Shown here piece after piece: positions 1 through 64,000 of a stretch of DNA of 64,000 nt (positions are counted from its first letter, which is position 1; the number at the start of each line of letters is the position of its first letter). The position numbers and the translations under genes are program-made. Under the pieces are notes generated by a model. The model ran no database searches. It was not told where the DNA came from and saw nothing but the letters and a program-made list of their open reading frames with translations. The stretch comes from Felis catus (taxonomy: Eukaryota), in contig NC_058368.1 in the NCBI RefSeq assembly GCF_018350175.1, positions 35,900,001-35,964,000 on the forward strand, read 5' to 3'.

Positions 1-391
1 TAGTAATTGACACAAGAGATAATTCATGAATGAAAAGGTTTGCCCTTATACATACCTGCATACATATGCATTTTCCTAAGTTCCCCAAATTAGTAACTTT
101 TTCTAAACCCACGTCTCCCCTTCACTGATCAAAGTGTGGGGAAAACATTCTAAACAGATTCACTTTCAAATAAAATTGTCCTTTAACCAAATGGAAAGCA
201 AAACAAAACAAAAAACATACTGCATGGGGAGACAGACTCATATTTATTGCCAAATGACAAGTGTCTTATGATAGAGTTTGTATTCTAATAGAGGATAGTG
301 TTGTAGAACGAGTGGAGGGTCTACACAAATTTTGACTGCTCAGGCTATAATACATCAGGGTTTTAATTTAAAAATTAACTTACGGAATACA

Positions 392-594
392 GGGGCACCT
401 GGGTGGCTCAGCCGGTTAAGCATCTTTGGCTCAGGTCACGATCTCACAGTTCGTGAGTTTGAGTCCTCACACTGGGTGAGCTTGAGCCCCTCTTCGGTGA
501 AGGCGAGTCCAGCTACAGTAAAACATGAGCCCTGCTTCGGGTGAGCCCTGTCTCTCTCTCTCTCTGCCCCTCGCTCATTTGTGCCCTCTTTCTC

Positions 595-633
<39 letters not shown>

Positions 634-643
634 ATGACAAAAT
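392..643 (+). mobile_element. CanSINE, variant with internal GAGCCC-repeat body (SINEC_Fc3-like), (TAAA)n tail
   Basis: GGGGCACCTGGGTGGCTCAG head, atypical middle (...gggtgagcttgagcccc...gagccctgcttcgggtgagccc), (CT)n, (TAAA)n. Diverged TSD aaaattaacttacggaataca (371-391) / aaaattaacttatgaaatata (644-664). Confidence 0.88.
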
Positions 644-889
644 AAAATTAACTTATGAAATATAGAAGGAATTTTCAGGGTTAGAAGGAACCTTCTTTGA
701 TGGACAAGGAGACTTATATTCTGGGAAGCAAACTGGTCTACTTCCTATCACTTAGCTACTGGTGAAGCCAGGTCTAGGATACCGGTTGCCCCAAACTCTG
801 GGCTAGAATGCTCAACACTATGAAAGTGCTTGCGTTCTAAGAGAACAACAACACTGTCCATACGATCAAGAACTTTGGCAAGGGGGAAA

Positions 890-1210
890 AAAACTGCCCT
901 ATCTAAAATGTCACTTTTTGTATCCTTCCTACCCCCCATCCCTGCCGTATTTTATTCTCAGAATTTACTGACCTCGGACACTGTTCATTTATCTTAAATA
1001 TGTCTATCTAATGACAGTTGTTATGGATAAAGGTCTCACCCAGGTTAAATTGATCTCAGAACCCTGTTGATCACTGGAGGCCACTCTACCTGTCCTCTCT
1101 TACAGGATCCACCAGGGCAGGGATATTTACTTGTTTTGTTTCCTGCTCTATCCCAGGACCTCGGAAAGTACCATAACATAATACATGCTCAATAAATATT
1201 TGTTGGAGAA
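890..1210 (+). mobile_element. L2 LINE 3' end fragment
   Basis: ...agggcagggatatttacttgttttgtttcctgctctatcccagg...tgctcaataaatatttgttg resembles the L2 3' terminus. Confidence 0.6.
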
Positions 1211-1802
1211 AACATTTTGATAGGAAGAAATTTTTTTTCGCCTTTACAGTAATAGTTCTATATGAAGGAGGTACTTAAAACCACAAGAGCAAATCACACA
1301 AGGAGCCTTGGGAATGTCTTTTGGAAAGCTAGGTAAAGTGTGATTAATGATTTAAAAAAAATCATAAAATACAGACTAAAACAACATCACATAGGACATA
1401 AAAATGAATGTGAAAGCAAACTTCAATAATGAGAATCCTAGAGTCTTGAAACTGAATCCCTGAGCTGATTTTGGCTGAAGAGGAAGGAGTGGGACTGACC
1501 CTCTTTCCTTTGTAGGAATAACAGGATTGTTCTCTGTTCTACCTTACACGCGTCCCAAGCCTCAGTCAGCCTCTCCCAGAGAGGCCCATCCCCAGTTTAT
1601 CCTCACGAACTAACATGACTTGTTTTCAAACGTTCTTGGTTGGTATAGCTACAAAAAGATACCTAAACCATTTTTGTTAACAGAGAAGTTTGTCTCTGCC
1701 TCTAGGAAAGAAGTTAGCATTCATGTGTGTTTCACATCCTATGCCATACCCTTTCAGGTGAAATTACACCCCAGATAAAAAGGCTTTTAAATTAGAGACG
1801 TA

Positions 1803-2027
1803 GGGGCGCCTGGGTGGCTCCGTCGGTTGGGCGTCCGACTTAAGCTCAGGTATGATCTCATGGCTTGTGAATTCGTGAGTTTGAGTTCCGCGTTGGGCTC
1901 TGTGCTGACAGCTCAGAGCCTGGAGCCTGCTTTGGATTCTGTGTCTCTGTCTCTCTCTGCCTCCTACCCCTGCCCGCCACCAATGCTTATGCTGTCTCTT
2001 TCTCAACAATAAATATTAAAAAAATTT
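1803..2027 (+). mobile_element. CanSINE (felid SINEC)
   Basis: Typical head, body, CT tract and A tail. TSD aaattagagacgta (1789-1802) / aaattagagatgta (2028-2041). Confidence 0.93.
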
Positions 2028-2159
2028 AAATTAGAGATGTAAAATCAACAATGTCCTAGAGCTAGTATAGGTGCCATTCACCCCGTCACAAAAGCTACTC
2101 CCTGTCTCCCCACACTTCACCAGCTACAAAGCCTGATTGGTACCACATTTAAACTGCCT

Positions 2160-2300
2160 TTCTTTTTTTCTTTTTTTTATTATTTTTTAAATATGAAATT
2201 TATTGTCAGATTGGTTTCCATACAACACCCAGTGCTCATCCAAACAGCTGCCCTCCTCAATCCCCATCACCCACTTTCCCCTCCCTCCCACCGTCCCCCC
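2160..2300 (-). mobile_element. Short 5'-truncated felid L1 3' end
   Basis: Poly-T followed by atatgaaatttattgtcagattggtttccatacaacacccagtgctcatcc, the reverse complement of the L1 3' ends at 31158 and about 39190. Confidence 0.85.
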
Positions 2301-3474
2301 ACTTTCAAACCCACCCTGTCTTCTCTTTCTCACTGCATCCTAGTTCAGGTGGTTGGCATTGAGCTCCTACAAAATTGCAACAGTCTCCTAACGGGTCTCA
2401 CTCTTTCTACTCCTCCCACGTCCTCTAAGCCATCTGCATTGTTGCCATCAGAGCCATCCCTCTAAAAGAAGACCCTATCGCTGCTCTGCTCAATGCCACT
2501 GGAAAGTGCTTATGGATGGAGCAAACCTCCAAAGCGTAGCATGCTCTCCTGACTACTAATTCAGCCTCGTGTCTTCCTATAGCTCTATCCAAAGATCATT
2601 TCAGGCCGGCTACATTATTTGTTGCTGTTCAAATATGAATTTGAAATATGTTTCTGTGTCTTAATTTATACAGCCCAGTAGATTTCCAGAGTTGGAAGCC
2701 CTGGCTCATTTTACTCTGTTCATTTGGTACGCACCTAATTCAACATTTTGCATTTCAAACGACCGATGGAAGTCTTGGCTCAGATGCCAACCCACCCTCC
2801 CTTGCTCTACCCTAATGGGGAAGTCAAAAGGACTTATTCACAAAAATAGGAACTCTCCACACAGGAGAAAATGCACATCACATTCTCGTATTGTACATAA
2901 GTGGAAAAGATGTCCCTACCTGCTGGAAGAGAAACTGAGAAGGGAGGAGGTTCCTTGCCGTGTAGGAATCCTGAACACCGCTCCTCATTCTGGGAGGAAA
3001 TGGGACTCACTGGGTAGGATTTAACATGGAGTCACAGGGAGCGGAATCCAAGACTGGAAGCATCTTGTATCCAACGTGCGGAACTGGGAGAGTGGAAGAT
3101 CCCCTGATGCACTGTGCAGAAGCATCAGGCACTCCTGAGAGGCGGCCAGGAGACAAATTAAGCAAAAGGCCACAGAAGCCCCCGCAGATGAGTGCCTGGG
3201 AGGAGCAGAGTAACTCCTGGGGGAACCGGCTGGGGGAAAAAGAGGTGAGCAGAGAGAAAGTACAAATCCAATGAAGAATACAGAGACATCTCTAAGAATG
3301 ACCAATGTCAGGGAGCACAGGAGGTTTCTAAGAAAAGCCAAACAGATCTCCTGGATTACCATTCAAGAGCAAAAGAGACATCACCTTTACCAGAAGCAGA
3401 CATAGAAATTATGTCAAAGTAGGGAGGCTGGTTTGGACCCAGAAAGAACTGAATCAAGAAGAGTGCACACCTTT

Positions 3475-3522
3475 GTTTATTTTTTTAAAAAAATTGTTAA
3501 TGTTTATTTATTTTTGAGATAG

Positions 3523-3563
<41 letters not shown>

Positions 3564-3738
3564 CTGAGTGTGAGCGGGGGGAGGGACAGAGAGAGAGAGA
3601 GAGACATAGAATCTGAAGCAGGCTCCAGGCTCTGAGCTGTCAGCACAGAGCCCATGGTGGGGCTGGAACTCACGGACCATGAGATCATGACCTGAGCCGA
3701 AGTCGGATGCGCAACCAACTGAGCCACCCAGGCACCCC
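3475..3738 (-). mobile_element. CanSINE with (GA)n tract
   Basis: Perfect 15-bp TSD agagtgcacaccttt (3460-3474 / 3739-3753). Confidence 0.95.
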
Positions 3739-6700
3739 AGAGTGCACACCTTTAGAACCACCTGCAAGATGCCTTTCAAGCTTGGTGCCCATTTTAGAGA
3801 GGACAATAAGAAGAGAGCATGGAAGGGAATTTCAAACATGAATAACTGTATCTCACACTGGAATTACTGAGCTGAAACACATATGCAGAGAGAAATGTTG
3901 TTTACCATCAGGCAGGCAGGCGGGCACTTCAGAGTCAGAACCTGAAGTTCATTTATAAAAAGTTACATCTTTGCACACCTGAGTTTGTTCTGACTGCAAA
4001 AGGCCTATTTGTTACCAATACTATAAGAGCACATAAAACAAACTTGACAGATGCCATATCTTGTCCTAGGATTGGGCCACCTATATCTTTAAGTGATCTG
4101 CTCAAATAGAAAATGCACAATTGAGGAATTTCCACCCATAGACATGAATTCCATAAATATTTTATTTTATATTTTTATTTTTTTTTAAAGTGCTTATTAA
4201 ACACCTGCTATGGAAAGATACCCTACTAGAAACAGCAGCTCACTTTAAAAGGTTTTTTTTTTAAACATGGCTAATTTTGTATGAAAGAGGTTTATTTTTG
4301 TAAGAATTCTTGAGAAATAATATTGTTTGATTTTCATGTCTAAAGAAGCAAATCTTTTATAGTCCAAATTAGAAGATTAACTGAAGTATCATGTAAAATA
4401 ACTATGGAGTAAATGTTTCATGTCACTTTCCTCTTTTCTTGTATTTTATAAAAGATAAATATCATCTAATTAATGATTTAAGAGAAACCTTTACTCCACA
4501 GAGGTCTCTGATAAGTTTCTAGGAGGAATACACCAAATTATTTTTTTTCAGACTCCATCGACATTTTTAATTCTAGTTATGTACAGAGTCCTTTCATCAA
4601 TACCCAATATTTTCTATGTACTTTTCATCCATCTGCTGTGGAACGTAAACTTCCTCTCAATATGGTTCCACACATCACATACTCTCAACTTCTGTATGTT
4701 TTTCTTTTTGGAGATTAGGCATAAAGAGGTGTCCCCTGGAGCCCTTACTATTCCCACTCAAATCTAAAAGGTGGTTCTCTGGGCCTGCTTCACAGCTGTG
4801 ACTGCTGTGGGACTACCCTTGACTTCTCTCTGCAGGGAATCCCTTCTTTCCTGAATCCCACCTTCCTGTCTTATTTTATTCCCTCTTTGTGATAGAAAAA
4901 GGTGCAAAGGAAATAACTTTTTATAACTTTGCATTTCTGAAAAAAATATTTTTTTCCCTATAATTACCGTTTTTGATGATTTGGATCAATCTACATTTCC
5001 TGACTGAAAATCAATTGCCCTTGTATTTTGAATATCATCTTTTTCAAGTTGTTTTTCTTCTGTTTTCAATATTAACTGCATTTAAATCAGAGCTGGCTAA
5101 AAACATGCACACTTACGCAAGCCTCCCTAGCGAAGTTGAGATGCTCAGGTGGAAATCTGTCTGTCTATAGGCGTTCCTAAGGTCCTTACACTACTAAACA
5201 CTATTGGAGATATTTCTCCCTTCTTACTTTTGCTTTTTAGAGCTGATGAATGGCAACTGAGTTAGTCTTTCATTTCTGTTATATCAAAGTGCAATGCTTT
5301 GGAAATTGGATGGTGCCAAACATGAAATGGGAATTTTCTCATAGGGGAGAGGAAAGATTTGCAAACCAGTACTCCTTCCCAAGCTTTCCCACACTACAAA
5401 TAAAGCAGTTCTGAACAAAACTCAGCCTCACTGAGGCTCTCCTCATCTTCCAGGTAGGGAAGGAAGAGTTTTAAACTCCTCATTATGCCTCCAAATATAA
5501 CATTAAGGCATTTTGTGTTCAGTCTCAGCAGACATCATGATTTAGGAAACAGCATTTCCTCAGATTACAGTGCTGTGTGTCTTAAAAGTATTGAAATGCA
5601 GGAATCAGAACCACATTTCCACATGCCACATTTCCCCAGAGCAAGTTCCTTTAGATTTCCATGGATAAGGTCCCTACAAAGACTGCAGTCTATAGGGAAA
5701 GTTAGAAGCATTAGGGTCTTTTTGTAAGGATGAAAGGTATTTCCAAATACCATCAATGATATTTTCCTCGACCAAAGCTGAAATCAGAGTACAATCAACA
5801 GAGGCACAGCAAAATGGTAGAATAATCTATTAAAATATTTAATAGATTTATTTATTTATTGGCTGATTTAATATTTATCTAATGAAAACACTCCATGCAT
5901 TCAAGAAATACCAAGTGACTCTACCAAAGAAAAAAGGCACTATGCTTTTCTGAAAGAAGATCAACATCGTTCCACAATAAACATTAAAATAAATGAAGGC
6001 AAAGTAAAACAAAAACAAAACAAAACAAAACAAAAAAACCTTTTTACTCACGTACGAATACAAAAGAAAATACAATCTAATTAGCATCAACAATATCCAC
6101 TAGAAACAAGAGATCATAATTGTAATTCAGCACTAACGGAGTCAATACTTATAAAATGCACCTGAAATACAATAAAAAGACTGCCTTTCTCTTAATTTTT
6201 GGCTTCTGAATTAAAACAGTCCCTTCTGTTTGCCAACCTTCTTGACTTTATGACATTTGATGGCTACTTTGCAGTTAAAAAGAGGAAGTGTCATACATTT
6301 AGAATCTTGGAACTAATGGCAAGTCAGAGAATCAAAGTCAGGATGACTTTGGAGGGAAATCATTCAGGTTCTTAAGGCAAGGTGAACCTTCACACAACAC
6401 TTGAAAGTTTTTGATGGAGCCTCTAACTCAACACTAATTTGACAAAAAAATGTTTCTCCTTTGCAAGAGTTACTGCATGGGTAGCACTAAAAGTTTAAAA
6501 ATAAACCTTCAAAGGACTGTATTGAAATAAAATTACTGTCACTTTTAAACATTGATGGTAATTATTGGTGGAAGTTCTGTGGTGATAGTTCACTCTATCC
6601 AGGCAATGCTCTCCCAAGAATTGCTTGCTCCAAAAACAGTCAGTCATTTATTTTCTGTTATTATACTAGTGTCAAGTTCTTCCTGCCTTGGGGCATCCTA

Positions 6701-7617
6701 GCTTGTGTTAAGGCTGCCCTCAATGTTAACTCTGTTAATATTATGCTGCTTCTAATTTTCTTGAAGAACATTGGATATCTGGGGAAGGAAGCTATCCAGG
6801 AAACAATATTTTAAAATCCTATTACAAAACAATGTCTAATTCCATCTAAACACTAATGCCAATTTATACCATTTTCAAGTAACACATAAATATTCAATTT
6901 CTCTGCTTAATTTTCCCAATCTGCCCTAGGGTTTACTTATTCATCACCAAAAGCCAAATACTACTGAGTTCTTTTTGTAAAATGGTAAGATAATCACTTT
7001 AGACTTGGCAACCTTCATGACCAAGTGCAGTACCACTGAATGGATTTCCTTCAACCTTAAGAATTTAATGTCAAAATGACCAAAAATAGGAAGAGAAAAG
7101 AGACAGCCTATTAATAAAGAAATAAAAAACCTGGCTTCCCCTATGACCTCTTGACACATTGATATTTTCATCTCAAAAGATATACAAACAATAGTACAGC
7201 AATACTGGGACTCTAAGCTGGGATAAAAGGATCAGAGCACAATAGTTGTGCTGGGTTGGTGAGTGGAACAATTGGCAGGCCAGAAGCTTGCTAGCATTTC
7301 AAAAGTTCAACTGCACAACTTTTCATTTTAAATTAATAGAATCTAAAAATCACATGATTCTCTTTCTGTGCTGACTTTCTCTAACAATCACCATTATTTT
7401 TTTTATCACTATTTTTATTTATTTAACTACAAGATCCTCATTTTCTAACACGGATAGGTCGTTTTGCAAATGCATGCTTTTGGTTACAGGAAGATAAGAA
7501 AAAAGTTAGTGGAATAGTTTCTTTCTTTTCTTCCTTCCTTCCTTTCTTCCTCCCTCTCTTTTTTTACTTTGTGTAATAAAAATCAAAGAATAGTCTCTAT
7601 AGATTGTTGATCAATAT

Positions 7618-7820
7618 CGGGAATTGGTAAAAATTTTCTGTAGAACACAAGATAGCAAATAATTTTAGGCTTTGTGGGACACATGGTCTGTGTCCCAATC
7701 GCTCAGCTCTGCACCTGTAGCACCAAGGCAGCCACAGACAGTATGTGAAGGAAAGACCATGCCTCTCTTCCAATAAAAGTTTATTTATAAAAACAGGTAC
7801 AGGCTACTTTGGCTCAAGGT
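7618..7820. mobile_element. MER58A-like hAT-Charlie DNA transposon relic
   Basis: aattttctgtag...ttttaggctttgtggg...gcagccacagaca...ttccaataaaagtttatttataaaaacagg follows the recalled MER58A consensus. Confidence 0.75.
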
Positions 7821-8349
7821 TCTGAAGTTGGATGTATGTTTTAACTGTGTCCATAAATCACAAGAGGCTAAAATGAACACAAAATGAAAAGATGTCATTT
7901 GACCAGTTACATTTTTATCAACTATTTGACAAATCATACACATGTCTTCTGTGATATTTACTACATGCGCACTGTATACTAGGTCCTAGGAGATAAAGCA
8001 TGCTAACGGCCAACTTCCTGAAAAATGTACAGTCTATGAAAACCATAAGACTAAAGCAGATGAAATAAGTACAACCAAATATTCCATACATAAGTTGTCT
8101 AGCAAGACTATACTGGTTTACTAAAAAGAGACAGTCTATCATCAAGAACAAATACTCAGAGAAGACATTTTAGAGAATGCAAAAATTAGAACAAATAAAA
8201 TTGTGTTAGATCAGTTAAGAATTAGAGGAAAGGTATTTCTGGCAAAGAGAACACCAGAAAGAAGTGCAGAGAGGTAGGGATGAGTGTGCCTGAGGTAAAG
8301 AATGGATGGTATAACCAGTTCAAAAGAGACAGAGTAGTCACAGAGAAGT

Positions 8350-8635
8350 ACGCGTTCTTAGTCTCTTATCCACAAACTCTGCAGTCAGATGTTTTGGAAT
8401 CTGTTTTTTTAGACAGAATGAATGTCAAGAAGGTACATATTCTGTGAAAGAATCACTCACTCAGAGTAACCTAGGGCATCATCCTTTGATTAAACTCATT
8501 ATTTCTGCTCTGATGGGGCCTCTTGTCAGTTCAGGCCAGTTTGGCATCAAACGAACTTGGACACGAAAGTTACTTAAAAACTTCTGGTTTTCAGGGCATT
8601 TTGTATTTTGGGGCTGTAAAGGGGTTGTAGACATA
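8350..8635. mobile_element. Probable Tigger-family (TcMar) non-autonomous relic
   Basis: Degraded terminal motifs tctcttatccacaa... and ...ggttttcagggcattttgtattttggggctgtaaaggggttgtagac resemble Tigger12/13-type TIR regions. Confidence 0.45.
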
Positions 8636-8796
8636 GAGTGGATTTAGCTGCCCCAAACGCTAAGCAATCCTGTTTATTTTATAATTTTGTCTGATTGGTT
8701 GTTATATGGGCTTTTGACTAGCACCAATAAGTAACAGGCTTCAAGGATGGCAACAATTTTGCCTCTTTTTCAACTGTGATATAATTTCTTTTCTTT

Positions 8797-10427
8797 GGTT
8801 GTTTGTTTATAACTTGTTTTATTTTTTATTTTTTATAATTTACATCCAAAATAGTTACCATATAGTGCAACAATGATTTCAGGAGTAGATTCCTTAGTTA
8901 CCCTTACCCATTTAGCCCATCCCTCCTCCCACAATCCCTCCAGTAACCCTCAGTTTGTTCTCCATATTTATGAGTCTCTTCTCTTTTGTCCCCCTCTCTG
9001 TTTTTATACTATTTTTGTTTCCCTTCCCTTATGTTCATCTGTTTTGTCTCTTAAAGCCCTCATATGAGTGACGTAATATGATTTTTGTCTTTCTCTACTA
9101 ATTTCACTTAGCATAATACCCTCCAGTTCCATCCACGTAGTTGCAAATGGCAAGATTTCATTCTTTTTGATTGCCAAGTAATACTCCATTGTATATATAC
9201 ACCACATCTTCTTTATCCATTCATCCATTGATGGACATTTGGGCTCTTTCCATACTTTGGCTATTGCCAATGGTCCTGCTATAAACATGGGAGTGTATGT
9301 GTCCCTTCAAAACAGCACACCTGTATCCTGTGGATAAATGCCTAGTAGTGCAATTGCTGGGTCGTAGGGTAGTTCTATTTTTAGTTTTTTGAGGAACCTC
9401 CACACACCTGACAGGTGTAAGGTGGTATCTCACTGTGGTTTTGATTTGTATTTCCCTGATGATGAGTGATGTTGAGCATTTTTTCATGTGTCAGTTGGCC
9501 ATCTGGACGTCTTCTTTGGAGAAGTGTCTATTCATGTCTTTTGCCCATTTCTTCACTGGATTATTTGGTTTTTGGGTGTTAGAGTTTGATAAGTTCTTTA
9601 TAGATTTTGGATACTAACCCTTTATCTGATATGTCATTTGCAAATATCTTCTTCCATTCTGTCGGTTGCTTTTTAGTTTTGCTGATTGTTTCCTTCGCTG
9701 TGCACAAGTTTTTTTTTTATTTTGATGAGGTCCCAGTAGTTCATTTTGGTTTTGTTTCCCTTGCCTCTGGAGATGTGTTGAGTAATAAGTTGCTGCGGGC
9801 AAGATCAAAGAGGTTTGTGCCTGCTTTCTCCTTGAGGATTTTGATGGCTTCCTGTTTTACATTGAGGTCTTTCATCCATTTTGAGTTTATTTTTGTGTAT
9901 GGTGTAAGAAAGTGGTCCAGGTTCATTCTTCTGCATGTTGCTGTCCAGTTTTCCCAGCACCACTTGCTGAAGAGACTGTGTTTATTCCATTGGATATTCT
10001 TTCCTGGTTTGTCAAAGATTAGTTGGCCATACGTTTGTGGGTCCATTTCTGGGTTCTCTATTCCATTCCATGGATCTGAGTGTCTGTTTTTGTGGCAGTA
10101 CCATACTGTCTTGATGATTACAGCTTTGTAGTATAGCTTGAAGTCTGGGATTGTGATGCCTCCTGCTTTGGTTTTCTTTTTCAAGATCACTTTGGCTATT
10201 CGGGGTCTTTTCTGGTTCCATACAAATTTTAGGATTATTTGTTCTAGCTCTGTGAAGAATGCTGGTGTTATTTTGATAGGGATTGCATTGAATATGTAGA
10301 TTGCTTTGGGTAGTATTGACATTTTAACAGTATTTGTTCTTCCTATCCAGGAGCATGGAATCTTTTTCCATTTTTTTGTGTCTTCTTCAATTTCTTTCAT
10401 AAGCTTTCTATAGTTTTCAGTGTATTG
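8797..10427 (-). mobile_element. 5'-truncated carnivore/felid L1 (ORF2 C-terminal part and 3'UTR), frameshifted, with an internal deletion
   Basis: ORF 9741-10550 contains L1 ORF2 sequence ([12 protein letters not shown]...[14 protein letters not shown]...[10 protein letters not shown]); ORF 9004-9288 has [20 protein letters not shown] taatttcttttcttt (8782-8796 / 10428-10442). Confidence 0.95.
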
Positions 10428-12239
10428 TAATTTCTTTTCTTTTCTGAAAGTGCTGGACTCTGTGAAGACTCTGTGAAGGCACCCATCAAGTTCAAAAGTC
10501 TGTCTCTCTGGAGGCCTGTGCTTCTCAGGGTAAATGCTAAAGACAGACATTTACATCATGTTTGAAGAATATGCACTAGGTAATACAAATGGGATAAGTC
10601 CCTTTAATAATGGAGAGATCTATGGTGATGTCTGAAAGTAAGACAATACTCAGAGTCTACCTCTGAAATTAAAAAAAAAAAAAAAAAACTTCAAACACAA
10701 ATACTAATTCTACCCAGAACTGGAATGTGATATGGGAAGGCTCATCATGACAATAGTCCACTGGTTTGGAAAGTATATACCTTGTAAATATGGATTGGGG
10801 AGGATAGTTACCTAGGGACTAGTCCATGTTACATACAAAGAAGATGTGCTGTGATTTAGTTCTTACTGTTAACACAATAAATGTAGTCTATGTTACAAAA
10901 GTTATAATGTTTTCCATATAGTACTAGGATTACAATAATGGATTGGTATGAATTCTGTCCTAGAATATGAGTAGAGTGAATTTGTGCTTGGTAATAAAAA
11001 AGTCATAAATAAGGGATATTAATATAAAGTTTTCTTTGGTAAAATTGTTAGAAGCAACCCAGGCGACACCATAAAGATTAAAATTATTTTCCCCCAAAAA
11101 AGTTTATGATAGTTGGCATTCCATCTTTCATTACAAAACAAATTTAAACAACAAAATACTGGAGTCATTTTCTACTTGGCATGTAGCTAATATTACAGAA
11201 TACTCAGAAAGGCAAAGAAAACTATTTACAATTTTTTTTTTTTTTTAAGTATCGGATGAACAGTAAACCAATTGGTATGAGGATGTATCATAAAGATGTT
11301 TAACAAAGAGTGACAAACACAACTCAAGAAAATTAAGAGGAAAAAAAAATCACAGTTTCAAGATACGTTTTGAGTCTGAGAGCCTCCTCTCCTCATTTTT
11401 CTTTCAAGAGGCTTTTTGTAAAGAGACAGAGGATGGTGTGTGGGCCTTGCACAGCCATACAGAGAAGACAGAGATCAGTGCACACAAAGGCTAGATTCTG
11501 AATGAGTTTTCACAATTGAAACTGTTATTCCAGTGAAAGAGATTCCTGCTCACAAATGAAAACCTGTATAACCATTAGCGATACTCCTACAGAATTTTCC
11601 CACTGGACACTCCTTGATACTACACATGGAAAGTCATTCTTTTAATACCATCAGAAAATAAACTGTTACCTGCTAGGACTGGTGGTGGGGGTGAGGGTGT
11701 CTAAAGGCATTTGTTCCTGAGTAAAGCACAATCACGGTGTTTGTATCCCTTCCAAAAACTACTATACTGCAAAATTCCCTGATTCGTTCACTTCTCAGTT
11801 GGGTCAAATAATGAAAATACCACAGACATTTCCACCCCCTTAAGAACTCTTGAGCTCTGGCTACTCACTTGGGCCCAGAACTATTCAGACCATTGAAGAA
11901 CCTTTCCTTCCAGAAGGGAAGAGTGGTACTGATGTCATTATCTTCTGGACACTGGGATAAACGAATGCTTGGACAATCAGAAGAATTAAAGTGGAATCTG
12001 ACCCAGAGCAGAAAAGCATTCCTAATTTGGCAATTGTCTTCAAACTTCCTTCAAACACAAAGGAAGATGCTATCTATTGATCATGGACCGAAAGACACAG
12101 CTGTCCCTCTCATCTAAGGTTTCCAGAGAAGAGAATTCTCCACCTCCATACATAGATATAGACTAGTGCTGGTTATTAATTATTAAAATTCATTTTGGCC
12201 CTGTTTTCCCTGCACTGTGATTAGACCATCACTGGTAAA

Positions 12240-12450
12240 GGTATAATAGCACAATAGTTTAAAAATATGTACTCTGGTCAGAAAACTTGAGTACTGGCTT
12301 CATTGCTTACTGAATCTGTGACCATGTAGAGACATAAAGCAACTCTTTGATAAAAAAAAGTTTCATAAGTTTGCTGTATGGATTACATGTAATCATGAAC
12401 ACATATAGAGCCTGGCAAATAATATATGATCAATAAATGGCAGCAGTAGT
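12240..12450 (+). mobile_element. MIR SINE relic
   Basis: atagcacaatagtttaaaaatatgtactctgg...gcctggcaaataatatatgatcaataaatggcagc is a MIR-like head and 3' end. Confidence 0.55.
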
Positions 12451-15400
12451 AGGAGTGGGTGTTGTTATCACTGTCCCATAAAAGAGGAGGGTAAGAGAGA
12501 GAAATAGATCAAAGGCAGTGCAATCTAATTTGTTATATTCTTCTAAATAGAGGAGTGATTAAAACCATTGGCCTATTTAGATGTATCAATTTCCAAAAAT
12601 GCTGGAAAGCTGAAAGCACCAATGCACAAAACTAGAATATGCACCATTATGGAAAATAATCTAAGTTTTATGATATCTGCAGAGGACAGGGTAATTGTCA
12701 AAGCCTTTATGAAAGCAAGTACACACATTAATTGCCTATCTGTTGAGATTGGCAGAGACATTCCCAAGTAGTATTTATGTAATATGCATTTCCTCTAAAA
12801 TGGAGGCCTAATTGCTTAGTTATTCTAAATTGCAGAATGGAAAACAAAGGAGCCGTTTTGGCCATGTGGGTAAACAACAGATTTCTAAAAGCTAATTATC
12901 TCTTTATTTAATAGACTGAAGTTGTACCAAATGAGACATTTAAGTCTAATAAATAATAAACAAATTGTAACCTAAAGACTGAAATATAGGAGCTGCTCAT
13001 ATAGTTTTTATTGCTCCATTAAATAAGCTCTTATTTACTTCCCCCACAAAACATAATTATACAACACTGGGTCCATTTCAAGGCCATTCTGATGTGCTAT
13101 TTAAAAATTATGTGAATCAACTTACATACTCAGGAAGTCTTAAGGCATAATATTTGAATTCTATTATCAAATGCCCTATTCGTTTCCATGATTAAGAAAC
13201 AAATGCAGTCTCGAAAAACTTGCACATAATCACATAAAATTGCTATTACTATTTGTCTTACTAGAAATGATTACACATAAGAATAGCTATGCACTTCAAA
13301 CAAATAAATACCAGTGTCTATACTTACTAGTTTCTACATCAGATGTTTCATACTTTGGGTATCTTCTAAATTAAGATAATTCAAATTTAAACATCAACCT
13401 CAGAAAGGGTATTCAAAATTCACATACTGATTAACTAGACATCATGAAAATGTAGTTAAATGCAGTTAACTTCTTTGTTTGCTTAATGTAATACCAAATC
13501 ATTTAACAGAAATAATCAAAACTGTATATGTGAATATTTTAGAGACCTTCAGGCTAATTATTTTTAAGAAAACAAAAATCAGAAAAATGACCTTTGAATG
13601 CTGTAGTATGACAATATGAGATTCTGGGCTTTCTTAGTTTTGCTGCTGAAAAGGATTTTCAATGCTTCATTTTTCTTCTTAGGGAAATGTAGCCCACTAT
13701 TCTATTTTTATTTTCATTCTATTAACAAAAATCACATCCCAAAACGATGGTGATAATAAATAGCACACTTGAAAATAGTTACCTGCTCTTTTGCCAAGGG
13801 CAAGTAATGATTTATGGTGGATAAGAAAGAGCAGGGATTTAATTCACTCCACTACCTCAGGTGGTGATACAAGAATTTGTACATCTGTGAAAGAACACAG
13901 TTCTTATTTGCATGGTGAAAATACTAAAGCCATGAAAATGTATGCAAGGAAGCTCCCTGTGGGTTTATGATGGGGTTATGTGAACATTTTTCTCTCCCTC
14001 TATCATTCAGGGCTGCGTGCCCTACATACGAAAATAAGATAAAACCAAAAGTTCCTGGGCTAGAGAGGTGACACAGCACTAACGCAGATTCAACAATTCG
14101 CCCTTCTACATTTTTTTTGAAGAATAGGAAAGCCAAGCTGAAAACTTCTACAAAGACTGAAGCAGTACCACGCTCCATACTAAAATAGAACACCCACAAG
14201 GAAAAATAATATAAAGTTTTAACTCACAATAAGATGTTTAAAAAATAAACCATATTGGCACATATGGTACAGGATATAAACATGAACCTAGTTAATTATC
14301 CTATCAAGTTCTGAGGAGTTTTATAACCAGTGTTTTAAATTAGTAAGTTCCATATACATTCACATTCTTAGTTCTCTAACACCAAATTTTGTCACCACCA
14401 CCCACCAGGCCAGCCAGTCCCCATCTCTATCTTATTATCCTGTCTTGTTTTACTTCATAGGACTTTTTATAATTTGAAATTATCTTATATATGTCGTTGT
14501 CTGATTCACTCATTACTATTATAAACTTCACTACAGCAGGGACTTATCCTTATTTATCACTGTAGTCCCAGTGTATAAATACAAAAACTATTTTTGTTAA
14601 ATAAAACAAAAGTGACCTATTAAATTTCTTTTCTACATCAATGAAATGGAAAATCATAGCACTTATATGTTTCATAGTAATAATACAAGGTTTCCATTAA
14701 AGATGGTATTTGTCAAGTGTAGAAATTGCATAAAATACGGTGTATCTGTTAAGAGTGTCAAAAATGGATATTTTGCATAAGAATATTTGCAGTAATTAAA
14801 AGTGCTAACTAAGTTGACATACTACTTTATTAACTTCTACTTCATAAAGCCTCCAAATGTTATAGAACTCATGATTTGACAAAAAATACATTCTACATCT
14901 ACTATGGAAAGTAAAAAGTTATTGCATATTTTATACTATTTTTAAATATGAAAAAGGTAGCAACAAATAATAATATATTTAATACTTATATGACTAACGA
15001 CTATAGCAGCTATATTAAAAGACTGAATACTTTGTCCCTGTATATTAACAATCTTCTTATGTTTGGAGGAAAACTAAAGACCATTCAGAATAATCATCAT
15101 TTATTAGCATTTTACAAGAGGTGTTTCACTTTGGTGAGAATATTACATGATTAGGTGCTATGAAATAGCACCGAGATTCTTTAAAACTCCACAAGCTACA
15201 GAGAAAAAAAAAAAATCAAAGTTGACTTCCAAAATTTTAAAATGTTTTTAAAAGAAAGAAAATCTTTTCAAAAGTAGCTTCCTATATGAAAGCTTTCTTT
15301 TGTATCAAATATTTTATCATCTTGTATCAAATGACTTTCTGATTAAATCTATTAAAATATTCACATATAATATACAGTATTTAAAGATGTATTGTCTTAA

Positions 15401-15608
15401 AGTATTTGTTTAATAACATCTATATAAAGTGACGGTACCCTATCTTTTGAAGAAAAGTCTCCTGGAAAATGTCCAAATTTCTGGAATACAGGGACCTTAG
15501 TAACTAAGGTTTTTGGGGAACTTTCATCAAGTGAGAGCCCTACACTTATGCGAGACCCAGATCATGTTTGGGAAGATATACTATAAAGTTTTATAAAGTA
15601 ATCCAACA

Positions 15609-15817
15609 GGGGCACCTGGGTGGTTCAGTTGGTTAAGCATCTGATTTCGGCTCAGGTCATGATCTCACAGTTGGTTAATTCAAGCCCTGCATTCAGCTCT
15701 CTGCTGTCAGCACAAAGCCTGCTTTGGATCCTCTGTCCCTCTGTCTCTGTCCCTCCCCCGCCTGTGCAGGCTCTCTCTCTCTCTCTCTCTTTCTCCAAAA
15801 CAAACATTGAAAAAAAA
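15609..15817 (+). mobile_element. CanSINE
   Basis: TSD ataaagtaatccaaca (15593-15608) / ataaagtaatccaata (15818-15833). Confidence 0.93.
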
Positions 15818-15946
15818 ATAAAGTAATCCAATAGGTCAAATAAGATGAGCTCTATGATTCACAAAGATGCAAGAGAAACCTTCCTTTAAGTTTATTTTTA
15901 AAAAGTTAAAATCTACTTTAACAATTTAGAAAAGTATTGTCCTCTT

Positions 15947-16672
15947 AGGAATGCAAACTGGTATAGCCTCTGTAGGAAAGAGTATGGATGTTCCTCAAAA
16001 AGTTAAAAATAGAACTATCTATGATCCAGTAATCAACACTACTGGGTATTTATCCAAAACATTAATTCAGAGGGACACACACACACCTCTATGTTTACTG
16101 CATTATTTACAATAGCCAAACCATGGAAACTGCCCAAGGGTCCATCGCTAGATGAATGGACAAAGAAGTGGTGTATGTATGTGTTCATGTATGTGTTCAT
16201 GTGCTCACACATATATGCATACATTCTTTTTTAGGCTTTTTAATAATATTCCATTGTATATAATGAATATTATTCAGCTATAAGAAAGAATGAAATCTTG
16301 CCATTTGCAATACATAGATGGAGCTAGACAGTATAATGCTAAACAAAATTAGAGAAAGACAAATACCATACGATTTCTCTCATATGTGGAATTTAAGAAA
16401 CAAACAATGAGCGAAGAAAAAAGAACACAGAGAGAGAGAGACAGAGAGCGTGAGCGAGAACAGCAAACCAAGCAACAGATTCTTAACTATAGAGAACTGA
16501 CGGTTAACAGAAGGGAGGTGAGTGGGGGAGGGGTTAAGTAAGTAATGGAGATTAAGGAGTGCACTTGTGATGAACACTGGGTGATGTATGAAATTGTTGA
16601 ATCGCTATATTGTACACCGGAAGCTGATATAACACTTTATGTTAACTATACTTAAAAGAAAAGAAAAAACAA
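15947..16672 (+). mobile_element. 5'-truncated carnivore L1 (end of ORF2 and 3'UTR)
   Basis: ggaatgcaaactggtatagcc...aaaaatagaacta...gatgaatggacaaagaag...tatgttaactatac then an A-rich tail; tgtcctc occurs on both flanks. Confidence 0.9.
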
Positions 16673-16899
16673 AAATGTCCTCAATACAAAATTACTTATC
16701 TGAAATAAACACAAACCAATTATTAACCATAATTATTAATGATAATTATAACCATAATTGATTTGGTAAATTTCAGAAATAGACCCTAGTCTATGAATGA
16801 TTAAGAATTATATTTAAGTGGAACAGAATAGTATTATGAATATCTGAAGCTAAAAAAATTTGAAGTGGATATAAAATTGCTGTAAAGATGACTTTCTAA

Positions 16900-17720
16900 A
16901 CTTGAGCAAGCAAAAGTTATAACAAAATTATAGAAAATGAAACATTTTTATATTTCAAACTATAAAAATCAAAAGCCAAATTGAGGAAATATATTTAAAA
17001 GGTAAATACTGAGGCACAATGAGCTGATGTGTGTAAATCATTAAAAACAAGACAAATGCAACACAGTTCACAAAGAAGGAAATACAAATGGACTAATAAA
17101 CACTTGAAAAAATGTTCAACTTTAGTAGCACTCAGAGAAATGTAAATTAAGACAAAACATAATTTTCTAATTTATTAAATTAACAAAAATCTTTAAAAAA
17201 ATGAGAATATTCAACCGAAGAATATTCATAAACTAACAGCTTTAAAAGTTGGTGAAATTAGAATATACTTTCAGAAATCAATTTGGCAACATGCATCAAA
17301 AAGTCTTAAAACTATCCTTTTCTATTCCATATCCTAATAATTATGAATATTTGTCAATCATTTATACATAAATGTATAACATTGAAAAGATAGAAATAAT
17401 TATTGTTCTATGACCTCATTACTGACTAATGCAAAATAAATTAGACATGGCATATCCAGGTATTACAAATTACAGATTAAGAACCACAAGAATAACAGGA
17501 AACATTGAGAAAGTTCAGTGAGATGCTAAACAACATATTTACTCTATCATATAACTGTTTTTAAAAGGTAGAAAATTTTAAAACTGAAAGAAAAATGTGC
17601 CAAAATATTAAAAGTGATTTTTTTTGGATAGGAGGATTATCGATAATGATCTTTTGGTCAACCACTTTTTAAGTGTTTTCTGTAACACAAAAGTATTATT
17701 TTTTAAGTTGGAAAAATAAA
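16900..17720 (+). mobile_element. Ancient L1 (L1M/L1ME-like) 3' fragment
   Basis: cagttcacaaagaaggaaatacaaatggactaataaacacttgaaaaaatgttcaac...agagaaatgtaaattaagacaa is decayed L1 ORF2 3' sequence. Confidence 0.65.
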
Positions 17721-18486
17721 ATAAACTTAGCTATTCTTAAAAATGAAATGCCTTCAGGAAAAATGTAAATTTGAAAGAAAACATTATTGAGATTACATTG
17801 GATCTAACATATTCTTAAAATTTTTGCTTCCTATCAGGTTTTAACTTTCCAGATTGATAGAATAGAGAATTGCTGAGAGGCTCAGTATGATAGACCAGGG
17901 GATCTGGGCAAAATCCACAAACAGTACAGCCAATTTACCATCATATAAGTCATCTAAATGACTCTGGCCAATACTAAAGGAGCCAGTGTTCAACTACCAG
18001 AATGTTTGGTAAATTAGGCAGTATTCAATTATTTTAAAATGATTTCCAGAAGCATATTCTTAAAATCAATGTTAAACCTTTCTGATCTCCATTTTAGTTA
18101 AAACTTTAAGAAATTTTTGAGAATACTTCCTGAATTTCAAGCGTACTCTTCCAAACAAGAAATTGTGCTTACGATTATTTTTTTCTCCTGGAAGAAACAT
18201 GTGTGATACATTAAGGTACTCAGTTTGCTTTATTAAAGGTAAAATATGTCTGTAAAAGTGAAAGCAAAAAAGGCAAAAAGGCATCTCTGTCTACCCCCGG
18301 GGAAACTTTAGGTGAATTTGCAGCCCTGAGTTGTAAACTATGGTAATTTAGCAGTGAAGGTGATGGATTTTAATTAAAGCCTTCTGCAATCCTTAGTGGC
18401 TTAGAAGTGGAAGAGCCAAAAGTTTGAGGGAGTGAAAATGTAACTACAATTTCCTTAATTCTTTTGCTTCTAAGTTAGTGGTATCT

Positions 18487-18488
<2 letters not shown>

Positions 18489-18545
<57 letters not shown>

Positions 18546-18734
18546 AGAGAGAGAGTGCACCTGTGCACATGCGAGCAAGCAGGGGAGGGGTAGAGGGAGA
18601 GGCAGTGAGAAGCTCAAGTAGGCTCCATGCCCAGTGCGGACCCAACACGGGGCTGGATCCTGTGACCATGAGATCATGAGCTGAGCCAATATCAAGAGTC
18701 AGACGCTTAACCAACTGAGCCACCGAGGAACCTC
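18489..18734 (-). mobile_element. Older CanSINE whose tail is a (GATA)n microsatellite
   Basis: SINE body at about 18545-18734; about 14 TATC units at 18488-18543; degenerate TSD agttagtggtatcttt / agttcattgtatcttt. Confidence 0.88.
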
Positions 18735-18839
18735 AGTTCATTGTATCTTTCAGCTTTGGAATATATACATATATATATACACACATATATATATGTAAAT
18801 ATGTATATGTAAAACTGTAAAGCTGTTACTTTTCTATTT

Positions 18840-19350
18840 TTAATTTTTTTCCAAGAGTTTTTACTAAAGAAAGTTTCAAAATATACAAAAGTAGAGCAAA
18901 TGAGACAGTGAACACACCCTTCCCGTTAAGCACCCATCACCCAACTTTGGCAATTACTATTTATCACCAATCTTGTTTCATATACAAATTCCCCTCTACA
19001 AATTTCATCTACAAATATCCATTAATTCCCCAGTCATGCTAGAGTATTTTGATTGAAATCTCAGACATATTTTTGTTTATAAAATTTCAGTATAAGCCTC
19101 TACAACATACTTTAAAATATATTCACAACAACATTGTCCTGTCTACAGGGGAAACATAATATTCAAACTTTTCAGACTCCCTTTGTCTACATTTTTTTGG
19201 ATTAGAATATATGTAAGTTTCATTTATGACAACTGATTGATAAATCTCTTAAGACTCTTTTAAATCAATACATTTTCCCTTCATCACTTTTTCCCTCCCT
19301 TAGAGTATCTTGTTGAAAAAATACTAGTTACTTGTCCAATAGAATTGACC
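18840..19350 (-). mobile_element. Ancient L1MC-like 3' end
   Basis: tttcaaaatatacaaaagtagag...cccatcacccaact...ccaatcttgtttcat...gagtattttg...aatctcagacat resembles reversed L1MC4/5 3' ends. Confidence 0.55.
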
Positions 19351-19671
19351 CCTTTTCTATAGTTGTTAATTTATTGGTTGCCATAAATTATTACAGATTC
19401 GTTATTGATGTAGCAGTCAAGAGAGTGGGAATACTCTGGAACTACAAGAGTAGACCAGAGGACCAATATCACCTATGACCAATGACCAGTTAGAATAAAA
19501 GCATTACTTGTTACTAACAAGTAAACTAAAGGAGGAAAGCCCATTATTTAAAAAAAAAAAAAAAATGCTCTACATTTTAACTATACAAATAAGTGACCGT
19601 ATCTTCTTTTTTTCACTGAAGTTTATTAAACTTCTAATAAAGGTACAAATTGCAAATTTGACAGTACTCAC

Positions 19672-19807
19672 CAGTCTTCATTTCTAACAAGCGCTTTTTC
19701 TTTTGTTGGCGTGCAAGTCTTTCTTTCTCTGCTAATTCTTTGGCTATTTGGGCACGTTTTTCCCTTTCCTCTGCTTCTCTTTTTTTGATGTTCTCCTTTC
19801 TTGCTTG
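19672..19807 (-). CDS. DIAPH3: DIAPH3 internal coding exon, 136 nt (helical/basic segment just before the DAD); probably orthologous to human exon 25
   Basis: Minus strand reads ...tttgtttgtaacag|CAAGCAAGA...ATGAAGACTG|gtgagt. Translation: QARKENIKKREAEEREKRAQIAKELAEKERLARQQKKKRLLEMKT plus 1 nt. It continues the frame from ...FRTTFM. Confidence 0.96.
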
Positions 19808-20789
19808 CTGTTACAAACAAATTTTGAAAAATGATCAATTTTAACCACAGTGATTTCACAAAGAGAATGGAAAATTATTAATCTGTAGAGCTGTGATTAA
19901 ATATCTTTTAGATAATGGCTACTTCTAATATTAGTAACAGTCTTTTAAAAGATTAGCACATGAACCCTTGCTAAATATGGATCTATAAATACAACTTATG
20001 TTTAAAGCACCTGCATCTTAGTAGAATCAACTAAGAGAAGGGAGACGAAACTAAAAATAAAAAAAGCACTTAATTGACAAATCAAAACTGTTGCCCTATA
20101 TATATTTCCAAGAGGGTCTAGCAAATGTATTTGAGTCTTCCATACATCCTCTGCTAGGTAAAATATTGAGTACAAAAAAAGCAATTGGAGAAATGATAGA
20201 AAAGAGCTAAAAGTTTGCAAGGACTGTTTCATATAATAATCAATCATTTAATGATTTCCTCTCAGATAAAGACAAGTGTCATAGGATGACTAGAGGAATA
20301 TTTGGCCTTTCAAAGTCAGACCTCTGAGTTCTCATCAAAGTCACCAAGTCACAATTATGGGATCTCAATAGGTATGTGATTTAATTCCTTATTTTCTAAG
20401 TTTTATACAAATCAAGAAACACCTCTCATTTGTCATTAGTGGGAATTAAGAGGTAAACAAGGATTTTTTATGTGCCAACAGCATAGCTCATGCTACAATC
20501 TCCTATGTTCTCAGTAGCAATGAATTCAAACAAGCTACCTAATTGCTAGTTTATCACTAATGGTATTAAATAGAAAGTGCACAACAAAACTTTAACAAGT
20601 AGGTGGCTTTTTTTATTTGGGAGGAAACTTTCAGTTTTCTACTGTCATAGCCTTGTTTTTGTAAACCCTAGAGATAGTGCACGTTCTTCACTAGAAATCA
20701 AATAGCAAAATTTAAAATTATTGACCAAAACAATGAAAAGCACATGGGAAAAGAGGAGAAAACAAAAATCCTTGAGGCAATATTAATTC

Positions 20790-21380
20790 ATACATCTAGC
20801 CCTTCATTCAAGAAATACTGAGACACTGAGTGGTAAGTGGTATTATTCCAAGCATTTGACATATATATGTGTGTGTGTATACATATATATATACACACAC
20901 ACACATATATATATATGATTTATAATATACATGCATATGCACATACACAATTCTAAAACAAGTTCTATATTCTGTGTGATAGGGTGGTACAGGAAGCAAA
21001 GACAGAAAATAATATGAAAATTTTGAAAAAATTGTATCATGAAAAAAAAGAGTGATGTGATAGAAGGCTTGGGGGGGGGGAGTTACTTCATATTAAGTGG
21101 TATAGATAAGGCCTATATCAGATAAGACCCCACTCACTGATTTCATTGATGCTGAAACTTCAATATCAAGAAGCTAGCTAGGTGATGATCTGGGGGAGAT
21201 CAAACGCAAAGGCTGTTGGTAGGTTTGAGAGACAGAAGGCCAGTATGGTGGTATAAGATGAGGTCAGGAGCTGTGCCAGATCATTTAGAGTCTTCTAGGC
21301 TAAGATAGGGAAGGTTGGACTTTCTTTTAAGGGAACCAGAAAACAACTGGAAATTTTCAAGTAAGAGAATGCAAGACTAA
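20790..21380 (-). mobile_element. L2 relic with an embedded (TA/CA)n tract
   Basis: cattcaagaaatactgagacact...gatgaggtcagg...ccagatcatttagagtctt...gttggacttttctttt is reversed L2 3' sequence. Confidence 0.55.
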
Positions 21381-22878
21381 GCACTCTAAGATACAAGTGC
21401 TAACCAACCACCTTTGTTCCAAAAAGTAGGATCTCCCTCTTAAGCAAATGGATTTGTTCACTGTCTAGTGTGTAAACTGAGGCAAAGGTTGGGCAGTCTT
21501 ATTAGCTCTTAAAAAAGATTGGGTTTCCCAAGTTCAAGATTTTCCTCCAGTAATACAAACCACTGTGTATGTAGGTATTAAATCTGGCCTTCTTCACATT
21601 TCCCTGTGGGAATTTAGACTCAGGAATGAACAAAGAACTGTTTACTATGGCTGTTGCTATAATAAATTCTGTGACTCTATAGTCTTGTGTTTTCTGCCAA
21701 CGTCCATGAAACAATGGCAGGCTAACAAGGTAAATTCTCCTACTCCTCACAGTTCATGACATATATTAATACTATTACTGCTAAGCTATGAAATAGCAGC
21801 TGCAGTAATAGGTGCTTTCCCATGCAATCCCTCCAATCCTCAGAATGGGTTCTGCATTTTCCACTTGGCACTGGCTGGTTAAATAGTTGTTCACTACAAT
21901 GATTTCTGTAAGAGGCAGAGGCAAGACTTGAAAGCTAGGGGTAGTCTATGTTCTTTCCACCATGCTGCTTCATATTACGGGAGCATATGTTAGGCACAAA
22001 GTATACAACAATAGCCACTATAAGAATTGACATAAGGAAGGTAGGAGAAGGCCACATAAAAGTAGAAAAGAAGTGTGTTTTCAAAGACGAACATGTATAC
22101 ACATCCATGTGTGTACATGCGCACACATGGGTACCCACGTTTGTATATGTAACAAAGATTGAGTAGAAAGACCGGATCGTGGTGGAGAAAAAAACAAGCA
22201 AATATTCAAGTGTCAAAACTGTACTTCTTGCTTGAGGGAAATAAATAAGAGGAACCTGCAATAGATAAAAAAAGTATCATGTAGCTTATTTGTGAAACTT
22301 AAAGTACAAAATTTTCTGATGTAAATTTTCTACTTTAATGACTGGATGCATTTCAATGAGCACATTTAAAAGACAACTTATTAGCAGACATAATTGCCAC
22401 ACCCTTTTAGTATTCCATTGGGCAGTAAAAAGTCAAAATTACTTCCTAGGACCTATAAAATAATGTTTACATTTAGAAATAAGGTCTGAAGTAATTCTTA
22501 AAGTTATTTTACTTTATGGAAAATACACTATTGATTTTCATTTAAAAGCCAATCTCATTTAAAGCATATCTTCTTCTGACATTATAACTATTAGAAGAAT
22601 TTTAGCTGGAAAAATACCAACAGACAGCACAGAGATAGGTATTTAGTCTGAAACTAATATCCCAGTTCAAACAGTAATTTGGAATTTTCTTTATTCTAAA
22701 TGTTGAGAAGCAAAAGTAGCCAAAACGGAGAGATGAACAGTTAGAGAACCGCATTATTCTAGATACAATTTCCTCTTAGTTACGTCAATTCTACATTCCA
22801 AACTAGAAAGCAAAATTAGAGAAGAGGTATACATAAAGATGGCTAGCTCTAAGACATTGATTTGTTTAATAATCTTAT

Positions 22879-23085
22879 TTTATTTTCTTAATGTTTATTT
22901 ATTTTTGAGAGAGACAGAGATAGAATGCGAGTGGGTTAGGGGCAGAGAGAGAAAGAGACACAGAATCCGAAGCAGGCACCAGGCTCCGAGCTGTCATTAC
23001 AGAGCCCAACATGGGGCTCGAACTTACAAGCTGCGAGATCATGACCTGAGGCGACGCTCAACCGACTGAGCCACCCAGGCACCCC
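22879..23085 (-). mobile_element. CanSINE
   Basis: TSD aataatcttat (22868-22878) / aatcatcttat (23086-23096). Confidence 0.92.
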
Positions 23086-23094
23086 AATCATCTT

Positions 23095-23235
23095 ATGTAT
23101 GTATGTATGTATGTATGTATGTATGTATGTATGTATGTATGTATGTTTTTAGTATAGTTGACACAGTGTTACATTAGTTTCAGGTGTACAACTTAGTTAT
23201 TTGACAAGTTTACATATATTATGCTATATTCACCT
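23095..23235 (-). mobile_element. Short L1 3' end with a (TATG)n tail
   Basis: (ATGT)n at 23095-23146, then tagtatagttgacacagtgttacattagtttcaggtgtacaac, the reverse complement of the L1 terminus at about 33900-33960. Confidence 0.8.
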
Positions 23236-24818
23236 TATTCTTAATGCAGCTTTTTATTTAGTAAATTGGCAAATTAATTGCACTGCCACCAACTACTTTC
23301 AGCTATGCAATGCCAAAAAAACTTTCTTTAGGTGCTTGCAGATCGTCCCAGATAGAGCCCGGTACATGCTCCTGTCTGAAAGATCTATGGGCTTACCAGT
23401 CTACAGCAATGACCACAGAGGGTTTTAAAACTTCAGTCACATTTTGACTGTTCAATTCAAAGGCATAATCAATAATTTACCTGAGTTCCTAAGGCTCACA
23501 TGTATTTTATGGTAACAGCAAACTCTAAACTATCTACATAAAAATACACAGGTATGTTAATAACTATGTGTATAAAAACATATAGATATGTCAATATACG
23601 TGCATATGTGTGTGTATATTCTGAAAGAAAATGAGTTCACGATTATTTCCTACCTATAATTTACGTTTTCTGCATAGCAAATGTAACAACAAGAACTTTG
23701 CCACAACTAGTTTAAATATACATTATAGCATCATACATTTTGTCTCAGAGAAACCAAAATGACCCAAAGCCAGTGAATTTCAATGAATGTGCACACGTGT
23801 ATTGAATTTAGAACAGCCTGGCAGAGTGTAATCCTTCCTAAGTTGTGGCTATTCTCATAAACATTATCTTTGAGTTTATAAACAAATTCCATCATCTTTA
23901 TTATAAACTTCTGTGACTTGATTTTTCCACTCAACATTATATTTCTAAGATTCATTCACATTTTTATGTATAAACCGCACCTCATTTTCACTGCTTATAA
24001 TATGAAGTCATCTCCCTACTGACTCACTTATCAGTGGGATTTGAATTGCTTTGGATTTTTGACTATGACAAACGAGGCAGATACATTTTTGCTCACATCT
24101 CCCTGTGCATATGTGTATGAGTTTTTTTATGGCAGATCCCATTACTTGGTTCTTAAACCTTTTCAGAAACTGTTGACAGTGTCTTTAAGCAGAAGAGAAC
24201 AGGACATCTTAGAACGTAACACAAACAGTAAGGATATTCTTTGTTGAAGCTTTGTTTTTGTTCTAAAAGAGTGCTGGGTCCACTTATAAAATATCATTTG
24301 ACAATGTGGGTTATGACCAAAATAGTTTGAAACCCACTGCTCTCTTGGGTAGAAGTGGAGTTGATAATAAGGGGAGAAGTTCATCATCAAGCTTACTAGA
24401 TGGTGTCAAAGAGCTTCCACAGTGTGCCAAAAGATACAGCCACCATTAGTGCATAATCATAGCCTAGATACTAACCAAATTGTTATCATCAGTCTTCTAC
24501 TTGGCAGCTTATAATGGTATCCCATCGTGCTTTTAACTTGTATTTCTATGGTTACTAATTAGTTCAAGTTGCTTCTCACATGTTTATAAAACATTTCTAT
24601 TTCCTACTCTGTGAAATGCCTTTTGGATCTTTTACCCACTTTTTTGTTAGGCTGTTTATCAGTTTCTTAATTTGCAGTTCTTTAAAATATTCTGAATACG
24701 AATCTTTTGTTTGTTTTATATTTTAGATTTTAACTGTCATCATACTTCATTTACCTATGCTGTCTTTCAGTAAAGAGAAGTTGTTAAATGTAGTAAAAGG
24801 TATTTTTTTTAAGAAATT

Positions 24819-25037
24819 GGGATGCCTGGGTGGCTCAATCTGTTAAGTGTCGGACTTCGGCTCAGGTCATGATCTCATGGTTCGTGAGTTCGTGCCCCTT
24901 ATAGGGCTCTGTGCTGACAGCTCAGAGCCTGGAGCCTGCTTCAGGTTCTGTGTCTCTCTCTCTGCCCCCTCTCCCACTCACACTCTGTCTGTTTCTCTCT
25001 CTCAAATAAACATTAAAAAAAATAAAAAAAATAAAAA
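24819..25037 (+). mobile_element. CanSINE
   Basis: Typical body; short TSD aagaaat. Confidence 0.92.
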
Positions 25038-25577
25038 AAGAAATCCTTCCCTACTTCAAAGACAAAGATAATCTTCTATGCTTTCTTTTTAAGCTTTAAC
25101 AATGCTATTCACATTTTAGTACCTACTTTATCTGGAATCAATGTTTTCGAGTAGTATGAGGTGGGGATCCTATTTACTTTTTTCTATTGAAAATGAGTTG
25201 AACTGTAACATTTCACAACTAGCCTACCCTTTGCCCACTGATCAGCAAAGCCCATTCTTCTGTATTTCAAGTGGCCATATATGTGTTGATGTTTGGGGGC
25301 TGCTTTAGTCTGTTTGGTCAATATATCCATGTCTGAATCAGTAACACTCTGTCTTATTATAGCTCATATCTGATTTTCCTTCTTTAGAATTGTCTTTACT
25401 CTTTCTGGGCCTTTACTCAGCCATCTAGTTTTCAGAACAAACTTACTGAAGTTTTTGGAAAGGTCTATTAGGATTGTGAACAGAATTGCTCTGATTCTGC
25501 AGATTTAGATTAAATTGGAATCTTTATGATAGTGACTCTTTCTGTTAACAAACATGATGGGGCTCTCCATTGACTTA

Positions 25578-25878
25578 GGATATATATATAGTATATATCC
25601 TAACTTATTATATGACTTTGTGTGTATATATATATGTGTATAGGTATATATATACTTACATATATATGTGTATAGGTATATATATACTTACATATATATA
25701 TATACATATACATATATATACATATACATATATACATATACATATATACATATACATATACATAGATATACATATATATACATACACATATATATACACA
25801 TATATATACATATACATATACATGTATATATACATATACATATACATATATATATATAAGTATATAGTGTGTGTGTAT
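25578..25878. repeat. About 300-bp (TA)n/(TACA)n low-complexity repeat
   Basis: Mostly alternating purine-pyrimidine sequence; it produces the five spurious Y/I/H/M-rich ORFs. Confidence 0.95.
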
Positions 25879-27519
25879 GTAAAACTTTCTGGGCCAAGTA
25901 TTTAATTTACTTGAAGATTCTAAATAAGTCATTAAATTAAAAATTAGTTATAGACTTATTCAAGCTTTGATTTTCTTTCAAAGTCAGTTTCAATTATGTT
26001 ATAATTTTTCTAGAAACTTATCTGCATCATCAACCCATCCAGTCTGGCCTATAAATTTTTATAGTGTGCTTGTCTCTTTTTACTATCTTCTGTATGTATA
26101 ATTATATTCCTTATTACGTCTTTAATATTTTTTCCTCATTAACCTTTTCAGAAACGTATCTAATTGTCTTTTCAAAATAATCATGGTTTAGCTTTTCAAA
26201 AATTCTCTAAGTCATTTTTTCCTTCATTCCTTTATTTTCCTATTTTTTCTAGGATTATACAATTCCTTTTTAACTTCTGAAGTCGGATGTTTAATTTTCA
26301 GTCATTCTGATTTTTTAACATAAACAGAGTATAAATTTCTTTATACCACTATTTTGCTGTGTTCCATAAATTCTTCAGGTCTAATTTTACTCTAGGACTT
26401 CCTTCTTGACACATGAGTTATTTCATGTGATTTTAGAATTTGCAAAACAGAGATTTTAAAATTTCATCCTTTTAAAAATTTCATCACTAATTTCATACTA
26501 TTGTAGTTAATGAACGAAGCTGCACCTTAGAAATACATCAAGATTTCACGGTCTCTAGTATGTGATTACTTTGATAAAAGTGCCACTTATGGTTGAGAGG
26601 TGTACTCTAATTGTTGAGTTGGGTTCTCTATATATTACATTGAATCAACTGTGTTAATTGAATTGTTTAAAGCTCCCATATCTTTCATAATCAATTAGAG
26701 AACTTTGTTGAAGATCCAAATATAATGCTAACTCTATCAACTTATTCTAGAAGTTATACATTTTTACATGTTTGTTTTGGTGCCATGTTATCATTCACAT
26801 GAAAATTTTTGACTTGTACCTTTCTGAAGAATTAAGCTTTCTATCAGCATGAATATTCCCTTGTCTTTATGTCTATTTTATCTGTTACCACCATAGTTTT
26901 CCTCTTTCTTTTGATTAATATTGCATTTCATTACCTGTTCTGTTACTTTAAACCTTTCCATGTATTTGGGTTATAGGAGGTCTCAAACAGCACAAGGCTA
27001 CATTGTTTATCCAATCTTAGTCTTTAAAATTTTTATCGTGACTTATGAAATACTTGTTTCCACCACCTTATATTATTCGTTTTATTGGTCCTCCTTTATC
27101 TATGCCACTTATGTATGTATGTATGTATGAATGTATATCTTTCTTGGTTCATTTCTCCCCCTATGGTTTTGAATCTATGCTGGAACATCAATCCTTTTAC
27201 TGGTTATCTTGGTAATTTTATCACACAAATTAATTTAACAAGGCCTAACGTTCACTGATAGTTTTATCTCCTTTCCTCTCCTTTGAACAATACAGAAAGA
27301 TAAAACACCTGAACTCCAAACACCTCATTCAATTTATTTAACAACGTTGTCCAGTAGTTAAGCTCTATACCTCCCTTTTCTACAAAACAAGTTAGACATT
27401 ATTTTATTGTATACGTTTTTTATATTTAGTTTAATGGTAAGTATGCCTTCTTGTCTCTCAATTCTTTCTGAAGAAAAAGAAAATGTTGCTTCTTTAAATA
27501 CATCCTGTAGAGCTGATGT

Positions 27520-27695
27520 CAGAAAACTATAATCTTGGGCTGGCCAGCAATTGTAAATAGTTATATCAGACATAGCCACACCCACTCACTTACATACTGC
27601 CTATGACTGCTTTTGCACTGCTACTGAAGAACTGAGTTATTAACATTTAGCTTGCATATATTTACTATATGGCCCATTAAACAGCCAATCCCTGC
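27520..27695. mobile_element. MER58-like hAT relic, opposite orientation to the 7618 copy
   Basis: catagccacacccactcacttacatactgcctatgactgcttttgcactgc...tatttactatatggccc...gccaatccctg. Confidence 0.65.
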
Positions 27696-28139
27696 TTTGG
27701 AGGATCCTTCAACAGAGAGATGTTCATGAAAAATAACCCTTTCTCCTTGAAGACTTCCCCAACTTCCTCACAAGACAGCCATATTTTAAAATAGTTTGTT
27801 GTGTTGTGGTGGGATTCATCTTTGAGAGTCTCTATTATGTGAGAAAATTCTCAAAAGTGTATTCTTATAGGAGGCTGACCAACACATCTTTATTTCTTAA
27901 ATATTTTTATATAATGTGTCGATTATGATAGAATATATATTTTTCTGGGTAACATACTTACGTGTTTTAGGATCCAAAGGTAAACAATTTAACAAGGAAC
28001 AGCCGTATAAAATCCTGGGTGCTCACTCAAATAAGTTTGTTGAATGGACAATCAAGAATATCATCAAAAATACAATAAATATGACATTTCACTACTTTCA
28101 AAAATAATTTAAAAATGAGTTTATTATTATTTATTAGAA

Positions 28140-28350
28140 AGGCAGTGTAAAGGCTAGAAGGAAATCTAAAGTCTTATTGTCTTTGTCTGAATCTCCATCT
28201 GGCACTAAATAGCTATGTAACGTGTGTCTCAGTTTCCTCTTTTGTAAAATGGGCAAAATAATACCTACTTTATAGTGATATTGTAAGAATTAAATAAAAT
28301 GCCTGGCATACAGTAAAATCTATGTAAAACAGCAATTATCAATAATATTA
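28140..28350 (+). mobile_element. MIR SINE relic
   Basis: MIR core tctcagtttcctcttttgtaaaatgggcaaaataatacctac...gcctggcatacagtaa. Confidence 0.75.
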
Positions 28351-29726
28351 GTAATATTACTAATTTATATTATTTCCATTATATGTCATTAATGAAATGC
28401 CCCACTAATTATTTATTTGGGAACAAATCAAGGAAGAGCCACTTTCTAGCTTGCAATGATCATATATGCTTCTATATATATGAGGAAGTGTCAATTCTCA
28501 TAGTGCCTATGAGAATATAGTTTTCCATTCAGAGATGTTGGAATATGACTGTACACTGACTCGACAGGAAGTTCCTCCAAAGCATGTACCCAATGCAGCT
28601 GGATTACTTGGCAGGGAAGTTACAGAGGTGAATTAAATATGGGAGGCAAGATATACTCTTGATCTCAAGTCTAGTTATTTACCACTAAAAATTTATTTTT
28701 ATATATATATAGACACATGTTTTAATACTTCTAAATCTAATATACTTTATGAGCTTTTATTCTGAAAAAGAGAGTTTAGTTTCCTGTTTCCCGCCCCCCC
28801 CCCCCAAAGAATTGCTTGCATTTCAAATTAAGATAGTCTTGGTAAATTAACTTCAAAACTTGCCCAATGACACAAAATTTGCTTTCCTCAAAAGCAAAAT
28901 TTAAAAAACCAACGTGCACATTGCCTCCTTCCAGCTTAATAGTCTATTATATACTGTTTCTTGAAATACTTAAAAACTTATTTTATAAGAGAAAAATTGT
29001 AACATAAGAATACAAGTGGACTTCCACAGATCCCAACTTTTTGATCATACCTCATCTCTGTTTCTAACTCTTAGCTCATTTAAATAGTTTTATCTACCCA
29101 ACTCAACATTTTCAACCTATGATAATATTCTATATATTTTTGTAACTCCAAAAACTTCTGGAGATTTTATTATATAAGAAAGTTGAAGAGATTATAAATG
29201 TCTTCTTATTCAGAGTTATATTTCTTTCAACATTAATGAATATTTAAACTATGCAAACCAGGGATCTCTTCAGTTTTCACTGAACTCAAAAATCTTTTCT
29301 TCCTAAGTATTTTATTTTTGTCTCAGATTCCTAACATAAGATTAGAAAACCAGATTTAAATCTGCAGGCTTTCCAGAGGGATACAGGTATCAGGTACTAT
29401 GAAAACACAGGCTAATTTTCTCAAAATAAACAACTACTTAAGAGTCCACCATGTTCCCACCAAACGCTTTTTTTAATAGGAGTTTACTCAATTTTAAGAA
29501 GAGGCAATGTTCAAACATACTAAATGAAGCTTTCTAGAAATTCCTGATGACTCCATTTTCAGGAAGAAATGGAAAATATTTTAACTAAGAAAACTTTAAA
29601 AATGTATTCCTGTACTATTCCTGTATTGAAACACGAAAGAAAATAATTTTTTCTTAGAATTACCAGACACAAACGTCTTTAAGAATACAAAGTATGTGAT
29701 CTACTTGTTCGTTTTCCATCAAGTCT

Positions 29727-29731
29727 GTCTG

Positions 29732-29795
<64 letters not shown>

Positions 29796-30004
29796 TTTCT
29801 TTTTTTGTTCCTTATGTTTATTTTCAGAGAGAGAAAGACAGAGCATGAGCGGGGGAGGGGCAAAGAGAGAGGGAGACACAGGATTTGAAGCAGGCTCCAG
29901 GCTCTATGCTGACAGACAGACATGGGGCTCGATCCCACAAACCATGAGATCATGACCTGAGTTGAAGTCGGTCACCTAACCAACTGAGCCACCCAGGCAT
30001 CCCC
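29727..30004 (-). mobile_element. CanSINE with a (GAAA)n microsatellite tail
   Basis: About 15 CTTT units at 29733-29795; flanking repeat ttttccatcaagtct / ttttccatcaagact. Confidence 0.92.
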
Positions 30005-30944
30005 CCCTGTTTTTTTTCCATCAAGACTTGCTTTTGTAACTGAATACAAAAGTTCCCCCCAACATGCAAAAGATAAACAATGGATTAGAATTACCTTGTG
30101 GAAAATTATTCTTAGAAATCCCTATTTGCAGTAATTATAGGGTAGATGCTTTATAAGGGACTCTAGAATGATAGTAAAAATTAAATTCTCTGGTATTATC
30201 AAATTCAATGAAAAAATGCTCTCAATGAGAATAGGAGAGCATAATATATACGGTATACGGGCACAAACAATTCATCATCTTAACATTCAATAAGGTGGTG
30301 TTATTAGTTGAACTTTTTATGACCATGAAACTTAGGAAAATGGGAAACTATGCTTTGAGAATGTCCCCAAGAATGTTCAGGTGCTGATGAATTAAACTGC
30401 TTCAGCTGCAAGTTGCTCTTTTCTGTAAAAATCAGTCTCAGGTGAAACAACACATTACATATTAGCCCATCAGGGATTTAACAATACTGACCCATCATCA
30501 TTATGCCATGAGTTTGTCTGCAATTCTTTCAAACATTTTGTAAAATCCTCAAGTAAATGAGATATTTCAATCTATTCTGTGACTTCTTTAACAGAGAGTA
30601 TGAAATATTCATAACTGTGGTTTCCCAAAGTACAACTTGATTTTCCAGTAAGTGTGTTTTCTCCCCTAGTGTTCTGAAGTGACACAGTAATTTAAATATT
30701 CTTTTTATCCCCCAAATGTGAGGCTAAATAAAGGCATAGCTAGGCACAAGATGGTAGTCACGAAGTATAGTGCTTAAAGGTAGACTTGGTGATAGGGCCT
30801 ATCACCTATCACTATTGTTGTTTTGAGTTATTACTATCACCTCTTAGTTAGGAAAGCAAGGAGAACATCCAACTAAAGCCCCACAATATTCCATGTAAAC
30901 CTGGTCATGTTTAAAACATAACATTAAAAGTAGCCTTAAGATGG

Positions 30945-31310
30945 GGGGCACCTGGGTGGCTCAGTCAGTTGGGCGTCTGACTTCGGTTCAGGTCATGATC
31001 TCATAATTGGTGGGTTTGAGCTCTCTTTTGGGCTCTGTGCTGACAGCTCAGGACCTGGAGCCTGCTTCTAAGTCTGTGTCATCTCTCTCTGCCCCTCTCC
31101 CACTCATGCTTTGTCTCTGTCTCTCTCTCTCAAAAAAAAAAAAAAAAAAACATAAACATGGGCATTGAGGAGGGCACCTGTTGGGATGAGCACTCGGTGT
31201 TGTATGGAAACCAATTTGACAATAAACCTCATATTTAAAAAATACATAAATAAATAAGTAAATAAACAAAAAAATTAAAAATAAATAAACATTAAAGTTT
31301 AAAAAAAAAA
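30945..31310 (+). mobile_element. CanSINE with a felid L1 3' end (about 31158-31280) nested in its A tail
   Basis: SINE body to about 31150, then gggcattgaggagggcacctgttgggatgagcactcggtgttgtatggaaaccaatttgacaataaa and an A-rich tail; ataaacat flanks the L1 piece. Confidence 0.9.
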
Positions 31311-33285
31311 CATTGAAGTCAACAGTGTGTGCACTCTGTCTTGTTCAGAATGCAGAGGACCAATATCTGATGCACAAAGAGCATGCCATTTTGTTCATTT
31401 TTGCTTGTGGTACCCTAATTTAATGTTGTATTTTCAATTACATGGGTTAATAGACTTATTATTATGTATTATTTTTTCCCATTATCTATCAATAGTTGAC
31501 CTTATCACTTTATTAGAATAATCCAGTCTTTACCTTTTGCTAATATTACTTCAGTGAGCAAACTAAATATTTAAAATGTAAAAGGGAAATACAAATTACC
31601 AGTCATTTAATCATATAGACCTGTCAGATGCACTAATAATCCCACTAAGCAATGTGTAGTAAAAATAAATCTTATCAGTAAAGAGAAAATGTAAGTCAAT
31701 TAGTCTAGCTGTGTTTTTACTGTGAAAAGACTAAAAATTAAAGATTAAAAGAACCTATCATAATTATTTTCAAGGTTGCAAGTCTAAAATATTCAGCACC
31801 TGGAATAGCTCTAATTCCTTAAATAATCAGATAGTAAAGGATATGAAGAAAAACATCCTAGAGCTAAAATATTTGGGTTTTTTTCTAGGTTTGGGGCTTT
31901 ATACCTCCAACTATGATCTCAGAATAACAACGGTGCCAATGAAGACAATTTGTAAGCTGTAAACTCAACAAAACAAGCAAGGAGAGAAGATATTTCCTAT
32001 AACTACCCAAGTTGACTCACCATCCAACCAGATGACTTTTTCACATGCTTCTTTTCTCTGATAACATGATCAATGTACAGGATTTAAGAAGCACACGGGA
32101 AAAGCTTAGTGCTTTGGAATTCCTAGTGGTCACCTAGTTAGTCCATACAATGGTTATCAGAAATGGCATTTACAGTTGACAAGGATAAGATTTGTATAAC
32201 TTAAATGATCAGTTTTGTTCTGGCTGTCCTCCATATCAAAAATATTTGTATACTAAAAATACCCCTCATTGGATGATTTCATTTTTGTTTGGCAAATCAC
32301 TACTTCAGTCTCAGTATTCAGTAGAAGAGAGAAATTATATTTGATCAATCCATGCAGCAAGATTAAATGAGTTACAACTGATTTTATTTTTGTTCACTAC
32401 ACAGTGTATTTCAATCGTATGAACGAAAAATCAACTTAAAGTCTTCAAGTAACATGAATGATGGATCTTTAAATGGATCAAACATAACTTTAACAGAATT
32501 GTAGAAATAATCTAAACACAGAGCTATTATTGAAAAATAGGTACTCCTTATTTAGTTCAAAGTGTCTATATAGAAGCATTAAAAAAAAAAAGGGGAGAAA
32601 TCCTTAAAATATCGATTCTGTTATCATGAGATGGGAGAGGTGAAAATTATTTCTATTCTCTGTAGATAGCTAACTTGTTTTGGGGGTATATGTACATTAT
32701 GTCATTTGATCTTCAAAATGTAACATCCTGAAGAAACACAAGCTGTTATTAACAGGAAACAGGCTCACTAAGGTTAAGTAACTTGGCCACAGTCTTATCA
32801 CCCTGGGTGTTCTGATGCCAGAGCTTTCACTGTCAGCCATTGCTGTCTTCCCCAAAATAAGACAACTGGCAAAATACCACTGTTAAAAACAAGCACAAAG
32901 GGTGAATTCATAAGTAAGTTAAGATTTGAAGAAAACAGAGTGACTCCTTTCTCAATGATTGCCATTACACAATTCGGATGGGAGGTATATACGTAGGAAA
33001 GAAAATTTAGGGGAGGAATCGACAGGACTTCAGGGACAAGAAAAGAACAAATGCAAAGTTTGGCACATATACTCAAAACTGGAACACAGAAAAGAAAGGA
33101 AGACCTAACGGAGGCCACCCCACCTTTTGTGCGTGTAATAGTAATCCCTTTTAAGGCAAGGATTGTTTTTCCTCGCCCTCAAAATCCTAACCCAAGTGGG
33201 GTGCCCAGATATGCAGGGTCTTAGAAACTATTAATAAAGAAGGATGCCCAGGAATCTTTTCCAGTACTTTAAAATCCCTACAGGA

Positions 33286-33507
33286 GGGGCGCCTGGGTGG
33301 CTCAGTCGGTTAAGCGTCTGACTTCAGCTCAGGTCATGATCTCACGGTTCGTGAGTTCAAGCCCCGCGTCGGGCTCTGTGCTGACAGCTCAACCTGGAGC
33401 CTGTTTCAGATTCTGTGTCTCCCTCTCTCTCTCTCTGACCCTCCCCTGTTCATGAGCTGTCTATGTCTCAAAAATAAATAAACGTTAAAAAAAAAATTAA
33501 AAAAAAA
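33286..33507 (+). mobile_element. Young CanSINE
   Basis: Perfect TSD aaaatccctacagga (33271-33285 / 33509-33523). Confidence 0.95.
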
Positions 33508-33677
33508 TAAAATCCCTACAGGAAATGTTAATGTGCTCAGAAAAAGAGCTACAAGAACCAAAAAATGTGACTTCTTTAAGTGTAGTCACTCCAATTCTGT
33601 GTTGGAATATATGAAATTGTAAATTCAGAGGCTCATCATAGCAGTTACATATGTATAATTAAAACAGAAAATTGACA

Positions 33678-33964
33678 GAGACCCATAAATACAGAGAACA
33701 AACTGGTGGCTGTCAGAGGGGAGAAGGCTGGGAGGATGGGCAAAATGGGTGAAGGGGAGTGAGAGATCCAGGCTTCCAGTTATGGAATGAACAAGTCATG
33801 GAGATGAAAGATATACCATAGAGAATATAGTCAATGATGTTGTGTCATGGCAGACGGTATCTACACTCGCAATGTGCACAGCATAATATACAGAGGTGCT
33901 GAATCACTATGTTGTGCACGTGAAACTAATGACACAATGTGTATCAACTATACTTCAAATAAAT
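33678..33964 (+). mobile_element. 5'-truncated L1 3'UTR (L1MA9/L1_Carn-like)
   Basis: TSD aaacagaaaattgaca (33662-33677) / aaacagaaaaatgaca (33965-33980); typical 3'UTR ending aactatacttcaaataaa. Confidence 0.88.
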
Positions 33965-35315
33965 AAACAGAAAAATGACATATTCTTAATAATTATAATT
34001 TGGTATGAAAATTGTTTTCACACATGTTATCTAAAAGGGAACAAGTAACAAAGGAGAGCAGAGAGGGGGGAGCATTCAGAAGTATTTCTGTAAGATGAGG
34101 TTGTTAAGCAAAATAAACAAGGTGTCAGATGAAATTTGCTTAAGGAGTTAAGAGTGTTGTTGCACTGTGCTAATAATTCTGGTTAAAGAAAGAGAAAAGC
34201 AAAAGAACTTTCAGTGAGGAGAAAGGAAAGCCTCACCAAGACAAGAAAAATTTTAAAGAAGAGACCATGTATTTCAGGGATGAGTAAAGGCGCTTTGAGC
34301 AGAATTCTCTAATATAAATATGAATGGGAAGTGGGGCTAGGACATATATTATGCTTCAAGGCCACAGGGACCAATGACACACATGAAAATTAGGTTTATA
34401 CTCAAAGGACCAACATGAACATTCTACAGCTGTTAGGTAAGAAAAAGGGGAATGGAGTGTCCCAGTAAAAGCCGACAAAAATTCCATAATGGGCTCAATT
34501 CATCCCATAGAAGCATGCACCTCTATGAGTAATGGGCACATTGGTAGTTGCATCTAACAGTGAGTCCAAAATCAATCACAAGTGGAAGATGATGATTATC
34601 GTTCTACAACACTACACACCTGAAGGCATGAACTTCACTTGGTGAAGCTTGATGCCTGGTAGGACAGTGATTTGCTTAGCCTACAGTGCAGGGTCAAACA
34701 TTTCCACCTAGTACCTCCAATTTGAACTTTATGGTTCCCATGACTCCTACAGGAAAAGAGTATCTTGCCAGCTCTCCACTCCACACCTTAACCTTCACGC
34801 CAGCCTTGTGGTACATTAATAATCCTCTAATTTTAAAAGAAAACATTTTATGCTTTGAAACGGAACAAGACCAGCAAACATTCTCCTATCATGAATGCGT
34901 TGACGTAAACAAGAAGTTATTCTATTAAGGGGTGAGAAAATAAAAAAATGTCTTGTGCTGATTTACACTTGTAAGTTACCAAAAATGCCCTTAAAAATCA
35001 CATTTTAACAATTCTTCCAAACTCTCTGAGCAATATATTGGATATATGCTGGAAATATATTAAAAAGTACAGGCTTTGGAATCAGGGAGGCTTCCATTCA
35101 AATCTTAGCCCCTACCAGTTCGGAAGCATACTGAGATTCCCTACCCCACAGTTACTATACGGGTGACATTCTGTATCTCACAAGAATGCTGGGAAGACTA
35201 AGTCAGATGACACGCGTACAGCATCTAGCAGAGAGTCTAGCAAGAAGCAGGCACTCAATCAGGGGCAGTTGTTGTTGGATTTGTCTTGTTGAAGATAGTA
35301 ATAAAAATAAAGCTT

Positions 35316-35510
35316 GGGGTACTTGGGTGGCTCAGATGGTTAAGCGTCCTGACTCTTGATTTTGGCTCAGGTCATGATCTCATGGTTCATGGAATTGAGT
35401 CCCGCATCAGGCTCTGTGCTGACAATGTGGAGCCTGCTTGGGATTCTCTCTCTCTGCCCCTCTCCTGCTCACTCTCTCTCTCAAAATAAATAAATAAAAT
35501 TTAAAAAATA
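35316..35510 (+). mobile_element. Older CanSINE (gactcttgattttggctcagg type)
   Basis: SINE head, body, CT tract and A tail. Confidence 0.9.
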
Positions 35511-36129
35511 AAGATAAATAAAATTACAATATGTAAGCTTACTCCCTATTTCTTGGAAATTGATTACTAGTCCTAAATAGAAACCATTTACCTATAGTAG
35601 ATTGTTAAAACAAAAACAAATTAATTTCTAGTTGAGGATCTCCAATTAGAAAAGAGGAGAGTTCAACTGGTGTCACAATGAGCAGTTACCCCACAGAGGA
35701 AGCTCCATGATCTTAGAACTTTTTCCCCTTGGTCTACATGGCTTGAAGCAGCAGTCTGGAACAGATTTTCCTTCTTTAGCTATTGTATTAGGGCTCTCAG
35801 AAAGGGTGGGAAAAAAACAAGAACCAAAACAGCTGTATCTAAACCAATTACTGATGAGATCCTGGTAACACTGATAAGAACTGACATGAGTTGGTAAAAG
35901 GTATAGTAATCGGCTCTGAATAAAAATGAGCTGGCCTTTAATTGCTTAAGAGTAACTTCTGGGGCAATCCTAAAATACGAACATTTTGGGATAAATTACT
36001 CATAAACTAAATTACTATTAAAAATAAAAGTGATCACGTTTTTTTTTTTTTAATTTTGGGGAGGGGTTAGTTTTCACATTAGTCCTAACAGTTCTTTTAA
36101 ATGTAATTTAAACTATATTAATAGGAATT

Positions 36130-36365
36130 AGTATAGTTTAGCCATATATGGCATAGGCTGGTGCAAGACTCCCTGGGTTAGCCCCTCAGCTCCGTCAATT
36201 GCTGGCTATGTCAACAATGGGCAAGTCACAATCTCTCTAAACCTCAGTTTCCCCATCTGTAAAATGGGAATAGTAACAGTATGCCTACCACACCTGGTTA
36301 TTGTTAGGGTTAAATGAGTAAGTGGAGAACTTGCCACTTGACTGGCACTATATGTATTAGCTGCT
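36130..36365 (+). mobile_element. MIR SINE relic
   Basis: MIR core gggcaagtcacaatctctctaaacctcagtttccccatctgtaaaatgggaatagtaacagta. Confidence 0.8.
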
Positions 36366-37599
36366 AAAGCCTGGCACCCATTGTAGATGAGAACACCTAT
36401 CCCTCAACAAATTTGGCTATTTGTTACATGCCATGAATTACGTTAGTAAAACAAACGTATGCAAGATAGACACAGATTTTATAAGATGAAGCGAAGTCTG
36501 AGCAGAGATCAGAAGGGTGAGTATACTAATTTAGCCAAGCAAAGTATGGACAGACTGCTCCAGGCATAGGGAACCATACATAAGTAGGACGGTCTAAACT
36601 TGAGAGAAAACATTCCATGGAAAACTGTCATAGTGAGGGAGGGGAACAGCTAGGGAATGAAGACAGTGGTTCCAACTCCTTGCATATAATACAAAACAGA
36701 ACTTCACTTTAATGGTAAAATTTGCTCATTCACGACCAGGAGTATTCCTAAATACCAGTGGATGAAGTCACAATATAAACGTATCTTACCAGTATTTTCT
36801 TAAAAAGAAAATCTAGCTATATATTTTTTGCCTATTGTATAAATAGACCTTTCCAGAACAGACCTTCAACCCATTAAAGTTCCACATCTGTTGTTAATAT
36901 TTTCACACTGATTCAGTGAAGTTAGTATGATTTTCAAAGTTGAATGGTGAGGAATTAAATAGCAATGTAAGGGATCAGGGATTTGAGAAAATAAAACATT
37001 TGTCAAAAATTTTTGCCAATATTGATATGTGATCTTTTAAAATACGCACTGTCTAAAATTCAAGCAGTATAACTATATTTACCAGAAAGAAAGGAAGAAA
37101 GAATAAAATTTGTGTGCCAAATTGTATCACCTTAGTATAGCCACTTTGCTTCTATAGTCTCCTTTATGTTTATTTTTACCCTAAAGATTATTTCCTCTCC
37201 AAATTACTCATTTAAATGAAATATATTTTTTATATTTAGCTCTAAGGAGGTTAGTTTAGGACAGTGTGCATATGTATATACGACAACAATTACTTCTAGG
37301 ACCCATGTGAACTCTGAAATACACACAAAGTACAGCTGTCACTCTATTACCCTCCTTTTTTTGGACCCTTCTCCAATCAAACACTTCCTCACTCTTCCAC
37401 CATTAGTAACACTAATGCCAAGTTATCCCCACAACACCCAAAGCCCTCTAATCCTACTAGATCTTAGGAAGATTTTGAATTAGACTTGATTCAAATGTCA
37501 GTCTGAATGCTTAAAAACAGTATGGCCTAGATTTCATTTTTTAAACCCTTTCAGCGCCAGTGTTCTTATTTGTAAAATGGAACACAAGCTATAAACAAG

Positions 37600-37865
37600 G
37601 GAGGGAGCACCGCACAGCATTTAATTACACAGGCTCTTGGAGGAAGCCTGTACGGGTACAAATTCTAGTTCCACCATTTTATAGCTAAAACACATTGAGC
37701 CAGATATGTTCCATCTCTGTACCTCGGTTTCTTCATTTGCCTCAGAGAGAAGGTAACAGTGAAAGGTGGAGAATTATTATGAAGACTGACGGAGATAATA
37801 TACATAAGGCATCTGGAAGAATGTCTGGTTCATGGAATACTCAATATATGATGGGTATTATTACT
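37600..37865 (+). mobile_element. MIR SINE relic
   Basis: tctctgtacctcggtttcttcatttg...atgtctggttcatggaatactcaatatatg. Confidence 0.65.
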
Positions 37866-37899
37866 TCGTATATCTATTTTATACCTTTATAACATAATT

Positions 37900-38412
37900 G
37901 TGTCAGGAGTCCCCAAGACCACCCTCACATTTGATCATTTGTTGGAAGGACTTAGAACTCAGAAAGCTATTGTACTCATGGTTACAGTTTATTACAGTGA
38001 AAGGACACAGATTAAAATCACCATAGGCTTCTCCCAGAGGAGTTCCATTATGACATACGAAGTATTGCCTACTAGGAAAGCTCTCTCATTCCTTGATGTC
38101 AAGAGTTTTTATTGGAAAAAAACATGTATGCCTGGACCTTCCACATGGACCACCTTAGCTACTCAGCTTCTAGCCTCCTATAGAGGACAAACCAAACAGT
38201 ATAGCCCAGGGCTTCAGGTGAACAAAAACAGGTACTCACTGCAAATCACATTTCTAGAAAAAACCATCTAGTTTGGTCCAAGGCCCCAAGCAGACAAATA
38301 TCCCTGTGAGACAGGGTATTCCAAGAGCTAACGGGTTATCTCCCAGGAACCAGTGTAGGACTGGTTCCAGGTTTGAAACACCTCAAGCCTACTGAGTTAA
38401 CCCTTCACTGCA
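37900..38412. mobile_element. MER21/MER77-like ERV LTR fragment
   Basis: tgtcaggagtccccaagaccaccctca...aactcagaaagctattgtactcatggttacagtttattacagtgaaaggacacagattaaaatca. Confidence 0.65.
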
Positions 38413-38844
38413 TACTAATTTATTAAACGACTACCATGTGCAAGGAACTGTGATAAATACTTAGTATATATTAGCTAGCTTAATAAACACTTTTATGAGA
38501 AAGGAATTAATATTTCCATTTACAGATATGGAAACTGAAACTCAGGAAGGTTATATCAGTTCATGGTCATATAACTAGTGTGGAATCCAAACCCAGCTCT
38601 CCCAGACTGCAGAGCCTTTGCGACTTACATTAAGGCATAAAATATTTTAAAGTTAAAACCATATTGTACAATTTATCACATATATAGGCACACAATAAAT
38701 ATATTTGTCAATCAAATCCAGTTCTTCTACTTGTGATAGTGAAAAACTAAAGAATCATTTTGAATTTGTGGAAGGAACAAAGTAAAGCTATGAGCAAATG
38801 TATATGTACCATAGACTAGTGTTCCTTTGAAATACTGAAGCTTT

Positions 38845-39262
38845 AAATGTCCATCAACTGATGAATGGATAAAGAAACTGTGGTTTATATACACAATGGA
38901 ATACTACTTGGCAATGAGAAAGAATGAAATATGGTCTTTTGTAGCAATGTGCATAGAACTGGAGAGCATAATACTAAGTGAAATAAGTCATACAGAGAAA
39001 GACAGATACCATATGTTTTCACTTTCATGTGGATCCTGAGAAACTTAACAGAAGACCATGGGGGAGGGGAAGGGAAAAAAAAAAAAAAAAAGAGAGGGAG
39101 AGAGCCAAACCATAAGAGACTCTTAAAAACTGAGAACTGAGTGTCGATGGGGGGTGGGATGGAGGGAGGGCAGGTAATGGGTACTGAGGAGGGCACCTAT
39201 TGGGATGAGCACTGGGTGTTGTATGGAAACCAATTTGAGAATAAACTTCATATTAAAAAAAA
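38845..39262 (+). mobile_element. 5'-truncated felid L1 3' end
   Basis: aaatgtccatcaactgatgaatggataaag...gtatggaaaccaatttgagaataaa then an A tail; flanked by aaatactga repeats. Confidence 0.93.
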
Positions 39263-39278
39263 TAAATACTGAGGTTTT

Positions 39279-39494
39279 AAAGAAAAATTTTTTAATGTTT
39301 GTTTATTTTTGAGAGAGAAAGACAGAGCCTGAGCAGGGGAGGGGCAGAGAGAGAGGGAGACACAGAATATGAAGCAGGCTCCAGGCTCTGAGTTCTCAGC
39401 ATAGGGCCCGATGCAGGGCTCAAACTCACGAACCATGAGATCAGGACCTGAGCCAAAGTCACACGTTTAACCCACTGAGCCACCCAGGTGCTCC
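39279..39494 (-). mobile_element. CanSINE, tail-to-tail with the L1
   Basis: TSD taaatactgaggtttt / tgaaacactgagttttt. Confidence 0.93.
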
Positions 39495-40360
39495 TGAAAC
39501 ACTGAGTTTTTATTAAAAGACTATCTCATCTTAACAAAGTCCAATAAATTCAGCAATAAAGTTTTCCTTAGAGTAAAAAGAACAACTTCTTTAAGCTTAA
39601 GCGTTTTCTTTTTTCCTTACCCTTCGAAACTTTTTAATCCCCACAAACATTTGCTGAAATAGAGAAATGACTTACCCATCTATTAAGAATAACATAATTT
39701 TTTGTTGCAGAATTGTATCACCATTTTCCCCAGGGAGGCAACAATGCTTTCTCACTTTAATATGTGTGTGGTTTTTTTCCTCATCTAATCAGCTAATACT
39801 TTTCAAAAGATCTTTTTAATGCCTAAATGAAAGGATTCCACATCAAAGACCTGACCTCCCTATTAAAGTATCTAAAGGAAACCCTAGGAATCTAAAATCC
39901 ATTCAAAGGCAAATCACAGGTAGCTTATTGTACAATGCATTAAGAAAAGAAAAGGAAAATAAGAAGCTTCATAAGAACTTCACGGAATTTGGTAAAATTA
40001 TACCACAAAATACAAATTGATCTCAAGTATAAAGAAACAAATTCATAGCCAAAAACGTATTACAAAAGTGCTCTGTAATCAGCCAGGAGGGGAGTCTTTA
40101 TGAGAAACTTCAGAATTTGTCATATTTTCAATCAAAATTTCTGATTACAGCTTAACGTTGGGAAGCCCAAAAAGAGAACAAACCACATATTTTTCAATAG
40201 ATTTAAAATCTGAAATTTTTAAAGCTAACTTTCAACATGGGGAAAGGTAGGTTTTATTACCGACAGCAATACTGGAAAAAGTAACGAAATGAAAGTAAAA
40301 ACTGATGAGATGTATAGACACAAATACTTTCTTCAAAAAAAATTAAACATTTTAACATAC

Positions 40361-40525
40361 CATGAATGTGGTTCTGAAGTTATTCAAGTCATTAAAAAAG
40401 TCTTCCACAGACACCTTCTTCACATCAATGGCGTAGTATCCCATCACACTCTGGTATAACGTTTCCATGTTTTCGTGTAACTTTAAAAGTTTCCCGTATT
40501 GTTCTTTTGCACTGATAACAAAGCT
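40361..40525 (-). CDS. DIAPH3: DIAPH3 internal coding exon, 165 nt (end of FH2); probably orthologous to human exon 24
   Basis: Minus strand reads ...tcccttaactctaagatac|AGCTTTGTT...ACATTCATG|gtatgt. 55 codons: SFVISAKEQYGKLLKLHENMETLYQSVMGYYAIDVKKVSVEDFFNDLNNFRTTFM. It is in frame with the upstream exon when the AC acceptor is used. Confidence 0.96.
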
Positions 40526-40899
40526 GTATCTTAGAGTTAAGGGATTCTGAAATTTACAAAGTAATGTTTTAGGAAAAAAAAATACCCTGTGAATCCAATG
40601 TTTGAATTATTAGTCACTATTACACATCTCCGAAATGCCAAAATTACCTCTAACAGGTCATTGTTCTCAAAACTCAATCTATCCTGTACGACAGTAAAAT
40701 CTTAACACCAATCTCTAATTAACTCCGGCCAAATTATCAGGAAAGTTAAATATTTATTTTTTTTATATTTGACAATTGAGTCCATGGAAATTATACTTCC
40801 AGTGTATGTATGTACATTATTCACATCATTCAATATGATTTAAATTATAGCTCAGTGTCTGATATTGAGTAATTTCAATGATATTGAAATCAACCACAT

Positions 40900-41110
40900 G
40901 GGCGCTGAACACAGCAGTTAAACTGGATGCCCGATGTCAATTTCCAGCTCCCGCACTTGCTGGTTGCCTGTGGGCACATGCCTTAATCTCTCTGGGCTAG
41001 GACTTCCTCATCTGTAAAATGGGAATAAGAATATCATCCATTTCACAGGGCTGCTGTGAGGATTAAACACGTTAATAATTCAAAATTCTTAGAAAAATGA
41101 ATAGCATTTT
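40900..41110 (+). mobile_element. MIR SINE relic
   Basis: MIR core ccttaatctctctgggctaggacttcctcatctgtaaaatgggaataagaata...gtgaggattaaa. Confidence 0.78.
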
Positions 41111-41216
41111 GTAGTACATGTAAATCCCTTTTTTTTATTGCATTTTGGGTTATATATGTGGTTCTAAAGTCCATCAAAAAATAAATTAAGAGTTACATTA
41201 AAAACTTCAAATATTA

Positions 41217-41439
41217 GGGGCGCCTGGGTGGCTCGGTCGGTTGAGCGTCCGACTTCGGCTCAGGTCATGATCTCACGGTCCGTGGGTTCGAGCCCCGCGT
41301 CGGGCTCTGTGTTGACAGCTCAGAGCCTGGAGCCTGTTTCAGATTCTGTGTCTCCCTCTCTCTGTGACCCTCCCCCGTTCATGCTCTGTCTCTCTCTGTC
41401 TCAAAAATAAATAAACGTTAAAAAAATTAAAAAAAAAAA
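41217..41439 (+). mobile_element. Young CpG-rich CanSINE inside the U12 intron
   Basis: Perfect TSD aaaaacttcaaatatta (41200-41216 / 41440-41456). Confidence 0.95.
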
Positions 41440-41875
41440 AAAAACTTCAAATATTACAGAACTTCATGTTTTAAATTCTCCTTTGGAAAACTGGGAAGTG
41501 ATTTATTTTATGCATTGCATCATCTAAAATTATGATCTGGCACATACACATACAGAAATATTCTCTTCTCATTTATTACAACACAGTTCAAAACACACTG
41601 ATTTTCAGAAGACTAACAGTGTGAATGTTGCAGTGGCATTAGAAAACATTTTCTAAACAAACCATAGAATTTCCTTTGTGGTGTGACAAATTGCTAATGC
41701 AGTTAGATATACCATACTTCATTCTGAAAAGATGACTCTGTTAGAGCATCATTCATAATCGTCTATGGCTCCTTTAAACTGGGACATTTAAAGAAATGGA
41801 ATATACAGAATTAAGCTTATCCAAGCCATTTTATTGTCTCTGACTAATGCAAAAAAAGAAAGATGTTAGTATATT

Positions 41876-42072
41876 TTTAAATTTTTAAATATTTGTTTAG
41901 TTATCTGTTTTTGGGGGGAGAGGCAGAGAGAGGGAGAGAAAAAATTCCCCACCAGGCTCTGCACTGTCTGCACAGAGCCTGATGCAGGGCTTGATCTCAC
42001 AAAGTGTGGGATCATGAGCTGAGCCAAAATCAAGAGTCGGACACTCAACCAACTGAGCCACCCAGGCGCCCC
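41876..42072 (-). mobile_element. Older CanSINE inside the U12 intron
   Basis: Reversed SINE ending ...ctgagccacccaggcgcccc. Confidence 0.9.
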
Positions 42073-44409
42073 AGTATACATATAGTTTTTTAAAGTCAGT
42101 AATAAGAATAACTAGATTCGTACCAAGAAAAGAAAACCAAAAAAGGAATTTTTATAACCAAAAAAAAAAAAAAAAAAAAAAAAGATTTTCCACAATTTCA
42201 AAAGATAACGGTTCCTCTGGTCAGAGTATTCCCCAATGGAAGATAAAATAAGGAAACCGATCTCGGCCTTTCATTTTGAGAAAGGAAGGCTGAAAAAGAA
42301 AGAGGCAGCATTGCTGTTAGATGGGTGGTGAAATCCAGGGGGGCATGGAAAATTTCTAATAATTAGAGCCCAACCTCCCCCAAAAAAGGCATTCCAGTCC
42401 ATCACGGCTCACTTGTACCCATGTCTGGGGTCAGTCCACAGATTACTTACTGCCCTTCTATGCTGGTTATTTCTCCCTCTCTGCACCCCCCAGACTATGC
42501 CCTGCTTACTTTTATATTTAGCATTTTAGGGGAAAAAAAGAGTATACTAAATATTGGAGTCTGGATTCTAATGGAAGGGTTAATACTTTTTTTAAATAAC
42601 CTTAAGAAAATCTATAGACCTTTCTGTCGTCCAGTTTATATTCATCTGAGTAGCAAAATGCCTCCTTATATTTTCTAGAATCTGGATCATAATAGCAGCA
42701 GTGGCTGATGAATTTATATGTAGTATCATTTTTTAATGCTTGCATAAACAAAAGATTTTCTGTAATTACTCAAATCACAAAATCACAGGAAATTATAATA
42801 CAGTCACACTTGACAGATTTCCATACACTTTGTCTTATGAAATATCCATATTCATGAAATATTATAAAGCAAATGTATGTAAATTGAAAAATCACGTTTG
42901 AAACACATTCAGAAACTAATATTAAATGGACCATATGGTGACTCATTTGTAATGTGAAATAATCAGTCCTTCATTTATATAGTAAGGTCAGAAATCAACA
43001 TTGGTTTATCTATTCAATCTATAAACTTTCACCTAAAATTATTTATGTCCCAGAGACAGACTATCTCCATATGGATTATTTATACATCCTTAACTCTTGT
43101 CTAAAAGAGAAATTGTTTTCTGCCTTTGCTCGCCCAAACCTATCATTCAAAGTTTCCTTCAATTATTCCTCTTCCACAAAGCCTTATTTTCTAATTTCCA
43201 CAGTAAGAAGTTCGTTCCACTGAACACATAGCATTTGCAATCCATTGTACTCAGCTGGAACGGAGGGGAGTTTTCCCTTCTAGACCAATTCCTTGATAGC
43301 ACTTTGCTCTTGCCACATTTCTAGAGGATGGCCACGTTGGACTGTCAGCCCCTTCTGTGGATGCTGTGTTCCACCTTCTCAGTACTTGTCTGCCACTACA
43401 TTCGTGTCAATTACTCATCTCCCCCTAGTGAGTCATCAAATTTCCATCAGTGGGAAGGTAACAGTCTTTCTCAAAAGTGTGATGAAAGCCACAGAACTTC
43501 TATTCAAAAAAGTCCATCTCTATGCATTCACACACATACAATTTGGATGTAATGCTAAGAGTTAACAGAGTCCCTGAAAAGTAGTTTTGCTGGACAACAT
43601 GTTAAGTAGGCTACTTTAGTGGGCGTTTCTAATTGTATGGTCCTAAAGCTACTCCTTGTCTTTCCCCTCACTGACTGCATAGTAAGGCTTTGCGTTTTAA
43701 TAAGAGGCACTTCACAAATATGAGTAATTTTATCCTGACACCTGTGAATACTCCCTTTCTCAAGAATCAGTTTGGTAAACAGGTTAAAACAAAGCTGTAA
43801 GTATTACCCAGTAACACTTTTTGAGATTTTCAAGTAGTAATCACAAGTTTATGAAACATCAGAAATAATATTAATACTATATTCTTAATAAAAGTACTAC
43901 AATTCTATGTAAACATAAAAAAGATGTGATGGGAAAGAAAACCAAGAGTCAAAACCATGGAGATGACATGGTCTTGTTCTGACAGCTAGAGTGCTTTATA
44001 AGTTAATTTTCTTATCGTTGTTATCTAGAAAACAATTTGCTCCCAAGGGAAATGCAATGGAGCTTTGAATAACTGGAATTACCCACGAGAATGGTAAAAT
44101 TGTGATTGAACAGAAACAATTTTGGAAATAGTCAAATTAATTCTCACTTTAAAATGATTGTCTGATAGGATAGAATAAATGATGACATTGATGAGGCACT
44201 CTACATCCCTATTGATGGGCTAGTCTCTCATTATGAGATGGTGAAACCACCCAGCACAAATACGTACTACATTTATTCTTACATCCTGCCCTCGTTATTG
44301 CTTCCCCCAACAAGGATATCTATTACTTCCATTAACACATCTTACAAGGACCAGCTCCAATCAGTCCTACATGCCTGATACCTTTTATAGATCTTAAGTA
44401 CTCGGGATC

Positions 44410-44800
44410 CAGCCAGGCAGCCAACCAGCTAGTCAGTAAGTATTCCCTAAGCTCCACTGCATTCCACTTTTCTGGGCAAGAGAGGAAACACTGGTTAACG
44501 AGGTAGGCAAAATCCCTGCTTTCATGAAACATACATTCGAGAGTGTAGTGACAGAATAAAGAAGTAAATGAATGAGATGTTCAGATAGTGATAAGTATGA
44601 TCATGAAGATAAAGGTCTGTGATATTAGACAGGGAAGTCCTGGCTAAGGGGACATCGCCTCAGACAGGGAGTCATCACTGTGAAAGGAGCTGTGAGCACC
44701 AAGCTGTGCAGCACCCTCTATAAGTGCAATAAGACCTCAGGGAAGGAAAAGATCATCGTCACTTTGGATGAGGACCAGGATATTTTAACCTGAGTTTTAC
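44410..44800 (-). mobile_element. L2 3' end relic
   Basis: cagtaagtattccctaagctccactgcattcca...aggcaaaatccctgctttcatgaaacatacattc...tcagatagtgataagtatga. Confidence 0.65.
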
Positions 44801-47800
44801 AAGTCCCTTCAGGACGAGTTAAACGGAAGACAAGGAAGGAAGAAAGAGAGAAGAGAGAGAAGAGTAAGTCAACAGAAAAATTTGCCATGACAAACCACCC
44901 AATTACCCAAACTCCCACTCTTGCAAATAGACAGGTGTTACATGAGTTTACATTTCCCAGATCCCGTTCCTCTATTTTACTCTCTAACCAGTGTTCAATT
45001 AAATAAAAATGTACTGAATTCCTTTACCTAAAAATGCTGTGTCTTATGCAGCATGGAATACAGATAAAAGACCTAAGCCCTTCAAGGAACTTATTAGGAC
45101 AGTTTCGCCTCTACATAATACTTTCAAAAGCACCTAAAGCATTGATATATACTAGAACAACAAAAAAGAAAGTGTGAAAATTGAGTAGGACTGCAATGAA
45201 CAAATTTAAAGACTATAACATGGGAAAAGGCAAGGAAACTGCAACATAAGTGGTAAAAAGTAAAAAAAAAAAAAAAATGAATGTCTGGCAAAACAATTTT
45301 TTTCTAAGAAACTCAGGAGGTGGGGTAGGAAGAGAAGAAAAGGTAAATAAATCCTTGTGCAGGGAGAACTTCAAGGGCAATGGTCTAGGATCTATTTGTT
45401 ATTTTCCTTGACATATGAAATATTCCAGAATCTAAAGATGAAAAGAAATGAACAGGTACTGCATGACACAAATCCTAGCATTTTCCTGATTTTCTCACAT
45501 ATAAGAGCTTAGTAAGTATGTGTGCTTCACATGTAATAGTTTGCATATAACAATGTTGGTGATCCTGCCTCAAATTCCTGTCACACATTTTTCAAGCAAA
45601 TATTTACAGTAGAAATGGTTAACTCCAGTTGTATTTCTGACCCAAGTTTAGCAGTTATAAAGAAATATAAATATTACAAAAAGGGCAATGTGATATATAT
45701 GAAATAACTGTACATGCATTTTAAAGGATATGCTAAATTCATATTTTTATACTCAGTATATGAAAGTAAAGAGAGTGCACTAAAAAAATAAAATTACAAT
45801 ATACTATAATTGAATGCTAACAGGGAAATTTCACATAACAAAATTATATCATTATAATTTAAAACAATTCAATTAACAGATTATTTAAGCTACTAAATCA
45901 TGACTGTTTAAATATCTACTTGCATAAATGCATCCCTAACAACTTAGATAATACACATATTCTTTTAGAATTGGTTGGCGAACCCAACAATTTGACATGT
46001 TTCAACTAATAAGCACAAAAACTTAAAACATAAACAAAGTTAGAGCGTTAATAGCCCAAACTTTAGTTAAATACATTTTTATTCATTGTGCATTTTAGTT
46101 TCTGAATCCTTTCATTTTGTAAGATCTGATTAAGAAGCTCACAATTTGCCACTTTAATAAGATCTATATAAATCCATTTAATATTCAAAATGTGACTTGT
46201 TGTCAGTCCTAATTAAAGTAAACAAAGCTTTGCAATGAATGAATTTAATTACTTCGAAACTAGTATGTCTAACCAAGATGAAAAGCAAACCAGTGCAATC
46301 TAATCTCAGCAAAGAATATTTATGATTATAAGCTTTGTCAATAGCAAAGTGCACCAACTGTTCGTATATCTGACTTCCAAGAGATACATGAATGCTAATC
46401 AGTTCATTAGAGGCTTCTAGGTTGTGATATTTAGCGACAGGATGTAGTAGCTTTCTTGTCCATGGAGTATAATTGTACTCAGAATGAAAAATTGTTTCCA
46501 ACAAAGCATCATCCTTCCTGTTTCTGATTTCCTGCTGGTTGCTTTTTATGAGCTGCATACCTTTCCAGAAGCCAACATCATTCAGCTTCTTGTGTCATAT
46601 GAATACAAGTATGGATAGGTCCTGAGATCGTCTGCTGAGCAGGATTCTACCACCTTCCCTCTAAGCTCAGGAATTTATCTTAGTTTATAGGTTCTAGAAA
46701 CCGGAGCCTCATAATTAGTATGCTCAAAGTGTATTACCAGAAACTGTATGCAGGCAAACCCTTTGCTAAAATGCATTCTCTCTATAGGGAACAATAAAAG
46801 TACTTCAATTAACAGTGCTTAATGATTAAAATAAACTGTCACATATGAATATTTTAACATGATAAAATGATGGAGGGAAAAAAGGCTAAGAATGATGAAA
46901 CTAATGTAACTCTGCAATAACAAATTTGTTTTAAAAAGCATACTTTGCCAAATGAGAAGGTGCTGCAAGAGTATTTTTTGATGGGTAAATACAGATTTCA
47001 CCTTTGGTTTTAAAAAAAAAAACAACCCTTCTCAAATGTAGCGATAATGGCACACTGCCTAATAAAAGAAGAAACTGGATGAGTAGGAAAGATATGAAAG
47101 GAAACAAACACATTAGCCTGAATTGATTGTTGCTGGAGTGCATTTTTATGATATTTCCCAAAAGAGACAGTGAACAAAGCTAAAATTGAACTAATTCACA
47201 ATTAAACTGAAAGCATATACAATAAAATCTATGACAAACCAAATAATAATTTTGTGATTTGCTAAATCTCAGGGGAGAAGGCACAGAAAGAGGAAAAGCA
47301 GTTATTTTATTTCAACCATCTCAGTTTAAGATATGAGGAGTGTCTATTTATAAGAGCTCATTGGAAGTGGGTTATCCTTTCATATAAAATTCTGAGGTCC
47401 ATATGGGATTTTAATAATGCATTGTAGTAATACTTTATTGTAACACAAAAGATATCAGTCTCTAATCTCATAGAATGGTTTGCAAAGCAACTCAACATTC
47501 ATTTCAGGAAATTAAAAAAAAAAAAGTTTATTACTTCAATTACTCATTAGAGAATAAGCCACAAAGTTAGTGAAACCAAAGATAATCGAATTCAAAAGAA
47601 ACCTTTAAATTAAGCAGGACACAAGTCTCATTTATGTATATACATAATACACACATACACACGCACATATGTATATGCACATACACTGATACTAATTTGT
47701 GTTTGGAGAAGACCTGCATGAGTAGTGATCATGACAAATTCCATTTTGATTTTGGAACTATGCAGTATTTCTAAATATCTTTAATACTAAAGTTTCTGGA

Positions 47801-48247
47801 ATGAGATCATTCTTTATACCAACCCTTGAAATTAAGCTGACAAGTCATACCAGTTTCTAAAATCTGCATATCTTTCCTGAAACATTTCAAAAGTATCTAA
47901 ATCACATCCCGATAGTAGATATCAAACTTCCTCAAACTGAGTTTTCATGTCCTTTCAATTTCTCATGAACATCACAAGGAAACAGGGCAAATGGAAGGGA
48001 AAAGAGGAGAGAAAATGTCCAAATGGATACAAAGTGAAACAAACAAACAAAAAGAATAGAAAGCAAAGTACATTTCTGTATCATTCATGATAGGCAAACA
48101 CATTGATAAATTTCCCTGCAAGAAGGCAAAGGCTAAAACTGTTATCTGGCACTGTAGGATAAGCACTGGTTATGCAAATATACCTACATCATTAAATAAA
48201 TTGTAACTCTAGTTGACTAGTGAGTTATTTAGATATCAGAAGGATAT

Positions 48248-48372
48248 GGACATCTTTGTCAGAAACTTATCATGCAAGTCCTCAGGAGGGGGAAAGGTTT
48301 CCAAATCTTTCTCAAGCTGTTGAAGCTGCCTTCCCATCTGCTTCAAATTCTTTTCCAGCGTTTCTACAGAGA
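48248..48372 (-). CDS. DIAPH3: DIAPH3 internal coding exon, 125 nt (FH2 C-terminal region); probably orthologous to human exon 23
   Basis: Minus strand reads ...ctcttttag|TCTCTGTAGAA...AAGATGTCC|atatccttc. Translation (phase 1 in, phase 0 out): (V)SVETLEKNLKQMGRQLQQLEKDLETFPPPEDLHDKFLTKMS, recognisable as the diaphanous-3 FH2 domain. U2-type AG acceptor and U12-type AT donor. Exon number is from memory. Confidence 0.96.
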
Positions 48373-49074
48373 CTAAAAGAGAGTATATTAAATGACTTGA
48401 AAGGACAAAATTATAATATATAAAAGGTAAAACACTCTAGGAACAAAATATTTGTGAAAAACCTTCCGATAATAAAGAAAGAAAATTCACTATACTAGAG
48501 GTAAACTAAATTCCACTTTTTAAAAAGCTTTTGATATTTAAAGGCAAATATAAAGGAAATTTCATATTTTTTTTAAAAAGAAGATGGAATTTAGGAAACG
48601 CTCACATGAACAAACTACATTTAATAAGTAAGTTTTGTTGAAAATTAGAGCCCTTGACCTCAACAAACGCTACAAAAGAATCCATCTATGCAGAAAAAGA
48701 GGCAAAGAAAGACTTTTAAACATAAACCAATTTCAATGCAGTTTTCACATTTTTCAAAATCATGATCTCTTGAGAGGAAACAATCAGTGCATGGAAAAGA
48801 CAGGGACGAGGATGCTCTATTGCCCAAGCTCATCTACAATAGGAATGAAAAGGTATCAGAAGCTACTTGAGCAACACATGGAACAAATATCACATCTTCT
48901 TTATTGGTACCCTGAGCACAATCTGTGTTTATTATCTAATGACAATCTCTCTTCTTCGACTTAAAGTTGCTCTCACAGTGCACATGAAGGAACTAGCGGT
49001 AGATCAGGGACCAAGGCACTATCAAAATGTATTGGTCGCCCAGTACGACGTTTAAGAATCATTACCTGAAATCT

Positions 49075-49291
49075 TTTTTTTTTTTTTTTAAGTTTGTTTA
49101 TTTTTGAGAGAAAGAGAGACAGAGTACGACCAGGGGAGGGGCAGAGACAGAGGGAAACACAGAATCCGAAGCAGGCTCCAGGCTCTGAGCTGTCAGCACA
49201 GAGCCCGACGTGGGGCTCAAACTCACGAACAGTGAGATCATGACCTGAGCCAAAGTCAGACCCTTAACTGACTGAGCCACCCAGGCACCCC
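49075..49291 (-). mobile_element. CanSINE
   Basis: TSD cattacctgaaatct (49060-49074) / cattacctaaaatct (49295-49309). Confidence 0.93.
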
Positions 49292-49602
49292 CAGCATTAC
49301 CTAAAATCTATGCATAATTTTAGATGACATCAAGAATTAACAATATATAAAGATATAGCGACCCAAACCAAATGTTTGGGTTCAGATGAATTTTGGTTAA
49401 AACTTCCTTTTACTTCCCATCAGTGTGAAGTATATGAAATGATGCTTAAAAATACATATAATAATTCTAGGCATACAGCCATTTTTAGGCTTCCAATTAA
49501 TCCTGAGGAATGGATATAAGTCAGGTTTCACCTGTAAGAATGGGCATATTTTTGAAAGTAACCTGAATGCCCAACAAATGGGACTGAGTTAAAAAATATT
49601 TA

Positions 49603-49825
49603 GGGGCGCCTGGGTGGCGCAGTCGGTTAAGCGTCCGACTTCAGCCAGGTCACGATCTCGCGGTCCGTGAGTTCGAGCCCCGCGTCAGGCTCTGGGCTGA
49701 TGGCTTAGAGCCCGGAGCCTGTTTCCGATTCTGTGTCTCCCTCTCTCTCTGCCCCTCCCCCGTTCATGCTCTGTCTCTCTCTGTCCCAAAAATAAATAAA
49801 AAAAACGTTGAAAAAAAAAAATAAA
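49603..49825 (+). mobile_element. Very young CpG-rich CanSINE (ggtggcgcagtcgg / ctgggctgatggc type)
   Basis: Perfect TSD aaaaaatattta (49591-49602 / 49826-49837); CpGs retained. Confidence 0.95.
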
Positions 49826-51499
49826 AAAAAATATTTATAAATCTCTATATACAAATATACATATAAATAAATATATATGGTTATAGTCTTAGTTCAATAA
49901 AATGGAATGGAAGGGAAGCATGAAAAATCATATTGCGTAAGAATATGGAGTTTTGTTTTTTAAACTAGCTGTATATAAAATAACATTTGTTATTCTATTC
50001 ATAGCTTTTAATATAATATTCTAATATTCTGTTATATTAATAGCTGTTAATAAAACCTTAACGTATTTTGTTGCAAAATCAATTAGCGGGCTAATTTTCC
50101 GATACAATGTTTTCCAGTGAATGAATTCTTCAGAGAGCCACATGTAATGTTTGTGCCCAAAGACCAACAATATGTTAACCTTTGGCTCCCACTGTAGTGA
50201 AGCCATTGTGAAGTTATACTGATGCATATTTTCTCATTAGTTTTTTGCCACTCATGTCTCCCCTCTCTGTCAGTCTTAAATATAAGACAATAACGCACAA
50301 GAGTACATAAACTATTTGTCATGACAGCACTTAGTGTATTAATTAATTCTTTCTATTTAACTCAAATACCCAAATCTTTGCTGTACATTACTCATGATGG
50401 TAACACATGGTTCCTAGGCTATGCTCTTTTAATTTTATGTCTGTTTGTCAATTATTCACAACCAAGACATCTATTTAATTAGGCCTAGGGTGTTTCATTT
50501 ACTCTTCTCATTTCCAATTTTTTTTTTTTTTTGCTTCTTTCAAAGTTCTCTATCTGAACTACAAGAAGAGATTCCTTTTGCTTTCCTAGTCTATTTGATC
50601 TCTCTTCTAACATTTCATTAGCATTTCCCCTATCACTTCTCAAGAAATCTTACAGGTGGTTCAGTCATTTTTATACATCCTTAAGCTGTGAAACTTCTCA
50701 TTAAATAAATACAAGTTCAAAAACACATAAAATCATTCTGAGTAAATATGTGCTCAGAACAGTTTATAAACTGTATAATCACTTTGCGCTATAAATCAGA
50801 TTAAAAAAAAAAGGATATTAGCAGCATAATATTAGCCATAGTCCTAATGTGTTAGGACAGTAGCAATGGCTAAAATTTATTAAGTGTCCTGAGGTCCTTT
50901 CTGAAGTGTTTTCCATTGATTTTTAAAATCCTCAGAAGATAATCATGAAATAGATATTGTTATTATCCCATTTTACAGATCACATTTTATGGATGACTAA
51001 ATCAGAGTTGAGGAAAAGTCCAACAATTAAAAGTAATGAGGTCACAATTTGAACTAAGGCAATTAAATTCTAGACTTGATTTTTAACTGTTCTGCTATAC
51101 AGAAAATACTTTATTTTTACAACTACTACCTGTCAGCAACTACGTTTAAGTACACGGATGTAGTTTTCACATAATGACTTTCTTATATTCTCGCCTAGTA
51201 CAATTACATATGGCCAAACCCAGGGGAATAGATGTAAGTATTCTGGGCGGATGGCTGTATGACAGATAGATATGCTACCATATTTTTTAAATGAACATTT
51301 AAATTTAATGAGTTAACACACCATTGAACAAAACCACATACTTAAAATACTATGTTTTACTCCACTAATCCAATTTCTTATACATACACATATTTGGGAA
51401 ATACCTAGAGAAAGGACAAGTAAGTCTAAGCTTCAAATGTAACAAAAAGCACAAGGCAAACATTGGGAGGGGACACAGATTATTTCTTTCTTTTTTTTT

Positions 51500-52280
51500 T
51501 TTTTTCCTTGATAACTAATCCATCATTCTGTCAACTCTCAGATTCTGACACCAATTGGGTAATCTTCCACTTCAATTCTGACACTAACTACCTAGAGTTA
51601 ATGCGGACCCCCACAGGCTTAAGGACTCAGCTCCAGGAGACTGCCCTCACTTCAGAAGACCATCACAAGTCCCAGGGATCACCCATCACCCACGCTTCTG
51701 ACTAACTAGCTATAGATTCAGGGGTTCCCATGCCCCCCCTCCTGCTTATTTTCCATAACTTGATGTTTTACAGAATTCAAAGTACCAAACCTGCTATTAC
51801 AGTTTTATTGTAAAGGACGCAATTCAGGAAGAGCCAAAGGGAAGATAAACACAAAGAACGGGGGTGGAGGGTAGTACAGAGTCTGCATGGTTTCTATGGG
51901 CAAACCCCAGCACATCAATCTGTTTCCAAAACAGAAGCTTCCCCTCAGCCTCACTGCTTCAGGGTTCTTACTGAAGCTTTGTTACACAGGCATGATTGAT
52001 CAAATCATTGGCCATCAGTGACTCAAGTCTATCTCTAGTCCCTTTCCCCTCCCTGGAGGTCACAGGGTAGACTGACAATTCTAACCCTGTAATCACAGAC
52101 TTGTAGCCTCTGGTGACCAGTCCCCCATCCTAAAGCTGTCTAGGGTCCTCCCCCTACATCTACCCGAGTCATCTCATTAGCATACAAAATAGGCTCTTAT
52201 CACTTAAGAAATTCCAACGATTTCAGGTGCTCTATACCAGGAATCTGGAAAATGACCAAACACATATTTTTAAATATACC
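51500..52280. mobile_element. MER21-like ERV solo LTR
   Basis: tcaattctgacactaactacctagagtta...gaccccacaggcttaaggactcag...gactgccctcacttcaga...gagtcatctcattagcatacaaaa...aaattccaa...atgaccaaacacatattt. Confidence 0.8.
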
Positions 52281-53639
52281 ATATGGATATATAGAAGTGC
52301 ATGTCTGGAGAGAAGGCAGAACTCCAGTACCTGTGAGGAAGTATAAAAAAAAACCAAAAAAACAAAAAAACAAAAACAAAAAAAAGTACATTTTGATTCA
52401 TGAGCTGTGTTGCTCCCAGCTGTCTAACAGCCTGGGTCACCCTCCGAAAAGCCATCCCAATGAGTGATGAGCACTTCCCAGTGGGAAGAGAAAAAGGCTT
52501 AAGAAAGAAGCCTGTGAGCCTTTTCCAACTGTCTGTTAGCCAGCGGGTCAGCAACTATATTCTATCATTGTGATGTGGAGTTGTTCCTCACTGGCTCAAC
52601 TTCCACATCAGTGAAAGGGTTAGAAGCCTATCTTCTATTTTTACCTCATGGGTATTTCATAAAAGATCAAATTGTATAACATATGATGAGGAATTTTTTT
52701 AAGAGGGTGCACCGTGCTGTGTTATTCTTAGAATTCAATAAGAAATGAAGAGCTTAAAGGCTAACATTAGTAATACTAGAATCAAAAAGTAAAGATAATC
52801 ATCACCATCAGCATCACCATTAGGCCAGAACAGTGTTGTGAAAGTCAGGCTAAAAAGAAAAGTTGCTAATTTCAAGAATACAATATTCAGAGAGTTTGGG
52901 CATATTCAAACTTTTAATGCTGATGTCATAAAGAGCAAGTCAGCGGTCTTAAGAAATGTTTCTTGCAGCTTCTCTACAGATGGAAAGCCATTATTTATGC
53001 TTTATTAGCAGTCTCTGGTTACATTATTTGTACATTATGGCTAAGAGGATTTAAGTATAAGTGACCAACTTTCACTGGTTTTTAAATAAGGACCAAAGTA
53101 CACTTCCAAGAGAAAAAGATGTGAGCAAATTCTAGGCTTAAAAAAAAACAAACAACAACAACAGCAAAACCATAATGTCTGGGACATCCGATGGGTAAAA
53201 CTAAAGAATATGTAAGAATTTCTTTGGTGTCTTTCTTTTTCAGCAATTCTATTTCCACAGATAATTCCTTTACATATCCTCAAACATAATTTTAACCACA
53301 CTGTTCATAAGTGTCAAGTTTTTTTGAGGTCAGTGACTATATTTTTATATTAGAAATCCCAGCTACAGTGGCGTTTAATTGTACACCCTCAAAAAAGTGT
53401 TAATTTACTGGTGCCTCTGTGTGTGACCTGTATATGAATTTTATCTTTCAACATTGTCACATTCCTTGACCAAGAAATTAATCTTATTTTTTTTTATTCC
53501 TTTCCATTATTTGGAAGTAAAAACAAAAAACGCAGTCATCATCAAACAGAGTGGACTAGATTATTTTAAGGGCAATTTCCACTTTTGCATTTTACTCTAT
53601 TAATATTCAATCAGATGGGATGTCTGAGTCACCTCAGAT

Positions 53640-54405
53640 GTCATGTGCATCTGCCCCCAGGGCAACTGCCCATCTGTAATCTCCACACCCCAGTGGGTGG
53701 CAGAACCTTGAATTCTGTTTCTTGTAGAGACCTGCTAGTCTTTACCCTTCCCTCTCCTGTAACCTCAGATCCAATCATGACCTCGCTGGCATTTTGTTTA
53801 GCACATAGTATTTGACTTCTTGCTTGCTTGAGCACCATTCAAGTCTTCACTCTTCTCGGATCTCTGGTCTCCTTTTTTTCTTCAGTGCCTTTCCCACACT
53901 GTATGGAGGAGTTTCCAGACAAACACTAATGTAAAGATGTCCTTCCTCTGCTTAAAACCAGCCAGTAAACTGCTTTCGTGACAACATCTGAGCTCCACCC
54001 ACAACCTGGATTTCCTCTATTTCACATTCCGCTACATTTTACTCTGAGAACAACATCCTGCTTCTAGTTTCCCTCCCCCATCCCTCGACATCCACCCTGT
54101 TAGGTACTGATGCTGAAAAGAACAGACTATTTGCCTTGTCACCTCAATCACTCCTACTCATACATAATAACAAGAGTCAAAAACTCTAGCTAGTCCCCCA
54201 GTGAGATGCCCTCCCCACCCATCATACCTGGTAATTATATTTATCCTTGCAATTACTACACTCCATTACTTTTATCTTTGTGTGTGCCGTCCTCTCCCAA
54301 ATGACTAGGAATTCCTTGAGGGAAGATACCGTATTTTACTCGTCTTTGTATCTTCACGTACATAATGTATTGCAGACACTCAAATATTTGCGGAAGGAAT
54401 GGATT
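53640..54405 (+). mobile_element. Fragmented L2 relic
   Basis: cttcctctgcttaaaacc...actaggaattccttgagggaagataccgtattttactcgtctttgtatc...agacactcaaatatttgcggaaggaatgga. Confidence 0.55.
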
Positions 54406-55949
54406 TTGGATTTAGCTTTAACCTCTTGAGGTTAATAGAGTAAACATCTAAAACCTTAAAATCCAACACACATATTGGTCTTCAAGTGCCTCGTCATTAT
54501 GGTAATTATCCATTAGAGAGGTTAACCATAAAAGTTAAGTCACAACTATAAATATTTAAGTTTAAAGGAATCATGAATATAAGCATTCTGCAATGCAATG
54601 GCCTCCATGATTTGCTAAGACTTCAAGTAAGAGTGTAGGAATTACATACATTTAAATAATCTTTGTAATTAAATAAAAATCCTCTGTGAATAACTCCTGG
54701 AGATGCTGGTTATTATTTCATAACAAGCTTACTAAGAAATGTCACATTCATTCTTACATCTCATGATACATTCTGGGGAAACTGATTTCTTTAAAGAACG
54801 CTTAAACAACTTATTAGCATAAAACAATTCAAACATTCAACCTAAATTAACCTTCCCTTGCTCACAAACACGGCTGTTTTATGAGGGCCACAAACTAGGG
54901 GTTAAAGCAATTCCAGGCTCCCAAACAAATAACGGTGTTTTTTAAAAACCGTACGAATATTTTATAAACGTGAGTTAAAATAAAAACCAAACAGTAACTT
55001 AAATGGGCAAGATGGACAAAAACCTCAGCAGCATTTTAAAAAGCTCAACATTCGGTAGGCCTGTAACAAAATCTAAGTTCTAGAATATCGTTATGAAACC
55101 CATTATCATTTTGAAAAAGGCTAAAACTGAAGTAAGAGGACAGAAAAGTACAAACTCAACGTGAATTGCAGCTTGGTTCATGACAGGCAAAGGTAAACTG
55201 AAAGAAGCAGTGGGAACCGAGTGACCAGTCACCCTCCCCAAGCGCTGGCCTTCCACTGTGCAGCGCTTCTTCTGTCTCATTGTTCTGACTGTGAATGGGA
55301 CCCCTTAGGATAAATTGCTCCAACTTGCATTCCTTAACTTACCATATTATATGCAATGAGAGTTTTGTGGTTATTATTATTCTTTTTCAACATCACACTG
55401 CAAGAGAACAGCCGATGTTTGTATGGAACGTGGGAAGAGGTAAGAGAGAAGAAAAGTCCTATTTGTAAGGATGAACGTAGCCAATCAAAGAGCTCCCTTG
55501 GATCAGTTCGGCTGAATGGTCCTCCCCCCACACCCCTCCTTACTCTCCCTCCTCCTCCCCAACCCCCAACTCTGAGGGATAGAAGCAGCCTTGTCCTCTA
55601 CAACCATGAAGAGAGTGTTAAAGGTAAATCAGCTCTTTAGAAAACAGTATTAGTGAGACCAACCTATTTAATAGATCACTATTACCTATAAAAATTTGAA
55701 AATTCAAGAAAATTCACGATGTTCAAGAACATGGTAAATATTATACAAAAAAGGTCCATCATAGAGATGTTTGTAACAATATTCAAAGCATTCCCTCATG
55801 AAAATGGTTTTGTGTGCCTGTGTATGGGAAGGGAGAGGCTACCACTTTTACTGTGTCCTCATGGCAAATATGAAGCATAGGTCGGATCATGTGTGAATTC
55901 TAAGACAAATTTTCACATATGACTAGGAGAGACCATGCAATCTCACACG

Positions 55950-56800
55950 TCCTGGACTGCTTATCTCTAGACTTGAAAAATTTCATTTTTCTCCCGCACA
56001 TCTATCTTCCACCCGAGCTCCAACTGCCTATTGAACATCTTTCCTTGATATTTAGTAGGCATCTTAAACTCACACTTTCAAATTGGAACTTCTCTTCCTC
56101 CTTGAATCCACTTCTACATCTCAGTATGTGATTGGTGTTGTGACTCCTCTTTCTGTCGTACCCAACACACCCAACCTTGGACAAAGTCTTGCTGGTTCTA
56201 CCTTCAAAGTCTGAATACTTCCCACCACAGTTGCTACCTCCTCCTTCTGGTCCCAGCCAACATGCTTTCTCCCCTGGATGATTATTACAGCATCTGAGTG
56301 GTTTCACTGCTCCTGCATTGTTCTATATTTTTTCCCTGAGCACAGAAGCCAAAGCAAGCCTTTGAAAATACAAGTCAGATGCCACCCTGCTGCTCAAAAC
56401 CTTTCTAATGGCTCCCTATCTCAGAGTAAAGTCAAAATCCATCTAATGATGAATCATGTCCTATAGAATCTGTTACTTTTCTGGCCTTACCTTCTTTTAT
56501 GCCTTGCTTCCTCACACGTCCCTCACATTTTTTTTCACAAAGGCCACCTTCTCTAGGGGGCCTTCTCCGACCACTCAACATTAATTGTGGGAGAAACAAA
56601 ACAAAACCCTACCCTGGAATTCTAGAACTAACCATCTAACAAAATATACATGGACTTCTTCATTTGGCACATGTTCTGGAAAATGGAAACTTCAAGAGAG
56701 CAGAGACTTCTTCTGTGCTCATGGCCCTATCCAGAATCCCAAACTGTGTCTGGACAGAAGAGACACTCGATAAATGGCTCTTCAAATAATGAATGAATCA
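55950..56800 (+). mobile_element. L2a-like LINE relic
   Basis: tccaactgcctattgaacatctttccttgatatttagtaggcatcttaaactca...ctcaaaacctttctaatggctccctatctcagagtaaagtcaaaatcc...aatgaatgaat terminus. Confidence 0.8.
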
Positions 56801-57000
56801 ATCTTATTTAAGCCACTGCTTCATTTCTTCCCTCTCAAAATCAAGTCTGATCTTTTCCAACACAAGTGCTTAGCACACTGTCTGCTACACAGTGAGAATT
56901 CAACAAAATTTTTGGAAAGATTCCTTTCCTTCTAGGGTCAAAATATATCCACAACTATTAATGAGCACTAGTACTTTTTCCCTTTAAATATGTAGCTTGA

Positions 57001-57142
57001 GGGGCGGCACCTGGGTGGCACAGTCGGTTAAGTGTCCGACTCTGGATTTTTGGCTCCATACTGGGCGTGGAGCCTGCTGGAGATTCTCTCTCTCCTTCTG
57101 CCCTATCCCCCTGCTTGCTCACTCTCTCTCTCTCAAAAAAAA
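57001..57142 (+). mobile_element. Internally deleted older CanSINE
   Basis: The head joins the 3' half directly at a single GGCTC (57052-57056); compare the intact copy at 35316. Confidence 0.85.
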
Positions 57143-58019
57143 GGTTAGTTTGACAGACACCTGCTCAGAAACTGTCCTAACAGTGATACACATATTCACA
57201 TGAACAAAGAGTCTCGTTGCTGATCAATTTTCAATCTATACTAGAAGATGACCTCTTCTGAGGGGAGAGGGGAAGGTTATCCAGACTACATTTTCTTTAG
57301 GTTTTTCTATGAATACAAATATCTTTTTCGATGTTTCTAGCAACTTATATCATTTATCGTGTTACTTCATGTTTCATATGGAAATGGAAAACATTCCCAA
57401 GTAACTAATTCCTTAATAATTCTGGGCCGGTAAATTTGTGTTTTAAACAACATGCAGACACCTCCAGAAAAAAGTAAGTCCAAGTCAAAGAGGTGCTGGA
57501 CCCTAGCTATTTTTTACAGGCTTTTAATAGTAGAAGCCCTCTTTCAAAAGAAATCTTATTATTGAAGTTCAAAAGAGGAAATAAAAATAGTGACTCAGGC
57601 TGAGGCAGAAGAAGGAAAATAAAACTCATTTTCCAAATTCCATTTCTCTATGCTAGTATGTTCAACTAGCAAAATTGCATTGTGTTGTGCATTTATGATT
57701 TGTGAAGTTTCCCACATCTATATCATTCTTTAGGTTTTAGAAAAGTAAATAATATTTTAGAAAAGTAAATAATATTTTCAATAACATAAATCTATGCAAT
57801 TATTAGCTTTGTATTCTAAAGCTTGCATAAGTTTCAGGCAAGACACAGTGGGATCTGTTCAAATAATGATTCAGAATACATGTTAAAATTATGTAATTAT
57901 ATGACTCAGAGAGACATTTTTATCTGCATCATTAATGATAGACTAGGCAGATGTGTGTCAACAAGAAATTATCATTGAAAAATAACAGCTAAAACTATAG
58001 CAAATATAGAGAATATTTA

Positions 58020-58245
58020 TATAGTCCTTACATGATGCTATTCAAGCTTTGTAAGTATTTACACATATTCACGTATAACCTCACAGCAAACCTCTGAATT
58101 AGGTACAACTATTATCCCCATTTTATAGGTAAGAACACTGAGTCCCAGTGGGGATAAGTAACTCATCCAAGGTTATAGCTCCAGCAATGGGCAGAGCTGG
58201 GGTTTGAACACCAGGTGTCTAACCTCAGAGTCTGTGACTGTAACA
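58020..58245 (-). mobile_element. MIR SINE relic
   Basis: aggtacaactattatccccattttataggtaagaacactgag...ggcagagctggggtttgaac is the reversed MIR core. Confidence 0.8.
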
Positions 58246-58609
58246 AAAGCTTCTCCCATAATACAATGCCTCTATAATCTAATTGGGATCACATTTTTAT
58301 TTTGCCTACTGAAATTATTTATTGGAGTTATTGTAACTCTCACTACTTGTTAATAAAAATTCCTTATATTCAGAGGCATATTATAAATTTCAGTTTTAAC
58401 TGCTGTAGTATTTGCATGTGACGATGAAAGGGAAGGGTATTTCACAAGCTCATCAACAACAGCCCTTAAACACCAAAACATTTCACAACATAATGACAAA
58501 CTCTTTCCATATATATGTCTATCTGTGTAACTGCACTTCACCATTTTACGATACTCAGAGATGATGGTGCTGTATCAGGGCAGCCATGGGAGTGAGGACA
58601 AGGACAACT

Positions 58610-59251
58610 ATAGGGAGTTGAATAGTATTCCTCCCACCCCCCAAATTCATGGCCATGTAGCACTTAAGCATGCGACTTATTTGGAAATAGGATCTTTGCA
58701 CAGGAAATCAGTTAAGGATCTCAAGATGAAATCACCCAGGATTTAGAGTGACCCTTAAATGACTGGGGTCTTTTTTTTCTTTAATGTTTATTTATATTTG
58801 AGAGAGAGAGAAAGAGAGAGCACAAGCAGGGGAGGGACAAAGAGAGAGAGGGAGACAATCCAAAGGAGGCTCCTGGCTCTGAGCTGTCAGCTCAGAGCCC
58901 GATGCAGGGCTCGCACTGACGGACCGTGAGATCATGACCTGAGCCAAAGTCGGATGCTTAACCGACTGTGCCACCCAGGTGCCCCTACTGCTGTCTTTAC
59001 AAAGAAAGGTGAGAGACACAGAGGAGAAGACAAGATGAAAATGAAAGCAAGCTTGCTGGCAGCCACCAGAAGTTAAGAGAGGCCTTAGAGGGCTCCTCGC
59101 TGAAAGCCTTCAGAAGGAATCAATAGTAACTACACCTTGATTTCAGACTTCTGTATTCCTGAATAGTGAAAGAATAAATGAATATATCTCTGCTGTTTAA
59201 AGGAACTTAATATGTGGTAACTGGTTTATGGCAGCCCTATGAAGCTAATAC
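58610..59251 (+). mobile_element. MLT1 (MaLR, MLT1B/C-like) solo LTR interrupted by a CanSINE
   Basis: gttgaatagtattcc...ttatttggaaataggatctttgca...ccaccagaag...caccttgatttcagacttctg...agaataaat...atggcagcccta...ctaataca. Confidence 0.85.
58771..58985 (-). mobile_element. CanSINE nested in the MLT1 LTR
   Basis: Reversed SINE; degenerate TSD actggggtcttt / actgctgtcttt. Confidence 0.92.
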
Positions 59252-59329
59252 AACTATTATGTCAAGACTTTACAAGCTGCATATAGCCTGGTTTCTGGAG
59301 AGTGGTTGGCAATTTCACCTGCAGCATCT

Positions 59330-60010
59330 GAGCAACCCCAGGCCTCTTCACCCAGTTGGCTACACGTCAACTGTGTGAGCAGTGACATTCAGCAGATGGC
59401 CGGAAGTGAGTTTATCGCATCCACTGCTTAGGTTTCTTCATTGTGCACAGATTGATTTTGTTAAGCTATCCTTCAGCATGCTCTCATTCTGAAATTTTCT
59501 TTCATCCACCTTGTTTATAATTTTCCACTTTATGTTGCAAAACTGAGGTGCAGTAAATACTGCTTCGCCGTCAGCAGTCTGAGAGCTCTAAGACCTTGGT
59601 TGTCACTGTTGATCCTGTCTTGTTACTTGATGTCCTGTTACTTGATGTTAGATATGGCTCATAGGTGACACTGATAGAACTGTTCGAGTAGCTATTTCAA
59701 ATCTGTAGCTGGCCAAAAATCTGCAAACACTGTAAACTGTTAGTTTCTTGAAAAGATTAATGCTGTATTGATGCCACTTTCAGTCTGCTAACCTCCAAAA
59801 AGATATAGAGGTCTTCCTGATGTGTTTTTCTTCTTCATCATCATCTATCAGCCCAAGCAGCAGCCGATTCAGGAAATGTTCTCAGCTCAGTATCTCAAAA
59901 AGCAATCTTGAGCTGGAAGTACAGTTCCTCCATGCCTCGTGTTCCTCAATGTCAGTCTAAAGAATCCTTAATCCTTCTAGGGACTTTGGCCATGGTCTCT
60001 CTGCATTCCA
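59330..60010 (-). mobile_element. Ancient RTE-clade LINE fragment (L4/MamRTE-type), C-terminal ORF region
   Basis: Minus-strand translation across stops and frameshifts gives DTELRT..EKHIRKTSISF..RLAD*KWHQYSINL..KKLTVYSV..LLEQFYQCHL*AISNIK*QDRI..KWKNYKQGG, collinear with the RTE post-RT motifs as I recall them. Confidence 0.72.
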
Positions 60011-60764
60011 TTATGCTGCTTTTCAAAACAGTTTATATTTGCACAGAGAAACAGTGCAATACAACCTTACACGCAAGTCTCCAGTTGAAACTTTTGATGC
60101 CAACTCTATACAGAAAATCCCTGGAAATAAACTGGAACAATTTAAATAAAATGCTATTCATCAGACAACTTGGACCTTGTGGCCCTTTTCCCAGTAGACT
60201 GTGCTCACAGTATACTATATATGTTTTTCGTAAATCCTGTATTTACCTTGTGAATGGCCCAGTTATATCTCATCCTACCTTTTTATGTTAAAAGTGTTAA
60301 TCTGAATATAAAATTGCACAAATACTGCCCTTTTAGGACATATATGCAAACCTGTATGTGACTTACATTTTGAAAAAAAATTTGTCTTTTATTATGTTTG
60401 GCTTGTAGTGACATTAAAATTATTTTACAATTCCTAAGTATACTTATTAGATGGGTACAGATTGTCAAATTAGATCATGGAGACCTAGCTACATAGGAGT
60501 CATAAAGTAGCTTCCCAGGTATAACTTGTAATTTTACCAACTATCTGCAGAGTCCTGCTACACAGGTAGGAGACCCCAAATGTTTTCACTATTTCTATAG
60601 GATGATGCAAAAAAAGGCACAATCATCCATCCACACTTCCCTTTCAGAAAAGGGTCAACAGAGAACTCAGAGTGTTACTAGCCTTTATTGGCTACTTGCT
60701 TATAATAAAATTACAACTACTCAAGTAGCAAAACAGGGGTAGGTGGTAAAGAAATATACACAAG

Positions 60765-61224
60765 GGGGCGCCTGGGTGGCTCAGTCGGTTGAGCGTCCGA
60801 CTTCGCTCAGGTCACGATCTCACGGTCCGTGAGTTCGAGCCCCACATCAGGCTCTGTGCTGACAGCTCAGAGCCTGGAGCCTGCTTCAGATTCTGTGTCT
60901 CCCTCTCTCTCTGGCCCTCCCCCCGTTCATGCTCTGTCTCTCTCTGTCTCAAAAATAAATAAATGTTAAAAAAAAAAATTAGGGGTGCCTGGGTGGCGCA
61001 GTCGGTTAAGCGTCCGACTTCAGCTAGGTCACGATCTCGATCTCGCGGTCCGTGAGTTCGAGCCCCGCGTCGGGCTCTGGGCTGATGGCTCAGAGCCTGG
61101 AGCCTGTTTCCGATTCTGTGTCTCCCCGTCTCTCTGCCCCTCCCCCGTTCATGCTCTGTCTCTCTCTGTCCCAAAAATAAATAAACGTTGAAAAAAAAAA
61201 TTAAAAAAAAAAATTAAAAAAAAA
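60765..61224 (+). mobile_element. Nested CanSINE dimer; the second copy (from 60982) is inserted in the A tail of the first
   Basis: One outer TSD aaagaaatatacaca (60748-60762 / 61225-61239) encloses both; inner repeat aaaaaaaaaaatta. Confidence 0.95.
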
Positions 61225-61631
61225 AAAGAAATATACACAGGGATACAGTGAGTAAAAACATTCTAATATACCAGTGTAAAAAACATTCTAAAATAAAATC
61301 TAGGAGATGCCATTGATCTAACCCTGAAATTAAATGTGAACATTCATGAATATATTTATTTAGATTGCCTCAATATTTCCTCATATATGTACTAATCTGT
61401 GTCATGTCTATTCAAAAAAGGAATTGAGGCATACTTGCAATTATGTAAAATCATGTGATAACTCATGGTTTGCACAAAAGGCTTTGATATCCCTAAATTG
61501 ATTGCTAGTGAACATCTAACACAGCAGGTCTATGACTGTTTAAGTGATCTGATAAAGTAAAAAATCATTCTGTATAGGCTACTCTATTCTATAGCCAAAA
61601 AACCCTCAGCAAGAAAAATGTCTTAAGTTAT

Positions 61632-62006
61632 TCTATTAGTTTGCTAGGGCCACATCACAAATGCCACACACTGAGTGGCTTAAACAACAGAAACTTATTT
61701 TCATATAGTTCTTCAGCCCAAGACCAAGGTGTCAGTAATCTGTTTTTTTCTGAAGCCTCTCTTCTTGGCTTGCAGATAGATGGCTACCTTCCTGCTGTCT
61801 CCTCACATGGTCTTGGGTGCATGTGAATCCCCATTGTCTATCTGTCCAAATGTCCTCCTCTTATAAGGACACAAGTTAGATTGGATTAGGGCTGACCCTA
61901 CGAGCCTCAATTTACTCATCACCTCTTTAAACCCACATTCAATCACATTTGGAGATACTAAGGATTAGGGCTTCCACATATGGAGACAGAATTCAGTTCC
62001 TAGTAG
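61632..62006 (-). mobile_element. MLT1A-like MaLR solo LTR
   Basis: tattagtttgctagggc...gtggcttaaacaacagaaacttattt...aagaccaaggtgtcag...cctcttataaggacac...attggattagggc...aattcagttcc. Confidence 0.85.
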
Positions 62007-64000
62007 AATATATTTTTGTGCTCCTTATTGACAATTCAATTGAAGCAATACCCTAACATGGCTGTCTTCTCTAAATTGTTTTATTATAAATGTCCCCCCC
62101 CCGACCATGTTCTTTCAAATTATTTCACTGTATTGACAGAAATGCACACAAATGTGTATTTTCAGAAAACTCTAATATCCTACAATTGGTTTGTAATACC
62201 AAATGTATTATTTATCTCACAAAATTATGAGGTTGTAACCTATGACTTCCATGACAGAATGGTTCCAACAAACACAATGCTATTTATGTTATTAAGTCTG
62301 TCGCACAATGAATATTTTTATGTATTTACAGTACACGTGGAATGTGTAAAATGTGATTGAATTCATAATTAATCCTGAATATTCAAAATATATATCAAAC
62401 TAATAAATTTAATTGGCATTTTTAGAAGTTTATAGTACAAGGAGGTCAATGGGAGCCTTCGAAAATGCTTTCTACTTATTATAGCAGATGAATTTGAAAT
62501 TCCAAACACTAGGCATTTCCAGGTGGCTGCCACCTGGAAATGAAGTGTTCTAAGTGTTCACAGTAGGTGAATAAAAGATAAACATTTGGTATTTAGTAAG
62601 CCATTTATCATAAAATGCTGGAAAGTCACAAGGCTTTGGAATTGGAGATGTATTTGATTAGACAAATATTTGGGTCAGGGCAAAGAGTTACTAGCTAAAA
62701 ATCAAACAAACAGTCTTAAAAGCAGAGAAGTCAATAAAATGAAGAGGACAAAAATCAAATACAAGACATCAAAGAATGCTCCTGAAAGCTAAACACATGG
62801 AAATGGAAAAAAGTGGAAAACATTAGAAGTGGGCAATCATTAAATCCACTCTGACAATTCACTGAAGGCTGCCCTTTCTCTAGAAGCTAATTCCATCTCC
62901 AAAAGCTCCAGCAACAGTCTCCAGGCTGGACTCCTAGTTCTTAAATAAGGTCTAAGAATTTTCTGGAAAACGTATGTATTTATGCATAAGGAAAGAGTAG
63001 AGCATGCTGAAACTTAGGGGAGGCTCCCAGGAACGACCAGGAAAAAGCACCAGAGGGAAGGTGACATTTACTCTAAGTTACTCGATAAAGGAGAGAGCTA
63101 GGCAACATCGTAGGCCACAGCTGCCACTTTCCACAAATTTAACTTAAAATCCACCACGCGGCTTTCAGTTGGCATGCTGAAGGCTGAAGAGAGGCAAGGT
63201 GAATGAGAAAAAGGAAATCAAAAGAAAAGGTACTAAAAAGGATTTTCTCAAGTAAATAACATTTGGGGAGAAGAAGTTAAGGCTGAAGGAATTAACAGCC
63301 GTATTTTATGCATAGTGGGGCTCAGTATTAGGCTTATAACAATGGCAATACTTAGAAGTTGCATTGAACAGGAGGTGGAAGTGAAGGGTACTGAGAATCT
63401 AAGAGGAACCCGTGGAACAGGAACCGGGTGCCAATGAGGGAGCCTGGGTTCCACCAAGACACAGACGCTAAACCTTGGGCCAGCAGCAAGTGCACCGTTT
63501 CTGACACTGAGCAATCATACAACACAGGCTTATCAAATGAATAAGTGAGTTACAGACTGGACTTACATGGCATTTCTAGAATTTAGACTACCTAGGGAAG
63601 AAGACAGATATATGGCAGAGGTATGAGAACCCTAAGAGACAGGGCTGAACAAGGTGACACTATAAACTGACCTTGGTTTTACCTGAAAACACTCCCCCAA
63701 CCCACAGAGTTTTGTCATATTTTCTACTCATTAATAAAATACCATTCCAATTTAATAATGAAGCAGGTTCTTGTGAAATAATCAATAGAACCTTCACAGA
63801 TTAGAGTCCTTTAAACTTCAACTGTTTAGATAAGAGACAATGTACTCAATCTTAAAAGTCCAGGAGGGGGGAAAAAAAGAAATATTTCAATGGTATATAG
63901 AAATAAAATAATAACCCAAAATATTTTCAGTGAAATACAACAGAAAAGCTGTAAGCCATTATCTCTTAGAAAAGAAGCAGCCCTAATGAAGTAGATTTTT

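Follow-up and report, generated by a model that had tools for sequence, protein, structure and literature searches.

Minor introns run through the diaphanous-related formins, 100% of which carry them according to a passage in a review of the field (PMC6865273). DIAPH3 (Diaph3) is listed as a minor-intron gene in both human and mouse in the Minor Intron Database (MIDB; supplement file 1 of Olthof 2019, PMC6717393), where the rows for the two species share the 5' splice site string TCCATATCCTTT and give the branch-point sequence (BPS) as AAGTCCTTAACG in mouse and AATACCTTAACT in human. The human and mouse introns are 6,052 and 5,820 nt long, with scores of 97.1 and 94.5, respectively, for the 5' splice site and 84.2 and 76.4 for the BPS, and the methods of the same paper quote 11-13 nt as the optimum distance from BPS to 3' splice site. 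An 80-kb minor intron of mouse Diaph2, on chrX, also appears in that supplement. The main text describing the later MIDB release (263 species; PMC11347168) does not name the cat. An earlier note on the DNA considered here had stated that diaphanous genes were already listed as minor-intron genes, and the supplement rows and the review passage bear this out.

The window analyzed here, 64,000 nucleotides of the Felis catus genome (NC_058368.1, positions 35,900,001 to 35,964,000), contains on its minus strand, from 48247 to 40526, what is very probably the felid counterpart: a U12-type AT-AC intron of DIAPH3 in phase 0, lying between C-terminal exons of FH2, the actin-nucleating domain, and orthologous to the intron catalogued in human and mouse. 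The features of the locus are collected in Table 1; here and below a slash within a sequence or peptide marks a splice junction.

Table 1. Features in and around the DIAPH3 minor intron, numbered by position in the window and listed in the direction of transcription.
Feature	Position	Strand	Remarks
DIAPH3 exon A, 125 nt, ends ...LTKMS	48248..48372	-	Felis catus DIAPH3 isoform X3 (P0007) residues about 908-949
GT, 4 nt upstream of the AT terminus	48250..48251	-	donor in KIYSF and KIF gene models
AT-AC U12-type DIAPH3 intron (very probable)	40526..48247	-	7,722 nt, phase 0
U12-type 5' splice site ATATCCTT, intron +1 to +8	48240..48247	-	exact octamer directly after the homology-defined exon end
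Branch-point sequence TCCCTTAAC, core CCTTAAC exact	40536..40544	-	
AG, 4 nt upstream of the AC terminus, in the branch-to-3' spacer	40530..40531	-	acceptor in felid KIYSF models
3' terminal AC	40526..40527	-	
DIAPH3 exon B, 165 nt, SFVISAKEQY...RTTFM	40361..40525	-	residues 950-1004; then GTATGT donor
Next DIAPH3 exon	19673..19807	-	residues 1005-1049; flanks ...gtaacAG and G/GTGAGT

The peptides of exons A and B, 100% identical to felid DIAPH3 proteins, cover positions 276-317 and 318-371 of Pfam FH2 (372 positions; E-values 2.6e-5 and 4.2e-9, the latter over the gathering score), with neither gap nor overlap between them, and correspond to residues 210-250 (+1) and 252-306 of the mouse mDia1 structure chain 1v9d_A; because they abut in both, the exon edges are fixed independently of any splicing motif. 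Read on the minus strand, the last letters of exon A are ...AAGATGTCC, up to 48248, and exon B opens with AGCTTTGTT at 40525. The start of exon A follows from a split first codon and from the U2-type acceptor in front of it, ctctcttttAG, whose AG occupies 48374-48373, and the flanks of the next exon mark the neighboring DIAPH3 introns as ordinary GT-AG introns. The translations ...LTKMS and SFVISAKEQY... join in phase 0, and P0007 reads LTKMSSFVISAKEQYGKL across the junction. The assignment to DIAPH3 made in the earlier note therefore holds, as do its placement of the intron within FH2, which can now be put at Pfam position 317/318, and its frame-keeping junction KMS/SFVIS, which agrees with P0007 and with most homologues.

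The donor side of the intron (48248/48247) reads ...ACAAAGATGTCC/ATATCCTTCTGA and the acceptor side (40526/40525) ...AATCCCTTAACTCTAAGATAC/AGCTTTGTT. The branch-point sequence matches the branch consensus TCCTTAAC at 7 of 8 positions, with C at the first position where the consensus has T. Its two candidate branch adenosines, 40538 and 40537, lie 12 and 11 nt, respectively, before the final base of the intron, a distance within the quoted 11-13 nt. The 10-nt spacer that follows the branch-point sequence (TCTAAGATAC; 4/10 pyrimidines) ends in AC and contains no polypyrimidine tract. The same donor and branch signals, the same intron ends at 48247 and 40526, and the run from branch site through ten nucleotides to AC at 40544..40526 had all been described from the letters before, and every one is found as described. 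Three placements of the junction would yield the majority mRNA, and recognized termini occur only in the AT...AC placement.

As to frequency, the motifs are uninformative: ATATCCTT occurs 6 times in the window where 4.48 are expected, 6 being attained in 30 of 100 shuffles, and CCTTAAC-N6-12-AC twice where 3.03 are expected. Chance does not account for their placement on exon edges that were fixed independently; from window frequencies of about 4.7e-5 and 1.6e-5 per position, the odds of both motifs falling on both edges are of the order of 1e-9 by our own arithmetic, which assumes independence. Within the intron no tandem repeats were found and the open reading frames are only repeat-like or random, and an Rfam scan of the window returned no family at its gathering score.

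The genome encodes the minor-spliceosome snRNAs U12 (157.6 bits), U11 (133.9), U6atac (146) and U4atac (126). Against the 5' region of the genome's own U12 (nt 10-24), the branch region forms a duplex of -11.6 kcal/mol with one A bulged; shuffled sequences give -5.8 +/- 1.9 kcal/mol, 12 of 1000 reaching -11.6, and a control U2-type 3' end from the window gives -6.0 kcal/mol. The 5' splice site can form a 5-bp helix with the 5' end of U11 (TCCTT paired to AAGGG), but the helices on this side are too short for such a test, the energies with U11 (-4.0) and U6atac (-8.2) being reached by 690 and 502 of 1000 shuffles, respectively.

Support for the junction also comes from proteins, 95 of 120 homologues reading KMS[S/R/I]F across it. 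Eight of the junction-crossing proteins derive from assembled-read contigs (P0031, P0097, P0099, P0110, P0111, P0123, P0124 and P0133), and all eight read KMS[S/R]F; with lengths of 1.4-4.5 kb, shorter than the intron itself, these contigs must be spliced transcripts. The felid transcript support is one assembled contig, that of P0031, a felid-like protein identical over exon B and belonging to a different felid, with 2 of 45 residues differing in the next exon. KMSRF is the reading in P0116, which nr assigns to Homo sapiens. The M-S pair at the junction, or M-T where the paralogues are concerned, is conserved across species from sharks to mammals, mDia1 included. The AT-AC junction thus appears to be the one used in mRNA. 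The 25 remaining proteins comprise 23 with another junction (17 KIYSF, 5 KIF and 1 KSF) and 2 without exon A residues. No RNA run is listed as carrying the exon, and the kind of the 18 sequencing runs that do carry it is a guess; neither observation bears on the junction either way.

The KIYSF proteins embody the reading that competes most closely, in which the true junction is a GT-AG pair 4 nt upstream on both sides (...AAGAT/GTCCAT...CTCTAAG/ATACAGC...) and the spliced mRNA would spell ...AAGATATACAGC... across it. Such a pair does exist and keeps both frame and length, KIYSF is found in 17 of 42 felid DIAPH3 models (in many cases the species also has a KMSSF isoform), and the AG at 40531-40530 looks specific to felids, since every KIY model is felid and nothing corresponding is encoded by the read-through ORFs of other mammals. 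We nevertheless consider this reading improbable. KIY occurs in none of the eight assembled-transcript proteins, the felid-like P0031 included, and runs counter to the conservation of M-S (or M-T) described above; the donor context GAT/GTCCAT, on our reading, matches few positions of the U1 consensus, and the AG lies only 6-7 nt beyond the branch adenosines and is not preceded by a pyrimidine tract. An aligner whose default settings penalize an AT-AC junction above two mismatches would be predicted to produce this very shift. The shifted GT-AG of the felid models is probably an annotation artefact.

It is likewise doubtful, to a high degree, that the ancient AT-AC intron has acquired in felids a nested, in-frame GT...AG pair, each half 4 nt upstream of its terminus, that the major spliceosome uses at some level. 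Were this so, felids would possess an MS-to-IY isoform altered within the FH2 domain, their DIAPH3 would in part escape dependence on the minor spliceosome, and the locus would represent a living intermediate in the conversion of a U12-type to a U2-type intron.

The subclass of U2-dependent AT-AC introns, which are removed by the major spliceosome despite having the same terminal dinucleotides as the cat intron, offers a further reading, and one that is very unlikely here: such introns are not known to have either a ATATCCTT donor or a TCCTTAAC branch site, and the DIAPH3 intron has both. The full octamer, the CCTTAAC at U12-type distance and the missing pyrimidine tract all speak against major-spliceosome removal. 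AT-AC introns of that kind certainly exist (Wu & Krainer 1997 and Dietrich 1997, cited by Olthof 2019, PMC6717393), but the orthologous human and mouse introns passed the position weight matrix (PWM) classification as minor in the supplement rows of the same paper. That the motifs are fortuitous and mark no AT-AC intron at all, the exon edges lying elsewhere or the locus being a pseudogene, could appeal to ATATCCTT and the branch-plus-AC pattern being no commoner in the window than in shuffles, but is refuted, and wholly implausible, given that the motifs sit exactly on the edges set by FH2 and mDia1 homology, that neither exon is disrupted, both being identical to annotated felid DIAPH3, and that the two paralogues and the human and mouse catalogue all show the arrangement.

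For the U12-type intron, general and established knowledge of the minor spliceosome suggests the following course. The U11/U12 di-snRNP would bind with U11 on the 5' splice site ATATCCTT and U12 on CCTTAAC, leaving the branch adenosine bulged; U11 would then be replaced at the 5' splice site by U6atac, within the U4atac/U6atac.U5 tri-snRNP; and the AC 11-12 nt past the branch adenosine would be picked as the 3' end by distance, with no pyrimidine tract to guide the choice. Correct removal would join ...KMS to SFVIS..., whereas translation reading through the donor gives KMS-ISF and then a stop, so that an mRNA keeping the intron would either decay or lose the last ~55 residues of FH2 together with the whole C-terminal tail. 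Because a retained intron would bring this premature stop, full-length DIAPH3 very probably needs the minor spliceosome, a reasonable conclusion that the earlier note had also drawn.

In the literature searched, whose supplements were partly covered, we found no experiment on DIAPH3 retention after loss of the minor spliceosome, and among main texts only reviews link the gene to it. DIAPH3 figures in the supplement of PMC8034651 as an expression row only, is absent from the supplement files searched for PMC6239176 (all but one), and has 0 occurrences in supplement files 4 and 5 of Olthof 2019 (PMC6717393), which list the Diaph1 minor intron against mouse tissues. The characterization of such introns as slowly spliced finds no support for that of DIAPH3. 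A related experiment concerns a different gene with a U12-type intron in the same paralogous family: in RBM48-knockout human cells, retention of a U12-type intron of DIAPH1 was validated by RT-qPCR (bioRxiv 10.1101/2020.07.18.209528), and as DIAPH1 has two minor introns, the one assayed could be either.

Two paralogous introns in the cat genome likewise run from ATATCCTTT to AC at the same codon boundary as that of DIAPH3. The DIAPH1-like paralogue has ACT/ATATCCTTT...GGTCCTTTAC-13 nt-AC, and the other ACA/ATATCCTTT...GTTCCTTAAC-10 nt-AC; the latter (C47) is a candidate DIAPH2-like gene, by elimination and from its intron of ~100 kb, that of mouse Diaph2 being 80 kb long. The branch string of the cat DIAPH1-like intron, TGGTCCTTTACT, is the one catalogued for both human and mouse DIAPH1 in the rows of Olthof 2019 (PMC6717393). 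Preservation of these signals in all three paralogues of one genome suggests that they have been retained since the vertebrate gene duplications.

DIAPH3 has roles in cytokinesis, hearing and neural progenitors, and in both human and mouse its level peaks in testis (Olthof 2019, supplement file 2). Its minor intron implies that it is one of the genes put at risk by failure of the minor spliceosome. As a biological finding the cat intron adds little, the family being already a textbook-level example of minor introns. The more practical point concerns annotation, in that gene models disagree at this junction, 25 of 120 departing from the majority KMS[S/R/I]F. In the 17 of 42 felid models with the 4-nt-shifted GT-AG, the protein is changed from MS to IY. 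Most of the departures probably arise from a GT-AG junction having been forced on the models, and minor introns therefore continue to introduce small errors into the protein sequences of public databases.

The cat DIAPH3 AT-AC intron is real and ordinary, and its orthologue already stands in the human and mouse catalogue; the comparison with these species that the earlier note had proposed finds an intron classed as minor with near-identical signals (Olthof 2019, supplement rows). The cat counterparts of the catalogued 5' splice site and BPS strings are TCCATATCCTTC and AATCCCTTAACT. Felids differ in having the additional AG 4 nt before the AC terminus, the cat has C at intron position +9 where human and mouse have T, and the base before CCTTAAC is C in cat, A in human and T in mouse. 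In the same rows, human and mouse share with the cat the exon end TCC, 11 of the 12 nt of the 5' splice site string (3 exon bases included), the AT-AC subtype as judged from that string, the branch core CCTTAAC and a comparable intron length, 6,052 and 5,820 nt where the cat has 7,722 nt.

The AT-AC, U12-type intron of DIAPH3 is confirmed as a real feature of this stretch, with the donor and acceptor strings and the coordinates that the earlier note had read on the minus strand. On that strand exon A ends ...GACAAAGATGTCC at 48248 and is followed by intron bases ATATCCTTCTGA, while exon B begins AGCTTTGTTATCAGT at 40525, preceded by ...TCAGAATCCCTTAACTCTAAGATAC; these two edges define the intron. 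Its 3' end is likewise as first described, with a branch site, 10 nt to the AC terminus and no pyrimidine tract (4/10 pyrimidines in the spacer), and, counted from the final base of the intron, the TTAAC adenosines are at distances of 12 and 11 nt, both within the 11-13 nt that Olthof et al. 2019 (PMC6717393) cite as optimal in their methods. The introns on either side have ordinary splice sites, with ...ctctcttttAG preceding exon A and GTATGT following exon B, and the third exon is likewise flanked by ...tgtaacAG and GTGAGT.

Coordinates of the DIAPH3 features in the window and of the paralogous introns elsewhere in the cat assembly
Feature	Position	Strand	Remarks
DIAPH3 residues 908-949 (exon A)	48373..48248	-	tblastn match, P0007
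DIAPH3 residues 950-1004 (exon B)	40525..40361	-	tblastn match, P0007
DIAPH3 residues 1005-1049 (third exon)	19807..19673	-	tblastn match, P0007, 100% identical
AT-AC intron, DIAPH3	48247..40526	-	7,722 nt, AT and AC termini, phase 0
Intron 5' end octamer	starts at 48247	-	ATATCCTT
Branch site	40544..40536	-	TCCCTTAAC
DIAPH1-like paralogue (L002, L005)	contig C1:117266735-117267595, near 117.27 Mb		intron ~574 nt
DIAPH2-like paralogue, by inference (L003, L006)	contig C47:76822523-76923354		intron ~100.5 kb

The assignment to DIAPH3, and the placing of the intron within the FH2 domain, are both upheld. The exon B peptide (P0002, SFVISAKEQYGKLL...RTTFM) is 100% identical to DIAPH3 of Felis catus, Puma, Lynx, Panthera tigris and other felids, and a tblastn search of the window with cat DIAPH3 isoform X3 (P0007, 1188 aa) found three exons. 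Exon A itself starts at 48372, the G at 48373 being part of the upstream acceptor AG. The same search found no further upstream DIAPH3 exon in window positions 48374-64000 (15.6 kb), so the intron preceding exon A must be longer than 15.6 kb. Carnivore SINE-like heads with at most 3 mismatches number 18 in the window vs. 0 expected; two lie inverted inside the AT-AC intron, ~830 nt apart (41219-41238, plus strand; 42051-42070, minus strand), and when their ORFs are translated they give the repeat-like frames of the intron.

Neither splice motif is by itself beyond chance (six copies of ATATCCTT in the window vs. 4.48 expected, and two of the branch-core-plus-AC pattern vs. 3.03); the signal is their placement, which is informative because the exon edges are fixed independently of the splice signals. 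Against the 372 positions of Pfam FH2 the exon A peptide (P0001, ...DKFLTKMS) matches 276-317 and P0002 matches 318-371, and against mouse mDia1 (1v9d_A) residues 1-41 of P0001 match 210-250 and P0002 matches 252-306, so that the two peptides abut with neither gap nor overlap. Arithmetic from the window frequencies, assuming independence, puts the odds that the two motifs would coincide with precisely these edges at the order of 1e-9. All six octamers are on the minus (gene) strand, at 24230, 31837, 44312, 45724, 48240 and 50811, and two of them (44319..44312 and 45731..45724) lie inside the AT-AC intron, upstream of its branch site.

When both exon peptides were searched against the cat assembly (2.43 Gb, 71 contigs), each gave two paralogous matches. 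The C1 copy, whose exon A peptide matches mDia1 at 39/41 residues by eye, has the donor ...ATGACT|ATATCCTTT and a 3' end of ...GGTCCTTTAC plus 13 nt ending AC|AGCTTTGTG; its branch string is the same as that in the catalogue's DIAPH1 entry (PMC6717393). The C47 copy has ...ATGACA|ATATCCTTT and ...GTTCCTTAAC plus 10 nt ending AC|AGCTTTACA. An AT-AC U12-type intron lies at the same codon boundary in 3/3 copies, and the intron sequences diverge directly past the octamer.

The best minor-spliceosome snRNA genes in the cat genome score above the Rfam cut-offs at 157.6 bits for U12, 133.9 for U11, 146 for U6atac and 126 for U4atac. Copies above the cut-offs number 12, 4, 21 and 2, respectively; beyond the top one to three the scores drop sharply, and the majority are therefore presumably pseudogenes. 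Folded against nucleotides 1-35 of the top-scoring U12 copy, the final 25 bases of the intron form a duplex of -11.6 kcal/mol in which one adenosine bulges out (shuffles -5.8 +/- 1.9; 12/1000 reach the intron's value), compared with -6.0 for a control U2-type 3' end from the window. The 5' splice site gives -4.0 with U11 and -8.2 with U6atac, which does not set it apart from shuffles, of which 690/1000 and 502/1000, respectively, do as well. The U11/U12 di-snRNP recognises the U12-type 5' splice site and branch site, and U4atac/U6atac.U5 completes catalysis; in DIAPH3 the di-snRNP would bind the 5' octamer and the branch site of this intron, with U4atac/U6atac.U5 then completing the reaction. 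Retention of the intron would take the frame from KMS through ISF to a stop, with loss of the end of FH2 and everything downstream, from which it is soundly inferred that full-length DIAPH3 depends on the minor spliceosome.

The junction KMS then SFVIS does keep the frame, in phase 0, as had been claimed, and KMS[S/R/I]F is read across it in 95/120 listed homologues, the human protein named in nr (P0116) having KMSRF. It is KMS[S/R]F in 8/8 junction-crossing proteins from assembled public reads (P0031, P0097, P0099, P0110, P0111, P0123, P0124 and P0133), whose contigs of 1.4-4.5 kb are far below the intron length and which are therefore spliced transcripts. P0031 is felid-like, with exon B identical and the next exon differing at 2/45 residues, so its source is another felid. 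When a script shifted donor and acceptor by every offset of at most 15 nt, the majority mRNA resulted from three placements (CA...TA, AT...AC and TA...CA), with recognised termini in AT...AC alone.

Some gene models disagree. KIYSF, found in 17 proteins, all of them felid (17/42 felid DIAPH3 entries), is the reading expected from a GT...AG pair displaced upstream by 4 nt at either end (48252|48251 and 40530|40529, minus strand), the AG of which seems felid-specific. That felids truly use this shifted pair is most improbable: none of the eight assembled-read proteins shows it, P0031 included, though that is the single contig-derived felid protein; the GT stands in a poor donor context (GAT|GTCCAT), and the AG follows the branch adenosines by no more than 6-7 nt. 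KIF, in 5 of the 120 proteins and in three further models (beaver, coelacanth and reedfish), totals eight, all in non-felid species including macaque, lemurs, squirrel and tree shrew; it combines the GT of KIYSF with an AG two bases inside exon B (48251 and 40524|40523, minus strand), leaving the models two residues short. KSF occurs once. Since every deviating model comes from genome annotation and none from assembled reads, and given the poor GT context and the nearness of the felid AG to the branch adenosines, KIYSF- and KIF-type models are probably artefacts of forcing canonical termini, with one transcript speaking for felids. Two primate DIAPH3 models (P0121, P0122) lack the exon A residues, running from DKASK to RFVIS, which suggests either exon skipping beside a minor intron or model error.

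AT-AC is indeed the less common subtype, 22-24% of minor introns vs. ~72% GT-AG according to Olthof et al. 2019 (PMC6717393). That diaphanous genes were already listed is also borne out, by the rows for Diaph3/DIAPH3 in supplement file 1 of that paper, as a minor-intron gene in mouse and human, and by a passage of PMC6865273 giving 100% of diaphanous-related formin genes as minor-intron genes. Retention of a U12-type intron of DIAPH1 after RBM48 knockout, validated by RT-qPCR, is described in bioRxiv 10.1101/2020.07.18.209528; our literature search found no comparable retention experiment on DIAPH3, one possibly relevant supplement aside. The DIAPH3 entries in PMC6717393 give the 5'SS as TCCATATCCTTT in mouse and human (scores 94.5 and 97.1) and the BPS as AAGTCCTTAACG in mouse and AATACCTTAACT in human (76.4 and 84.2); compared with these, the cat 5'SS string is TCCATATCCTTC and the cat BPS string AATCCCTTAACT. 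File 8 of the same source has two DIAPH3 minor introns per species, one of 793 nt in human and 721 nt in mouse, which lies outside the window, and one of 6,052 nt in human and 5,820 nt in mouse, the size counterparts of the cat intron. The proposed comparison with human and mouse thus gives a listed minor intron of comparable size, and the cat intron is the orthologue of this already known, catalogued intron of human and mouse DIAPH3.
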